Source: Solirubrobacteraceae bacterium (lineage in GTDB: Bacteria > Actinomycetota > Thermoleophilia > Solirubrobacterales > Solirubrobacteraceae). Taken from it: DNA of 46,345 nucleotides. The translations under genes and the position numbers were made by a program. Of this stretch, positions 1 through 46,345 are shown one piece after another. How positions within the stretch are numbered: position 1 is the first letter of the stretch; each line of letters opens with the position of its first letter. Under the pieces are notes generated by a model. It was not told the DNA's origin, ran no database searches, and was given only the letters and a program-made list of their open reading frames with translations. The stretch spans positions 1-46,345 of the forward strand of contig JAXDHL010000035.1 of assembly GCA_034664525.1 (NCBI GenBank), given 5' to 3'.

Positions 1-11
1 GCCAGCTGGGC

Positions 12-635
12 ATGCCCGCGCGCACGTTGCCCGCCGAGTCGGCGGTCGCGCTCGAAGCGCTGGCCGCCTCCGAGGCCGACCCCGGGGTGCTGGCGGCGGT
101 CGCGCACGCGTTCGGCAACCTCGGCGCACCGCACGGCGCCGCGACGCTCGAGCGGCTGGTCACGCATCCCGACGCGGCCGTTCGCCAGGGAGTCGTGCGC
201 TCGCTGGCCGGCCGCGACGACCCGCGCTCCGTCGCCGCGCTGATCGCGCTCAGCGCCGACCCCGACGACGAGGTCCGCGACTGGGCGACGTTCGGCCTCG
301 GCGCGCTGTCGGGCCAGGACACCGAGGCGCTACGCGGAGCGCTGGTGGCCCGGCTCGAGGATCCGTGCGTCGCCGCGCGGCTGGAGGCCGTCCACGGGCT
401 CGCGCTGCGGGGCGACGCCCGCGCCGCCGAGCCGGCGCTGGAGCTGCTGGACGCCGACGCTCAGGGCAACGGCCACGGGATCTGGGGCGCGCACGCGCTC
501 GAGGAGGCGGCGGTCCTGCTCGCCGCGCTCACCGGCGACGAGCGCTTCCGCGCCCACCTGCCTCAGTCCGGCGAGCGTCTACGCGGCACGGAGCTCGGCC
601 GCGCGCTCGACAAGGCGCTCGCGCGGCTCGGCTGA
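12..635 (+). CDS. HEAT/PBS-lyase-repeat protein (start may lie upstream of the window)
   Basis: 207-aa ORF with repeated ~30-aa units of the form DP..VR..a...Lg (HPDAAVRQGVVRSLAG, DPDDEVRDWATFGLG, DPCVAARLEAVHGLA). The frame stays open back to position 3. Confidence 0.6.
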   Translation: MPARTLPAESAVALEALAASEADPGVLAAVAHAFGNLGAPHGAATLERLVTHPDAAVRQGVVRSLAGRDDPRSVAALIALSADPDDEVRDWATFGLGALSGQDTEALRGALVARLEDPCVAARLEAVHGLALRGDARAAEPALELLDADAQGNGHGIWGAHALEEAAVLLAALTGDERFRAHLPQSGERLRGTELGRALDKALARLG

Positions 636-1916
636 GCGCCGGCGCCGGATCTCGGCGCGCCCGCCGCGGGCCGGGGCCCACGCGACGCCCTTGAACCGCC
701 ACGGCTCGTCCGGGTCGGAGGTCGGCAGCAGCTCGACGCGCTCGAGCAGGACACGCAGGACCACGTCGAGCTCCATGTGGGCGAACGTGGCGCCGATGCA
801 GCGCCGGATGCCGCCGCCGAACGGGATCCACGAGTAGGTGCCGGGCTGCTTGTCGAGAAAGCGCTCGGGCAGGAAGCGGTCCGGCTGCGGGAACAGCGCC
901 GGGTCGTAGTGCGTCAGCCCGGCGCTGAGGCCGATCAGGATGTCGCGCGGCAGCCGGTAGCCGCCGACCTCGAACGGCTCGATCGTGAATCGGCCGGCGA
1001 ACGAGATCACCGGGCGGGTGCGCTGGACCTCGCGGATCGTCGCGTCGCGATAGGCCTTGTCGCCCGCGGCCAGGCGCGCGAGTGCAGCCGGGTTGCGCCG
1101 CAGCCGCTCGACCGCCCAGGACAGCGTGTGCGCGGTCGTCTCGTGCCCGGCGGCGAGCATCGTCACCAGCTGGTCGCGGATCTCCGCGTTGGTCAGCGAC
1201 GAGCCGTCGGTGTGGGTGGCCAGCAGCATCAGCGCCAGCACGTCCGCCCGCTCGGCGAGCCCAGGGTCGCGCCGGCCGGTCTCGATCAGGCGGTCCAGCA
1301 CCGCGTCGGTCGCCGCGCGCAGGCGCAGGAAGCGGCCCCAGGGGCTCCACGGCCCGAGGTCGTGGTGCAGCTGCGGGTAGCGGGAGACCTGCTGGCCGAG
1401 CTCGGTCAGCGCGGGCACCAGCTGCTCGAGCTCGGCGGCGGTCGTGCCGGTCGCGCCGAAGACGGCGCCCAGGATCGCCCGCAACGTGATCCGCTGGAAC
1501 GCGCGCGAGGTCGGGAACTCCACGCCCTCCGGCAGGCGGTCGATCTCCTCGACCGCGACCCGCTCGATCAGCGGCTCGTAGGCCTTCATCCGCTGGCCCT
1601 TGAACGGCGGCAGCAGGATCCGCCGCTGCTCGAGGTGCTGCTCCTCGTCGATGCCCAGCAGCGAGTGGTCGCCGAGCACGCGCCGCAGCGGGCTGCGCGT
1701 CCCGGCGTGCAGCGTCTTCGGGTCCGCCTTGAACGTGTGCTTGATCAGCTCGGGCTCGCTGAGCACCACCATCCGCCCGAAGCCGAGCAGCTTGACCGTG
1801 AACATGCCCCCGTAGCGGCGGCGCTGGCGCTCCAGGTACGGCCGCTGGCGCGTGAGCATCGCGAGCGTCTGCAGCGGCAGCGGTGCCCGCGGGCCGGGCG
1901 GGAGGCCGTCGATCAT
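579..1916 (-). CDS. cytochrome P450 monooxygenase
   Basis: This is the C-terminal 445 codons of the fused 579..3341 ORF, starting at ATG 1916..1914 (MIDGLPPGP...). It has the heme-ligand loop FGGGIRRCIGATFA, the I-helix AGHETT and the ExxR motif EVQR. Its ATG overlaps the stop of the upstream monooxygenase (ATGA). Confidence 0.9.
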   Translation of the reverse strand: MIDGLPPGPRAPLPLQTLAMLTRQRPYLERQRRRYGGMFTVKLLGFGRMVVLSEPELIKHTFKADPKTLHAGTRSPLRRVLGDHSLLGIDEEQHLEQRRILLPPFKGQRMKAYEPLIERVAVEEIDRLPEGVEFPTSRAFQRITLRAILGAVFGATGTTAAELEQLVPALTELGQQVSRYPQLHHDLGPWSPWGRFLRLRAATDAVLDRLIETGRRDPGLAERADVLALMLLATHTDGSSLTNAEIRDQLVTMLAAGHETTAHTLSWAVERLRRNPAALARLAAGDKAYRDATIREVQRTRPVISFAGRFTIEPFEVGGYRLPRDILIGLSAGLTHYDPALFPQPDRFLPERFLDKQPGTYSWIPFGGGIRRCIGATFAHMELDVVLRVLLERVELLPTSDPDEPWRFKGVAWAPARGGRAEIRRRRSAEPRERLVERAAELRAA

Positions 1917-3418
1917 GCCGGGATCGCGTCGGCGGGCGCGGTCGCCGGCGCCGTCGAGAAGCGAATGCCGTGGTCGATGCGGCCGTGGCGCATGTCGCGG
2001 ATGTCGAGGATGTAGTTCTGGTTCGCGCGCCACGGGGCGTCGGCGCCCTGCTTCGGGAACAGGTGCAGCGACCGCCGTACGTAGCCCGACGTCAGATCCT
2101 TGAGGAACGGGAACGTCGCCATCGCCGGGTCCTCGACGTGCGGCGTGGCGACGGCGTAGCCGTGCTCGTCCATGTGGTTGAGCAGCCGGCACACGGCCTC
2201 GCAGATCAGCTCGCACTTCAGCGTCCAGGACGCGTTCGTGTAGCCGAGCGCGAGCGCCGCGTTCGGCACGTCGGAGAGCATCATGCCGCGGTAGGCGACC
2301 TTCTGCGCGTAGTCGACCTCCTCGCCGTCGACGGCGAGCGTCATCCCGCCGAGCGCGATCAGGTCGAGCCCGGTGGCGGTGATCACCAGGTCCGCCTCGA
2401 GCTCCTGGCCCGACTGCAGCCGGATGCCGGTCTCGGTGAACGTGTCGATCTGGTCGGTCACGATCGAGGCGGCGCCGGAGCGCAGGACCTTGAACAGGTC
2501 GCCGTCGGGCACGAGGCACAGCCGCTGGTCCCACGGGTCGTAGGCCGGGTTGAAGTGCGTGTCGACCTCGTAGTCGGGCGGCAGGTGGCGCACGACGCCC
2601 TTGCGCAGCAGCGCGCGGGCGACCTTCGGCGCCCGGCGGCTGAGCTGGAAGGAGCCCATCGTCAGCAGGACGTTCTTCCAGCGGATGACCGGGTGGGCGG
2701 CCCGCGGGGGCAGCAGCCTGCGCAGCAGGTCGGCGATCGGGTCGCGCGCGGGCATGGCGATGATGTAGGTCGGGGACCGCTGGAGCATCGTGACGTGCTC
2801 GGCGTCGGCGGCCAGCGCCGGCACCAGCGTCACCGCGGTCGCGCCCGAGCCGACGATCACGACGCGCTTGCCCGCGTAGCCGACGTCGTCGGTCCACTGC
2901 TGCGGGTGCACGACCTGGCCCTGGAAGCGGTCGAGGCCCGGCAGCTGGGGTGTGTGGCCGTGCTCGTAGCTGTAGTAGCCCGTGCAGCCGAACAGGAAGC
3001 CGCAGGTGAGGCGCACGGTCTCCCCGGTGTCGGTGCGCTCGGCCTCGACCGTCCAGCGGGCGTCGGCGCTCGACCACTCGGCGCGGCGCACACGGTGCCC
3101 GTAGCGGATGCGCTCGTCGACGCCGTACTCGCGGGCGGTCTCGTGGATGTAGCTCAGGATGTCCGGGCCGTCGGCGATCGCCTTGCCCGCCACCCACGGC
3201 TTGAACGAGAAGCCGAGCGTGAACATGTCCGAGTCCGAGCGGATGCCCGGGTAGCGGAACAGGTCCCACGTGCCGCCCATGGCGTCGCGGCCCTCGAGGA
3301 TCGCGTACGACTTCGCGGGGCACTTGCTGCTCAGGTGGCACGCCGCTCCGATCCCGGAGAGGCCCGCGCCGACGATCAGGACGTCGACGTGCTCTGGCGC
3401 TGTGATGGTGGCGGTCAT
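1913..3418 (-). CDS. FAD-dependent Baeyer-Villiger-type (flavin-containing) monooxygenase
   Basis: This is the last 501 codons of ORF 1913..4462, starting at ATG 3418..3416 (MTATITAPEH...). It has the FAD motif VGAGLSGIG, the BVMO fingerprint FQGQVVHPQQW (FxGxxxHxxxW) and a second Rossmann motif VIVGSGATA. It shares 4-nt overlaps with the TetR gene upstream and the P450 downstream. Confidence 0.88.
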   Translation of the reverse strand: MTATITAPEHVDVLIVGAGLSGIGAACHLSSKCPAKSYAILEGRDAMGGTWDLFRYPGIRSDSDMFTLGFSFKPWVAGKAIADGPDILSYIHETAREYGVDERIRYGHRVRRAEWSSADARWTVEAERTDTGETVRLTCGFLFGCTGYYSYEHGHTPQLPGLDRFQGQVVHPQQWTDDVGYAGKRVVIVGSGATAVTLVPALAADAEHVTMLQRSPTYIIAMPARDPIADLLRRLLPPRAAHPVIRWKNVLLTMGSFQLSRRAPKVARALLRKGVVRHLPPDYEVDTHFNPAYDPWDQRLCLVPDGDLFKVLRSGAASIVTDQIDTFTETGIRLQSGQELEADLVITATGLDLIALGGMTLAVDGEEVDYAQKVAYRGMMLSDVPNAALALGYTNASWTLKCELICEAVCRLLNHMDEHGYAVATPHVEDPAMATFPFLKDLTSGYVRRSLHLFPKQGADAPWRANQNYILDIRDMRHGRIDHGIRFSTAPATAPADAIPA

Positions 3419-4095
3419 GGAGTGGTGGTCGTGGTGGCCGGGTCGCGCATCAGGCGGACGAGCAGGTCGGTGGCGGCGCCCTCGAGCGCGAGCACCGCCT
3501 CGGGCCCGTCGTCGGCGGCGCGCAGGATGAGCTCGTTGATGCCGCCGAGCGCGCCGAGGGCGAGCGCCGGGGTCAGCGGGCTGATGCCGGGGACCGCGGC
3601 GGCGGCCTCGGTGGTGATCGCCACCATCGCGCCGGCGTAGCGGTCGAACGCCTCGCGCCGTGCCAGCCGGGCAGCCTCGCTGACCGCGGCCACCTCGACG
3701 AGCGCGACGCGGAAGTAGACGGGGTCGGCGGTCATCGCGGCGAGGTAGGCGGCGACCACCCGGCGCACGCGCTCCTCCCACGCGGCGACGCCGGCGCTGT
3801 CGGCATAGGCCTGCTGCACGACCGCCAGGCCGGCGGCGACGATCTCGCGGTGGAGGGCGAGGAAGACCGATTCCTTGTCGGCGAAGTGGTCGTAGACCGT
3901 CGACTTGGAGATGCGGGCGGCGCGCGCGATGTCGGCGATCGTCGTCGCCGCGTAGCCCTTGCCGACGATCGAGGTGGCGAGGCCGTGGATGACCTGGCGC
4001 CGCTGGAGGTCCTGCAGGGCGTCGCGGCGCGCGTCGAGGATGGTTCCTGCCGGCATCGGTACCGGACGGTACTGCATCGGTACCGGCTGGTACAA
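3415..4095 (-). CDS. TetR-family transcriptional regulator (start ambiguous: TTG 4095, ATG 4077 or ATG 4056)
   Basis: It has an N-terminal TetR helix-turn-helix (GYAATTIADIARAARISKSTVYDHFADKESVF). It is the first gene of a three-gene overlapping operon with the BVMO and P450. Confidence 0.85.
   Translation of the reverse strand: MYQPVPMQYRPVPMPAGTILDARRDALQDLQRRQVIHGLATSIVGKGYAATTIADIARAARISKSTVYDHFADKESVFLALHREIVAAGLAVVQQAYADSAGVAAWEERVRRVVAAYLAAMTADPVYFRVALVEVAAVSEAARLARREAFDRYAGAMVAITTEAAAAVPGISPLTPALALGALGGINELILRAADDGPEAVLALEGAATDLLVRLMRDPATTTTTP
4053..4094. promoter_or_regulatory. candidate TetR operator: two tandem 21-bp repeats, each holding a GTACC-type inverted repeat
   Basis: The repeats are gcatcggtaccggacggtact (4053-4073) and gcatcggtaccggctggtaca (4074-4094), identical at 18 of 21 positions. 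Inside them are GTACCG-ga-CGGTAC (4059-4072) and GTACC-ggct-GGTAC (4080-4093). They lie at or just upstream of the possible TetR starts, in the divergent region facing rsmB. Confidence 0.3.
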
Positions 4096-4158
4096 GGCCG
4101 AACCGGCGTTCGAACGTCCGCGCGGCGATCACCGGCGGTGCCTCGTAGCGTGTGAGGC

Positions 4159-5499
4159 GTGGCCAAGACGGCTGAGCGGGTGAGCCCGGCGCGCGCGTGC
4201 GCCTACGAGGTGCTGCGGCGCGTCGAGGACGGCGCCTGGGCCGACCGGGCGCTGCAGGGCGAGGCGAGGCGGCGGGGCCTGGACGGGCGTGACCGCGCGC
4301 TCGCGACGCAGCTCGCGTTCGGCGCGGTGCAGCGCCAGGCGACGCTCGACCACGTGATCGCGCAGCTGTCCGGCCGCGATCCGGCCAAGCTCGACGCCGC
4401 GGTCCGCGCGGCGCTGCGGCTCGGCCTCTACCAGCTGCTGTTCCTCGAGCGGGTGCCGGCACACGCCGCGGTCGGGGAGGCCGTCGAGCTGGCCAAGGCC
4501 GAGCGCCCGCAGGCGGCCGGGCTGGTCAACGCCGTCCTGCGCCGGGCGGGGACGGACGCCTGGAAGCTGGTCGCCGGCCTCGGCGACGCCACGCCGGCCG
4601 AGGCCGCGCTCAAGCACTCCCACCCGGCCTGGATCGCCGAGCTGTGGTGGCGCCGCCTCGGCGCCGAGGATGCGAAGGCGCTGATGGCGGCCGGCAACCG
4701 GCCGCCCGAGCCGGCGCTGCGCGCGAACACGCTCAAGACCACGCGCGACGCGCTCGCGGAGGCGCTGCCGGTCGCGAGCCGGCCGGCCGACGGGCTGCCG
4801 GAGGCGCTCGTGCTCGAGGCGCCGTTCGACGCCCACGGCTCGCCCCTGCACGCCCAGGGGGCGTTCATGCCGCAGTCGCGCGCCGCCCAGGCGGTCGCCC
4901 GGATCCTCGACCCGCAGCCCGGCGAGCGCGTGCTCGACCTGTGCGCGGCGCCCGGCGGAAAGACCACGCACCTCGCCGCGCTGATGGGCGGCGCGGGCGC
5001 GATCACGGCGGTCGAGCGCGACGCCAAGCGCGCCGCGAACCTCGAGCGCACGGCCGGCCGGATGGGCGCCACGATCGTCGAGGTGCGCCACGCCGACGCG
5101 GCCGGCATCGACGAGCCGGCCGCCTACGACCGCGTGCTCGTCGATCCGCCGTGCTCGGACCTCGGCACGCTCGCGCTGCGCCCGGACGCCCGCTGGCGCA
5201 AGCAACCCGGCGACCCGTCCCGGCTGGCCCGCATCCAGGAGCGGATCCTCGAGGCGGGCGCGCGCGCCCTCAAGCCGGGAGGGATCCTCGTCTACTCCAC
5301 CTGCACGATCTCGCCGGCCGAGAACGAGGACCTGATCGCCGGCTTCCTCGCCCGCCACGACGGGTTCGAGCTCGACCCCGGCCCGCCGTCCGACCTCCCG
5401 GTCTGGGACCATCCGACCGTGCCCGGCCTCCGTCAGACGCTGCCCCACCGCGACGGCACCGACGGGTTCTTCATCGCGCGGCTGCGCCGGAGCGCGTGA
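4159..5499 (+). CDS. rsmB: 16S rRNA (cytosine-C5)-methyltransferase RsmB/Sun
   Basis: It has an N-terminal NusB-like region, the SAM motif DLCAAPGGKT, and the catalytic Cys motifs DPPCSDLGT and VYSTCT. It uses a GTG start, and an alternative GTG at 4180 is possible. Confidence 0.88.
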   Translation: MAKTAERVSPARACAYEVLRRVEDGAWADRALQGEARRRGLDGRDRALATQLAFGAVQRQATLDHVIAQLSGRDPAKLDAAVRAALRLGLYQLLFLERVPAHAAVGEAVELAKAERPQAAGLVNAVLRRAGTDAWKLVAGLGDATPAEAALKHSHPAWIAELWWRRLGAEDAKALMAAGNRPPEPALRANTLKTTRDALAEALPVASRPADGLPEALVLEAPFDAHGSPLHAQGAFMPQSRAAQAVARILDPQPGERVLDLCAAPGGKTTHLAALMGGAGAITAVERDAKRAANLERTAGRMGATIVEVRHADAAGIDEPAAYDRVLVDPPCSDLGTLALRPDARWRKQPGDPSRLARIQERILEAGARALKPGGILVYSTCTISPAENEDLIAGFLARHDGFELDPGPPSDLPVWDHPTVPGLRQTLPHRDGTDGFFIARLRRSA

Positions 5500-5726
5500 T
5501 GGCGCAGGACCCGGTCGATCTCGGGCCGGTCTGCCCGGCGTGCAAGGAGCCGTGGCTGCGGGCGACGAACCTCCCGGGCCGCTACCGCTGCGTGAACTGC
5601 CTCTCGCGCTTCGAGCTGCGCTCGGTGTGCCCGAACTGCGGCGAGCACTCGACGATCGTGCGCATGTCCAACACCGCGCTGTACGTCTGCAACAGCTGCC
5701 AGAGCTCGATGCTGGCGCCGATCTGA
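5499..5726 (+). CDS. small double zinc-ribbon protein (75 aa), uncharacterised
   Basis: It carries four CxxC pairs (CPAC, CVNC, CPNC, CNSC). Third codon positions are almost all G/C. Its ATG overlaps the rsmB stop (TGATG), and its own TGA overlaps the rpe ATG (TGATG). Confidence 0.7.
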   Translation: MAQDPVDLGPVCPACKEPWLRATNLPGRYRCVNCLSRFELRSVCPNCGEHSTIVRMSNTALYVCNSCQSSMLAPI

Positions 5727-6403
5727 TGGCCGGCCACTGGCACGGCGTCGCGCCGTCGATCCTGTCGGCCGACTTCGCCCGCCTCGGCGACCAGGTCACC
5801 GAGGTCCTCGAGGCCGGGGCCACCGTGATCCATGTCGACGTGATGGACGGCCACTTCGTCCCGCCGATCACGATGGGCCCGCTGGTGGTCTCGGCGATCG
5901 CCGACCTGGTCCACGACCACGGCGCCGTGATCGACGTGCACCTGATGATCGAGCGCCCGGAGCGCTACGCGGCCGAGTTCGCGAAGGCCGGCGCCGACGG
6001 CATCACCGTCCACGCCGAGGCGACCCCGCACGTCCACTACGCGGTCCAGCAGATCCGCGAGGCGGGCTGCCGCGCCGGCGTGGCGCTGTGTCCGTCGACC
6101 CCGGTGACCGAGCTCAGCGAGCTGCTGCGAGACGTCGACCTCGCCCTGTGCATGACGGTCGATCCGGGCTGGGGCGGGCAGCCGTTCATCGCGAGCAGCC
6201 CGTCCAAGATCGCCCGCATGCGCGAGGTGCTGCCGCCCAACGTCGTGCTCGAGGTCGACGGCGGCGTGGACACGAGGACCGCCGGCGCCTGTCGCGAGGC
6301 CGGCGCGACACTGTGGGTGGCCGGATCGGCCGTCTTCGGCAGGCCGGACCCGGGCGAGGCGCTGCGGGCGATCGCCGCGGCCGCCGCCGGCGCGCTCGCC
6401 TAA
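5726..6403 (+). CDS. rpe: ribulose-phosphate 3-epimerase
   Basis: 225 aa from ATG 5726. Motifs include SILSADFARLG, HVDVMDGHFVP, DVHLM and VDGGV. The longer 5540 ORF start falls inside the upstream small gene and is rejected. Confidence 0.92.
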   Translation: MAGHWHGVAPSILSADFARLGDQVTEVLEAGATVIHVDVMDGHFVPPITMGPLVVSAIADLVHDHGAVIDVHLMIERPERYAAEFAKAGADGITVHAEATPHVHYAVQQIREAGCRAGVALCPSTPVTELSELLRDVDLALCMTVDPGWGGQPFIASSPSKIARMREVLPPNVVLEVDGGVDTRTAGACREAGATLWVAGSAVFGRPDPGEALRAIAAAAAGALA

Positions 6404-6404
6404 G

Positions 6405-8081
6405 CTAAGTGCCGCTGGCGACGGCTTCGGCCTCCCGCAGGTACTGGTGGACGAAGGCGATCGCCATGCTGCCCTCGCCGACCGCCGACGCCACCCGCTT
6501 GACCGGGCCGAACCGTACGTCGCCGCACGCGAAGATGCCCGGGACGCCGGTCTCGAGCAGATACGGGTCGCGATCGAGCTCCCAGCGCCCGGCGGCCCGC
6601 ACGTCGGAGCCGGTGAGCACGTAGCCGCGTTCGCTGAGCGCGATCTCGTCCGGCAGCCACGCCGTCTCGGCGTCGGCCCCGATGAAGATGAACATGCCGC
6701 CCGACTCGAGCCGGGTGATGGCGCCGGTGTCGCGGTCGCGGACGTCGATCGCCTCGAGCGAGGCGTCTCCGTGGACCGCCACCGGCTCGGTCCCCAGCAG
6801 CACACGGACGTTCGCCCACGGCGGGAGCTGGTCGATCAGATAGCGCGACATGCCCTTCTCGAGCCGGTCACCGCGGCACAGCACCGTCACGCTGCGGGCG
6901 TGGGTGGCGAAGAACAGCGCCGCCTGGCCGGCCGAGTTCCCGGCGCCCACGATGTGCACGTCGAGCCCGTGGGTGTTCGCGGCCTCGCTGCGGGCGGCGC
7001 CGTAGAAGACGCCCTTCCCGGCGAGCCGGTCGCAGCCGTCGATCGCCAGATGCCGCCACGCGACACCGCAGGCGAGGATGATCGTCCGCGCCCGCAGGAC
7101 GTCGCCGCCGTCGAGGTGCACCTGGCGCGTCGAGGGGTCGATCCGCCGGATCGCCCGGGTCACGAGGATCTCGGCGCCGAGCCGGCGCGCCTGCTGCAGT
7201 GCCCGGCTGGCCAGCTCGTCGCCGGACACGCCGGAGGGGAAGCCGAGGTAGTTCTCGATCCGTGACGACGTGCCGGCCTGGCCGCCGGGCGCCTCGCGCT
7301 CGATCACGAGCGTCCGCAGGCCCTCGGAGGCCGCGTAGACGCCCGCGGCCAGCCCGGCGGGCCCGGCGCCGACGACCACGACGTCGTATTCGGCACCGTC
7401 CGGCTCGGTGCCGAGTCCGAGCAGTTCGGCCAGCCGGCGCAGCTGCGGGCGCACGACCGTCTTGCCGTCGACGATCCGGACCGTCGGGCAGTCCTCGTCG
7501 TGCGGCAACGGGCCGCCCCATTCCTCGGCGGCATCCGGCGCGTCGGGCGTCAGCCACCGGTAGGTGACCTGGTTGCGGTCCAGGAACCGCCGCAGGCTCG
7601 CGCACTCGGCGTCCCAGCGGTGCCCCAGCACGACGGCGCGGGGCGGAGGCGGCTCGGCCGCGAGACCCTGCAGGCCGCCGGGGCCGCCGATCCGGTGGGC
7701 GGCCAGCCTTCCGACCTCGCGGGCGACGTCGGGCGCCACGGAGGCGACGGCGTGGTAGGCCTGCGGGTCGATCCGCATGATCCGCGACTTCTCCGCCGCG
7801 CGGAAGCCGACCGGGAACACGGTGCCGAGCGTGATCGGCACCTCGCCGAAGATGTCGCCCGGGTCGCGGTGGCCGACGACGCGCTCGATCCCGTCGACGT
7901 GCTTGACCGGCTCGATCCGGCCCGCGAGCAGGCCGAAGAGGGCCCGATCGTCGCCCTGGTGCGCGGCGTACTCGCCGGGCAGAAGCGTGATGTCGGCGGC
8001 GGCGCGGGCGAGCCGTTCGCGGTCCGCGGCGTCGAGCGACGCGAAGATCGTGATCCCGCCGATCTCCTCGGCGGTCACCAT
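6405..8081 (-). CDS. cyclic-nucleotide-binding domain / glutaredoxin-like domain / thioredoxin-reductase-like flavoprotein fusion
   Basis: The N-terminus is a cNMP-binding fold (FGEVPI...RAAE). The middle domain is ~80 aa and Trx/Grx-like. The C-terminus is TrxR-like, with [27 protein letters not shown] and GIFACGDV. The position of the TrxR redox CxxC reads [11 protein letters not shown], with no cysteines. Confidence 0.8.
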
Positions 8082-8099
8082 CAGCCGGTCTGGCCTCGG

Positions 8100-8118
8100 A
8101 CGGTCACCGGCCGACCGT
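8100..8118 (-). terminator. weak hairpin between the last mce gene and the TrxR-like gene
   Basis: The structure is ACGGTC-accggcc-GACCGT (6-bp stem, 7-nt loop) in the 58-nt gap. There is no U-tract. Confidence 0.2.
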
Positions 8119-8139
8119 ACCGCGTCGCGTGCGCGGCGG

Positions 8140-9576
8140 CTACTTCGTCGAGCCCTTGAAGTCCGACGCGAGGACGTGCGGGAAGCGCTCCTGCTTGCCC
8201 TGGAAGTCGAACGGGGCCTGCACGAAGCAGCCCGGGTCCTTCGGGGCGGCCTTGTGGTCGCCGCCGGCGGTCTTGCAGTCCCAGTTGGACAGGATGTTGT
8301 AGCCCCGCTTGAAGCCGTCCGCGTTGAGCGACTGCGGATCCAGGTACGTGTTGCCGCGGTTGTCGGCGGAGCGCGTGGGCGTGATCATCGTCTGCGAGCC
8401 GGCCACGATCAGCTGCGGGAGCACGTGGCCGTTGGACTCCTTGTTGTTGGTCTGGGTCTTGCCCTGCAGGGCGGCGCCCGGGCCCGAGATGAAGTTCGCG
8501 ACGGTGCCCTGGTTGAGCTGCAGCCATGACAGCACGGGGTTCAGCTGGGACAGGAAGGGGCCGGTCGCATCGAGCACCGGCGTCAGGCCGCGCAGCACGC
8601 GCGACATCGCCGGCAGCCCGGTCTTCGACTGGGCCGTCAGTGCCGGCAGCGCCCGGAACGCGGTCTGGAGATCCGGCGACGCGGCGCGCAGGTCGGCCAG
8701 CGTGGGCTTGAGGTCGCGGGCGACCGGGCCGAGGTCGTCGACCAGCGGCTTGGTGTCGACGGAGAACTTCTCCACGCGCGAGAGCGTGGCCCGCGACTCC
8801 TTGAGGAACGTCGGGAAGATCTGGATCGACTGCGCCAGCGCCTCCTTCTCGGAGGCGGTCGCCTTGAACCACTTCGACGTGTCGGCGATGAACGCGCGCA
8901 GGCCGTTCTCGTCGCGCGTGATCGCCGCGAACGTCGTGCCGGTCTGGTTGACCAGCGCCTTCAGCGAGTCGCGCCGGCGGTCGAGCGTCTCCAGCAGGCC
9001 CGAGCCGCTCTGCGCGAAGGTCGAGAGGTTGCCGATCGCGTCGTTGAGGTCCTGGCCGCGGCCCTGGATCGCCTGCGAGGAGTTCGCCATCCAGCGGCGG
9101 AAGTCGGCGCGCGTCTTCTTCGGGAACAGCGCGAGCACCTCGTCGAGCTCGACGGTCTTCTCGACGCGCGCGTTCGCGAGCTTGCCGCCCTCGGGGATCG
9201 CCGGCGTGCCCTTGTGGCCGAGGGTCAGCTCGACGTAGGTCTCGCCGAGCAGCGTCTTCTGGCGCAGGATCGCCTTCGCGTCCTTGTGCAGCGGCGCGTA
9301 CGCGCGCTCGAGCTGCAGCGTGGCCAGCGTCTTGTTGCCGGCCGGGTCGCGCTCGAGCTTGGCGACCTTGCCGATCGAGACGCCGGCGACGCGCACGTCG
9401 GCCTGGGCGGCGAGCGTCGTCGCCTCCGGGAAGGCGATTTGCACGCGGTAGCCCTTGGGCTTGAGCGGGATCGTCCCGCCGAACGAGATCCACAGGAACA
9501 GCAGCAGGCCGAAGCACGAGAAGGCGAAGACGGCCATCACGATGGTCTGCGTCCGGGTGGCGCCGGCGGTCTTCAC
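8140..9576 (-). CDS. Mce/MlaD-family protein (6th of six)
   Basis: It starts at GTG 9576 ([32 protein letters not shown]), overlapping the upstream stop (GTGA) and preceded by GGGGGAG. It has an N-terminal TM helix, an MlaD-like beta domain ([11 protein letters not shown]) and a long helical region. Confidence 0.85.
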
Positions 9577-11036
9577 TTGGCTCCCCCGAGGATCGTCTTG
9601 AGCGCCGACTGCGCCGTGCTGCCGGAGAGCAGCTGCTGGCTCGCCTTGCGGGTCTTGTCGAAGGTGCTCGCCTGCTTGGCGACGCGCTTCTTGGCCAGCC
9701 CGGGCAGGATCGACGTCGTGGTCGGGTTGCTGCATTGCTGGGACAGCACGCCCGACAGCCCGAGCAGGAATTCGAGACCCGGCTGGTTGTTGACCAGGTT
9801 CGTGAGCGTGTTGCAGGTCCCCGTCAGGAAGATCGGGCGCATCGGGCCGTTCGCGTCGTCGACGTTGATCAGGTTCTCGGTCTGGTGCGTCAGCCAGGCC
9901 ATCCAGAACAGGTAGCCCTCCTGGCGGCTGGCCTTGTCGGCCGGCTCGGCGCCGTTCGGGTTGAACGCCAGCAGGTTGAAGAGCGTGTTGAGCTTGCTGC
10001 CGACGGTGGTCAGGTCGGGCATCGCCGCCGACAGGCCGGTCGCGGCCGGGCGCAGGTTGGCCACGAGCGGGCGGGCCTCGCGCACGAACGGCCGGATCTC
10101 GTTGCCGATGATCGGCGTCAGCTGCTTGGCGATCGGGGTGATCACGCGGTTCGTGCGGTCCAGCGTCTGGAACACCGGCGTCAGGCTGCGCGCGGTGGGC
10201 CCGAGCTGGTCGGCGAAGCGCTGGACGTCGGACAGCGTGCGCGTCGTCGTCTGCAGCGCCGCCGGCAGCTTCTGCACGGTGGCCGACACGTTGCGGTCCT
10301 CGGAGGCGAAGGACTCGAACACCGAGGCCGACGAGTCCACCAGCCGGGCCAGGTCGTCGCTCTTGCCGGCTAGCGCGCTGGTGAGCTGGGAGAGCCCGTG
10401 GATGCCGTCCTTGATCTTCCCGCGCTCGACGGCGACGGCCTGGTTGACGCGGCGCAGGTCGCGGTTGGTCGGGCCGAAGCGCCGGAACAGCTCCGCCAGG
10501 TCCATCCCACGGCCCTTCAACCCGCCGGCGGCGCCGCCCAGCAGCAGCTGGAGGTGGTCGCGCGTGTCGCTGTCGAGCGAGGACAGGATCTCGTCGAGGT
10601 CGACGTCGGTGAGCGTGCGAGCGGCCGGGATGGTGAAGCCCGACTTCGCCAGCGGCGCGCTGCTGGTGCCCGGGTCGACCTGCAGGAACATGTCCTTGAG
10701 GCCGGTGCGCGGGCGCAGCAGGCCCTTCGCGTCGGTGTGGATGATGTTCTTGAAGCGCGGCTTGATGTCCAGGCCGATGACGGCGTGGCCGTCGCGCAGC
10801 GTGACGTTGGCGATCAGCCCGATCTTCACGCCGGCGATCTCGACGGTCTGGCCCTGGCCGGGCGTGACCGCCTGGGCGTTGTCGAGCTCGGCGTACATGC
10901 GCTGCGGCTTCTCGCTGATCAGCGGGAAGCGGAAACGCTGCTGGGTGAGGATGAGCGCGCTGACCGCGCCGGCGATCAGCAGCAGGGCGAGGATCGCCCC
11001 GAAGTCCTTGTAGTGCTCGCGGACGGCGCGCTTCAC
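9573..11036 (-). CDS. Mce/MlaD-family protein (5th of six)
   Basis: It starts at GTG 11036. It has an N-terminal TM helix (FGAILALLLIAGAVSALIL), an MlaD core (VEIAGVKIGLI) and a helical C-terminal region. Confidence 0.88.
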   Translation of the reverse strand: MKRAVREHYKDFGAILALLLIAGAVSALILTQQRFRFPLISEKPQRMYAELDNAQAVTPGQGQTVEIAGVKIGLIANVTLRDGHAVIGLDIKPRFKNIIHTDAKGLLRPRTGLKDMFLQVDPGTSSAPLAKSGFTIPAARTLTDVDLDEILSSLDSDTRDHLQLLLGGAAGGLKGRGMDLAELFRRFGPTNRDLRRVNQAVAVERGKIKDGIHGLSQLTSALAGKSDDLARLVDSSASVFESFASEDRNVSATVQKLPAALQTTTRTLSDVQRFADQLGPTARSLTPVFQTLDRTNRVITPIAKQLTPIIGNEIRPFVREARPLVANLRPAATGLSAAMPDLTTVGSKLNTLFNLLAFNPNGAEPADKASRQEGYLFWMAWLTHQTENLINVDDANGPMRPIFLTGTCNTLTNLVNNQPGLEFLLGLSGVLSQQCSNPTTTSILPGLAKKRVAKQASTFDKTRKASQQLLSGSTAQSALKTILGGAK

Positions 11037-11037
11037 G

Positions 11038-12651
11038 TCAGCCCCCGGCCTTCCGGATGTTGGCCCCGGTGAGCGACAGCCCGTCGCGCAGGACCTTCAG
11101 CTGCGCGGTGTTGCCGGCGCGCTTGGCGAGGTCGTCGACGAGCGACTTCGTCGCGTCGGTCATCGTCGGCGTGACCTTGATCCCGGCCTCGCGGAAGTTC
11201 TCCACCATCTCGATCAGCGCCGTCTGCTTGGCCTTCGTGTAGCGCGCCTGGTAGGCCGGCGACGCGGTGTTGACCTTCGTCGCCGCAGGCGGGCCCTGCG
11301 GCACGGTCGCCAGGTTCGGCTTCTGCTGGGTCTCGCACGGCACGTTGGGCTCGAGCGGCGGGCGGCTCTGCGGCTTGGGCGGGTTGACGCCCTCGACCGG
11401 GAACAGCGGCATGCCGAAGACGCCGTTGCCCATCTGCACCGTCTCGACGCCGCCGGACCCGAGAGTCTTGAACCACTGGCCGTTGGCGTCGAAGGAGCGG
11501 CTCTCGCCGGCCAGCCCCGGCAGCCACTTGACCGCGGACTGGTAGACGGGGCCGGTCTCCGGGAACGCCTTGTCGGGCACCGTGTCCTGCGACCACGGCA
11601 GGATCACGTTGTTCGTGCAGGACGCGAGCTGGCGCAGCTGGGCGAGCGTCGGCACCGACTTCACGGTCAGCCCGACGAGACCGGGCGTCGCGGCGCGCAG
11701 GTCGGCGGTCAGGCCGCGCAGCTCGTCCTTGCCGACGAGGCCGTGCAACTGGGCGACGAACGGGCGCAGCGCCGTGACCGCGGGCAGCGACGAGCGCACG
11801 CCGGGCAGCGCGTCGACGGCGAGCCGGCGCACCGACGGGAACGCGCCGTTGAGGCTGTCGAGCGCCGGGCCGGCGGCCCGCAGCGTGCGCGGCAGCTCGC
11901 GCACCGTGGCCTCGAGGTTGCCGTGCTGGACGGCGAACGCGGCGGCCGTGCGGTTGAAGTTCGTGATCAGCGACTGCAGGCGCGGCGGCGAGCGGTCGAG
12001 CGCCGCCGACGTCGTGCCGAGGTCCCGGACGATGTGGGAGAGGTCGTGCGGCTGGCGGCCGAGCAGCGCCTCGAGCACGATCGAGGAGTACTTGAACGCC
12101 GGCGCCTGGTCCTCCAGCGAGTGGTTGAACGACGTCGCGAAGCCGGCCTTGTACGCCTTGGCCAGCTCGCCCAGCGTCTTCTGGGTGGCGGCGCGGGTCG
12201 GCGCCTTGAGCGCCTTGAGCACCTCGTCGAACTGGACCGGGGTGGCGGTCTGCGTGATCGGGATCGTGTCCCCGTTGCCGAGCTCGGGCTTGCCCGCCGA
12301 GCCGGCGGTGAGGTCGACGAAGAAGTTGCCCTCGAGGAAGATGCGCGGGCGGATCTTGGCCGTCGCGTCCGTGTGGATCGGGCGGCCCATGTCCTTGATC
12401 TTCATCGTCACGACCGCCGAGTCGGCGCCCTTGGCCGTCGGCTGGACGTCCGTGACCCGCCCGACCTCGACCCCGGCGATCCGCACGGGTGAGTTCTTCT
12501 TGATGTTGTTCGAGGACCTGAATGCGGCCTTGATCTCGAACGAGGGCTGGAACGGGATCTGCTTCGTGAAGCCCAGGTAGCAGCCCACGACGATGATCAC
12601 CAGCGCGATCGCGCCGACCTTGAACGGGGCCACCCCGCCGCGGCGCTTCAC
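11038..12651 (-). CDS. Mce/MlaD-family protein (4th of six; possible lipobox IVVGC)
   Basis: It starts at GTG 12651, overlapping the upstream stop. It has a TM/lipobox-like N-terminus (IALVIIVVGCYLGF) and an MlaD core (VRIAGVEVGRV). Confidence 0.88.
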   Translation of the reverse strand: MKRRGGVAPFKVGAIALVIIVVGCYLGFTKQIPFQPSFEIKAAFRSSNNIKKNSPVRIAGVEVGRVTDVQPTAKGADSAVVTMKIKDMGRPIHTDATAKIRPRIFLEGNFFVDLTAGSAGKPELGNGDTIPITQTATPVQFDEVLKALKAPTRAATQKTLGELAKAYKAGFATSFNHSLEDQAPAFKYSSIVLEALLGRQPHDLSHIVRDLGTTSAALDRSPPRLQSLITNFNRTAAAFAVQHGNLEATVRELPRTLRAAGPALDSLNGAFPSVRRLAVDALPGVRSSLPAVTALRPFVAQLHGLVGKDELRGLTADLRAATPGLVGLTVKSVPTLAQLRQLASCTNNVILPWSQDTVPDKAFPETGPVYQSAVKWLPGLAGESRSFDANGQWFKTLGSGGVETVQMGNGVFGMPLFPVEGVNPPKPQSRPPLEPNVPCETQQKPNLATVPQGPPAATKVNTASPAYQARYTKAKQTALIEMVENFREAGIKVTPTMTDATKSLVDDLAKRAGNTAQLKVLRDGLSLTGANIRKAGG

Positions 12652-14141
12652 TTCTGCACCTCGGAGAACCGGATCGCGGGGGAGCCCTCGGGCGCGGACG
12701 CGAACGTCTCGCCGGCCGGCACCCGTGGCTGGCCGGTGTACGTCGGGCCCTGGTTGCCCGGGGTGATCGAGTCGCCCGCGATCGGGAAGTTGTCGTCGAT
12801 GCCCGCGGCGAGGTGGCGCGGGAACCCGCGCTGGCCGGTCTCGCAGTCGGCGTTGCCCTGGTTGTCGACGGCGCCGCCGTAGATCTGGGCGTGCAGCGTC
12901 GGGATCGGGAACGCCTGGCCGAACGACCCCAGCGGCTGGTTCTGGTCGTTCGACGGCTGCTTGACCCGGATCCGCTCGACGGTGCCGGTCTGGTCGGAGT
13001 CGGAGATGTGGTCGGCCAGCAGCGTCCAGGAGTAGTTCCAGTAGTTGCAGACCGTCTGGTACGGGCCGAGGTAGCGCGTGAGCGGCTTCAGCAGGCCCAT
13101 CGTCTCGCTCAGCCCGCCGACGCCCGTGGTCGCGCCGGGCGAGGTCCCGAGCGTGGTCAGCGCATTGAAGGAGCCGGTCAGGCGGCGGTTGAGCGCCGGC
13201 AGGTCCTGCAGCGGCTTGACGCCGGTGCGCAGCGCGGCGGTGATCGCCGGCGAGGAGCGGCGCAACTCGGCGGCGGCGCCGCGGAGGTCGGCGGACACGT
13301 TGGCCAGCGAGTGCAGGAACGGGCGCGAGTTGCGCAGCGCGGTCGTCCCCACCGCCAGCGTCGCGGGGGAGTCCGCGATCGTCTGCTGCAGCGCCTGCGG
13401 GTCGCCCGACAGCGCGCCGAACGTGTCCGCGCCGTAGCCGAAGCCGTCGGCCATCTGCTGCGCGACCGGCGCCGAGATGCGCGCGGCGTCGCCGAGCTCG
13501 GAGAAGAAGCGCGCGAGCTGGGTGTCCGGCGCCGACAGCGTGTCCATCACCGGCACGGCGTCCTTGAGGAAGCGCGGGAAGTTCGCGATCGCGTTGTTGA
13601 TCGCGGCGCCGCGGAACGCGAACGCGTCGCCGAAGCCGATCAGGTTCTTCTGCGAGTTCTCGCGCGTCTTGGCGTCGAAGATGTTGAAGAACTGCTGCAG
13701 CTCCGGGGCGAGCGCCTGCTCGCCGACCGTGATCGAGGACCCGTCGGCGAGCGTGTCCTTCGAGGTTCCGCGCTCGAGCTCGACGTACTTGAGTCCGAGC
13801 GCCGACCGCGGCCGGATGCGGATCGACGTGTCGGCCGGGATCGGCGCGGCGTTCGCGTCGAGCTTGAGCTCGAGCGTCGCGCCGACCGCGCCGGTCTTGG
13901 CGTCCGTGCGCGGGGTGATCGCCGACACGACGCCGATCCGGTGGCCGCCCTCGCGGACGTCGTTGCCAGGCACCAGCTGCGCGCCGTTGGGCACGTTGGC
14001 CTTCAGCTGGAAGGTCGGCACGAACGGGAGGCCGTTGTTGGCGTTGTAGGCGAGAAACACGGCCACCACGACCACGAGCACGGTCACCGCGCCCACGAGC
14101 ACGGGGTTGGCCAGCACGGCGCCTGTCGTCCGTCGTCTCAT
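12648..14141 (-). CDS. Mce/MlaD-family protein (3rd of six)
   Basis: It starts at ATG 14141 (MRRRTTGAVLANPVLVGAVTVLVVVVAVFLAY), overlapping the upstream stop (ATGA). The upstream part of ORF 12648..14558 is rejected. Confidence 0.88.
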   Translation of the reverse strand: MRRRTTGAVLANPVLVGAVTVLVVVVAVFLAYNANNGLPFVPTFQLKANVPNGAQLVPGNDVREGGHRIGVVSAITPRTDAKTGAVGATLELKLDANAAPIPADTSIRIRPRSALGLKYVELERGTSKDTLADGSSITVGEQALAPELQQFFNIFDAKTRENSQKNLIGFGDAFAFRGAAINNAIANFPRFLKDAVPVMDTLSAPDTQLARFFSELGDAARISAPVAQQMADGFGYGADTFGALSGDPQALQQTIADSPATLAVGTTALRNSRPFLHSLANVSADLRGAAAELRRSSPAITAALRTGVKPLQDLPALNRRLTGSFNALTTLGTSPGATTGVGGLSETMGLLKPLTRYLGPYQTVCNYWNYSWTLLADHISDSDQTGTVERIRVKQPSNDQNQPLGSFGQAFPIPTLHAQIYGGAVDNQGNADCETGQRGFPRHLAAGIDDNFPIAGDSITPGNQGPTYTGQPRVPAGETFASAPEGSPAIRFSEVQK

Positions 14142-15742
14142 GGCGAGAGCAGGAAGTCGAGGAGGTCCTGAGCCGACTGCCCGGAGGGCGTCGGCGTCGG
14201 GCTGGCGGTCTTGGAGCCGCCGAGCACCGGCTTCACCGGGGGCAGCAGCTTCGGCAGCTGGTCGAGCAACTGCTGGACGGGCGGCAGGCCGGGGACGTTC
14301 GGCGCCGGCGTCGCCGGCGGGGCGGGCGTGGAGGAGCCGGGCGCCGAGTTCTGCGGTTGGTTGCCGGAGCCGCCCTGCTTGCTCGACCCGGAGCGCTTGC
14401 GCGTGCTGGTGCTCCGCATCGTCGCCGTCATCGGCGGGCTCGGGTCCGGCGTCGTGATACCGGGCTGGTTCGGGCCGAGCGCCTGGTTGCAGTCCTTGTA
14501 GCGCTGCATCGAGGCCGCGTCCTTCTTGACGTCGTCGGCCGTCGTGTAGTTCGAGCACTGGTCCGGCAGGATGTCGAGCTTCAGCGAGTAGCCGCGCTGG
14601 TCGAAGATGTTGACCGCCAGCGACTGATCGAAGATGTACTGCAGCGGCGCCTCGAGGCCGGTGTAGCCCTTGCCGCCGGGCGAGTTCGGATCCGGCTCGA
14701 TCGCGTGCGAGCGGTCGTCGAGGTTGCTCAGGATCATCGCCAGGTTCTTCGCCGGCTCGCCGGTCGAGCCGCCCAGCGTGGCGAGGCGCGCGATCAGGCT
14801 CTGGCTGGCCTTCGCCGCCGTGCGGCCGACCTTCGACGTGTCGCCGAGCGAGGTCGTCGCCGGCTTCAGCGCGTTCGAGAACGGCTGCAGGGTGGACAGC
14901 AGGCTGCGCACGTTGCCGGAGGCGGCGCGCAGGTCGGCCAGCGCCGGGGTCTGCAGCCGCGCTGCCGTGCCGAGGTCGGTCATCGTCGGCGTCAGCTGGT
15001 CCAGGAAGCCGGGGAAGCGGCGGAACGTGTCGGCGAGCTGGGCGCGCCGGGCGGCCGTCGCCTCGGCGGTGTCCTTGGCGTTGACGACGAAGCGTCCGAC
15101 GTCCTGGCTGCGCTGGCCGAGCACCTTGAGGACCGTTCCCGAGTTGCGGCTCAGGTCCGTCAGCGTGCGGCGGTTGTCGGCCAGGATCTTGAGCACCTTG
15201 TTGGTGCTCGAGACGGCGGGCAGCGCGCGCCGGATCGTGGCGTTGAGGTCGTCGCCGCGGGCGGCGAGGCCGGCGCCGAGCTCGCCCAGGATGATCGAGA
15301 AGCGCTCGCGCTGCGGCATCCGCATGACGTTGAGCACGAGGTCGGGCGGGATCGGCGACTCGGTGTTCGTGACCGGGATGTGCGCGCCGCCGGCGAGCAC
15401 CTTGCCCTTCGTGCCCGGCTGGCAGTCGACGAAGTACTCGCCGATCAGCGACTGCGGGGCGACCGTGCAGTGCGCGTCGGAGCGCAGCGCGCCGAAGCCC
15501 TGGGCCTTCGTGACCTCGACGGTGACCAGCGCGCGGGCGTCCTTGCGTGAGACGTCGAGGTCCTTGATCGTGCCGACCGGGACGCCGCCGACCTTGAAGT
15601 CCGCGCCGTTGACGAGGCCGAACGCGTTGTCGAAGACGATCTTGTACGTCTTGCCGCCGGCGGAGCCGCCCGCGCCGAGGAGCGCGATGGTGCCGCCGAT
15701 CACGAAGACCGCGACCGCGGTGATGATGGCCGCGCGCCTCAC
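14138..15742 (-). CDS. Mce/MlaD-family protein (2nd of six) with Pro/Ser/Thr-rich C-terminal tail
   Basis: It starts at GTG 15742 (VRRAAIITAVAVFVIGGTIALLG), overlapping the upstream stop (GTGA). It has an MlaD core (FKVGGVPVGTI). The last ~105 aa are low complexity. Confidence 0.88.
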   Translation of the reverse strand: MRRAAIITAVAVFVIGGTIALLGAGGSAGGKTYKIVFDNAFGLVNGADFKVGGVPVGTIKDLDVSRKDARALVTVEVTKAQGFGALRSDAHCTVAPQSLIGEYFVDCQPGTKGKVLAGGAHIPVTNTESPIPPDLVLNVMRMPQRERFSIILGELGAGLAARGDDLNATIRRALPAVSSTNKVLKILADNRRTLTDLSRNSGTVLKVLGQRSQDVGRFVVNAKDTAEATAARRAQLADTFRRFPGFLDQLTPTMTDLGTAARLQTPALADLRAASGNVRSLLSTLQPFSNALKPATTSLGDTSKVGRTAAKASQSLIARLATLGGSTGEPAKNLAMILSNLDDRSHAIEPDPNSPGGKGYTGLEAPLQYIFDQSLAVNIFDQRGYSLKLDILPDQCSNYTTADDVKKDAASMQRYKDCNQALGPNQPGITTPDPSPPMTATMRSTSTRKRSGSSKQGGSGNQPQNSAPGSSTPAPPATPAPNVPGLPPVQQLLDQLPKLLPPVKPVLGGSKTASPTPTPSGQSAQDLLDFLLSP

Positions 15743-17115
15743 GGGCCCACCGGCTTGATCGACGCGTCGCAGTTGAAGTCGGCCGTCGGCTTGTAGGTCG
15801 TCGATCCGTCGCCGGGGTCGCGCTCGTTCGAGCCCGGACAGCGGTTGTTGCGGCCGAGCTTGGCGCCGGCCGCGAGGACGTCGTCGCGCAGCGCCGGCGG
15901 GATCGGCACCAGGTTGCCGGCGGGCGTGAACGTGAACGCGCTGAGCGCCAGGCCGGCGCGCGAGAACGAGCCGAGCGCGTCGTAGTCGCCCGAGGTCGAG
16001 AAGTCGTCGAACCAGCCGGTCAGCTCGGGCGCGTAGGGCCGGAAGAACGCCAGCTCGGGCGCGCTCTTGGTCAGCGAGTCGACGAGCTCGGGGAATGCGC
16101 CGCGGCGGGTGGCGCCGTTGACCTGGCGCTTGTCGAGTGCCGCCTTGGCCAGGTTCGGCTGCGCCTTCAGCAGCTCGACCAGGTCGTTGCCCTTGCCCGG
16201 TCGCTGGATCGTGCGGGCCAGGTCGCGGAACGTCGGCCGCGCGTCGCGGGCGAACGGGCGCAGGTCGGCGAGCAGCGGGCGCAGCTTGCGGACCACCGGC
16301 TTGGACGCCGACACCAGCGGGTCCAGGTCGTCGAGCGTGGCGCGCAGGTTGACGAACGTCGAGTTCGACTTGCGCAGGAACTCGGGCAGCTGGTGGATCG
16401 CCGAGGCGAGGTTCGTGTCCTGGTTGGCGAGCGCGGTCGAGACCTGGCCGAAGTTCGAGACCAGGCCGGCCAGGTCGTCCTGCTTGGCCGCCGCGTCGGT
16501 GACCAGGCGGCTCGTCTGCACGACGAAGCGCTCGAGCAACGGGTCGTTGCGGTCGAGCTCGGAGAACAGCCGCGAGGACGACGACAGGATCGGGTTGAGG
16601 TAGTGGATCGCGTCGTTGGCGGCCTGGGTGTGGCCGTCGGTCATGTCCGCGAAGCCCTTGATGACCGTCCGGCCGTCGGCGCGCACCTTCGGGTCGAAGA
16701 TGCCGAACAGCTGGTCGAGATCGACCGCGGACTCGGTGCTCGAGGCCGGCAGCGTCGCGCCGTTCGGGATCGCCTTGGCGTCCATCGGGCCCTGCTGGAG
16801 GTCGATGTAGCGGTTGGCGACGCCGGACAGCGACGCCTGGCGGACGACGGCCTGCGTGCCCTGCTTGAGCGGCGAGTAGTCGCCGCTGACCGAGATCGTC
16901 ACGATCGCCTGGCTGTCGGGCGTGAGGCCGATCTGCTTGACCTTGCCCACGGTGGCGCCCGCGACCTGGACGAGGTTGCCCTTGACGAGCTGGCTGGCGT
17001 TGTCGAGCCGCAGCTTGACCGTGTAGTCGGAGCCGCCGCCCAGCAGGAGCACGGCCAGCGCGACCGCGACGACGAGCACGGCGAGGACCGCGACAATCCG
17101 TCGCGCGCCGTTCAC
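15739..17115 (-). CDS. Mce/MlaD-family protein (1st of six)
   Basis: The preferred start is GTG 17115 (VNGARRIVAVLAVLVVAVALAVLLLGG), which has GGGAG 9 nt upstream. The ORF-track start, TTG 17157, is an alternative. It has an MlaD core (VQVAGATVGKV). Confidence 0.85.
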   Translation of the reverse strand: MNGARRIVAVLAVLVVAVALAVLLLGGGSDYTVKLRLDNASQLVKGNLVQVAGATVGKVKQIGLTPDSQAIVTISVSGDYSPLKQGTQAVVRQASLSGVANRYIDLQQGPMDAKAIPNGATLPASSTESAVDLDQLFGIFDPKVRADGRTVIKGFADMTDGHTQAANDAIHYLNPILSSSSRLFSELDRNDPLLERFVVQTSRLVTDAAAKQDDLAGLVSNFGQVSTALANQDTNLASAIHQLPEFLRKSNSTFVNLRATLDDLDPLVSASKPVVRKLRPLLADLRPFARDARPTFRDLARTIQRPGKGNDLVELLKAQPNLAKAALDKRQVNGATRRGAFPELVDSLTKSAPELAFFRPYAPELTGWFDDFSTSGDYDALGSFSRAGLALSAFTFTPAGNLVPIPPALRDDVLAAGAKLGRNNRCPGSNERDPGDGSTTYKPTADFNCDASIKPVGP

Positions 17116-17222
17116 GTGCCCCTGCTCCCAGCCTTGACCCCCATCCGCACCAGGCAAGGTACCCAGCAGTGTGGATCGGTGCGCCGGTCTCCAATGAACG
17201 TCAACGTAGGCTTAATCCGGTC
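17116..17222. promoter_or_regulatory. divergent intergenic region (mce operon / arfB promoters expected here)
   Basis: This is the only non-coding DNA upstream of both transcription units, and it is locally less GC-rich (ccaatgaacgtcaacgtaggcttaatcc). A TAGGCT (TAnnnT) hexamer at 17207-17212 lies 10 nt before the arfB ATG, which is compatible with a very short or absent leader. Confidence 0.3.
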
Positions 17223-17639
17223 ATGCCCGCCCGCCAGGATCTGCGCCCGCTGCCGGGACTCGTCGTCCCGCTGTCGGAGGTGGTGCTGCGCGTATCGCGA
17301 TCGTCGGGGCCGGGTGGTCAGCACGCCAACGTGACCGAGTCGCGCGTCGAGGCGAGCTTCGACGTCGGCGCGTCGAGCGTGCTCGACGACGCGCAGAAGC
17401 GCCGCGTCGCCGCGCGCTGCGGACCGGTCGTGCGGGCCTCCGCGCAGGACGCGCGCTCGCAGGCGCGCAACCGCGAGCTCGCGCTCGAACGCCTGGAGTC
17501 CCGGCTGGCCGGCGCGCTCAAGGTGCGGCGCACGCGGCAGGCGACGCGGCCGACCCGCGCCTCGCGCGAGCGCCGGCTCGACAGCAAGCGCCGGCAGGGC
17601 GAGCGCAAGCGCGCGCGCCGCCGCCCCGACGCCGACTGA
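17223..17639 (+). CDS. arfB: alternative ribosome-rescue factor ArfB (peptidyl-tRNA hydrolase, GGQ domain)
   Basis: 138 aa from ATG 17223. It has the GGQ motif in context (RSSGPGGQHANVTESRV) and a basic Arg/Lys-rich C-terminal tail. Confidence 0.85.
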   Translation: MPARQDLRPLPGLVVPLSEVVLRVSRSSGPGGQHANVTESRVEASFDVGASSVLDDAQKRRVAARCGPVVRASAQDARSQARNRELALERLESRLAGALKVRRTRQATRPTRASRERRLDSKRRQGERKRARRRPDAD

Positions 17640-17658
17640 CGTCGAAGCGCGGCGGCCA

Positions 17659-18036
17659 TCAGCGCCCAAGCAGCGGGGCGGCCGAAAGCGCGCCGATGGC
17701 GGCCTCGGCCGTCGGATGGACCTCGAAGGACCGGTCGAGGCCGGTCATCGCCAGCGCCCGGCCGAGCGGTGAGCCGGGCGCGCAGGCGAGCGCGAGCCGC
17801 CGGCGCGAGCGGTTCAGCCGGCGCATCCCGGCCACGAGCGCGGTGATGCCCGTGGAGTCGATGAACGTGATCCCGGCGGCGTCGATCACGACGTGGCGGT
17901 CATGCTCCGTGACCACGGACTCGAACGCCGCGCCCAGGTCGTTGACGGTGTGGGCGTCGACCTCGCCCGCGGCCACGAGGACCACGACGGGGCCGGAGGC
18001 CTGGAGCGCGATGGAGAACTGCCCGGCGGCTGGCAC
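17659..18036 (-). CDS. STAS-domain anti-sigma-factor antagonist
   Basis: 125 aa. It has the SpoIIAA/RsbV-like core with the conserved phosphorylatable Ser context (ITFIDSTGITALV). Confidence 0.8.
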   Translation of the reverse strand: MPAAGQFSIALQASGPVVVLVAAGEVDAHTVNDLGAAFESVVTEHDRHVVIDAAGITFIDSTGITALVAGMRRLNRSRRRLALACAPGSPLGRALAMTGLDRSFEVHPTAEAAIGALSAAPLLGR

Positions 18037-18066
18037 GGCGCGGCGGATACCCGGAACGGGGATCGT

Positions 18067-19383
18067 TCAGGCTGCCGGCCGCGCGGCCGCGCGGACGGGG
18101 GCGGGCGGCTTGCGCAGGTAGACCACGGCCAGCAGCGCGCACAGGACCGCTGTGGCGCCGGCGTAGCCGACCTCGGCCCGCAGCAGCTGCGAGCCGACGA
18201 TCCCCGACAGCATCCAGGCGAGGAACAGGCCGGCCGCCGCGAGCCAGCAGACGGCCGCCGCGGCGGCGTGGTCGCGGGCGAGCGCGGCCTGGTTGAGCGT
18301 CCCGGCCGCGAGGTGCAATCCCATGCCGACGGCGACCAGCGCGAGCCCGAAGCGCCCGTAGCTGATCGAGACGTCGAACAGGATCCCCATGACCCACGGG
18401 CCGATCGCCAGCAGTCCGATCGCGCAGGCGCCGGCGAACGCGGCGATGGCGAGGATCGTGATGCGGATCGCACGCCGGAACTCGCCCGCGCCCGCCTCGG
18501 TGGCGTTCAGGCCGGCGAGGTGGGGGAGCAGCGAGCCCTGGATGGCCTGGAAGAGCTGCAGCGGCGCGCGGGCGATCAGCAGCGCGTTGAAGACGAAGCC
18601 GGCGGCCGCGGCGTTGGCGGCCGTCGCGTTGACCGTCAGCACGGCGCCGTTGATCAGCGTCTGCTCGGCCAGCATCACCACCAGCACGGCGACCGCGAAG
18701 CGCCCGCCGCGGGCCAGCGCGAGGTCGTCGTCCTTCGTCCGCCGCGGCGCTGCAGAGCGAGCGGCGCCCCGGTGGCGCGAGAACGCGAACGGCACGACGA
18801 CGAGCGAGACCAGCGGCGCGGCCGCCATCCCCAGCGCGACCGCGGTCTGCCCGTGGGCGATCCCGACCGCGACCGCCAGCGCGAACAGCAGCCGCGACGC
18901 GGACTCCATGAACACGAGCCCGCCGTAGAGCGCGAACCACTGGTGGCCGGCGAGCCAGCCGCGGGCGAAGTACGACGCCGCATAGAACGCGACGCCGGCC
19001 AGCAGGATCCAGTACATGGCGCTGTCGCCGTCGAACAGGTCGTGGACGAGCGGGCCGTGCAGGGCGAGCCCGAGCCCGAGCGCGGCGGCGGCGAACGCCC
19101 CCTGCAGCAGCAGCGGGGTGCGCAGCGGGTGGCCGGTCTCCAGGCCGCGGGCGCGGCGATCGGCGATCGTGCGCGAGAGCAGCTGCTCGATCGGCCGGTA
19201 GATCACCGTCACGGTCACGAACAGGACCGACCACAGCAGCGAGACCTGCTTGTAGTCGACGTCGCCCAGGACGTAGGACGCGACCGAGAAGTAGGCGAAG
19301 GTGACGACGCCGGTCAGCGCGATGCCGGCCGACAGCAGGCGCGCGCCGGCGCCGTAGCCGGCACTCCTCCGCCGTTCGGCCAA
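18067..19383 (-). CDS. polytopic membrane protein, oligosaccharide/polysaccharide flippase-like (MOP/Wzx superfamily)
   Basis: 438 aa with about 12 predicted hydrophobic helices, in operon context with a GT2 and a methyltransferase (1-nt gap to the upstream gene). Confidence 0.55.
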   Translation of the reverse strand: MAERRRSAGYGAGARLLSAGIALTGVVTFAYFSVASYVLGDVDYKQVSLLWSVLFVTVTVIYRPIEQLLSRTIADRRARGLETGHPLRTPLLLQGAFAAAALGLGLALHGPLVHDLFDGDSAMYWILLAGVAFYAASYFARGWLAGHQWFALYGGLVFMESASRLLFALAVAVGIAHGQTAVALGMAAAPLVSLVVVPFAFSRHRGAARSAAPRRTKDDDLALARGGRFAVAVLVVMLAEQTLINGAVLTVNATAANAAAAGFVFNALLIARAPLQLFQAIQGSLLPHLAGLNATEAGAGEFRRAIRITILAIAAFAGACAIGLLAIGPWVMGILFDVSISYGRFGLALVAVGMGLHLAAGTLNQAALARDHAAAAAVCWLAAAGLFLAWMLSGIVGSQLLRAEVGYAGATAVLCALLAVVYLRKPPAPVRAAARPAA

Positions 19384-19384
19384 G

Positions 19385-20005
19385 TTACAACCGGACGAGC
19401 AGCATGGTCCACGGGAACGGCGAGCGCGCCTCGACGACCTCGCCGTGGCGCGACAGCAGCTCGACGAACGCGCGCTTGGACCAGTGGTTGAGGTGCCCCG
19501 GCGTGTTGCCGAGGTCCTTCAGGTAGGCGCCGCGGGCCATGTTGACCGCGCGCCACAGCGGCTCGCGCGGGACCGAGACGAGCAGGTGACCGCTCGCCAC
19601 GCGCGCCATCTCGGCGACCGTGTGCGCCGGGTCCGGCACGTGCTCGAGCACCTCGATCGCGGTGGCGACGTCGAACTCGCCGTCGGCGAACGGCAGCTGC
19701 TCGGCCTTCATCACCCGGTACTCGAGGTTGGGGGCGCGGCGGGTCTCCCACTCGGCTTGGATGACCGGATCCTCGAGGTCGATCCCGACGATCCGGCGCT
19801 CGCCGAGGCGCTGCGCCCACCGGTGGGTGAGCACCCCCTCGCCGCAGCCGACGTCGAGCAGCGACCGCGGGTCGGCCTTCGTGAACAGCTCGTCCAGCGT
19901 CGACTCGAAGCCCGCCATCAGGCGCTTGACGACCGGGTTGGTCGAGCCGTACTTGTCGTAGGTGTTGCCGGTGACCGTGCCTTCGGCGTCGCGGGTCACG
20001 CTCAA
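19385..20005 (-). CDS. class I SAM-dependent methyltransferase
   Basis: It has motif I LDVGCGEGV and motif post-I/II (IVGIDL, ATAIEVLEHV). It overlaps the upstream GT2 gene by 4 nt. Confidence 0.85.
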   Translation of the reverse strand: MSVTRDAEGTVTGNTYDKYGSTNPVVKRLMAGFESTLDELFTKADPRSLLDVGCGEGVLTHRWAQRLGERRIVGIDLEDPVIQAEWETRRAPNLEYRVMKAEQLPFADGEFDVATAIEVLEHVPDPAHTVAEMARVASGHLLVSVPREPLWRAVNMARGAYLKDLGNTPGHLNHWSKRAFVELLSRHGEVVEARSPFPWTMLLVRL

Positions 20006-21063
20006 AGCTTCACGGCCTCGTGCTCCTCGGTCCGGCCGCGGTGCGGCGCGGCGTGCGCGCCCGTGGTCGGGAGATGCCCGGCGCGGCTGGGGTCACCCGG
20101 CTCGTAGTGCGAGGGCTCGACGCCGAGCTCGAGCTCGACGCGGCGCACGCGCTCGAACACCCGCTGGAGCATGATCCGCTGGCCGGAGAGCAGGTCGCCG
20201 AGCACGCCCATCGCGGCCAGCACCATGGCGGCGTTGAAGAGCACCGCGCCGAGGATCAGCGACTGGACGTGGCCGCCGCCCTCGCCCTGCACGAACGCGA
20301 CCAGGAAGCGCAGCCAGACCGCGGCGGCGATCAGGAACATCAGCCCGGCCGCCATCATGAACACCTTCAGCGGCTCGTACATCGTGTAGATGCGGAAGAT
20401 CGAGACGCCGTTGCGGCGCACGTAGGACCACATCGACGGGAACAGCCGCGACTCGCGCATCTGCGCGTTGGTGTTGACCGGGACGTGGTCGACCGCGACG
20501 GTGAGCTTGCCGGCCTGGATGATCGTCTCGAGCGTGTAAGTGAACTTCGAGACGACCTGCAGCGACAGCGCCGCCTCGCGGTTGTAGGCGCGGAAGCCGG
20601 ACGTCGTGTCGGGCACGTCGGTGGAGGAGGCCTGGCGCACGACCCACGAGCCGAGCCGCTGCAGCGCCTTCTTGAGCGGCGAGAAGTGCTCGATCGTCTG
20701 GACCTGGCGGTCGCCGACGACCATGTCGGCGCGGCCGGCCAAGATCGGCTCGACGAGCTTGGGGATGTCGCGGGCGTCGTACTGGTTGTCGGCGTCCGTG
20801 TTGACGATCACGTCGGCGCCGAGCTTGAGCGCCGCGTCGAGGCCGGCCTGAAAGCCGGAGGCGAGGCCCTTGTTGTTCGTGAGCCGGACGATGTGGTCGA
20901 CGCCGAGCGCCTTGGCGACCTCGACGGTGTTGTCGGTCGAGCCGTCGTCGATGACGAGCCACTCGACCTCCTCGAAGCCGGCGACCTCGCGCGGGAGGCC
21001 GCGCAGGGTGACGGGGAGGGTGTCCTCCTCGTTGAGGCAGGGGATCTGGATGATGAGCTTCAC
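20002..21063 (-). CDS. GT2-family polyprenyl-phosphate glycosyltransferase (GtrB/DPM1/ArnC-like) with C-terminal TM helices
   Basis: It has a GT-A N-terminus (IIQIPCLNEE, VIDDGSTDNT, NTDADNQY = DxD). Two C-terminal hydrophobic helices (VFMMAAGLMFLIAAAVWL, LILGAVLFNAAMVLAAMGVL) are typical of lipid-phosphate sugar synthases. Confidence 0.85.
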   Translation of the reverse strand: MKLIIQIPCLNEEDTLPVTLRGLPREVAGFEEVEWLVIDDGSTDNTVEVAKALGVDHIVRLTNNKGLASGFQAGLDAALKLGADVIVNTDADNQYDARDIPKLVEPILAGRADMVVGDRQVQTIEHFSPLKKALQRLGSWVVRQASSTDVPDTTSGFRAYNREAALSLQVVSKFTYTLETIIQAGKLTVAVDHVPVNTNAQMRESRLFPSMWSYVRRNGVSIFRIYTMYEPLKVFMMAAGLMFLIAAAVWLRFLVAFVQGEGGGHVQSLILGAVLFNAAMVLAAMGVLGDLLSGQRIMLQRVFERVRRVELELGVEPSHYEPGDPSRAGHLPTTGAHAAPHRGRTEEHEAVKL

Positions 21064-21164
21064 GGCGCCCCGTCAGACTACCCGGCACACGCGGGAGCGA
21101 GCCTTCGAGGCGAGCGAGGGGGCGGAGCCCCCGTGGCGTTGGCCTGCGGGGTTACGGCGAGGTC
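21064..21164. promoter_or_regulatory. divergent intergenic region between the GT2 operon and the GT-C/rib transcription unit
   Basis: About 100 nt of non-coding DNA that must hold both promoters. It contains the small hairpin GGGGGC-gga-GCCCCC (21118-21132). Confidence 0.3.
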
Positions 21165-22625
21165 GTGCCAATACGCTCCCGCGCGATGAAGCCCGGCGTC
21201 GAGCGGTGGGCGGCGATCGCGTTCGCGCTGCTGTGCGTCGCGACGCTCGTCGGCACCCTGGTCTACCCGACCTATCCGAACTACGACTCGTACTACTCGC
21301 TGCTGTGGGGGCGCGAGATCGTGCACGGGCACCTGCCGCACTTCGAGGGCTTCCGGCTGCCGACCGAGCACCCGCTGGCGATCCTCGCGGGCGTGATCCT
21401 GCAGCCGTTCGGCCACTCGGCCGACCGGGTCTGGATCGTCGCGATCCTCGCGTCCTATCTCGCGCTGGTGGCGGGCGTGTACCGCGTCGGCCGGCTCGCG
21501 TTCACGCCGCTGGTGGGCGCGGTCGCGGCGGTGCTGGTGCTGAGCCGGTTCGACTTCGGGTTCCTCGCGGCCCGCGGCTACATCGACATCCCATACCTGG
21601 CGCTGATCGTCTGGGCGGTCGCGCTGGAGGCGGCGCGCCCGCGGCGTGGTGCGCCGGTGTTCGCGCTGCTCGCGCTGGCCGGGCTGCTGCGGCCCGAGGC
21701 GTGGCTGCTCTCCGGCCTGTACTTCCTGTGGATGAGCTGGAAGGCGACCTGGCCGGAGCGGGCGAAGTGGCTGGCCTGGGCGGCGATCGCGCCGGTCGGC
21801 TGGTGCCTGGTGGACGGGATCGTGACGGGCGACCCGCTGTTCAGCCTCCACTACACGAGCGACTCGGCCGAGGTCCTCGGGCGGGCCAAGACGCTCGGCG
21901 AGCTGCCGGCGGCGATCCCGGCGTTCCTGGCCGACATCGTCAAGCCGCCCGTGCTGATCGCCGCGCTGGCAGGTCTGTTCGCGTCGGTCCTGCTGGTGCC
22001 AAAGCGCGTCGTCTGGCCCGGCCTGCTGCTGCTGTCCGGGATCGGGACGTTCGTGGCGATCGGGATCGCCGGGCTGTCGATCATCGAGCGCTACCTCGTC
22101 GTGGCGGCGCTGGCGGTGCTGATCTTCGCGGCGGTGGCGGTCGGCGGCTGGACGCTGCTCGAGCCGGGGACGCGCCTGCGCCGCGTCTGGGCGGGCGCAG
22201 CCACCGCCGGGGTCGTGTTCGTGGTCGTGCTGACCGCGCTGCACCTCGACCTCGGGCACTTCGACAACGAGCTGACCTTCCGCGGCGACGCGCACGTGGC
22301 GCTGTCGAAGATCCTCGACACCCCGGCGGTGCGCCGCGACCTGCGCTGCGGCCCGCTGACGGTGCCCAACCACAAGCTGGTGCCCGACTCGCGCTGGCTC
22401 GCCGACCTCCCCTTCGAGCGCGTCTGGGCGCGGGCGCAGGTGGCGTCGAAGGCGTATCCGGAGCGCCCGCAGCGCAAGGGCGTCCAGCTGTTCGTGCTCG
22501 GGCGCTTCGCGATCTTCAAGCAGGCGTACACGAACGATCTCGACCCGGCCACGATCGAGCTGCCGCCCGCGGGCTGGCGGCTGGTGGCACGGACCGCGTA
22601 CTACGCCGCCTATGCGCGCTGCTGA
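21165..22625 (+). CDS. polytopic membrane protein, GT-C-fold glycosyltransferase-like
   Basis: 486 aa from GTG 21165, with ATG 21186 as an alternative. It has many TM helices followed by a soluble C-terminal ~130 aa, and it pairs with the ArnT/PMT-like gene downstream (14-nt overlap). Confidence 0.55.
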   Translation: MPIRSRAMKPGVERWAAIAFALLCVATLVGTLVYPTYPNYDSYYSLLWGREIVHGHLPHFEGFRLPTEHPLAILAGVILQPFGHSADRVWIVAILASYLALVAGVYRVGRLAFTPLVGAVAAVLVLSRFDFGFLAARGYIDIPYLALIVWAVALEAARPRRGAPVFALLALAGLLRPEAWLLSGLYFLWMSWKATWPERAKWLAWAAIAPVGWCLVDGIVTGDPLFSLHYTSDSAEVLGRAKTLGELPAAIPAFLADIVKPPVLIAALAGLFASVLLVPKRVVWPGLLLLSGIGTFVAIGIAGLSIIERYLVVAALAVLIFAAVAVGGWTLLEPGTRLRRVWAGAATAGVVFVVVLTALHLDLGHFDNELTFRGDAHVALSKILDTPAVRRDLRCGPLTVPNHKLVPDSRWLADLPFERVWARAQVASKAYPERPQRKGVQLFVLGRFAIFKQAYTNDLDPATIELPPAGWRLVARTAYYAAYARC

Positions 22626-24294
22626 CAAGCGGCCGTTCCTGCTCGGCCTCGGGCTGGTCCTGCTGGCGGCGTTCCTGCTGCGGATCTGGGGGCTGCGGAG
22701 CGGGTTGCCGTTCCTCTACAACGTCGACGAGGGCTCGCACTTCGTGCCGCGGGCGATCGGGATGTTCGACCACTCGTACGACCCGGGCTACTTCATCAAC
22801 CCGCCCGCGTTCACGTACCTGCTGCACGCCGCGTTCTGGCTGCGCTGGGGCGGGACCGGCGTGCGCGAGCAGTTCGCCGCCGACCCGACGCCGGTCTTCG
22901 CGCTCGCCCGCGCGCTGAGCGCGCTGCTGGGCACCGCCGCCGCCGGGCTGCTGGCGTGGGCGGCGGTGCGGCTGTTCGACCGCCGCGTCGCGCTGGTCGC
23001 GGCGGGGCTGCTGGCGGTCGCCTTCCTCCCGGTCCACTACGGCCACTTCGCGCTCAACGACTCGCCGACGCTCGCGCCCGTGTGCCTGTCGCTGCTCGGG
23101 ACGGCCGGCGTCTACCGGCGCGGCCGGACGCGCGACTACGTGCTGGCCGGGATCGGCGTGGGCCTGGCGACGGCCACGAAGTACACGGCCGGGATCGTGG
23201 TCGTCCCGCTGCTGGGGGCCGCGCTGGTCGGGCCCGGCTCGCCCGGACGCCGGCTGCGCGACCTCGTCCTGGCGGGCGCCATCTCGCTGGCCGCGTTCCT
23301 GGTCGCCAACCCGTACGCGGTGCTGGACTTCCACCAGTTCCGGCTCGGCCTGCAAGACCAGTCGGCCGCCAGCTCGGACGGCGGTGGCAAGCTCGGCCTG
23401 AGCGACCAGCACGGGCTCACCTACTACGCCGGGACGCTCGCCTGGGGGCTCGGGATCGTGCCCGCCTTGGCGGCGCTCGGCGGCGCGATCTGGCTCACCA
23501 TCCGCGACCGGCGGCTGGCGGCGGTGCTCGTCCCGATGCCGCTGCTCTACCTGGCATTCATGGGGCTGCAGGACCGCTTCTTCGCGCGCTGGCTGCTGCC
23601 GATCTACCCCGTCGTGATCCTGCTCGCCGCGTGGGCCGCCGTCGAAGCGCTGTCGCGGCTCCCGCGCCTCCCGGCGTGGGCGCCGGCGGCGATCGCCGCG
23701 CTGCTGCTGGGCATCCAGGGCTTGGTCTACGCCGTCCACAACGACCAGGTGCTCGCCCGCAGCGACACCCGCGCGCTCGCCCGCGCCTGGATGGTGCGCC
23801 ACATCCCGGAGGGCTCGAAGGTCGTGCTGGAGCCGATCACGCCCGACCCGTGGGTGACCGATCCGGGCGATCCGAGTCCGCGGACTCCGAACGGCGCCCG
23901 CTGGCTCAAGCGCCCGGGCTCGCACTTCGCGATCTCGCCGTCCGGGCACAAGACCCTGCTGAGCACCGTCAAGCTCGAGGACTACGAGCGCACGCTGCGC
24001 CCCGACCTGGTCGGCTCCTACACCCGCGGCGGCTTCTGCTGGGTGATCACGGGGTCCACCCAGTACGGGCGGTCGGCCGTGGAGCCACGCCAGGCGCCGT
24101 ATGCGATCCGCTACTACCGCCGGCTGCGCGAGGTCGGGCGGGTCGTGTTCACGATCAGCCCGCTGCGCCGCGGCACCGACGAGCCGGCGTTCTCGTTCGA
24201 CGACTCCTTCAACTACCGGCCGCTCGGCTACACGCGGCCGGGACCGAAGATCGTGATCTATCGGCTGCGGGGCAACCGCTGCGGCGTATCCTGA
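22612..24294 (+). CDS. ArnT/PMT-like (GT39-type) GT-C glycosyltransferase
   Basis: The N-terminus (LLRIWGLRSGLPFLYNVDEGSHF) has the acidic DE motif in the first extracytoplasmic loop typical of polyprenyl-phosphate-sugar-dependent GT-C enzymes. It has about 11 TM helices plus a soluble C-terminal domain. Confidence 0.75.
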   Translation: MRAADKRPFLLGLGLVLLAAFLLRIWGLRSGLPFLYNVDEGSHFVPRAIGMFDHSYDPGYFINPPAFTYLLHAAFWLRWGGTGVREQFAADPTPVFALARALSALLGTAAAGLLAWAAVRLFDRRVALVAAGLLAVAFLPVHYGHFALNDSPTLAPVCLSLLGTAGVYRRGRTRDYVLAGIGVGLATATKYTAGIVVVPLLGAALVGPGSPGRRLRDLVLAGAISLAAFLVANPYAVLDFHQFRLGLQDQSAASSDGGGKLGLSDQHGLTYYAGTLAWGLGIVPALAALGGAIWLTIRDRRLAAVLVPMPLLYLAFMGLQDRFFARWLLPIYPVVILLAAWAAVEALSRLPRLPAWAPAAIAALLLGIQGLVYAVHNDQVLARSDTRALARAWMVRHIPEGSKVVLEPITPDPWVTDPGDPSPRTPNGARWLKRPGSHFAISPSGHKTLLSTVKLEDYERTLRPDLVGSYTRGGFCWVITGSTQYGRSAVEPRQAPYAIRYYRRLREVGRVVFTISPLRRGTDEPAFSFDDSFNYRPLGYTRPGPKIVIYRLRGNRCGVS

Positions 24295-24301
24295 GCGGTC
24301 C

Positions 24302-25423
24302 TTGCCGACGCTGCTGGATACCGACCTCGCGCACCTGGCCCGTGCCGTCGACCTGGCCGAGCGCGGGCGCGGGCGGACCTCGCCCAACCCGCTCGTCGGC
24401 GCGGTCGTCGTCGCCGACGGCGAGGTGCTCGGCGAGGGCTGGCACACGCGCGCCGGCGCGCTGCACGCCGAGCGCGAGGCGCTGGCCGCCTGCGCCGGCG
24501 CCGACACCGCCGGCGCGACGATCTATGTGTCGCTGGAGCCGTGCTGCCACCACGGTCGCACGCCGCCGTGCACCGACGCGATCGTCGAGGCGGGGATCGC
24601 CCGCGTCGTGATCGCGTCCGAGGACCCGTCCAAGCACGCCTCCGGCCGCGGCCCCGGGATCCTGCGCGACGAGGGCATCGAGGTGCTGTTCGCCGAGGGC
24701 GAGCTGGCCGCCCGCGCCCGCCGGCTGAACCAGCCGTTCCGCAAGCACACCCGCACCGGGCGCCCGCACGTGCGCTTCAAGTCGGCGATGACGCTCGACG
24801 GCAAGGTCGCGACCCGGACCGGGGACTCCAAGTGGATCTCGGGCGAGGACTCGCGGGCCCGCGCGCACGCCTGGCGCGCCGAGGCGGACGCGGTCGTGGT
24901 CGGGATCGGGACCGCGCTGGCCGACGATCCGCAGCTGACCGCCCGGATCGACGGCGTCGAGCGCCAGCCGCGCCGCGTGGTCTTCGACTCCGAGGGCCGG
25001 CTGCCGCTGCACTCGGTCCTGGTGCGCGGCGCGCACGAGGTGCCGCTGACCGTCGTGGTCGGCCGCGCAGCCCCGCGCACCGCGACGGATGCGCTCGAGG
25101 TCGCCGGCGCCGAGGTGATCGTGGCCACGGGCGAGAACGAGCCCGCCCGCGTGCGCTCCGCGCTCGACCAGCTCGGCGCCTCAGGCATCACCTCGATCCT
25201 GCTCGAGGGCGGCCCCCACCTGGCCGGCGCCTTCCTGGACGCGGGCGAGGTGGACTGCGTGGCGCTGTTCATCGCGCCGGTCGTGCTCGGGGGCGGCAAC
25301 GCGCGCGACCCGATCGAGGGCGAGGGGGCCGAGCGGATCGCCGACGCCGTCCGCGCGCTGTCGCTGTCCGTCGAGCGGATCGGCGACGACGTGCTGCTCG
25401 AAGCCCGCATGAAAGAGTGGTGA
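24302..25423 (+). CDS. ribD: bifunctional riboflavin biosynthesis deaminase/reductase RibD
   Basis: It uses a TTG start. It has the deaminase zinc motifs HAEREAL and [12 protein letters not shown], and a reductase half ([18 protein letters not shown]). Confidence 0.92.
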
Positions 25424-25428
25424 GGACC

Positions 25429-26013
25429 GTGTTCACGGGCCTTGTCATGGATCTCGGAGAGGTGCAGGCGGTCGAGTCGACCGGCGAGGGCGTGCGCCTG
25501 CGGATCGGCACCGCGCTGGCTCCGGAGATCAGCCCCGGGGACTCGGTGGCCGTCAACGGCGTGTGCCTGACCGCGGTCGAGGTGCTCGACTCGGCGTTCA
25601 TCGCCGACGTGATGAACGAGACCGTCGCCCGCTCGTCGCTGCGCGAGAACCGCGACGTGGTGAACCTCGAGCTGCCGCTGCGGCCCGCCGACCGCCTCGG
25701 CGGGCACGTGGTGCAGGGACACGTGGACGGGACCGGCCGGGTGGCGGGGGTTCAGGAGGACGGCTTCGCCCGCCGGGTGCGGGTCGAGCCCGACGACCAG
25801 GGACTGCTGCGGTACGTGGTCGAGAAGGGCTCGATCGCGATCGACGGCGTGTCGCTGACCGTGTCCGCGCTCGACGAGCGCGGATTCGAGGTCTCGCTGA
25901 TCCCGGAGACGCTGGAGCGCACGACGCTCGGCCGCACGGCGCCGGGGGAGCAGGTCAACCTGGAGGTCGACGTGCTCGCCAAATACGTAGAGAGGCTGGT
26001 CAACCGCCCATGA
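25429..26013 (+). CDS. ribE: riboflavin synthase (alpha chain)
   Basis: It starts at GTG 25429 (V)FTGLV..., which gives the canonical N-terminus. It has the duplicated barrel motifs [12 protein letters not shown] and [18 protein letters not shown] lies 11 nt upstream. Confidence 0.9.
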
Positions 26014-27281
26014 GCACCCACACCGCGACCTTCTCGTCCATCGAGGACGCGATCGAGGACATCCGCGCCGGCCGGATGGTCGTCGTCTGCGACGACGAGG
26101 ATCGCGAGAACGAGGGCGACCTCGTCCTGGCCGCGCAGTTCGCGACGCCCGAGACGATCAACTTCATGGCCAAGGAGGCGCGCGGGCTGATCTGCCTGGC
26201 GCTGACGGCCGAGCGCTGCGACGAGCTCGGCCTGGACCTGATGGCCGCGAAGAACGAGGACCCGCTCAAGACGGCGTTCACGGTCTCGATCGACGCCCGC
26301 GAGGGGACGACCACCGGCATCAGCGCCGCCGAGCGCGCGCACACCGTGCAGGTCGCGATCGCGCGCAGCACGCGGCCCCACGACCTGATCCACGGCGGGC
26401 ACGTGTTCCCGCTGAAGGCCAAGGACGGCGGCGTGCTCGAGCGCGTCGGCCACACCGAGGCGTCGATCGACCTCGCGCGCCTGGCCGGCCTCACGCCGGC
26501 CGGCGTGATCTGCGAGATCCAGAACGACGACGGCTCGATGGCGCGCGTGCCCGACCTGATCGACTACACCCGCCGGCACGGGCTCAAGCTGATCACGATC
26601 GCCGACCTGGTCGCCTACCGCCGCCGCCACGACAAGCTGATCGAGCGCGTGGTGGAGACCAACCTGCCGACCGCGTACGGCGAGTTCCGCGCCGTCGGCT
26701 ACCGCTCGCTGGTGGACGACAAGCACCACGTCGCGATGGTCAAGGGGGAGGTCGCGGGCAGGGAGGACGTGCTCGTGCGCGTCCACTCCGAGTGCCTCAC
26801 CGGCGACGTCTTCCACTCGCTGCGCTGCGACTGCGGCGAGCAGCTCGAGTCGGCGCTGGCGCAGATCGAGCGCGAGGGCCGCGGCGTCCTGCTCTACCTC
26901 GCCCAGGAGGGCCGGGGGATCGGCCTGCTCAACAAGCTCAAGGCATACAACCTGCAGGACGAGGGCTATGACACCGTGGACGCGAACCTGCGGCTCGGCC
27001 TGCCGGTCGACCTGCGCGACTACGGCATCGGCGCGCAGATCCTGGGCGACCTCGGCCTGTCGAGCATCCGCATCCTCACCAACAACCCGAAGAAGATCCG
27101 CGGCCTCGAGGGCTACGGGCTGTCGGTGACCGAGCAGGTGCCGATCGTGCACGCCCCCAACCCGCACAACGAGCGCTACCTGGCCGCCAAGCGTGACCGC
27201 CTCGGCCACTCGATCCACCACCAGGCGCTGCCGCTCGACGAGGAGATGGTGGCCGAGGAGCACCGGCGTGACGAGCGCTAG
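26010..27281 (+). CDS. ribBA: bifunctional 3,4-dihydroxy-2-butanone-4-phosphate synthase / GTP cyclohydrolase II
   Basis: Its ATG overlaps the ribE stop (ATGA). The DHBPS half has [12 protein letters not shown] and the GCHII half has [18 protein letters not shown]. Confidence 0.93.
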
Positions 27282-27702
27282 CCGCTACGCGATCGTCGTC
27301 GCCCGCTTCTACGAGGACCTCGCCGACCGGCTCGTGGCCGGCGCCCAGCGGGCGCTGACGGCCTCCGGCGCCGAGGCGGCGGAGGTGTTCGACGTCCCGG
27401 GCGCGTTCGAGCTGCCGATGGCCGCGAAGGTGCTGGCGGAGACCGGCTCCTACGCGGGCGTGATCTGCCTCGGCGCGGTCATCCGCGGGGAGACCGACCA
27501 CTACGACTTCGTGTGCGCGGAGGCGGCCCGCGGGATCCAGCAGGTGCAGCTCGAGACCGGCGTGCCGTGCGGGTTCGGCGTGCTGACCGTCGACACCTAC
27601 GAGCAGGCGCTCGCCCGCTCGGGGGAGGGCAAGCGCGACTCGGGCGCGCATGCGGCCGAGGCCGTGCTGGCCGTCGCCCGCATCAAGGCCGCGGTCGCCT
27701 AG
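27268..27702 (+). CDS. ribH: 6,7-dimethyl-8-ribityllumazine synthase
   Basis: It starts at GTG 27268, after GAGGAG, and overlaps the ribBA end by 14 nt. Motifs include [16 protein letters not shown] and [19 protein letters not shown]. Confidence 0.9.
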
Positions 27703-29246
27703 CCCTTCTTGCCCTTGGCCTTGCCGTGGGCCTTCTTGCCCGCGCCGGCGCCGCTGCCGCCGCAGTCCTGGCCGGCGGCGGCGCAGGCCGAATCGAGCTC
27801 CTTCTGCACGACGTCGGGCTGGTTGTCCGGGAAGCGCTGGAGGCGCTGCTGCAGGTAGGGGATCGCCGAGGCGGGGTCGCCCGAGCGGTTCAGGGCGGCG
27901 CCGAGATTGAACAGCGCATAGGCGCACGCCAGCGCCGTCGAGCTCCCGCAGCCGTCGACGGCCTTCTTGAAGTACGGGATCGAGCCCTTGGAGTCGCCCG
28001 CCTGGAGGAGCTTGTAGCCGGCGTCATTGAGCGCCGCGGGATCGCTCCCGGAGGGCCCGGCGGCGGTCTGGGTCGGCGCCGCCGTCTGGGTCGCCGCCGC
28101 CGTCGCGGTCGACGTCGCGGTGGCGTGCGGCGTCTGCTGGGCCTTGGCGGTCTTGCCGGCCGTCGGCGTCGGCGTGGCGGCGGACCGGTCCTTGCCGTCG
28201 TTCCCGCCGCCGAGCGCGATCGCCGCCGCGGCGATGGCGACGAGGATCAGCGCCGCGGCGGCGAGCAGCGCGGCGGGGAACGAGCGCCGGTCGCCGCGCG
28301 CCGGCGGGGCGGGAGGCCGCTGCCCGGGTGGCGGCGGCGGCGCGACGGCGGTCGCCGGCAGCGCCCGGGTGCGCTCGGTCGGCTCGGGCACCAGCGCGTC
28401 GCCCAGCGCGTCCACGAACGCGGTCGCCGACGGCCAGCGGTCGGCCGGCTCCTTGGCCATCCCGCGGCGCAGCACGGCGTCGACCTCGCGCGGCAGCCGT
28501 GGGTTGCGCTCGGATGCCGGCGGCACCGGGTCCTCGATGTGCGCACGCGCCTGGGCGGCGAAGTGCGGCCCCTCGAACGGCTTGGTGCCCGACAGCAGCT
28601 CGTAGGCGACGGCCGCCAGCGAGTAGCGGTCCGAGGCGGCGGTGGCCGGCTCGCCCATCGCCTGCTCAGGGGAGATGTAGGCGGCCGTGCCGAGCACCTG
28701 GCCGGTCTGGGTCACCTGCTCAGTCTCCCAGGCCAGGCGGGCGATCCCGAAGTCGGCGACCGCCACGCGGTCGTGCTCGTCGAGCAGCAGGTTGGCCGGC
28801 TTGATGTCGCGGTGCACGACCCCGCGGCCGTGCGCCGCGTCGAGCGCCTCGGCGGTCGCCCGCAGCCAGCCCAGGGCGCGGTCGGGCGCGATCGGGCCGC
28901 TAGTGATCTGCTCGCCGAGCGTGCCGCCGGTCCGGCGCTCCATGACGATGAACGAGCGGCCGCCGTGCTCGCCGACGTCGAAGATCGTCACCACCGCCGC
29001 GTGGGAGGACAGGGCGGCCGCGGCCCGCGCCTCGCGCTGGAAGCGGCGCCGCGCGGCCTCGTCGGAGCTCAGGTGCTCCGCGAGCACCTTGACGGCGACG
29101 GGACGGTCGAGCACCGTGTCGTGGGCGGCGTACACGGCAGCCATGCCACCGGCCGCTATCCCGCCCTCGAGGCGGTAACGGTCAGGCAGCGAAAACGGGG
29201 CCAGGGGGGCCGGCATCCCCCCGACGCTACCCCACGGCCCGACCAC
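27699..29246 (-). CDS. Hanks-type Ser/Thr protein kinase with single TM helix and extracytoplasmic Cys-containing TPR-like domain
   Basis: Kinase motifs are [27 protein letters not shown] and SPEQ. These are followed by a Pro-rich linker, a TM helix ([20 protein letters not shown]), a TPR-like module and a Lys-rich tail. The likely start is ATG 29216 (MPAPLAPF...). Confidence 0.88.
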
Positions 29247-29263
29247 CTATACTTGCCCGCCGC

Positions 29264-29452
29264 ATGGCTCGAGTCTGTCATTCCTGCGGCAAGCGCCCCG
29301 CCTTCGGGCAGAGCCGCTCCCACTCCATGGTCGCCACCAAGCGGCGGTTCGATCCCAACCTTCAAAAGGTCCGGATCGTGGAGAAGGGCGCTCCGCTGCG
29401 CGCGTACGTCTGCACGCGCTGCCTGAAGGCCGGCAAGGTCACCAAGGCCTAG
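29264..29452 (+). CDS. rpmB: 50S ribosomal protein L28 (Cys-containing, zinc-ribbon form)
   Basis: 62 aa ([12 protein letters not shown]...[18 protein letters not shown]...[10 protein letters not shown]). It has two CxxC pairs. Confidence 0.92.
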
Positions 29453-29551
29453 CCGCCTCCTCGCTCACCTCGCACGCTCGCGAAGTCTCCCCGCACGCAG
29501 CGGACGGTTCCGCCCGCCCGCCGCCGCGGCACGGGCTAGCATCGTCGCGCG

Positions 29552-31204
29552 GTGATGCAGCCCCTGGATCCAAGCCTCGTCCGCTTCCGCGCCGTCGTCG
29601 AAGGCGCGCTCGCCGCCCTCGAGGCGCGCCGGCAGGAGATCAACGACCTCAACGTGTTCCCGGTCGCCGATGGCGACACCGGCGACAACATGGTGCTGAC
29701 CATGCGCGCGGTCCAGGAGGAGCTCAACCGGCTCGCCGACCAGGGCCCGATCGACGAGGTCGGCCGCGACATGATCGTCGAGTCGGTCGCCCGCGCGGCG
29801 CTGCTCGGCGCCCGCGGCAACTCCGGCGTGATCCTGTCCCAGCTCGTGCGCGGCGCCGCCGAGGAGCTGATCTCACGGCCGGGCGAGCTCGTGGACCCGG
29901 AGCTCGTGGCCGCGGCGCTCACGCGCGCGTCCGAGCATGCCTACCGCTCCGTGCGCAACCCGGCCGAGGGCACGATCCTCACGGTCGCGCGCGAGATGGC
30001 CGCCCGTATGACGACCGACCTCCCGCACATGCCGCACGAGGAGCGCCGGCTCGGCCGCGAGGGCGACAGCGCACTGCAGAACCGCCTGATCGCCAACATC
30101 CTCCTGCGCGCGCTCGAGGCGGGGGAGGACTCGCTCAAGCGCGGGCCCGAGCTGCTGCCGATCCTGCGCCAGTCCGGCGTCGTCGACGCGGGCGCCTACG
30201 GGCTGCTGGTGGTGCTCTCCGGCTGTCTCGGCGTGCTGCAGGGGCACGCGCCGCCGCCACTCGCCCATCACGTGCCGGCGCGCGTCTCGCACCCGCAGCA
30301 CGAGTCCTCGACGTTCCAGTACTGCACGAACTTCGCCGTCACCGGCGACGCGCTGGACGGCTCCTACTTCATCCCGCTGCTGGAGCAGATCGGCGACTCG
30401 ATCCTCGTCGTCGGCGACCGCGCGACGCTGAAGGTCCACGTCCACACGGACGACCCGGAGCGCGCGACGGCGATCTTCGCCGAGCACGGCTCGATCTCCC
30501 ACCTCGACGTCGCCGACATGCACGAGCAGGTCGCCGAGCGCGCGGAGCGCCTCGCGTCCGTCGACACCGCGAGCGTCTGCGGCATCCTGGCGGTCGTGTC
30601 CGGGACCGGGATGGCTGAGCTGTTCCGCTCGCTCGGGGTGACGCCGCTGGACGGCGGGCGCACGCTGAATCCCTCGACCTACGAGCTGCTGGCCGGGATC
30701 CACTCCGTGCCGGCCGAGGAGGTCGTGGTGCTGCCGAACTCGCCCAACGTCCGCATGGCGGCCGAGCGCGCCGCCGACCTGTCGGACAAGGTCGTCCACG
30801 TCGTGCCCTCGCGCTCGCAGCAGGCCGGCCTGGCCGCGGCGGTCGCGCTCGAGGCCCACCGGCCGGCGGACGAGAACGCGGCGGCGATGAACGACGCGCT
30901 GGACAACGTCCGCACCGGCGCGGTCACCGAGGCCGCGCGCGACGACGGCAAGTCGCGCTTCCGCGCCGGCGAGGCGATCGGCTTCATCGACGAGGAGCTG
31001 GTCGCCTGGGGTGAGCCGGCGGAGACGCTGCGCAAGGTGCTCGGCGACCTGGCGTCCAACGGTGCGGAGCTGCTGACCCTGATCGCCGGTCGCGGCGCTC
31101 CGCTCGGGTCCGACCAGGTGGCCGCGCTGATGCCGGACGGCATCGAGTTCGAGCTCTCCGACGGCGGGCAGCCCGCCTACTGGTGGCTGCTCTCAGCCGA
31201 GTGA
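29552..31204 (+). CDS. yloV: DAK2-domain fusion protein YloV
   Basis: It has an N-terminal Dak2 phosphatase-like domain (LNVFPVADGDTGDNM, RGNSGVILSQ) and a C-terminal DegV/YloV-type domain. It sits in the conserved rpmB-yloV-recG neighbourhood. Confidence 0.85.
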   Translation: MMQPLDPSLVRFRAVVEGALAALEARRQEINDLNVFPVADGDTGDNMVLTMRAVQEELNRLADQGPIDEVGRDMIVESVARAALLGARGNSGVILSQLVRGAAEELISRPGELVDPELVAAALTRASEHAYRSVRNPAEGTILTVAREMAARMTTDLPHMPHEERRLGREGDSALQNRLIANILLRALEAGEDSLKRGPELLPILRQSGVVDAGAYGLLVVLSGCLGVLQGHAPPPLAHHVPARVSHPQHESSTFQYCTNFAVTGDALDGSYFIPLLEQIGDSILVVGDRATLKVHVHTDDPERATAIFAEHGSISHLDVADMHEQVAERAERLASVDTASVCGILAVVSGTGMAELFRSLGVTPLDGGRTLNPSTYELLAGIHSVPAEEVVVLPNSPNVRMAAERAADLSDKVVHVVPSRSQQAGLAAAVALEAHRPADENAAAMNDALDNVRTGAVTEAARDDGKSRFRAGEAIGFIDEELVAWGEPAETLRKVLGDLASNGAELLTLIAGRGAPLGSDQVAALMPDGIEFELSDGGQPAYWWLLSAE

Positions 31205-31240
31205 CACGGGTCACGCGGTACCGTCTGTCGCGATGACCGG

Positions 31241-34200
31241 ATGACTGACGCGACCGCGGCCCACCACGCGGCCGACGTCGCTCGCCTGCGGTTCCTGGAT
31301 GGCCCGGTCGCGGACGGCGTCTCCGAGCCGCTGCCCCCGTCGCGGTGGAAGCTGACCGACCTGATCGACGTGGACACGATCCAGTCGATCCAGGACACCT
31401 TCGCCTCGGCATTCGGCCTCCCGACCACGACGGTCAACGCCGACGGGTCGTCGGCGACCTCGATCACGCATCGGCAGCGGTTCTGCGAGGACCTGACGCG
31501 CGGCACGCCGCTGGGCGGGGTGCGCTGTCTCGCCTGCGACCGGTCGGCGATGGCGCGCGCCGGCCGCGACCACCGGCCGGCCATCTTCGAGTGCTGGAAC
31601 GGCCTGTACGACGCCGCGATCCCGATCGAGGTCAAGGGGGAGGCCGTCGGGTACTTCCTGGTCGGGCAGGTCCTGCACGGGCCCGCCGACGTCGACCGCC
31701 GGCGGGCCGTCGCCGCCGAGATCGGCGTCGACGCCGACGAGTACGTCGACGCCTTGCAGGAGGTCCGTCGGGTTCCGCTGGATCGCTACGAGGCGGCGGT
31801 GCGCAGCATGCACGTGCTCGGCCAGCTGATCGCGGACCAGGCGGCCGCCGCGATCGACAACCTCAGCGTCCTGCAGGAGGCGCGCGAGGCGCGTGACGAC
31901 GCATCGCGGTTGGTCGAGGAGATCGAGCGCATCATCGAGGGCGTGCGCGACGTCGGCGCGCCACGCGACTACCGGGGGACGCTCGACGCGATCGCGGACA
32001 ACCTCGAGCGTCTCGTGCCCTACGACTCATGCGTGATCCTCGTCGCCGAGGGCGACGAGCTCGTGCCGATGGTCGTGCGCGACCCCTACCCCGAGGCGAT
32101 GCGCCGCCACCGGCCGCGGATCGGCGAGGGGGTCGTCGGCCGGGTGGGGGCGACCGGAGTACCGCGGCGCATCGACGACGTGACCCGCGAGCCCGGGTTC
32201 GAGCCGGTGCCCGGCGTCCCGCTCGAGCCGGAGAGCGTCCTGGCGGTCCCGATGGTCTACGACCGGCGCATCTCGGGCGTGATCGTGCTCAGCCGCTTCA
32301 AGCGCCGGACGTTCAGCGAGCACGAGCTGCGGGTGCTGACGGTGTTCTCGGGCCAGGCATCCGTCGCCGCGGAGCTGTCCGTGCTGGCCGCCGAGAACGC
32401 GCGCCGCCGGCGGGACGAGGAGCTGTTCGGGCGGCTGCGCGGATCGGTCAGCGCGTCCTCGAGCGTCGCGGGGGCACTCGAGCAGATCGCCCTGGTCGGA
32501 CGTGAGCTGCTCGGCGCGGACGCGGCCGTCGCCCGCCTGGAAGCGGACGGGGCCGGGGTGCCCCGCGTGGCGTGCGCCGAGTTCGGCGACGCCGCGGCGG
32601 AGGCGCTGCTGCGAGCCCTGGCGCCCGACCTCGCCGCCGTCCTCGAGGACCGGCAGCCGCGCGTCGTCGCGCACGAGGGTGGTGAGGTGCTCGTCGTCGG
32701 GCTCGCCGTCGAGGACCCGATCGGCGTGCTGCTGCTCGTGCGCGGCGAGCCGGCAACGGAATGGGATGCCGCGGCCACCGGGTCGCTGGTCCAGCGGGCA
32801 TCGATCGGTCTCGGGCTCGCGCTCCTGAAGGACCGCGAGCGCCGGGCCTCCCGCCGGACCCGCCAGATGGCCGAGCTGGCCCGCGCGCTCGTGAGCGCCG
32901 CGGGCGAGGTCGACGCCCGCGCCGAGCTGCTGCTGGGCACCCCCGAGGTCGTGACCGCGGAGTGCTGCGCGGTGGTCTCCTTCGCCGACCGGCCGGAGGT
33001 CGCCGACGTCGAGTACCGCGACGGCCGGGAGACCGTGCGCTTCCAGGTGACGTTGCGAGGCCGCGCCCGGGTCGCAGCGCTGCGGATGCGCACCGAGGGC
33101 AGCCGCGAGCGCGCGCTGTTCGACGTCTGGGCGGACGCGGTCGTGGCCGAGCTCGCCCGGCGCGCCGGCACCGTGGTCCATCTGGCGGAGCCCCTGACCT
33201 CGGGAGAGGGCGTGCACGGCGCCCTGTGCGTGGGCTGGCGCCGGCCCGACGTCTCGCCCACCGCGGAGCAGGGCCGGGCGCTCGCCCTCCTGGCCGATAC
33301 CGCGTCGCCGGCCATCGCACGCCACACCGGAACCGGAGGCGCCGACACGGTGTTGCGGGCACGCGTGCGCGACCTGCAGGCGCTCGTGCGCTTCGCGGAG
33401 CGCACGCACGGAGCCGTGACCGCCGCGGCGATCGTGGAGGAGCTGCTCGCCGCACTGCGCGAGGCCGGTGCGCTCACGAGCGCCTTCCTCGTCGACGACG
33501 CCGGCGGAGTCGTGCTGGAGCCGGGGTCCGCACTCGCTGCCGACGCGGCCGCCGCCCTGGCCACCGGGCTCGTCCCGGACCTGCCGCCCGAGGGCGTGCA
33601 TCTCCGCCCCGGCGATGGCGAGGACGTGCTGGCGATCCCCTTGCGCCTCGCGGCCGGGGGCGACGCGGTCGTGATCGCGGTCGGCGGCGGGGTGAGCGAC
33701 CATCAGCGCGAGACCGTCCTGCTCGGCCTCGTCCATCACGCGGCGCTCGCGCTCGAGAGCGCCGCCGGCCACGAGCACGACCGCGCCGCGCTCACGCGGC
33801 TGGAGCAGGCAAACGCCGAGCTCGAACGCCGCCACGCCGAACTGGAGCGCATCCTCGCCGCGCACACCACGCTGACCGAGGCGGTCCTGGGCGGGCGTGG
33901 CCTCCAGTCGGCCGTGCGCTCGCTGAGCGAATCCGTCGACGGCGAGATCGTCATCGTGACGCCGCGCGATCGCGTGCTCGCCGCCTGGCCGCCGGACTGC
34001 ACGATCGACTGGCGCCCCGACGCCGACTCCGACACGCGGACCGTCGCCGTCGACGGTGAGCAGCATCTGACGTCCGCGCCGGCGCTCGTCGAGGGCGTCG
34101 TGCTGGCCTGGCTGATCGCGCGGACGCCCCAGGCGACGGGCGAGACGGAGCGCGCGGCGCTCGAGTACGGCGCCGTGCTGGCCGCGCTCGAGCTGATGCG

Positions 34201-35020
34201 CGAGCGCACGGCGATGGAGGTCGAGATCCGCCTCCGCGGCGACGTCCTGGACGAGCTCATCAGCGGCGAGTTCGTCGAGGACCTGATCGTCGGCCGCGGC
34301 CGCGCGCTCGGGTTCGACTTCACCCGCCCGGCCCGCGTGTACATCGTCGAGCCGTCGGCGCCGGGCGATCGTCCGCTGCAGCCGGAGGGCGCGCTCACCA
34401 GCCCGCACCCGCTGTACCGCACGGTGTTCGAGTGCGCGGGACAGTGGGGCGAGAACCTCGTGGCCCCTCGCGGCGCGGGCGTCCTGGTCGTCGTGTACGA
34501 GGACGACCGGGCGCCCATGCCCTTCGAGGACGTGCTGCAGCGCACGTGCCGCGAGCGCCTGAAGGGCACGCGCCTGACGATCGGGGCGGGAACCGCCTGC
34601 ACGCGCCCGGTCGACTACCGGCAGTCGTTCATGGCGGCGCGCCGCGGCGTGGACCTGATGCACCTGCTCGGGCGCGCCGACGACGTGTTCTCGTTCCGGC
34701 GCCGCCGGGTCGAGCACATGCTGCTGGAGACGTCGGATCCGCGGGCGCTGGTCTCGTTCGTCGCGACCTACGTCCGACCGCTGGACGAGTGGGACCGCCG
34801 CCATTCGTCGCAGCTGCGCAAGACGCTGGAGGCCGTGTTCGCGACCGGCTTCAACCTCGAGCAGGCGGCACGGACGCTTCACCTGCACGTGTCCACGCTG
34901 CGGTACCGGCTCAAGAAGATCGGTGAGCTGCTGGGCGTGGACCTCAAGGACGCCGACGTGCGCCTCGATGTGCAGGTTGCGCTCAAGGCCGCCCGGACCC
35001 TCGACGTCCACCGCGGCTGA
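31241..35020 (+). CDS. 1259-aa PocR-sensor / multi-GAF / PucR-type HTH transcriptional regulator
   Basis: The N-terminal PocR-like domain reads FCEDLTRGTPLGGVRCLACDRS...FECWNGLYDAAIPIEVKGEAVGYFLVGQV. There are at least one clear GAF-like module (res ~230-390, GEGVVGRV...AVPMVYDRRISGVIVLSR) and further GAF-like segments. The C-terminal PucR/CdaR HTH (LHLHVSTLRYRLKKIGELLGVDL) begins at nt 34874. Confidence 0.8.
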   Translation: MTDATAAHHAADVARLRFLDGPVADGVSEPLPPSRWKLTDLIDVDTIQSIQDTFASAFGLPTTTVNADGSSATSITHRQRFCEDLTRGTPLGGVRCLACDRSAMARAGRDHRPAIFECWNGLYDAAIPIEVKGEAVGYFLVGQVLHGPADVDRRRAVAAEIGVDADEYVDALQEVRRVPLDRYEAAVRSMHVLGQLIADQAAAAIDNLSVLQEAREARDDASRLVEEIERIIEGVRDVGAPRDYRGTLDAIADNLERLVPYDSCVILVAEGDELVPMVVRDPYPEAMRRHRPRIGEGVVGRVGATGVPRRIDDVTREPGFEPVPGVPLEPESVLAVPMVYDRRISGVIVLSRFKRRTFSEHELRVLTVFSGQASVAAELSVLAAENARRRRDEELFGRLRGSVSASSSVAGALEQIALVGRELLGADAAVARLEADGAGVPRVACAEFGDAAAEALLRALAPDLAAVLEDRQPRVVAHEGGEVLVVGLAVEDPIGVLLLVRGEPATEWDAAATGSLVQRASIGLGLALLKDRERRASRRTRQMAELARALVSAAGEVDARAELLLGTPEVVTAECCAVVSFADRPEVADVEYRDGRETVRFQVTLRGRARVAALRMRTEGSRERALFDVWADAVVAELARRAGTVVHLAEPLTSGEGVHGALCVGWRRPDVSPTAEQGRALALLADTASPAIARHTGTGGADTVLRARVRDLQALVRFAERTHGAVTAAAIVEELLAALREAGALTSAFLVDDAGGVVLEPGSALAADAAAALATGLVPDLPPEGVHLRPGDGEDVLAIPLRLAAGGDAVVIAVGGGVSDHQRETVLLGLVHHAALALESAAGHEHDRAALTRLEQANAELERRHAELERILAAHTTLTEAVLGGRGLQSAVRSLSESVDGEIVIVTPRDRVLAAWPPDCTIDWRPDADSDTRTVAVDGEQHLTSAPALVEGVVLAWLIARTPQATGETERAALEYGAVLAALELMRERTAMEVEIRLRGDVLDELISGEFVEDLIVGRGRALGFDFTRPARVYIVEPSAPGDRPLQPEGALTSPHPLYRTVFECAGQWGENLVAPRGAGVLVVVYEDDRAPMPFEDVLQRTCRERLKGTRLTIGAGTACTRPVDYRQSFMAARRGVDLMHLLGRADDVFSFRRRRVEHMLLETSDPRALVSFVATYVRPLDEWDRRHSSQLRKTLEAVFATGFNLEQAARTLHLHVSTLRYRLKKIGELLGVDLKDADVRLDVQVALKAARTLDVHRG

Positions 35021-35023
35021 CCC

Positions 35024-35878
35024 TCACGTCGCGCTGATCAGCATCGCTCCGACGAGCGCCAGCGCGACCCCGGCGCGCTGGCTGAGAACGAGATGCTCGC
35101 GCAGGATCAAGGCCGCGAGCAGCACCGTGACCACGGGGTGCAGCGACGCGAGCACGGCGACAAGGCTCACGAGCCCGTCGTGGGTCGCGATCCCATAGAA
35201 GACGTTGGCGGCCAGGTCGAGGATGCCCAGGGCGAGCACGGCCCGACCGGCGCCCGCGGGGACGGTCATGCGGCGCCGGGTGACGAGCGCGGCGGTGAGC
35301 AGCAGCGCCCCCGCGACGCCGCGGGTGACGACGAGCAGCCCCCACAGGTCCTCGGCGGCCGCCCGGTGCACGGCGGCGTCGAGCGCAGCGAGGTTGCCTC
35401 CGACGCCGATCGCGGCGGCAACGGCGAGGACGATGCTCGCCCTGGCGGCCCGCCGCGCGGCCGCGCCGCCCGGCGGCTCGCGCGACGCGAGGACGATGCC
35501 GGCGATGGCGAGCGCGATCCCGGCGACGTGCTGCGGCCCCGGGCGCTCGCCGCCGAGGACCCCGACGGTGACCGGCAGCAGCGCGCTCATCCCCACGATC
35601 GGCGCGACGATGCTCATGGTGCCGACGGCCAGCCCGCGGTAGAACGCCGCCAGCCCGACCGCGTTGGCGGCTCCCGCGAGCGCGGCGTAGCCCACGGCAT
35701 CGCCCGGCGGGAGGTGTGCCCCGGTCGCGCACACGATCACCGTGCCGACGAGGGCGCCGACGGCCTGGCTGCCGATTCCGATCGCCAGCAGCGGGGCGCG
35801 CCGGTTGGCCATTCCGCCGAGGAAGTCGGCGACGCCCCACGCGGTGGCCGAGCAGAGTCCGAGGGCGATCACCAGCAC
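35024..35878 (-). CDS. EamA/DMT-family transporter
   Basis: It has about ten hydrophobic helices in two EamA-like halves. The chosen start is GTG 35878 (VLVIALGLCSATAWGVADFLGG). The 53-codon upstream extension of the ORF track has visibly poor G/C third-position bias (34 of 52 by hand count). Confidence 0.75.
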   Translation of the reverse strand: MLVIALGLCSATAWGVADFLGGMANRRAPLLAIGIGSQAVGALVGTVIVCATGAHLPPGDAVGYAALAGAANAVGLAAFYRGLAVGTMSIVAPIVGMSALLPVTVGVLGGERPGPQHVAGIALAIAGIVLASREPPGGAAARRAARASIVLAVAAAIGVGGNLAALDAAVHRAAAEDLWGLLVVTRGVAGALLLTAALVTRRRMTVPAGAGRAVLALGILDLAANVFYGIATHDGLVSLVAVLASLHPVVTVLLAALILREHLVLSQRAGVALALVGAMLISAT

Positions 35879-36025
35879 CGGCGTGGATCTTGCCTCATGG
35901 GTGACCGTTGCGACTTGGTGGATTCCTCGGAACCGACGGCCGGATTTGCCACGGATCGTGGATAGACCGCCCGCCGCCGCCGTCGTTGACTGCACGGCAG
36001 TTCCCCACCCGAGGAGACGGACTCG
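35879..36025. promoter_or_regulatory. divergent intergenic region: promoter/operator region for the GS-like operon and the EamA gene
   Basis: About 147 nt of non-coding DNA. It has GTGGAT hexamers at 35883, 35918 and 35958, TTGACT at 35986-35991, and the strong RBS GAGGAG (36011-36016) 9 nt before ATG 36026. Confidence 0.35.
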
Positions 36026-37525
36026 ATGGACCATCACACCAACGGCAGCCCGGGCGCCGCAGCGGGCGACCTCGTCACCGACGCCGGAACGGGATCGTCG
36101 TCGGCGGCAGTGCTGACCGACGCCGGCGCCACGCCGCAGGCGGAGATCGAGGTCGCCGCGACGGTGTCACGCGAGGGCGACGGCGAAGCGTGGGCGCGAA
36201 CGCGCGACGAGCTCGCCCGCCGCGGCGTGGACTACTGCCTCGCGGCGTACGTCGACGTGCATGGGGTGCCGAAGGCCAAGGCGGTTCCGGTTGGCCACTT
36301 CACGCGGATGATGAAGGGCTCCGAGCTGTTCACCGGAGCCGCCCTCGACGGACTCGGCCAGGGCCCGAGCGATGACGAGCTGGCGGTGTGGCCGGACCTC
36401 GATGCGATCACGGTCCTGCCCTGGGAACGCACCGTCGCCTGGTGTCCGGGTCAGCTGCACTACCACGGCGAGCCATGGCCGCTGGACTCGCGGACGGTCC
36501 TGCGCCGCCAGCTCGACCGGGCCGCGGCGCTCGGGCTCCGCTTCAACCTCGGGATCGAGACCGAGTTCTATCTCGTGCGCCGCGAGGGCGACGGCATCGT
36601 CCCGGCCAATCCCAAGGACGTGCTGCCCAAGGCGGCCTACGACGTGACGGGGCTGCTCGAGAACCTCGGCTTCATGCACGAGATCGTCGGCCACATGAAC
36701 GAGCTCGGCTGGGACGTGCACTCCTTCGATCACGAGGACGCCAACAGCCAGTTCGAGCTCGACTTCCACTACGCGGACGGCATGGCGATGGCCGACCGCT
36801 ACACGCTGTGGCGGCTGATGGCCAAGACGGTGGCGCGCCGCCACGGGGTCGAGGCCACGTTCATGGCCAAGCCGTACGCCGACCGGACGGGCAACGGCGG
36901 CCACTTCAACATGTCGCTCGCCGACCTGGAGAGTGGCCGCAACGTGTTCGCCGATCCCGGCGATCCGCGCGGCGGCGGCGTGTCGACGCTCGCCTACCAG
37001 TTCATCGCCGGCATCCTGCGGCACGCGCCGGCGATCAGCGCGGTGTGTTCGCCGACCGTCAACTCGTACAAGCGGCTGGTCAAGAGCGGCTCGATGACGG
37101 GCTACACGTGGGCGCCGGTCTACATCTCCTACGGGCGCAACAACCGCACCCACATGCTGCGGCTGCCCTACGGCAGCCCGCGCGTCGAGTCCCGCGCGGT
37201 GGACACCTCGTGCAACCCGTACCTCGCCGCGGCGATGCTGCTCGGGGCCGGGCTGGAGGGGATCGAGCAGAAGCTCGACCCGGGTGACCCGATCCAGCTG
37301 AACATGTACGAGCAGAGCGACGCCCGGCTCGAGGAGCTGCGGGTCGGCGTGCTTCCGCGGACCCTGCTCGAGGCGGTCGAGGCCTTCACCGCCGACGATC
37401 TCGCCGACGACGTCTTCGGGTCCGATCTCAAGCGCGAGTACGCCGAGGTGAAATCGAAGGAGTGGTGGGACTACCACAACACCGTCTCGGCCTGGGAGTA
37501 CGACCGCTACCTGGAGTTCTTCTAG
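36026..37525 (+). CDS. glutamine-synthetase-family ligase (GS-like 1; gamma-glutamyl-amine ligase candidate)
   Basis: GS catalytic-domain motifs are GIETEFYL, KPYADRTGNGGHFNMS (ATP site), NSYKRLV, RNNRTHMLRLP and SCNPYLA. A ~45-aa low-complexity N-terminal extension still shows coding-like codon bias. Confidence 0.85.
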   Translation: MDHHTNGSPGAAAGDLVTDAGTGSSSAAVLTDAGATPQAEIEVAATVSREGDGEAWARTRDELARRGVDYCLAAYVDVHGVPKAKAVPVGHFTRMMKGSELFTGAALDGLGQGPSDDELAVWPDLDAITVLPWERTVAWCPGQLHYHGEPWPLDSRTVLRRQLDRAAALGLRFNLGIETEFYLVRREGDGIVPANPKDVLPKAAYDVTGLLENLGFMHEIVGHMNELGWDVHSFDHEDANSQFELDFHYADGMAMADRYTLWRLMAKTVARRHGVEATFMAKPYADRTGNGGHFNMSLADLESGRNVFADPGDPRGGGVSTLAYQFIAGILRHAPAISAVCSPTVNSYKRLVKSGSMTGYTWAPVYISYGRNNRTHMLRLPYGSPRVESRAVDTSCNPYLAAAMLLGAGLEGIEQKLDPGDPIQLNMYEQSDARLEELRVGVLPRTLLEAVEAFTADDLADDVFGSDLKREYAEVKSKEWWDYHNTVSAWEYDRYLEFF

Positions 37526-37527
37526 CG

Positions 37528-38517
37528 ATGGCCCTCTTCGGTCGCCGGAGCGCGCCGAGCGGCGGCGAGAAGACACGGATCTTCTTCGTCTCCGACGTCC
37601 ATGGCTCGACGGTGTGCTTCAAGAAGTTCATCAACGCCGCGTCGTTCTACGGCGCCGACGTGCTCATCCTGGGCGGTGACGTGACCGGCAAGATGGTCGT
37701 CCCGATCGCCCGCCAGGCCAGCGGGCAGTACCTGACGCAGTTCGCCGGCTCGGAGCACCGCTTCGACAGCGAGGCCGACCTGCGGTCGTTCGTGACGCGG
37801 ACCGAGAACATGGGCTTCTACCCCGCCGTCATGGACGAGGACGAGTTCCTGAGCGCGAAGGCCTCGCCCGAGGCCCAGGACGCGCTCTTCCGGCAGCTCG
37901 TGGAGGAGCGCCTGCGCGAGTGGATCGCCTACGCCGACGAGCGGCTCGCCGACAGCGAGGTGCCCGTCTACGCCGCGCCCGGCAACGACGACTTCCACGA
38001 GGTGGACGACATCCTCGCCTCGTCGAAGCGCATCCGGCTGATCGAGATGCAGGTGGTGCCGCTCGCCGGCCGGTACAAGATCATCACGTCAGGCTGGTCG
38101 AACCCGACGCCCTGGGACACCGACCGGGAGTGCAGCGAGGACGAGCTCGCCGAGCGGCTGGGGGAGATGATCGAGGAGGTCGACGACTTCGACCACTGCA
38201 TCTTCAACCTGCACGTGCCGCCGCACGACGCGACGATCGATCTCTGCCCCAAGCTCGACGAGCACATGCAGGTCGTCTACGACCTCGGCAACCCCGTGAT
38301 GGCCCCAGCCGGGAGCACCGCGGTGCGCGAGGCCATCGAGCGCTACCAGCCCCTGCTCGGGCTTCACGGGCACATCCACGAGGGCCGCGGCGAGGCGCGC
38401 ATCGGCCGCACGGTCTGCCTCAACCCGGGGAGCGTGTACTCGGAGGGCGTGCTGAACGGCCTGCTCGTGACGCTCGAAGGGTCCCGGGTTCGCGATTTCC
38501 ACTTCACACAGGGCTGA
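37528..38517 (+). CDS. calcineurin-like metallophosphoesterase
   Basis: It starts at ATG 37528, 2 nt after the GS-like 1 stop. Motifs are FFVSDVHGS (DxH), GGDVTGK (GD), APGNDD, NLHVPP and LHGHIHEG (GHxH). Confidence 0.85.
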   Translation: MALFGRRSAPSGGEKTRIFFVSDVHGSTVCFKKFINAASFYGADVLILGGDVTGKMVVPIARQASGQYLTQFAGSEHRFDSEADLRSFVTRTENMGFYPAVMDEDEFLSAKASPEAQDALFRQLVEERLREWIAYADERLADSEVPVYAAPGNDDFHEVDDILASSKRIRLIEMQVVPLAGRYKIITSGWSNPTPWDTDRECSEDELAERLGEMIEEVDDFDHCIFNLHVPPHDATIDLCPKLDEHMQVVYDLGNPVMAPAGSTAVREAIERYQPLLGLHGHIHEGRGEARIGRTVCLNPGSVYSEGVLNGLLVTLEGSRVRDFHFTQG

Positions 38518-38539
38518 GGACGAGGAGACGAGGAGAAGC

Positions 38540-40219
38540 ATGTCCACTGCACATGAATCGTCGGGTACCGGTCACAGCGGACTCGCGTCGGGCGCCGTGA
38601 CGACCGGCCTCGGCACCGGCACCGCCGCCGGCGGCGCGGGCGATCGGGTCTTCCTGCGCAAGGCGTCGGGGCTGATCAAGACGGCCGGCACGACCGACAT
38701 CTTCATCTTCAACATCGGCACGATCTCGATCGGCATCGGGATCGGCTCGATCGTGCTCTACGGGCCCTCGGTCTACCCGGGCGGGAATCTCGCGCTCGGC
38801 GCCGTCCTGGCCTGCCTGATGATGGCGCTGATCGCCGGCGGCATGATCGCCTGGACGCTGACCATCCCGCGCTCGGGCGGGATCTACCCGTTCGGAAGCC
38901 GGGCGCTGCCCCCGGCGCTCGCGTTCACGGCGAGCTTCGTCGAGTGCATCTGCTGGCTGTTCCTGCTCTCGGTCGCGGCCTACTGGATCACGACGATCGG
39001 CCTGGCGCCGACCTTCACCGTGCTCGGGACGATGACCGGCCACGGGTGGATGACCACGCTCGGGCAGGACCTGACGCACAAGGGCGTCACGTTCGCCGTC
39101 AGCGGCGTGATGCTCATCATCGCGGCCGCGATCCTCGCCTCGGGAATGCGCCGCTTCTTCGCCTCCCAGAAGCTCGTCTTCGGCGTGGCCATCATTGGCT
39201 CGCTCGTGCTGATCGGCGCCCTGCTGTTCGGCTCGCGCGCACAGTTCGTGGCCAACTTCAACCACGACTTCCACGGGACCGCCTCCTACGCCGGCGTCAT
39301 CGACGCCGCCCACAAGGGCGGCTGGAGCGACCCCGGCTTCTCGCTCAAGCAGACGCTGCTGGCGTCCAACTGGTTCTTCCTGCCGCTGATCGGCGCCGCG
39401 TTCTCGATCGCGATCGGCGGCGAGATCAAGTCGGCGACCAAGGCGCAGCCGTACGGCATGCTGAGCGCGATCGTGGTCAGCGCGGTGATCTGGGTGATCA
39501 CGATGGGCCTCGCGAACAAGGTGTTCGGCTACGAGTTCCTCGGCTCGGTCGGCAACAACAGCCTCAACGGCGGGATGTCGACGCCGACGACGCCGTGGAT
39601 CACGCTGCTGGCCGGCGTGCTCACCGGATCGCCGCTGGTCACGATCATCATCTCGCTGTCCTTCATCGCCTGGATCTGGATGTGGATCCCGGCGATGCAG
39701 GCCTACGTGCAGCGGGCGATGCTCGCATGGTCCTTCGACCGCGTGGCGCCGGCGGCGCTCGGGCGCGTGTCCAGCCGGACGCACACGCCGATCGCCGCGA
39801 TCGCCGTCGTGCTCGCCCTGTCGCTCCTGACGCTCGCGGCGTTCGTGTGGATCAGCTACTTCCAGACGCTGATCGTCTTCATCGAGATCGCGCTGCTCGC
39901 CTGGGGGCTGGTGCTCGGCGCCGGCGTCGTGTTCCCGTACCGGCGACCGGAGATGTACGAGAAGTCGCCGATCGCCAACAAGCGGCTGTTCGGGCTCCCG
40001 TTGATGACCGTGCTGTGCGGCGCCGGCTGCGTCGGGGCGACGTTCTACTTCTTCGTCCTGTTCTTCGACCAGTTCGCCGCCGGCCACGACCCGGTGCGCC
40101 TGGCGATCATGGCCGGCTGCTTCGTCGCGGGCCTGCTGGTGTTCGCCGTCACGCGCTACGTCCGCCGGGGCCAGGGCTTCGACGTCGACCTCGCCTTCAA
40201 GGAGATCCCGATCGAGTAG
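38540..40219 (+). CDS. APC-superfamily amino acid/amine permease
   Basis: 559 aa with about 12-13 TM helices. The N-terminal Gly/Ser/Thr-rich cytoplasmic tail is followed by typical APC helices (IFIFNIGTISIGIGIGS, PRSGGIYPFGS). Confidence 0.8.
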   Translation: MSTAHESSGTGHSGLASGAVTTGLGTGTAAGGAGDRVFLRKASGLIKTAGTTDIFIFNIGTISIGIGIGSIVLYGPSVYPGGNLALGAVLACLMMALIAGGMIAWTLTIPRSGGIYPFGSRALPPALAFTASFVECICWLFLLSVAAYWITTIGLAPTFTVLGTMTGHGWMTTLGQDLTHKGVTFAVSGVMLIIAAAILASGMRRFFASQKLVFGVAIIGSLVLIGALLFGSRAQFVANFNHDFHGTASYAGVIDAAHKGGWSDPGFSLKQTLLASNWFFLPLIGAAFSIAIGGEIKSATKAQPYGMLSAIVVSAVIWVITMGLANKVFGYEFLGSVGNNSLNGGMSTPTTPWITLLAGVLTGSPLVTIIISLSFIAWIWMWIPAMQAYVQRAMLAWSFDRVAPAALGRVSSRTHTPIAAIAVVLALSLLTLAAFVWISYFQTLIVFIEIALLAWGLVLGAGVVFPYRRPEMYEKSPIANKRLFGLPLMTVLCGAGCVGATFYFFVLFFDQFAAGHDPVRLAIMAGCFVAGLLVFAVTRYVRRGQGFDVDLAFKEIPIE

Positions 40220-40225
40220 CGGGAC

Positions 40226-40251
40226 GGCGCCGGGCGCGAGCGCCCGGCGCC
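40226..40251 (+). terminator. perfect 11-bp GC hairpin inside the operon (terminator/attenuator or mRNA-processing element)
   Basis: The structure is GGCGCCGGGCG-cgag-CGCCCGGCGCC, starting 7 nt after the permease stop in a 104-nt gap. No U-tract follows. Confidence 0.4.
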
Positions 40252-40323
40252 TCCGCCCACGGCTCCCGCCCCGGCTCCGCCCGGCTGACCACCAATCGCC
40301 CCCGCAAGCGCTCAGAGAGGCCC

Positions 40324-41100
40324 ATGACCGTCACCAACCAGCAGTTCGTCGACGAGGGGCTCCGCCTCGTCGACGAGGGGGCGGAGCGAGGATTGCGACT
40401 GCGCATCCTCGGCTCGCTCGCCATCCGCCTGCACTGCCCGCAGAACCTTCCGCTGCTGGAGGCGATGGAGCGCGCCGTTCCGGCCGACATCGACTTCGCC
40501 GCCGGGAGCCGGCAGGCGCGGGACGTCGTCCGCTTCCTCAAAGAGCAGGGGTACGTCGAGGACGAGCGGATCACGATCGCGACCGAGGGCACGCGCTACT
40601 GCTTCGAGCACCCGGATACGCGCCTCAGCCTCGACGTGTTCGTGGAGCGCCTGGACTTCTGCCATCGGATCCCCTTCGAGGACCGTCTGGACCTGGACGC
40701 TCCGACCCTGCCCACGCCGGATCTGCTGCTCGGGAAGCTCCAGATCGTCGAGATCAACCTGAAGGACATCCAGGACGCGATCGTCCTGCTGCTCGAGCAC
40801 GCGGTGGTCGATCACCGGAACGGACCGGAGAGCATCGACGCGTCCTACGTCGCCGAGCTCCTGCGCGGCGATTGGGGCTTCCACTACACCGTCATGGAGA
40901 ACCTGGAGAAGGTGCGCCGGTTCATCCCGCAGTTCGGCGCCATCGGCCCCGAGCAGGCGAAGCTGCTCAACGAGCGCATCGACGCCCTCGAACGGGTCAT
41001 CGAGGAGGCGCCGAAGACGCGCAAGTGGCGCATGCGGGCGAAGGTCGGCCCGAAGGTCCGGTGGTATCAGGAGGTCAGCGAGAAGGAAGCGGGGCTCTAG
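40324..41100 (+). CDS. uncharacterised 258-aa protein, possible minimal nucleotidyltransferase fold
   Basis: This is the last 258 codons of the fused 38944..41100 ORF, with strong G/C third-position bias. ILGSLAIRLH...AVPADIDFAAG resembles the G[SG]...DxD signature of pol-beta-type/AbiEii-like nucleotidyltransferases, although the spacing is long. Its stop directly abuts the next ATG (TAGATG). Confidence 0.5.
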   Translation: MTVTNQQFVDEGLRLVDEGAERGLRLRILGSLAIRLHCPQNLPLLEAMERAVPADIDFAAGSRQARDVVRFLKEQGYVEDERITIATEGTRYCFEHPDTRLSLDVFVERLDFCHRIPFEDRLDLDAPTLPTPDLLLGKLQIVEINLKDIQDAIVLLLEHAVVDHRNGPESIDASYVAELLRGDWGFHYTVMENLEKVRRFIPQFGAIGPEQAKLLNERIDALERVIEEAPKTRKWRMRAKVGPKVRWYQEVSEKEAGL

Positions 41101-42459
41101 ATGGTGCAGTCCCTGCTCACCGCCCGCGCGCTCCGCGACGGGAACCCGCCCACGGACCGCGACGGGCTGCTCGCCTGGGTCCAGGAGCGCGGCATCACGC
41201 GCGTGGACCTGAAGATCGGCGACCTCACCGGCCGTCTGCGCCATCTGTCGATGCCGGCGCGCAAGCTCGCGGACGCGCTCGACCACGGTGTCGGCTTCGC
41301 CGGCAGCCACTACGGCTTCAGCGGACCGGTCGACGAGGACATGGTCATGGTCCCGGACGCGTCGACGGCCTGGGCCGATCCCTTCGCCGAGGTCCCTGCG
41401 GTGTCGTTCCTCGCGCAGCCGGTGCGCGCCGGCACCACCGAGCGCTTCGCCCGCGACCCGCGCGCCGTCGCCGAGCGGGCGGAGGCGTACCTCGTGTCGA
41501 CCGGTGTGGCGACGCACAGCCTCTGGCTGCCGGAGCTCGAGTTCCACCTGGCCCCGGCTGGGGGGCTGGTGCACGACGGCGGTGCGGCGGCGCACCGCGA
41601 CGGCTATCACGCCAGCCCGCCCGTCGATCGGCACGCCGGCTTCCGGGCCCGCGCGGTGCAGCTGCTGGAGGCGGCGGGCGTCCCGGTCAAGTACGACCAC
41701 CACGAGACGGGCGTCGAGGGTCAGATGGAGATCGAGCTCGACTTCGGCGGTCTGGTCCGCACCGCCGACGTCGTGCTGCTCGGCAAGTACATCCTGCGCA
41801 ACCTCGCCGTCCAGGAGGGGCTGCAGGCCGTGTTCCTCCCCAAGCCGATGGCGGACGCGTCGGGCAACGGCATGCATGTGCACCTGAAGCTGCTCGACGA
41901 CGAGCGCCCCGTGTTCGCCGGCGACGGCTACGCCGGGCTGTCGCGGGTCGCCCTCTCGTTCGTCGCCGGTGTGCTCGTGCACGTGCGCTCGCTCGCCGCG
42001 TTCACCAACCCGTCGACGAACTCCTACCGGCGCCTCGTGCCGGACATGGAGGCTCCCGTCTCCGCCAGCTTCGCCCGCGGCGACCGGACGGCCGCCATCC
42101 GCATCCCCGGCTACGCGGTGCGGCCCGCCGACCGGCGCATGGAGTACCGGCCGCTGGACGCCACGGCGAACGCCTACCTCGCGTTCTCCGCACTGCTGCT
42201 CGCGGGCCTCGACGGCGTGGAGCGCGGGCTGGATCCCGTGGCGCTCGGCTTCGATCCCGCCGCCGAGCCGCCCACGCGCTTCCCGCGCCACCTCGAGGAG
42301 GCGCTCGACGCGCTGGAGGACGACCACGAGTACCTCGAGCGGGGCGGGGTGTTCCCCACGATGCTGCTCGAGGAGTGGCACGCGACGAAGCGCGAGGAGG
42401 TGCGCAGGCTCGAGCTGCGCCCACACCCCGCCGAGTTCGCGATGTACCTGGATCTGTGA
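41101..42459 (+). CDS. glutamine-synthetase-family ligase (GS-like 2, type-I-like)
   Basis: Motifs are LPELEFHL, KPMADASGNGMHVHLK (ATP site), NPSTNSYRRLVP, DRTAAIRIP and ATANAYLA. The beta-grasp N-domain is present (DMVMVPDASTAWADPF). Confidence 0.85.
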   Translation: MVQSLLTARALRDGNPPTDRDGLLAWVQERGITRVDLKIGDLTGRLRHLSMPARKLADALDHGVGFAGSHYGFSGPVDEDMVMVPDASTAWADPFAEVPAVSFLAQPVRAGTTERFARDPRAVAERAEAYLVSTGVATHSLWLPELEFHLAPAGGLVHDGGAAAHRDGYHASPPVDRHAGFRARAVQLLEAAGVPVKYDHHETGVEGQMEIELDFGGLVRTADVVLLGKYILRNLAVQEGLQAVFLPKPMADASGNGMHVHLKLLDDERPVFAGDGYAGLSRVALSFVAGVLVHVRSLAAFTNPSTNSYRRLVPDMEAPVSASFARGDRTAAIRIPGYAVRPADRRMEYRPLDATANAYLAFSALLLAGLDGVERGLDPVALGFDPAAEPPTRFPRHLEEALDALEDDHEYLERGGVFPTMLLEEWHATKREEVRRLELRPHPAEFAMYLDL

Positions 42460-43145
42460 GCGAGTCCGTGGCATTCCCGGAGTTCGCGCTGGCCGACCTC
42501 GGTGGCCGGATCTGGACCCGCGCCGACCTCAGCGGGGTCCGCACCGTCGCCTTCTGCTTCGCGAGCTGGTGAACGTGCAAGGACGACCTGCCCGTGTGGC
42601 AGCGGTACTGGGAGCAGCGAGGCCGTGACTTCACGATGCTGGCCATCGCTCAGGACGCGCGAGGCGAAGCCGCGGTCGCGGAGAGCGTGCGCGCGTACGG
42701 TGTCGCCTTCCCCGTTCTGCTCGATCCGGCGAGCACGATCGCCGCGGCGCTCGGCTTCCGCATCGTGCCGTCGGGCTTCCTCGTGGACGAGGACGCCCGG
42801 ATCCGCCGGCGGCACACCGAGGACTTCTCGATCGGGGATCCGCGCGTGCGGGCCACGGTGGACGCGTTCCTCGACGGGCGCGCGGTGGAGCCAGGACCCC
42901 GGCAGGAGCAGATGGATCCCCGCGCCCTGGAGCAGTTCGCCGAGGGCGTGGCCGCCCAGATGGCCGGAGACGGGCCGCGGGCGCTTCGACTCTGGCGCCG
43001 GGCGCTCGAGCTCGACCCGGAGAACTTCCTCATCCGGTCGCAGATCTGGTCCGCGGAGCACCCGGACCGGTTCTGGCCGGTCGTCGACCGCCAATGGCAG
43101 GAGCTGCAACTGATGAAGGACGGATATGACAAGCCCCTTCCTTGA
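42456..43145 (+). CDS. ResA/TlpA-like thioredoxin-fold redoxin with C-terminal TPR-like segment, interrupted by in-frame TGA at the catalytic position (candidate selenoprotein, or pseudogene)
   Basis: GTG 42456 overlaps the GS-like 2 stop (GTGA). The frame reads VSESVAFPEFALADLGGRIWTRADLSGVRTVAFCFASW-TGA-TCKDDLPVWQRYWEQRGRDFTMLAIAQD... in one frame with ORF 42594..43145. Codon bias is continuous across the TGA. Confidence 0.6.
42570..42602 (+). other. candidate UGA-selenocysteine recoding site plus downstream hairpin
   Basis: TGA 42570-42572 replaces the first active-site Cys (FASW-U-TC-KDDLP). A hairpin, CTGCC-cgtgt-GGCAG (42588-42602), starts 15 nt downstream and has GU in its loop. I can pair only 5 bp by eye. 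Confidence 0.35.
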
Positions 43146-43653
43146 CCTGGGGCTCCCCGGCGCCGTGTCGCCGGGCAGGCTCTCGCGGCAGGAGGTCGAG
43201 GAGCTCCTCGAGTTGCGGCTCATCGCGAACCTCGCGACCCTGGACGCGCACGGCGGGGTCCACCTGGCGGCGATGTGGTTCCGGCGCGAGGGCGACACGC
43301 TGCTGATGCCGACCTCCCAGCACACCCGCAAGGCCCGCAACCTCCGGCGCCGGGCGCACGCGGCGGTGACGATCGACCAGTCGCGTAACGGCCTGGATCT
43401 GCGCGGCGTGCTCGTCCGCGGCGCGGTCGAGCTGGTCACCGGCGAGCCGGCGCGGGCGCTCAATCGCTCCGTGCACCTGCGCTACGTGACCGAGGCGGGG
43501 CTCGCGGACCCCGAGGTCGCCGCATACCTGTCCGGCGGCGACGACCTGACCATCCGCGTCCACATGAACGAGATCGTGACCTGGAATCTCGCCGACCGGC
43601 CGGCCGGCCGCGCACTGCGCGCGAGCGGCCAGGTCCATCCGCTCGACACCTGA
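43126..43653 (+). CDS. pyridoxamine 5'-phosphate oxidase-family (PPOX/F420- or FMN-binding split-barrel) protein
   Basis: 175 aa. LIANLATLDAHGGVHLAAMWF...KARNLRRRAHAAVTID is typical of the PPOX split barrel. It has the RBS AAGGA and overlaps the redoxin end by 20 nt. Confidence 0.75.
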   Translation: MTSPFLDLGLPGAVSPGRLSRQEVEELLELRLIANLATLDAHGGVHLAAMWFRREGDTLLMPTSQHTRKARNLRRRAHAAVTIDQSRNGLDLRGVLVRGAVELVTGEPARALNRSVHLRYVTEAGLADPEVAAYLSGGDDLTIRVHMNEIVTWNLADRPAGRALRASGQVHPLDT

Positions 43654-43670
43654 ACCCGAGGAGAACCACC

Positions 43671-44969
43671 ATGACCGTGCTCCATCCCCCTGTGCGTCAA
43701 GCCGCCAACGAGGAGGCGCTCCAGCGCTTCTATGACGCCGACCCCATCCTCGTGGACGTCCGGCCGGCCGTCGAGGTCGTCCCCGGCATGACCCGGGACA
43801 CGATCCTGACCTCCGGCGCGCCGATGCCCTGGGACGCCTACACCGGCGGGCAGCGGAGCGCCGTCATCGGGGGTGCCCTGTACGAGGGGCTGGCCGGCAG
43901 CGCGGAGGAGGCCGACGAGAAGCTGCGGGACGGCCGGATCCGGCTCGCCGCGTGCCACGACCACAGCTGCGTCGGCTCGCTCGCCGGCATCTACACCGCC
44001 TCGATGCCCGTCTTCGTGGTCGAGAACCCGCGGCACGGCAACGTCGCCTACTGCAACTGCTTCGAAGGCCCGTCGCGCAAGCGGCTCAACTACGGCGTCT
44101 ACGACGACGAGGTCCGCGACAGCCTGATCTGGCTCGAGCAGGTGGCGGCCCCGGTGCTGGCCGCGGCACTGCGCGAGATCGACGGCGGAGTGCCGCTGCG
44201 TCCGATCATGCGCCGGGCGCTGAACCTCGGCGACGAGCTGCACAGCCGCAACACCGCGGCGACGATGCTCTTCACGCGCGAGCTCTACCTGCACCTGTTG
44301 CACGTCGCCGAGCTGATGCCCGAGCAGGTCCGCGAGACCGTGTCGTTCCTGGGCAGCAACGACTACTTCTTCCTGCGCCTCTCGATGGCGGCGTCGAAGG
44401 CGATCGCCGACGCCGCGCGGGACGTCGAGGGCTCCTCGCTCGTGACCGCCATGACCTTCTCGTGCCAGGAGTTCGCCATCCGGGTGAGCGGGCTCGGCGA
44501 CGAGTGGTTCCGGGCCCCGCTGCCGGGGATCGACGCGAAGCTCTTCGACGGCTACACGGTCGACGACATCGAGTTCATGGGCGGCGAGAGCATCATCAAC
44601 GAGACCGTCGGCCTCGGCGGGTTCGCCCAGGCGGCCGCCTTCCCGCTGCAGGACTATCAGGGCGGTGACGCCGATGCCATGGTGCGCATGAACCTCGCGA
44701 TGTACGAGATCACGGCGGGCGAGCACCCCGTGTTCAAGATCCCGTACCTCGGGTTCCGCGGCACGCCGACGGGCATCGACGTGCACCGGGTCGTCGCGAC
44801 GGGGACCGTCCCGGTGATGGACATCGGGGTCGCGGGCCGCACGGGCGGCCAGATCGGCGCCGGCGTCCTGCGGGCGCCGCTGGGCTGCTTCGAGGCCGCC
44901 GCGGACGCCTACGCCCGGGCGTACCCGTCCGAGGCGCCGGCCACCGGCGGGCAGCCGACGGTTCTGTGA
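43671..44969 (+). CDS. DUF1116 / YlbE-like protein
   Basis: 432 aa. By recollection it resembles the YlbE family found beside fdrA in allantoin/oxamate clusters (CHDHSCVGSLAGI, GESIINETVGLGGFA). It has the RBS GAGGAG. The family assignment needs a profile search. Confidence 0.55.
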   Translation: MTVLHPPVRQAANEEALQRFYDADPILVDVRPAVEVVPGMTRDTILTSGAPMPWDAYTGGQRSAVIGGALYEGLAGSAEEADEKLRDGRIRLAACHDHSCVGSLAGIYTASMPVFVVENPRHGNVAYCNCFEGPSRKRLNYGVYDDEVRDSLIWLEQVAAPVLAAALREIDGGVPLRPIMRRALNLGDELHSRNTAATMLFTRELYLHLLHVAELMPEQVRETVSFLGSNDYFFLRLSMAASKAIADAARDVEGSSLVTAMTFSCQEFAIRVSGLGDEWFRAPLPGIDAKLFDGYTVDDIEFMGGESIINETVGLGGFAQAAAFPLQDYQGGDADAMVRMNLAMYEITAGEHPVFKIPYLGFRGTPTGIDVHRVVATGTVPVMDIGVAGRTGGQIGAGVLRAPLGCFEAAADAYARAYPSEAPATGGQPTVL

Positions 44970-45014
44970 CATGGGCGACGCGCTGCGATCCGGTCGGCCG
45001 GTCATCATCCGGTC

Positions 45015-46345
45015 GTGGTGCCGACGTCTTTCGCGACTCGCGACCCCCTGCCGACCGCGGCGCTGCACGCCACGGGGCCGCCGCACTTCCCCCGCCCGTC
45101 GGTGCTCGCCACGCCGCTCGAGCTGCCGCACGCGAAGCTCGCCAAGGGAGCCGAGGCGCTCGGCCTGCACACGGTCGGCGACCTGCTCGAGCACCTGCCG
45201 CGCGACCGCCGCGAGGCGCGCACGGTCGCCGCGCTGCAGGTGGGCGAGGTGGCCACGATCGTGGTCGAGGTGCGCTCGATCAGCTCCCGGCCGGTGCGGC
45301 GGCGGGGGATGAAGCCGCTGGTGGAGGCGGTCGTCGCCGATGCGACGGGCGTGATGAAGGCGACGTTCTTCAACCAGCCCTGGCTGGCCAACCGCTACAA
45401 GCCGCCGACGACGCTGATCCTGACCGGCCGCTACAAGGCCCGCAACCAGTTCACCGTCGAGTCGCACGCGCCGACGAGCGCCGGCGTCGGCGGGGCGGAT
45501 GCCGGAGCGATGGCGGTCTACCCGGCCTCCGACGGGCTGTCGAGCACGCAGATCCTCGAGCTTGTGACGCGCTGGCGCGGCGCCGCCCGGCACGCCGTCG
45601 AGCCGCTGCCGGCGCGCCTGCGCGCGCTCGAGCGCCTTCCGGACCGGGCGGCGGCGCTCGATGCCGCCCACTTCGGCGACAGCGAGGGCGGCCGCCGGCG
45701 GCTGGCGTTCGACGAGCTGCTGCTGCTGCAGCTCGCGCTGCTGCGGCGGCGGGCGCTGCGGCTGGAGGCGGCCGCGGCCGAGCCGCTCGCCGAGCCGCGC
45801 GGGCTGACCGCGGCGTGGCTGGAGGGGACGCTGCCGTTCGTGCCGACCGACGACCAGGTCGCGGCGATGGCCGCCGTCGACGCCGATCTCGCCCGCGGGC
45901 GCCCGATGCAGCGGCTGCTGATGGGGGAGGTCGGGTCCGGCAAGACCGTCGTCGCGCTGTACGCCATGCTGCGGGCGGTCGAGCACGGGGCCCAGGCCGC
46001 GTTCATGGCGCCGACGGAGACGCTGGCCGAGCAGCACTTCGCGACGCTGCAGACCCTGCTGCCGAACGCGATGGTCTCCGCCGCGCTGCTGACCGGCGCG
46101 ACGCCGGCCAAGCGCCGCGCGGACGTGCTCGCCAAGCTGGCGAGCGGGGAGCTGCAGCTGCTCGTCGGCACCCATGCCCTGATCGAGGACCCAGTGGTGT
46201 TCGAGCGGCTCGCGGTCGCAGTCGTGGACGAGCAGCACCGCTTCGGGGTCCGCCAGCGGCGCGCGCTGGACCGCAAGGGCGGGCGGGGTGGTCTCCTGTC
46301 GCCGCACGTGCTGCACATGACCGCGACGCCGATCCCGCGCACGCT
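45015..46345 (+). CDS. recG: ATP-dependent DNA helicase RecG (3'-truncated by window end)
   Basis: This frame is not in the ORF track because it has no stop within the window. The wedge/OB region reads GEVATIVVEVRSI...ATFFNQPWL, and the helicase motifs are Walker A GEVGSGKT, FMAPTE and DEQHRFGV. Possible starts are GTG 45015/45018, or GTG 45102. Confidence 0.88.
   Translation, partial: MVPTSFATRDPLPTAALHATGPPHFPRPSVLATPLELPHAKLAKGAEALGLHTVGDLLEHLPRDRREARTVAALQVGEVATIVVEVRSISSRPVRRRGMKPLVEAVVADATGVMKATFFNQPWLANRYKPPTTLILTGRYKARNQFTVESHAPTSAGVGGADAGAMAVYPASDGLSSTQILELVTRWRGAARHAVEPLPARLRALERLPDRAAALDAAHFGDSEGGRRRLAFDELLLLQLALLRRRALRLEAAAAEPLAEPRGLTAAWLEGTLPFVPTDDQVAAMAAVDADLARGRPMQRLLMGEVGSGKTVVALYAMLRAVEHGAQAAFMAPTETLAEQHFATLQTLLPNAMVSAALLTGATPAKRRADVLAKLASGELQLLVGTHALIEDPVVFERLAVAVVDEQHRFGVRQRRALDRKGGRGGLLSPHVLHMTATPIPRT

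What the first reader, a model, noticed from the sequence alone, without database searches (positions are those of the whole stretch)
36026..44969. Candidate undescribed nitrogen/amine-processing operon built around two divergent GS-like ligases
Eight plus-strand genes are packed with gaps of -20 to +22 nt, apart from one 104-nt gap that holds a perfect hairpin. In order they are: GS-like 1, metallophosphoesterase, APC permease, unknown possible NTase-fold protein, GS-like 2, redoxin with in-frame TGA, PPOX-family flavoprotein, and DUF1116/YlbE-like protein.

Known GS-like catabolic systems pair the ligase with gamma-glutamyl hydrolases/amidotransferases and aldehyde or amine dehydrogenases. 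Examples are the gamma-glutamylpolyamine and gamma-glutamylethanolamide synthetases GlnA3/GlnA4 of Streptomyces, PuuA, GmaS and IpuC. None of those partner enzymes is present here. The partners are instead a phosphoesterase, a redox pair and a YlbE-like protein, whose family is linked to oxamate/carbamate chemistry.

The two ligases differ from each other: KPYADRTGNGGHFNMS versus KPMADASGNGMHVHLK at the ATP site, and GS-like 1 has a long N-terminal extension. This suggests two different substrates or steps. The combination, its dedicated giant regulator, and its inserted position all point to a pathway that has not been described.
Basis: inference. Interest (0 to 1): 0.7.

Follow-up and report, generated by a model that had tools for sequence, protein, structure and literature searches.

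The report
Widespread uncharacterised organic-nitrogen scavenging gene cluster
The eight genes are a real, tightly packed cassette whose four-gene core (an amine-ligating glutamine-synthetase relative, a phosphoesterase, a permease and an unknown nucleotidyltransferase) recurs in hundreds of soil and marine bacterial species, usually beside enzymes that split guanidine-type compounds, and it matches no described pathway.

Summary
In detail: eight + strand genes lie at 36026-44969, with the stated gaps, hairpin and domains.

The conserved unit is not "two GS-like ligases". It is GS1-MPE-APC-NT4, present in 33-35 of 35 fully flanked related loci from Actinomycetota, Alpha- and Gammaproteobacteria, Chloroflexota and others. 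A stand-alone AllG/DUF1116 protein accompanies it in 27 of 35 loci, and a GdmH-like ureohydrolase in 23 of 35. That ureohydrolase is absent from this window.

- **GS1** is a GmaS-family ligase (393 bits to a glutamate-methylamine ligase). Its catalytic residues are intact but its amine pocket is altered.
- **GS2** is a cluster-specific offshoot of type I GS that has lost the ammonium-binding Asp50'.
- **The redoxin TGA** is very probably selenocysteine: 8 orthologues keep TGA, 3 have Cys codons, and an invariant hairpin follows.
- **AllG** lacks its AllF and AllH partners, so this is not oxamate carbamoyltransferase.
- **NT4** is an uncharacterised Pol-beta-fold nucleotidyltransferase family with no Pfam model (about 2,500 clusters at 50% identity).

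My best reading is a nitrogen-scavenging island for small cationic nitrogen compounds such as substituted guanidines or alkylamines. The roles of MPE, NT4 and AllG remain unknown. No matching pathway turned up in my limited searches.

The parts
31241..35020 (+). Large regulator (1259 aa): PocR sensory domain, GAF, GGDEF-like domain and a PucR-type C-terminal HTH
   Evidence: Pfam hits are PocR 3.3e-39, GAF_2 5e-18, GGDEF_2 4.3e-11 and HTH_30 1.1e-21. Orthologues lie beside the cluster in 8-9 actinobacterial loci. Proteobacterial versions carry a TetR regulator instead.
35024..36037 (-). EamA/DMT-family transporter, divergent from GS1 (its true start is probably further in)
   Evidence: Pfam EamA, 5.4e-20. 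EamA-family genes of a different lineage occur in 31 of 80 related loci. No similarity to the window's copy was found at E<=1e-4.
36026..37525 (+). GS1: GmaS-family (NCBI 'type III GS') gamma-glutamyl-amine ligase with an altered amine pocket
   Evidence: TIGR03105 scores 546 bits against a cut-off of 469.6. The best PDB hits are 9QUR glutamate-methylamine ligase (393 bits) and 7CQL RhGmaS. Asp177, Glu186, Arg312, Lys30' and Trp300 are conserved. Gln175->Ser, Asn188->Asp and Tyr174->His. The signature [HY]S[FL]DHED..QFExDF occurs in about 55 orthologues.
37528..38517 (+). MPE: metallophosphoesterase of the aq_1956/TT1561 type, substrate unknown
   Evidence: Pfam Metallophos, 1.8e-7. The motifs D-x-H, GD, GNDD and GHIH are invariant. 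The AF2 model has pLDDT 80.5. The best Foldseek hits are the uncharacterised 2YVT and 1UF3, followed by Mre11 and LpxH. At least 7,991 homologues were found.
38540..40219 (+). APC-superfamily permease (559 aa), very divergent
   Evidence: Pfam AA_permease, 1.1e-8. There is no NCBIfam hit and no PDB sequence hit. It is conserved directly after MPE in 33 of 35 fully flanked loci.
40226..40251 (+). Perfect 12+12 palindrome with a 2-nt loop in the 104-nt APC-NT4 gap; candidate intra-operon stem-loop or T-less terminator
   Evidence: Read directly from the sequence and recovered in the MFE fold. A perfect stem of at least 8 bp occurs in this gap in 11 of 57 related loci. It is not called by the terminator scan because there is no T run.
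40324..41100 (+). NT4: uncharacterised Pol-beta-fold nucleotidyltransferase family (about 257 aa) with no Pfam model
   Evidence: No Pfam or NCBIfam hit. Invariant G30-S31, D55-x-D57 and D104. The AF2 model has pLDDT 81. Foldseek gives only weak NTase hits (MenT, ANT(2''), TUTases; TM<0.5). The family spans 346 species genomes and 2,552 clusters at 50% identity.
41101..42459 (+). GS2: cluster-specific GSI-derived ligase that has lost the ammonium-binding Asp50'
   Evidence: TIGR00653 scores 354.6 bits, below the cut-off of 429. E129, E131, Y179, E212, E220, H269, R321, E327, E357 and R359 are conserved. D50'->A, S53'->H and Y397->F. All of the roughly 20 close clusters carry 'GFAGSHYG', and seven of the close clusters match NT4 homologues in longest-contig length, so they probably share contigs. 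The next relatives are ordinary GSI that keep Asp. Its start abuts the NT4 stop.
42456..43145 (+). RDX: cytoplasmic thioredoxin-fold protein plus TPR, with UGA (42570-42572) read as selenocysteine in a W-U-T-C motif
   Evidence: Pfam AhpC-TSA 7e-11 and Redoxin 6e-10. The best NCBIfam hit is the selenoprotein family NF041054 'WAxxUGC', at 94 bits, below its cut-off. Eight of 11 orthologues have TGA and three have TGC or TGT at this codon.
42588..42602 (+). SECIS-like hairpin starting 15 nt after the UGA (5 bp here, 6 bp in the other UGA-bearing orthologues; loop CGUGU)
   Evidence: RNAalifold on 9 UGA-bearing sequences gives 6 invariant pairs, with the outermost broken only in the window, and no covariation. 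The single-sequence fold is not exceptional.
43126..43653 (+). PPOX-class flavin/deazaflavin protein
   Evidence: Pfam PNPOx_N, 2.7e-13. TIGR03618 (F420-dependent PPOX class) scores 61.9 bits, below its cut-off of 79. It is present in 12 actinobacterial-type loci. Proteobacterial versions carry an FMN reductase instead.
43671..44969 (+). AllG/DUF1116-like protein without AllF or AllH partners
   Evidence: PF06545, 2.9e-74. It is 37% identical to E. coli YlbE/AllG. The best PDB hit is the uncharacterised 3CLQ. No FdrA, YlbF or carbamate kinase homologue was found in the window or in 84 loci. It lies within 10 kb of the core in 27 of 35 fully flanked loci. A second copy sits directly after a second GS-like gene in several loci.

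Best explanation
The cassette is one lineage's version of a widespread, horizontally mobile, uncharacterised nitrogen-scavenging island for small cationic organic nitrogen compounds. The most likely substrates are substituted guanidines and the alkylamines released from them.

**Proposed flow**
1. The divergent APC permease imports the compound.
2. In most genomes a GdmH-like ureohydrolase splits an N-substituted guanidine into urea plus a primary amine. Its guanidine-restricting Trp is replaced by Ser or Thr. In this window that enzyme is missing, so it must act elsewhere or be dispensable.
3. The GmaS-family ligase GS1 traps the amine (or a related nitrogen nucleophile) on glutamate, at the cost of ATP.
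4. The stand-alone AllG-like protein acts with the ligase on a carbamoyl/ureido-type intermediate.
5. A redox pair handles an accompanying redox step. Here the pair is a selenocysteine redoxin plus a PPOX flavoprotein; in Proteobacteria it is an FMN reductase.
6. GS2 is a sub-clade add-on for a second nitrogen nucleophile.
7. MPE and NT4 form an inseparable unit with the permease. They either process a phosphoester- or nucleotide-linked form of the substrate, or act as a nucleotidylylation/removal switch.

**What is shown:** gene content, synteny, family assignments, active-site residues and the Sec/Cys pattern.

**What is inferred:** the substrate class, the order of steps, and every role assigned to MPE, NT4, AllG, RDX, PPOX and GS2.
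For: **Conserved synteny across phyla.** NT4 homologues occur in 346 species genomes. In 35 loci with full +-10 kb flanks the counts are NT4 35, MPE 35, GS1 34, APC 33, AllG 27, ARG 23, and AllG or ARG 33.

**GS1 is GmaS-family with an intact catalytic triad but a changed amine pocket** (residue roles from PMC7948447).

**The linked ureohydrolase resembles guanidinase but fails its specificity test.**
- It scores 481 and 471 bits against the N. inopinata (9FEK) and Synechocystis guanidinases, about 62% identity to 9FEK by eye.
- It keeps the metal ligands, T105, H222 and E344.
- All 35 GdmH-type copies in which the position could be read have Ser or Thr at W313.
- By the criteria of PMC11410670 that means 'not guanidinase'.

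**Other guanidine-type enzymes sit in the same islands.**
- A DmgH/MefH-alpha-like tandem ureohydrolase (652 bits to 8RYI_B) lies in the same island in L072 (PMC11399263).
- Paralogous MPE-APC-NT4 trios sit beside a creatinase-like M24 enzyme, DMGDH-like enzymes and a choline/ethanolamine-kinase-like gene.
- In a haloarchaeal plasmid the trio lies beside an Fe-ADH and an ALDH. All of these are small N-methyl, amino-alcohol or guanidino metabolism.

**Supporting context.**
- APC permeases are the predicted guanidine importers next to guanidinase in comammox bacteria and AOB.
- Extra GS-like genes sit directly upstream of extra AllG copies (GS1'-AllG') in L004, L007, L008, L042 and L082, with an arginase-family gene immediately downstream in each. 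A further GS-like gene lies next to DmgH-type ureohydrolases in L029, L040 and L058.
- The regulators are catabolic-type sensors: PocR-GAF-PucR, or TetR with a BetI-type C-terminal domain.
Against: - The window itself has no ureohydrolase; recG follows AllG directly.
- No guanidine riboswitch or any other Rfam element was found in the window or in 7 loci.
- GS1's pocket differs from true GmaS at Gln175 and Asn188, so methylamine is not assured.
- No gamma-glutamyl-amide hydrolase or NMG-pathway genes are linked, so the fate of a glutamylated product is unexplained.
- The three most conserved partners (MPE, NT4, APC) have no demonstrated role in any guanidine or amine pathway.
- Structure searches gave no functional lead for MPE or NT4.
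- All related loci except the Halobellus plasmid are MAG contigs.
- There are no expression or biochemical data.
Confidence: 0.45

Rival explanations
1. Regulated-transporter model. MPE and NT4 are not pathway enzymes. They form a covalent-modification switch, with NT4 nucleotidylylating and MPE removing the nucleotide. The switch controls the APC permease and/or the GS-like ligase, by analogy with GlnE on GS and with GlnD/PII on AmtB. The variable neighbouring enzymes do the catabolism.
For: - The MPE-APC-NT4 trio is the tightest unit. It recurs as distant paralogues beside quite different catabolic genes: GS-like plus AllG, DMGDH-like plus a kinase, creatinase-like, and ADH plus ALDH.
- NT4 has an intact Pol-beta catalytic triad.
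- MPE has the YfcE/Icc-like phosphodiesterase motifs.
- The NT4 stop abuts the GS2 start, and NT4 lies in a GS-rich operon.
Against: - There is no PII-like protein and no recognisable target loop.
- The Tyr at the GlnE-site position is conserved in GS1 but also in non-adenylylated GmaS and GSI-alpha. GS2 has Phe at that position.
- No structural similarity to GlnE or GlnD was found beyond the generic fold.
Confidence: 0.2
2. Phospho-amine salvage model. The permease imports a zwitterionic organophosphate amine, such as phosphoethanolamine, phosphocholine, a phosphagen such as phosphocreatine, or guanidinoethyl phosphodiesters of the lombricine type. MPE removes the phosphate. The ureohydrolase removes the amidino group as urea. 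GS1 glutamylates the freed amino-alcohol or amine.
For: - A phosphoesterase is always adjacent to the permease.
- Paralogous trios lie next to a choline/ethanolamine-kinase-like gene, a creatinase-like gene, and GbsB/GbsA-like Fe-ADH and ALDH genes.
- The TetR regulator has a BetI-type C-terminal domain.
- GS-like glutamylation of ethanolamine has a precedent in GlnA4 (PMC6529630, listed).
Against: - The model gives NT4 and AllG no role.
- MPE's His-less GNDD motif and its YfcE-like hits favour diesters over monoesters.
- APC-family transport of phosphorylated substrates is unusual. This rests on my own knowledge and was not tested.
Confidence: 0.15
3. Biosynthetic cluster. The ligases, NTase, phosphoesterase, acyltransferase-like hydrolases and redox proteins assemble a small gamma-glutamyl or nucleotide-activated metabolite. 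This could be a compatible solute, a signal or an antimetabolite. It is exported by the APC or EamA transporters.
For: - Accessory genes include a MetX-like acyltransferase-fold protein, alpha/beta hydrolases, EamA transporters, and LysR and TetR regulators.
- Known systems offer precedents for ligase, NTase and hydrolase chemistry on glutamine derivatives. This rests on my own knowledge (Campylobacter phosphoramidate biosynthesis); those enzymes are not homologous to these.
Against: - Ureohydrolases, creatinase-like enzymes and DMGDH-like enzymes are catabolic.
- The PucR-type and TetR/BetI-type regulators, and the distribution in oligotrophic soil and marine taxa, fit nutrient scavenging.
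- No core biosynthetic scaffold enzyme is conserved.
Confidence: 0.1
4. Ordinary nitrogen assimilation. GS1 and GS2 are simply extra glutamine synthetase isoenzymes, and the neighbours are unrelated genes that happen to be adjacent.
For: Both proteins carry full Gln-synt_C domains, and source databases name them 'glutamine synthetase'.
Against: - Both lack the strictly conserved ammonium-binding Asp50'. GS1 also lacks the flap Glu.
- Gene order is conserved across at least 6 phyla.
Confidence: 0.03
5. Allantoin/oxalurate branch. AllG marks an oxamate carbamoyltransferase pathway.
For: PF06545 scores 2.9e-74, with 37% identity to E. coli AllG. A PucR-type regulator is present.
Against: E. coli OXTCase needs AllF, AllG and AllH together (PMC11326118). 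No AllF, AllH or AllK homologue exists in the window or in 84 related loci.
Confidence: 0.02

Closest known systems
GmaS / N-methylglutamate pathway (gamma-glutamylmethylamide synthetase; Methylovorus mays 9QUR, Rhodovulum 7CQL)
   Same: GS1 scores above the TIGR03105 trusted cut-off and scores 393 bits against 9QUR. It keeps catalytic Asp177, Glu186 and Arg312, plus Lys30' and Trp300. Like GmaS, it lacks the GS Asp50' and the flap Glu.
   Different: The amine-pocket residues Gln175 and Asn188, and also Tyr174, are replaced by Ser, Asp and His throughout the GS1 clade. No mgsABC or mgdABCD genes are linked. The partners are MPE, APC, NT4 and AllG instead.
Gamma-glutamylation catabolic pathways (PuuA; Streptomyces GlnA2, GlnA3 and GlnA4; IpuC; aniline/naphthylamine glutamylating enzymes)
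   Same: A GS-like ligase without the ammonium site, encoded with a transporter and a dedicated regulator, presumably trapping an amine on glutamate.
   Different: No gamma-glutamyl hydrolase (GATase-1) and no aldehyde or alcohol dehydrogenases are present in the window. GS1 scores far below the PuuA model (252 against 650 bits).
Guanidine utilisation module of comammox Nitrospira and cyanobacteria (APC permease or ABC transporter plus the Ni-guanidinase GdmH)
   Same: In 39 of 80 related loci an APC permease is linked to a close GdmH homologue (471-481 bits) with all metal ligands, T105, H222 and E344.
   Different: W313, needed for guanidine specificity, is Ser or Thr in every GdmH-type cluster copy where it could be read. 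No guanidine riboswitch is present. The ureohydrolase is missing from this window. Four or five extra conserved genes have no counterpart in the known module.
Oxamate carbamoyltransferase AllFGH (E. coli FdrA-YlbE-YlbF)
   Same: A full-length AllG/DUF1116 protein, 37% identical to E. coli AllG.
   Different: AllF, AllH and carbamate kinase are absent from the window and from all related loci. Here AllG is repeatedly paired with GS-like ligases instead.
GlnE/GlnD nucleotidylylation control of nitrogen assimilation
   Same: A Pol-beta-fold nucleotidyltransferase and a phosphoesterase are encoded with GS-family enzymes and a nitrogen-compound transporter.
   Different: No detectable homology exists beyond the generic NTase fold. 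The removal enzyme would be a calcineurin-like phosphoesterase rather than an NTase or HD domain. No target is identified.
ResA-like 'WAxxUGC' selenoproteins (NCBIfam NF041054)
   Same: A thioredoxin-fold protein with U-x-C in place of the redox Cys pair. The UGA aligns with Cys codons in orthologues, and a hairpin lies downstream.
   Different: The score is 94 bits against a cut-off of 300. The motif is F-[AS]-[ST]-W-U-T-C. There is no N-terminal membrane or secretion segment. A C-terminal TPR region is present. The gene is embedded in a catabolic-type operon.

Membership tests
GmaS (gamma-glutamylmethylamide synthetase; NCBIfam TIGR03105 'type III glutamate-ammonia ligase') - GS1 | Whole-protein score above the curated TIGR03105 cut-off | tested here: met
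   546.4 bits against a cut-off of 469.6.
GmaS - GS1 | Catalytic Asp177, Glu186 and Arg312 (RhGmaS numbering, PMC7948447) | tested here: met
   All three are conserved in the alignment to 7CQL and 9QUR, and in about 55 orthologues.
GmaS - GS1 | Loss of the GS ammonium-site Asp50' and the flap Glu (Ala48' and Trp300 in RhGmaS) | tested here: met
   Thr at the Ala48' position. Trp is conserved in 'TGYTWAP'.
GmaS - GS1 | Methylamine-pocket residues Gln175 and Asn188 (plus Tyr174) | tested here: not met
   Ser, Asp and His respectively. The substitution is clade-wide.
GmaS - GS1 | Linkage to N-methylglutamate pathway genes (mgsABC, mgdABCD) | tested here: not met
   None of the cassette genes, and none of the conserved neighbour families that I scanned, carries those domains. 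An unlinked copy elsewhere in the genome cannot be excluded.
GmaS - GS1 | ATP-dependent glutamate-methylamine ligase activity | not testable with these tools
   Requires an enzyme assay.
Type I glutamine synthetase (GlnA, TIGR00653) - GS2 | Score above the curated cut-off | tested here: not met
   354.6 bits against 429.15.
Type I glutamine synthetase - GS2 | Metal, ATP and glutamate ligands and the flap Glu (E129, E131, E212, E220, H269, R321, E327, R339, E357, R359) | tested here: met
   All are conserved in the alignment to S. typhimurium GS, 2GLS.
Type I glutamine synthetase - GS2 | Ammonium-binding Asp50' (and Ser53') | tested here: not met
   Ala and His ('GFAGSHYG') in the window and in all 10 close orthologues that were read. 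The next relatives keep Asp.
Type I glutamine synthetase - GS2 | Tyr397 adenylylation site (GSI-beta) | tested here: not met
   Phe at the aligned position, and the loop is shortened.
Oxamate carbamoyltransferase AllFGH | AllG (PF06545) subunit | tested here: met
   2.9e-74, with 37% identity to E. coli AllG.
Oxamate carbamoyltransferase AllFGH | AllF (FdrA) and AllH (YlbF) subunits, all three required for activity (PMC11326118) | tested here: not met
   tblastn with E. coli FdrA, YlbF and YbcF gave no hit at E<=1e-5 in the window or in 84 loci. YlbE gave 59 hits.
Guanidinase GdmH (for the cluster-linked ureohydrolase in related loci; not in the window) | Binuclear-metal ligands, Thr105, His222 and Glu344 | tested here: met
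   Conserved in the ~390-440-aa GdmH-type copies. The short 334-337-aa copies (L007, L008, L042) have H182D.
Guanidinase GdmH | Trp313 (Synechocystis Trp305), required for guanidine specificity (PMC11410670) | tested here: not met
   Ser or Thr in all 35 GdmH-type cluster-linked copies where the position was readable.
Bacterial selenoprotein (Sec-redoxin; NF041054-like) - RDX | In-frame UGA aligned with Cys codons in orthologues at a redox-motif position | tested here: met
   Eight TGA and three TGC/TGT, in the motif W-U/C-T-C.
Bacterial selenoprotein - RDX | SECIS stem-loop shortly downstream of the UGA | tested here: inconclusive
   An invariant 6-bp stem with a 5-nt G/U-containing loop lies 14 nt after the UGA in 8 of the 9 sequences; the window keeps 5 of the 6 pairs (15 nt after the UGA). 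There is no covariation because the stem is invariant. Cys-type orthologues encode a similar peptide.
Bacterial selenoprotein - RDX | NF041054 curated cut-off | tested here: not met
   94 bits against 300. It is a related family, not a member.
Bacterial selenoprotein - RDX | selA, selB, selC and selD in the genome | not testable with these tools
   No tRNA genes occur in the window. The rest of the genome is not available.
Pol-beta-superfamily nucleotidyltransferase - NT4 | hG[GS] motif, DxD and a third carboxylate | tested here: met
   Invariant G30-S31, D55-I-D57 and D104 in 12 diverse sequences.
Pol-beta-superfamily nucleotidyltransferase - NT4 | NTase fold | tested here: met
   The AF2 model has pLDDT 81. 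All top Foldseek hits are NTases, but only one has E<=0.001, and TM is 0.3-0.5. No specific subfamily could be assigned.
Gamma-glutamyl-amine catabolic operons (Puu, GlnA3/GlnA4, Ipu) | Gamma-glutamyl-amide hydrolase plus aldehyde or amine dehydrogenases next to the ligase | tested here: not met
   No such domains occur in the eight genes or among the conserved neighbour families.

The most novel reading that the evidence does not exclude
The recurrent GS-like/AllG pairing may encode a biotin-independent, ATP-driven route for assimilating urea-type or guanidino nitrogen through an N-acyl-urea intermediate.

In this reading the GS-like ligase condenses glutamate with urea, or with a related amide or guanidine nucleophile released by the linked ureohydrolase. 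The product would be a gamma-glutamyl-ureide. The stand-alone AllG then phosphorolyses this N-acylurea, just as OXTCase phosphorolyses oxalurate. The products would be glutamine plus carbamoyl phosphate.

In parallel, MPE and NT4 would form a previously unknown nucleotidylylation switch on the permease or the ligase.
Probability: 0.08. Interest if true: 0.85.

Novelty: new variant of a known kind. Interest (0 to 1): 0.66.

Why it matters
If the reading holds, this is a common but unstudied way for soil and marine bacteria to obtain nitrogen from small guanidino or alkylamine compounds. Hosts include Solirubrobacterales, Gaiellales, Hyphomicrobiales, Rhodospirillales and Acidiferrobacterales.

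Such compounds include methylated guanidines, breakdown products of creatine and arginine, and perhaps pollutants related to metformin or dimethylguanidine.

It would assign functions to several large 'hypothetical' families:
- the NT4 nucleotidyltransferase family, with about 2,500 clusters at 50% identity and no Pfam model;
- a metallophosphoesterase family with thousands of members;
- stand-alone DUF1116/AllG proteins;
- a GmaS-like clade that NCBI's model would name 'type III glutamine synthetase'.

It would also add a new selenoprotein family in Actinomycetota. Environmental surveys use gmaS as a marker of methylamine use (PMC7948447). Because GS1 scores above the GmaS-type model's cut-off, similarity-based surveys could count this clade as methylamine users.

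Tried and rejected
**Riboswitches.** I looked for guanidine or other riboswitches with Rfam at gathering threshold in the window and in 7 diverse loci. Only tRNAs were found.

**Structure-based function for NT4 and MPE.** The AF2 models were good (pLDDT about 81). Foldseek against the PDB gave only generic NTase hits for NT4 and uncharacterised aq_1956/TT1561, Mre11 and LpxH hits for MPE.

**Permease.** A PDB sequence search for the APC protein gave no hit.

**Terminator and promoter scans.** No sigma-70-like promoter was found. Only two weak intragenic terminator-like sites appeared, no more than in shuffles. The hairpin-containing gap folds no better than shuffled sequence.

**SECIS.** The single-sequence fold after the UGA was unremarkable. 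Only the comparative view was informative.

**Literature.** Searches were limited to open-access text.
- 'DUF1116' returned 7 papers, none about this cluster.
- GmaS plus metallophosphoesterase returned nothing.
- A poorly chosen 'AllG' search returned only noise.
- Guanidine hydrolase plus glutamine synthetase returned nothing relevant.
- The guanidine review and the comammox paper do not mention these partner genes.

**Plasmid search with NT4.** It found one distant haloarchaeal trio.

**Rejected readings.** Ordinary GS isoenzymes; the AllFGH oxalurate pathway; and a canonical NMG methylamine pathway. I considered a MenT-like toxin reading for NT4, since MenT was the top Foldseek hit. I rejected it because TM was below 0.5 and the operon context is metabolic.

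**Not done.** I did not test whether the window's permease is homologous to the comammox guanidine permease, because I had no sequence for the latter.

Full report

Yes. The window is 72% G+C, and its best relatives are Solirubrobacterales and other Actinomycetota. Codon-position GC and ORF listing give eight consecutive + strand genes between 36026 and 44969.

- GS1 (36026-37525): Gln-synt_C.
- A calcineurin-like metallophosphoesterase, MPE (37528-38517).
- A divergent APC permease (38540-40219).
- A 258-aa protein with no family hit, NT4 (40324-41100).
- GS2 (41101-42459): Gln-synt_N plus Gln-synt_C.
- A thioredoxin-fold/TPR protein, RDX, interrupted by TGA at 42570-42572 (42456-43145).
- A PNPOx-like protein, PPOX (43126-43653).
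- An AllG/DUF1116 protein (43671-44969).

Intergenic distances are +2, +22, +104, 0, -4, -20 and +17 nt. The 104-nt gap contains a perfect 12+12 palindrome at 40226-40251.

Upstream lie a 1259-aa PocR-GAF-GGDEF-like-PucR regulator and a divergent EamA transporter. The flanks are a DAK2/FakA-like gene and recG. The rest of the window is housekeeping: rsmB, rpe, an Mce operon, ribD, ribBA and a Ser/Thr kinase. The cassette is 3-8 points lower in G+C than its flanks.

**2. Is it a conserved unit?**

I used the unknown protein NT4 as the anchor.
- It has 660 homologues in the 90%-clustered collection, almost all 257 aa and unnamed.
- It is encoded in 346 species-representative genomes.
- A profile of it finds 2,552 clusters at 50% identity, 711 of them at E<=1e-30.

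I mapped the window's proteins onto the 80 best loci and clustered all ORFs. These loci come from Solirubrobacterales, Gaiellales, many Alphaproteobacteria (including Hyphomicrobium and Methyloceanibacter), Rhodospirillales, Acidiferrobacterales, Dehalococcoidia, Thermomicrobiales and Dormibacteraceae.

In the 35 loci with full +-10 kb flanks the counts are:

| Gene family | Loci (of 35) |
|---|---|
| NT4 | 35 |
| MPE | 35 |
| GS1 | 34 |
| APC | 33 |
| AllG | 27 |
| Arginase-family protein (ARG) | 23 |
| AllG or ARG | 33 |

The order is almost always GS1-MPE-APC-NT4.

Lineage-specific additions differ.
- RDX and PPOX, and the giant regulator, occur only in actinobacterial-type versions.
- Proteobacterial versions have a TetR regulator with a BetI-type C-terminal domain, an FMN reductase, two alpha/beta-fold proteins, EamA and LysR.

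GS2 belongs to a small clade of about 20 clusters. Seven of them share the longest-contig length with an NT4 homologue, and L010 shows GS2 directly after NT4, so the clade appears tied to this cluster. So the cassette is real and ancient, but it is not built around two ligases.

**3. What the individual parts are**

*GS1* scores 546 bits on TIGR03105 (cut-off 469.6). Its closest solved structures are a glutamate-methylamine ligase (9QUR, 393 bits) and Rhodovulum GmaS (7CQL). I used the residue roles established for RhGmaS (PMC7948447).
- GS1 keeps catalytic Asp177, Glu186 and Arg312, as well as Lys30' and Trp300.
- Like GmaS, it lacks the GS Asp50' and the flap Glu.
- The amine-pocket residues Gln175 and Asn188, and Tyr174, are Ser, Asp and His.
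- This signature is shared by about 55 orthologues and differs from true GmaS.
- GS1 is therefore a GmaS-family ligase with a probably different amine.

*GS2* retains every metal, ATP and glutamate ligand and the flap Glu327 of type I GS. However, Asp50' is Ala, Ser53' is His and Tyr397 is Phe. All 10 close orthologues that I read share 'GFAGSHYG', while the next relatives are ordinary GSI with Asp.

*NT4* has invariant G-S, D-x-D and a third Asp. Its confident AF2 model matches only generic Pol-beta nucleotidyltransferases.

*MPE* has the standard metallophosphoesterase motifs with GNDD. It resembles only uncharacterised aq_1956 and TT1561.

*AllG* is 37% identical to E. coli AllG. OXTCase needs AllF, AllG and AllH together (PMC11326118). 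No AllF, AllH or AllK homologue exists in the window or in 84 loci.

*RDX.* The TGA aligns with TGA in 8 orthologues and with TGC or TGT in 3. It lies within a W-U/C-T-C motif, and the best NCBIfam hit is the selenoprotein family 'WAxxUGC'. An invariant 6-bp hairpin follows 14 nt after the UGA in the other UGA-bearing orthologues; the window keeps 5 of its pairs. This is the classic Sec/Cys signature. The Sec machinery cannot be checked in the window.

**4. Functional clues from relatives**

The linked arginase-family protein scores 481 and 471 bits against the N. inopinata (9FEK) and Synechocystis guanidinases, about 62% identity to 9FEK by eye.
- All 35 GdmH-type copies in which the position could be read keep the metal ligands, T105, H222 and E344.
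- All of them have Ser or Thr in place of Trp313.
- That residue, together with Thr105, defines guanidine specificity. Sequences lacking it are classed 'not guanidinase' (PMC11410670).
- A smaller residue there suggests a substituted guanidine as substrate.

In comammox bacteria and AOB the predicted guanidine importer next to guanidinase is also an APC permease.

Other guanidine-related enzymes appear in these islands.
- In L072 the island also holds a tandem ureohydrolase pair. The catalytic member scores 652 bits against MefH/DmgH-alpha. Dimethylguanidine hydrolases are known from Hyphomicrobiales (PMC11399263).
- In L082 the island carries three GS-like genes, two AllG genes, two arginase-family genes and a ZnuABC-like metal transporter.
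- Extra GS-like genes sit directly upstream of extra AllG copies in L004, L007, L008, L042 and L082, with an arginase-family gene immediately downstream. A further GS-like gene lies next to DmgH-type ureohydrolases in L029, L040 and L058.

Distant paralogous MPE-APC-NT4 trios lie beside other small-amine enzymes:
- a creatinase-like M24 enzyme (L003);
- DMGDH-like enzymes and a choline/ethanolamine-kinase-like gene (L011, L018);
- on a Halobellus limi plasmid, an Fe-alcohol dehydrogenase and an aldehyde dehydrogenase.

The common theme is small cationic nitrogen compounds: guanidines, N-methyl amines and amino alcohols.

**5. Most likely mechanism**

Shown: the synteny, the family assignments, the residue patterns and the Sec/Cys alternation. 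Everything below is inferred.

1. The permease imports a small organic nitrogen cation.
2. Where present, the W313S/T ureohydrolase releases urea and a primary amine.
3. GS1 ligates that amine (or another nitrogen nucleophile) to glutamate.
4. AllG acts with the ligase on a carbamoyl/ureido-type compound.
5. A redox pair handles a redox step.
6. GS2 extends the nucleophile range in one sub-clade.

The roles of MPE and NT4 are open. They could process a phosphoester- or nucleotide-linked substrate. They could instead form a nucleotidylylation switch, by analogy with GlnE and GlnD.

I put 0.45 on the general reading of a guanidine-derivative or alkylamine scavenging island with a glutamylating ligase. 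Any specific substrate is much less certain. Methylguanidine is attractive because it would give methylamine plus urea. That activity is known biochemically (Nakajima 1980, as cited in PMC12623156). To my knowledge it has no assigned gene; I did not verify this.

Weaknesses of the model:
- The window has no ureohydrolase.
- No riboswitch was found.
- No gamma-glutamyl hydrolase or NMG genes are linked.
- Nearly all the comparative data come from MAGs.

**6. Comparison with known systems and novelty**

The cassette works like gamma-glutamylation pathways and guanidine-utilisation modules, but it fails a defining test for each named family.

| Known system | Where this cassette fails |
|---|---|
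| GmaS | Amine-pocket residues and NMG partner genes |
| GlnA | Asp50' and the curated cut-off |
| AllFGH | AllF and AllH |
| GdmH | Trp313 |
| Puu / GlnA3-4 | Hydrolase and dehydrogenases |

NCBIfam has no model for NT4, APC or this AllG clade. Source names are 'hypothetical protein', 'Icc-related predicted phosphoesterase' and 'glutamine synthetase'. My open-access literature searches found no description of the cluster. I rate it a new variant of a known kind, namely ATP-dependent glutamylation-type nitrogen scavenging. It includes components of unknown function that could turn out to be categorically new.

**7. Verdict**

- Observation: confirmed.
- Interpretation: partly supported.
- Interest: 0.66. 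The system is widespread, conserved across phyla and uncharacterised. It has a clear experimental path and a bonus selenoprotein. The chemistry is unresolved, and all the evidence is comparative.

Noticed in passing
window 42570-42602 (and L003, L005, L006, L010, L054, L062, L065, L080): The redoxin's in-frame TGA alternates with Cys codons among orthologues and is followed by an invariant hairpin. This is a probable new Sec-containing thioredoxin-fold/TPR family in Actinomycetota and Dormibacteraceae. It is related to NCBIfam NF041054 but falls below that model's cut-off.
   Followed up: partly
L072 14958-17097 (-); also L058 17588-20136 and L029/L040 at about 19430-20500: These are tandem arginase-family genes, one with degenerate metal ligands. 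In L072 the catalytic member scores 652 bits against metformin/dimethylguanidine hydrolase alpha (8RYI_B). The pair lies a few kb from the core cluster and, in L029, L040 and L058, next to a further GS-like gene.
   Followed up: partly
L081 (Halobellus limi plasmid NZ_CP031312.1, 386259-389795): A haloarchaeal plasmid from a cultured strain carries a distant MPE / NT4-like / APC trio (NT4 32% identical). It lies next to an iron-containing alcohol dehydrogenase, an aldehyde dehydrogenase and an IclR regulator. The trio therefore spans Bacteria and Archaea and exists in an isolate.
   Followed up: partly
L003 8304-13245 (-); L018 6294-13613; L011 3364-10762: Paralogous MPE-APC-NT4 trios (25-45% identical to the window's) sit beside a creatinase-like M24 protein (L003). 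In L018 and L011 they sit beside DMGDH-like FAD/GCV_T enzymes, and in L018 also a choline/ethanolamine-kinase-like gene.
   Followed up: partly
L082 2931-5658 (GCA_039745175.1): A ZnuABC-type metal ABC transporter and a GntR regulator lie between a GS-like/arginase pair and the core cluster. They might supply Ni or Mn to the ureohydrolases.
   Followed up: no
APC-NT4 gaps of L025, L032, L034, L047 (and L020): A nearly identical perfect hairpin, GAGGAGCGGGC...GCCCGCTCCTC, recurs in the APC-NT4 intergenic gap of several alphaproteobacterial loci. The gap is typically 100-200 nt in Proteobacteria.
   Followed up: no
window 36026-36160: GS1's first ~45 residues are Ala/Gly/Thr/Ser-rich and not conserved in orthologues. 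The ATG has a GAGGAG Shine-Dalgarno site 8 nt upstream. The maximal EamA ORF on the opposite strand overlaps it, so the true divergent promoter region is unclear.
   Followed up: partly
window 6405-8081 (-): A fusion of a cyclic-nucleotide-binding domain with a pyridine-nucleotide-disulphide oxidoreductase (558 aa).
   Followed up: no
window 9573-17157 (-): At least four consecutive MlaD/Mce-domain genes form an Mce-type lipid-uptake operon. Two large ORFs on the opposite strand (8309-9238 and 14670-15758) have atypical codon-position GC and are probably shadows of further Mce genes.
   Followed up: no
window 37000-41000: G+C drops to 0.68-0.69, against 0.72-0.77 in the flanks. The cassette sits between a DAK2/FakA-like gene and recG. 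Both points are consistent with horizontal acquisition.
   Followed up: partly

Follow-up and report, generated by a model that had tools for sequence, protein, structure and literature searches.

Several selenoproteins with a thioredoxin-like fold have been described. TlpA/Prx-like proteins with a UxC motif, related to the protein treated here, have been catalogued as selenoproteins, and among eukaryotes SELENOF (Sep15) is a thioredoxin-like selenoprotein with a C-x-U motif (PMC9304195). Cultured Solirubrobacterales that are positive for SelD, SelA and SelB are Solirubrobacter, Patulibacter and Conexibacter Iso977N (Peng 2016, Table S1); Thermoleophilia are absent from the supplementary lists of the tRNA-Sec paper. 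Here we describe a redoxin gene on a contig of a Solirubrobacteraceae bacterium (JAXDHL010000035.1; the whole stretch of 46,345 nucleotides is called the window below). Comparison with its relatives strongly supports the reading of an in-frame TGA (42570-42572) as a selenocysteine (Sec) codon, and it is very probable that the gene at 42456-43145 encodes a 229-residue selenoprotein by means of Sec at this UGA. A first-pass annotation of the window had pointed to a WAxxUGC family with the same A-x-x-U-x-C spacing; this family exists, and is related, as the NCBIfam entry NF041054, 'ResA-like WAxxUGC motif-containing protein (long)'. The string 'WAxxUGC' gave no match in the literature searched.

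Reading frame, architecture and gene neighbourhood

The features of the locus are the following:
41101-42459, + strand: upstream GS-like gene (Pfam Gln-synt_C and Gln-synt_N; NCBIfam matches under cutoff)
42456-43145, + strand: redoxin gene, a single frame from GTG 42456 to the stop at 43143-43145, with TGA 42570-42572 as the sole in-frame interruption
42456-42569, + strand: N-terminal 38 codons, strands beta1-beta3 of the thioredoxin fold, ending in FCFASW
42570-42572, + strand: proposed selenocysteine codon, in-frame UGA; residue 39, the U of U-T-C
42573-43145, + strand: remaining redoxin coding sequence with T40, the putative resolving Cys41 (TGC 42576-42578), redoxin core, TPR module, conserved tail and stop TGA 43143-43145
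42588-42602, + strand: SECIS-like hairpin, with stem CUGCC (42588-42592), apical loop CGUGU (42593-42597) and stem GGCAG (42598-42602)
42903-43142, + strand: C-terminal module of helices, in which a single TPR-like repeat (Pfam TPR_2) is combined with an almost invariant tail
43126-43653, + strand: downstream PPOX/F420-type gene (Pfam PNPOx_N; NCBIfam TIGR03618 under cutoff)

From GTG 42456 (an alternative redoxin start is GTG 42468) the frame translates as VSESVAFPEFALADLGGRIWTRADLSGVRTVAFCFASW, followed by the TGA and then by TCKDDLPVWQ and the rest of the protein. The G/C content at third positions (GC3) is 0.92 5' of the TGA and 0.89 3' of it in the same frame. The mechanical ORF call begins at GTG 42594 and yields 183 aa from which the active site is missing. 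In all this the first-pass annotation is borne out: it had described one frame broken by the TGA and running on to 43145, an unbroken third-position bias, a thioredoxin-fold lead-in in the 38 upstream codons, and an ORF-track start that drops the active site. The overlap it had seen between GTG 42456 and the stop of the GS-like gene is a GTGA overlap with the TGA at 42457-42459, and this arrangement suggests translational coupling.

With Cys substituted for Sec, the protein matches the Pfam families AhpC-TSA (PF00578; 42.6 bits, gathering threshold 26) and Redoxin (PF08534; 39.5 bits, threshold 26.6) over residues 6-127, and TPR_2 over residues 159-190. The C-terminal tail reads DPxNFLIRSQIW..EHP.RFWP.VDR.WQ.LQL..EGYDKPLP, and the same tail is found across the wider superfamily. 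An AF2 model was built on the 60%-identical Cys homologue P0002, which stands in for the window protein (pLDDT 91); its top Foldseek matches are 3kcm, ResA (1su9, 1st9), CcmG and DsbE, all with probability 1.00 and target-relative TM scores of 0.78-0.84. The C-terminal module forms four helices in this model and has consensus-TPR matches in the PDB. Ahead of the active site there are just 38 residues, and the first strand of the fold begins near residue 9. As modelled, the protein has neither a signal peptide nor a membrane anchor; being leaderless, it is probably cytoplasmic.

The GS-like gene adjoins the redoxin in only a few related loci. The PPOX/F420-type gene overlaps the redoxin 3' end by 20 nt and lies within a conserved cluster in 34 loci. 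This cluster comprises a type III glutamine synthetase, a metallophosphoesterase, a permease, an AllG-like protein, a 256-aa unknown protein (no Pfam or NCBIfam match) and the PPOX/F420-like protein. The subfamily, with its own conserved gene cluster, is mainly limited to Gaiellales and Solirubrobacterales. Tentatively, and with more doubt than confidence, the redoxin may be seen as a dedicated TPR-tethered redox partner of this cluster; nitrogen-compound catabolism in these abundant aerobic soil bacteria would then be selenium-dependent, and would draw on strained selenenylsulfide chemistry beyond that of a CxxC redoxin.

The TGA column and the coding constraint around it

At the TGA column, 66 distinct homologous contexts have TGA and nine have TGC or TGT, and the sequence is conserved to either side of it. 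Judged on these alignments, the recurrence of TGA in 66 distinct homologous sequences is far beyond chance, and its alternation with Cys codons only is the signature of Sec/Cys exchange. Among 19 species-level genomes, 14 carry TGA at the redoxin column and five are Cys forms; the tblastn matches in the 19 genomes extend from query residues 1-10 to the end of the protein. Full-length homologues have FASW-C-T-C at the active site, and in alignments with ResA/TlpA-type proteins of known structure the Sec column coincides with the leading Cys of W-C-x-x-C. The first-pass annotation had placed the TGA at the first active-site Cys of a ResA/TlpA-like redoxin, as a candidate U-x-C site, and had suggested aligning homologues to see which codon occupies the column; placement and candidate both hold up, and the alignment gives the Cys/Sec pattern just described. 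The middle residue of U-x-C is T (rarely I or L), and never G, in all 66 Sec forms. Two divergent superfamily members, L097 and L098, are TGA forms as well (WASW-U-A-C), each with a hairpin equally far from the TGA; the GC content of one of the two is lower. A general search for hairpins with an NG[GU]GU loop behind an in-frame TGA gave no further selenoprotein candidate: 74 matches belong to the redoxin family and one is likely due to chance.

The 30 codons upstream of the TGA have a pooled pN/pS of 0.25, against 0.32 downstream (26 disjoint close pairs), and divergence in the upstream segment is 0.31/0.26/0.47 by codon position, highest at the third. At least 36 codons are open 5' of the TGA in 66 of 66 sequences, and the upstream part is free of indels. 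These patterns of substitution indicate translation of the upstream segment in the frame of the rest of the gene, and purifying selection on it. The window itself offers TGA as the terminator of 24 of its 34 genes, on which ground a reassignment of the codon was rejected.

The hairpin downstream of the UGA

The first-pass annotation had noticed a hairpin, CTGCC-cgtgt-GGCAG, 15 nt after the TGA and had called its placement compatible with a bacterial SECIS. We find it exactly at 42588-42602, and its loop, stem and spacing agree with the published bacterial SECIS model that served as the standard of comparison (PMC13188914): a 5-nt loop with G at position 2 followed by U/G, a stem of 5-6 bp, and 20 nt between UGA and loop. 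In the window the UGA stands 15 nt from the stem and 20 nt from the loop, and two extra pairs (C42584-G42604 and G42585-C42603) are possible across a 2-nt bulge. The family consensus is (G)CUGCC-CG[U/G]GU-GGCAG(C), with 5-6 bp, 14-15 nt past the UGA.

The hairpin has a minimum free energy (MFE) of -8.9 kcal/mol for the window sequence; for the remaining Sec forms the values lie between -12 and -20 kcal/mol. Compared with dinucleotide shuffles, the fold of the hairpin region has z-scores from -1.6 to +1.6 (window, +1.58), with no member better; the pair probability in the window ensemble is about 0.37, and the MFE fold of L096, a closely related contig, is a different structure. RNAalifold and pair counting reveal a single compensatory swap (G-C to C-G), and the stem is partly set by the conserved peptide L-P-x-W-Q. 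Rfam reported no SECIS or tRNA-Sec family, either in the whole window at the gathering threshold or in 42500-42700 at permissive E-values.

The synonymous sites of the hairpin are strongly constrained. The Pro codon in the loop (Pro+7) is CCC in 62 of 63 Sec forms, though the preferred Pro codon is CCG; its third position has an entropy of 0.12 bits, compared with 0.94-1.84 bits for the 31 control columns, which makes it the sole column below 0.9 bits among 32 conserved 4-fold columns. The third base of codon +8 is G in 65 of 66 sequences, and pS over the hairpin codons is 0.084 versus 0.21-0.24 elsewhere. The Cys forms have CCG in eight of nine cases, show five different loops and have lost Arg+11. 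In the TGA forms no part of the gene is under tighter synonymous constraint than the hairpin; this RNA-level constraint is confined to TGA forms and relaxed in Cys forms.

Rival readings, proposed mechanism and known systems

An error of sequencing or assembly, or a recent nonsense mutation private to this contig, has nothing in its favour beyond the bare stop codon. It is refuted by the comparative data and is vanishingly improbable: TGA also stands at this place in L096, an independent contig from another sample that is 94% identical overall to the window, and it recurs across 66 distinct sequences drawn from numerous samples and genomes. The first-pass annotation had kept a sequencing error as an alternative, which falls because the independent near-identical contig has the same TGA. 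More substantial, if still very unlikely, is the view that the gene is a decaying relic whose lineage has lost efficient Sec decoding, so that the UGA terminates translation and leaves at most a C-terminal fragment devoid of the active site. The window and L096 indeed have the weakest hairpin variant, with GAC for CAG at codon +5 (unique among the 66 Sec contexts) and a 5-bp stem, and over the 38 N-terminal codons they differ by five nonsynonymous changes and one synonymous change, a small sample. Sec machinery was likewise not seen: no selA, selB, selD or tRNA-Sec turned up in the 46-kb window, in the sequence flanking 98 loci or in 770 kb of related DNA, ARAGORN found no tRNA-Sec in the window plus 72 loci, and tblastn with approximate E. 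coli SelD and SelA sequences, serving purely as probes, found nothing in the 770 kb. Yet the post-Sec part has a dN/dS of 0.16 between the two contigs, similar to that of flanking genes; the five amino-acid changes fall at family-variable positions; both contigs retain an intact frame, TGA, FCFASW-U-TC motif and CGUGU loop; and 5-bp stems occur in other family members too (CAA at codon +5), the sixth pair being missing in 8 of 64 sequences.

The public databases treat the UGA as a genuine stop across the family, which would give a 38-aa peptide and, from its own start, a second protein of about 170-183 aa; some 70 of 79 clusters are called as fragments of 147-187 aa without the active site, and GTG 42594 could serve as such a start in the window. 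We nevertheless consider this highly unlikely. The thioredoxin fold would be split at its active site, the upstream codons are held in frame by purifying selection without indels, and the Cys-form orthologues run through uninterrupted. Nor is any start codon conserved 3' of the TGA (at codon +8, 36 sequences have GTG and 29 have GGG), which explains why the database calls come to 183 or 169 aa. Just as improbable is readthrough without Sec, for instance hairpin-stimulated decoding by a near-cognate Trp or Cys tRNA, which would produce a protein with sulfur or Trp at this position; the hairpin is short and thermodynamically unexceptional, and no Sec machinery was seen in the loci examined. Against it, the column exchanges only with Cys codons, the loop conforms to the SelB-type consensus, members of the class are known to have the Sec trait, and the related UxC proteins mentioned at the outset are catalogued selenoproteins.

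Under the favoured reading, Sec incorporation, we infer that Sec is actually inserted, where in the cell the protein resides, how it reacts and which partner it serves, as follows. Initiation would take place at GUG 42456 and is probably coupled to translation of the GS-like gene before it; SelB-GTP-Sec-tRNASec, held by the hairpin at 42588-42602, would insert Sec as residue 39 at UGA 42570, after which translation would run on to UGA 43143. The product would be a leaderless thiol-disulfide oxidoreductase of the ResA/TlpA fold with a W-U-T-C motif, one residue shorter than CxxC. Sec39, just before helix alpha1, would act as the attacking nucleophile, and Cys41 would resolve the intermediate through a tight selenenylsulfide. 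The TPR module and tail probably serve for docking, and the likeliest partners are products of the cluster, such as the type III glutamine synthetase, the permease, the AllG-like protein or others.

This thioredoxin-fold enzyme, almost certainly with Sec in its active site, occurs widely across soil Actinobacteria, where its gene is regularly and wrongly annotated as truncated. Once the Sec codon is recognised, many genomes of Gaiellales and Solirubrobacterales, and soil metagenomes, regain a complete enzyme, and selenocysteine use in these abundant, mostly aerobic soil Actinobacteria extends beyond formate dehydrogenase. The motif of the UGC-type TlpA/Prx-like family is broadened to U-x-C, where x is T, A, I, L or G, and the conserved gene cluster gives a concrete handle on the function of the enzyme.

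Among known proteins, the extracytoplasmic ResA/TlpA/CcmG (DsbE) group shares the fold (TM about 0.8, target-relative; PDB similarity down to E = 1e-13) and the position of the nucleophile before helix alpha1. The window protein differs from it by U-x-C, a one-residue deletion relative to W-C-x-x-C in the PDB chain alignments, by having no export signal or anchor (as judged from length and fold model), by its extra TPR module, and in that cytochrome-maturation genes are not adjacent; the curated models for ResA (NF002854, 43.5 bits, cutoff 170) and TlpA (NF047696, 17.5 bits, cutoff 230) score low. With SELENOF it has in common a thioredoxin-like fold, a Sec motif with one-residue spacing and an extra domain, which binds a partner in SELENOF and probably does so here; the likeness is one of fold, whereas the order of the motif is reversed (C-x-U versus U-x-C) and SELENOF is a eukaryotic protein of the ER with a 3'-UTR SECIS. 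The bacterial thioredoxin-like UxC selenoprotein of PF13192 shares the motif and the thioredoxin-like character but belongs to another Pfam family, which is not among the matches of the window protein.

No curated NCBIfam model reaches its cutoff for the family, the best match being NF041054 with 94.2 bits against a cutoff of 300, beginning at profile position 81 of 354 (P0002 scores 79 bits and the long Cys form P0080 230 bits). The window protein lies outside this curated model, and its score relative to the cutoff points to a sister subfamily. Both have the thioredoxin/TlpA fold, the motif [WF]-A-x-x-U-x-C with Sec at the first redox position and Cys two residues later, and the L-P-x-W-Q peptide and hairpin after the motif; the long forms P0080, P0160 and P0221 share the C-terminal TPR-plus-tail module as well. 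The window protein has F-A-S-W-U-T-C, with equal spacing, F for W and T for G, and with 229 aa against about 354 it is without the N-terminal domain of about 80-150 aa; long forms carry about 95-180 additional residues at the N terminus. The closest known family, that of NF041054, comprises the predicted "UGC-containing TlpA/Prx-like" selenoproteins, of which the window protein is a new branch.

A single reading frame across the in-frame TGA

In the window, whose GC content is 72.5%, the redoxin gene reads in one frame from GTG 42456 to the TGA at 43143-43145, and the sole internal stop is the TGA at 42570-42572. The starting GTG shares bases with the TGA that ends the glutamine-synthetase-like gene upstream (a GTGA overlap), and GC3 in the same frame is 0.92 on the 5' side of the internal TGA and 0.89 on the 3' side. 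The first-pass annotation, which proposed a selenocysteine (Sec) in a U-x-C site of a ResA/TlpA-like redoxin, had described this frame accurately in all its details: the third-position G/C bias runs unbroken through the TGA, and the mechanical ORF start at GTG 42594 leaves the active site out.

Of 79 close relatives found in the protein collection, about nine are complete (233-240 aa), with FASW-C-T-C at the TGA column; the gene calls for about seventy others give 147-187 aa and start just past it. We examined the DNA in 19 species-representative genomes (mostly Gaiellales, Gaiellaceae, Solirubrobacterales, and unclassified Actinomycetota MAGs) and 76 metagenome contigs. The column holds TGA in 14 of the genomes and TGC or TGT in 5; over all loci, 66 distinct contexts have TGA (Sec forms) and 9 have Cys (Cys forms), which answers the first pass's question of what homologues carry here. 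The motif over all loci is F-[AS]-[ST]-W-U-[T/I/L]-C-[KR]-[ED]-Q-L-P-[VG]-W-Q. On a neighbour-joining tree, eight Cys forms make up one clade nested among the Sec forms and the ninth stands separately, which implies at least two Sec/Cys switches.

Every sequence has at least 36 open codons upstream of the TGA. Among the 66 Sec forms, divergence at codon positions 1/2/3 is 0.31/0.26/0.47 upstream (28 codons) and 0.24/0.26/0.40 downstream, so that the upstream pattern is, on this comparison, of the coding type and resembles the downstream one. Across 26 disjoint close pairs, the 30 upstream codons give a pN/pS of 0.25, and codons +12 to +60, counted from the TGA, one of 0.32. Judged by these patterns, the two flanks of the TGA share one translated frame. 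A start codon past the TGA is not conserved: codon +8 reads GTG in 36 sequences and GGG in another 29, and this alternation accounts for the truncated database calls falling into two classes, of 183 aa and of about 169 aa.

An extra cysteine, Cys34 (window 42555-42557), lies five residues ahead of Sec (F-C-F-A-S-W-U-T-C) in 55 of the 66 Sec forms and 7 of the 9 Cys forms. Three loci deserve separate mention. A Sec form, L091 (6097-6140), has a second in-frame stop, TAG, 12 codons past the TGA (CGT TAG TGG; Tyr/Ala-Trp in relatives), possibly a pseudogene or an assembly error. L004 (CAMCVN010000023.1), titled 'MAG: Bifidobacterium breve', carries a Thermoleophilia-type cluster with a Cys form and is nearly identical around the active site to L006 ('Actinomycetota bacterium'); this MAG probably is mislabelled or contaminated. 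L019, from a Candidatus Dormibacteraceae MAG, is a Sec-form copy outside Actinomycetota, with the rest of the usual cluster upstream of the redoxin on the opposite strand; it could reflect horizontal transfer or mis-binning.

The hairpin past the TGA

Most family members have a hairpin, G-CUGCC / CG[U/G]GU / GGCAG-C, that starts 14 nt past the UGA, with the loop starting at 20 nt. Its folding energies are unremarkable against dinucleotide shuffles (z from -1.6 to +1.6), the only covariation is one change of G-C to C-G, confined to a three-sequence clade, and the stem is partly dictated by the conserved peptide L-P-x-W-Q. In our reading of the alignments, synonymous constraint is the decisive evidence for an RNA element. 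Over 63 genes, third-position entropy is 0.94-1.84 bits at 31 of 32 conserved four-fold-degenerate columns, and 0.12 bits at the loop Pro of codon +7. This Pro is CCC in 62 of the 63, even though CCG is the favoured Pro codon (49% versus 37%). The third base of codon +8 is G in 65 of 66 Sec forms, and where this codon encodes Gly it is GGG in 29 of 30, though GGC is preferred. Pooled pS is 0.084 in codons +4 to +11 versus 0.21-0.24 elsewhere. In the nine Cys forms the CCC pattern is gone (CCG in eight), five different loops occur, and the Arg supplying the sixth pair is lost.

A profile search turned up L097 and L098, divergent superfamily members that are TGA forms too (W-A-S-W-U-A-C). The hairpin of L098 is identical to that of the family, and L097, of lower GC, has UUGCC-UGUAU-GGCAG at the same offset. 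In L097 (38-465) a glutaredoxin gene precedes the Sec form, whose 46-aa N-terminal piece is called separately as an 'AhpC-TSA/Redoxin' gene.

The window's copy, decoding, and alternative readings

An independent JGI contig, L096, is 93.6% identical to the window over 1270 nt (81 differences). Codon +5 is GAC, not CAG, in both, and hence the sixth G-C pair is missing. The window stem thus has 5 bp, as the first pass had paired it (CTGCC/GGCAG), with about -7 kcal/mol for the hairpin alone, a 45-nt MFE of -8.9 kcal/mol, and an ensemble probability of about 0.37 for its pairs; the MFE structure of L096 is another fold. The sixth pair is absent in 8 of 64 sequences, so 5-bp variants also occur in other members.

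Sequencing error, an alternative raised by the first pass, is excluded because L096 has the same TGA, GTGA overlap, and loop. The 38 N-terminal codons show 5 nonsynonymous changes to 1 synonymous relative to L096, a caveat that would fit decay of the window lineage's copy; the sample is small, the changes sit at positions that vary across the family, and we consider such decay very improbable. In the same comparison, dN/dS comes to 0.16 past the Sec codon, with 0.14 in the gene upstream and 0.08 in the one downstream. Reassignment of TGA is rejected since TGA terminates 24 of the 34 window genes.

The 46,345 nt of the window yielded no tRNA, no Rfam match, and no SelA, SelB, or SelD domain; in the flanks of related loci we found no tRNA-Sec, and SelD and SelA probes were unmatched. 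Genes of the Sec machinery normally are unlinked to their targets, so these absences are uninformative. At class level, Peng et al. (2016, Table S1) list Solirubrobacter soli, Solirubrobacter sp. URHD0082, Patulibacter americanus, and Conexibacter woesei Iso977N as positive for SelD, SelA, and SelB.

The TGA at 42570-42572 is very probably a functional Sec codon. The Cys/TGA column, the coding constraint on both sides, and the synonymous constraint confined to Sec forms argue for the first pass's interpretation; residual doubt stems from the weak hairpin variant in the window lineage and from the class-level evidence for the machinery.

Protein, gene neighbourhood, and known families

With Cys substituted for the stop, Pfam AhpC-TSA and Redoxin match residues 6-127 of the 229-aa product, and a weak TPR match covers residues 159-190. 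The AlphaFold2 model of P0002, a Cys homologue 60% identical to the redoxin, has a mean pLDDT of 91.4; its residues 1 to about 145 match ResA, CcmG/DsbE, and TlpA-type structures (TM 0.78-0.84 relative to targets), and the Sec-column residue lies directly ahead of helix alpha1. Sequence alignments with PDB chains place the Sec column opposite the first Cys of W-C-x-x-C and show a gap of one residue ahead of the second. By analogy with known thioredoxin-fold chemistry, Sec39 would be the nucleophile and Cys41 the resolving residue, and the bond between them would close a strained selenenylsulfide ring. With just 38 residues ahead of the active site and a first strand that begins near residue 9, the protein has no space for a signal peptide or anchor of the kind usual in ResA/TlpA; we therefore infer a cytoplasmic enzyme. 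From about residue 150 onward, four helices make up one TPR-like repeat and a near-invariant tail, a module that recurs in the wider superfamily, long forms included, and that probably binds a partner.

The redoxin belongs to a conserved cluster (window 36026-44969, also in most loci) with these members:

type III glutamine synthetase (TIGR03105, 546 bits)
metallophosphoesterase
APC-type permease
40330-41100, 256-aa protein matching no family
42456-43145 (+), redoxin
AllG-like protein (PF06545), adjacent in 65 loci
PPOX/F420-type protein

A PocR-GAF-PucR-type regulator often is nearby (window 31241-35020). The additional glutamine-synthetase-like gene inserted directly upstream of the redoxin (41101-42459) falls below the cutoffs for GlnA, type III glutamine synthetase, and gamma-glutamylputrescine synthetase, and is common only to L012, L061, L082, L084, and L091 (55-69% identity). 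The redoxin overlaps its two neighbours by 4 nt and 20 nt, consistent with one operon, and the cluster's content suggests a role in a nitrogen-compound pathway; the cluster offers a handle on function. Elsewhere, window 8140-17157 (-) holds a run of MlaD/Mce-type genes (three MlaD-positive by scan, two inferred from frame only), opposite which long high-GC3 shadow ORFs on the + strand could mislead an ORF-based reading.

By profile search the superfamily is broad, with 44 representatives at E <= 1e-30; at E <= 1e-10 the number is 632, which includes some TPR-only contaminants. Members of full length read C-x-C, where x is H, Q, Y, T, I, or G, and many others are truncated at the same point. 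In five full-length proteins (P0102, P0184, P0191, P0230, P0196) the Sec column is occupied by Ser, Ala, His, or Asp (e.g. WASW-S-G-S); they lack one or both redox Cys, keep the TPR tail, and may be redox-inactive paralogues. In P0116 (441 aa), FCWASW-C-Y-C and the TPR tail are fused to a second AhpC/Prx-like domain with a WCPYC motif.

Redoxin-type selenoproteins with Sec at the CxxC position are a well-known kind, and our finding, solid as it is, will not surprise a selenoprotein specialist; its value is for annotation and for selenium ecology among soil Actinobacteria. The GOS metagenome yielded a 'Prx-like (UGC-containing)' family (PMC2398784), which Peng et al. counted in 15 genomes. The WAxxUGC family named by the first pass is real: its NCBIfam model NF041054 ('ResA-like WAxxUGC motif-containing protein', long form) is the best NCBIfam match of the redoxin, which however misses the curated cutoff (94 bits versus 300), is without the N-terminal domain, and has T in place of G. 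Like these families it has A-x-x-U-x-C spacing, an L-P-x-W-Q/hairpin segment, and the same C-terminal module. On these sequence comparisons, the redoxin group adds a new subfamily, at present without annotation, to a selenoprotein family already predicted; the system as such is of a known kind.
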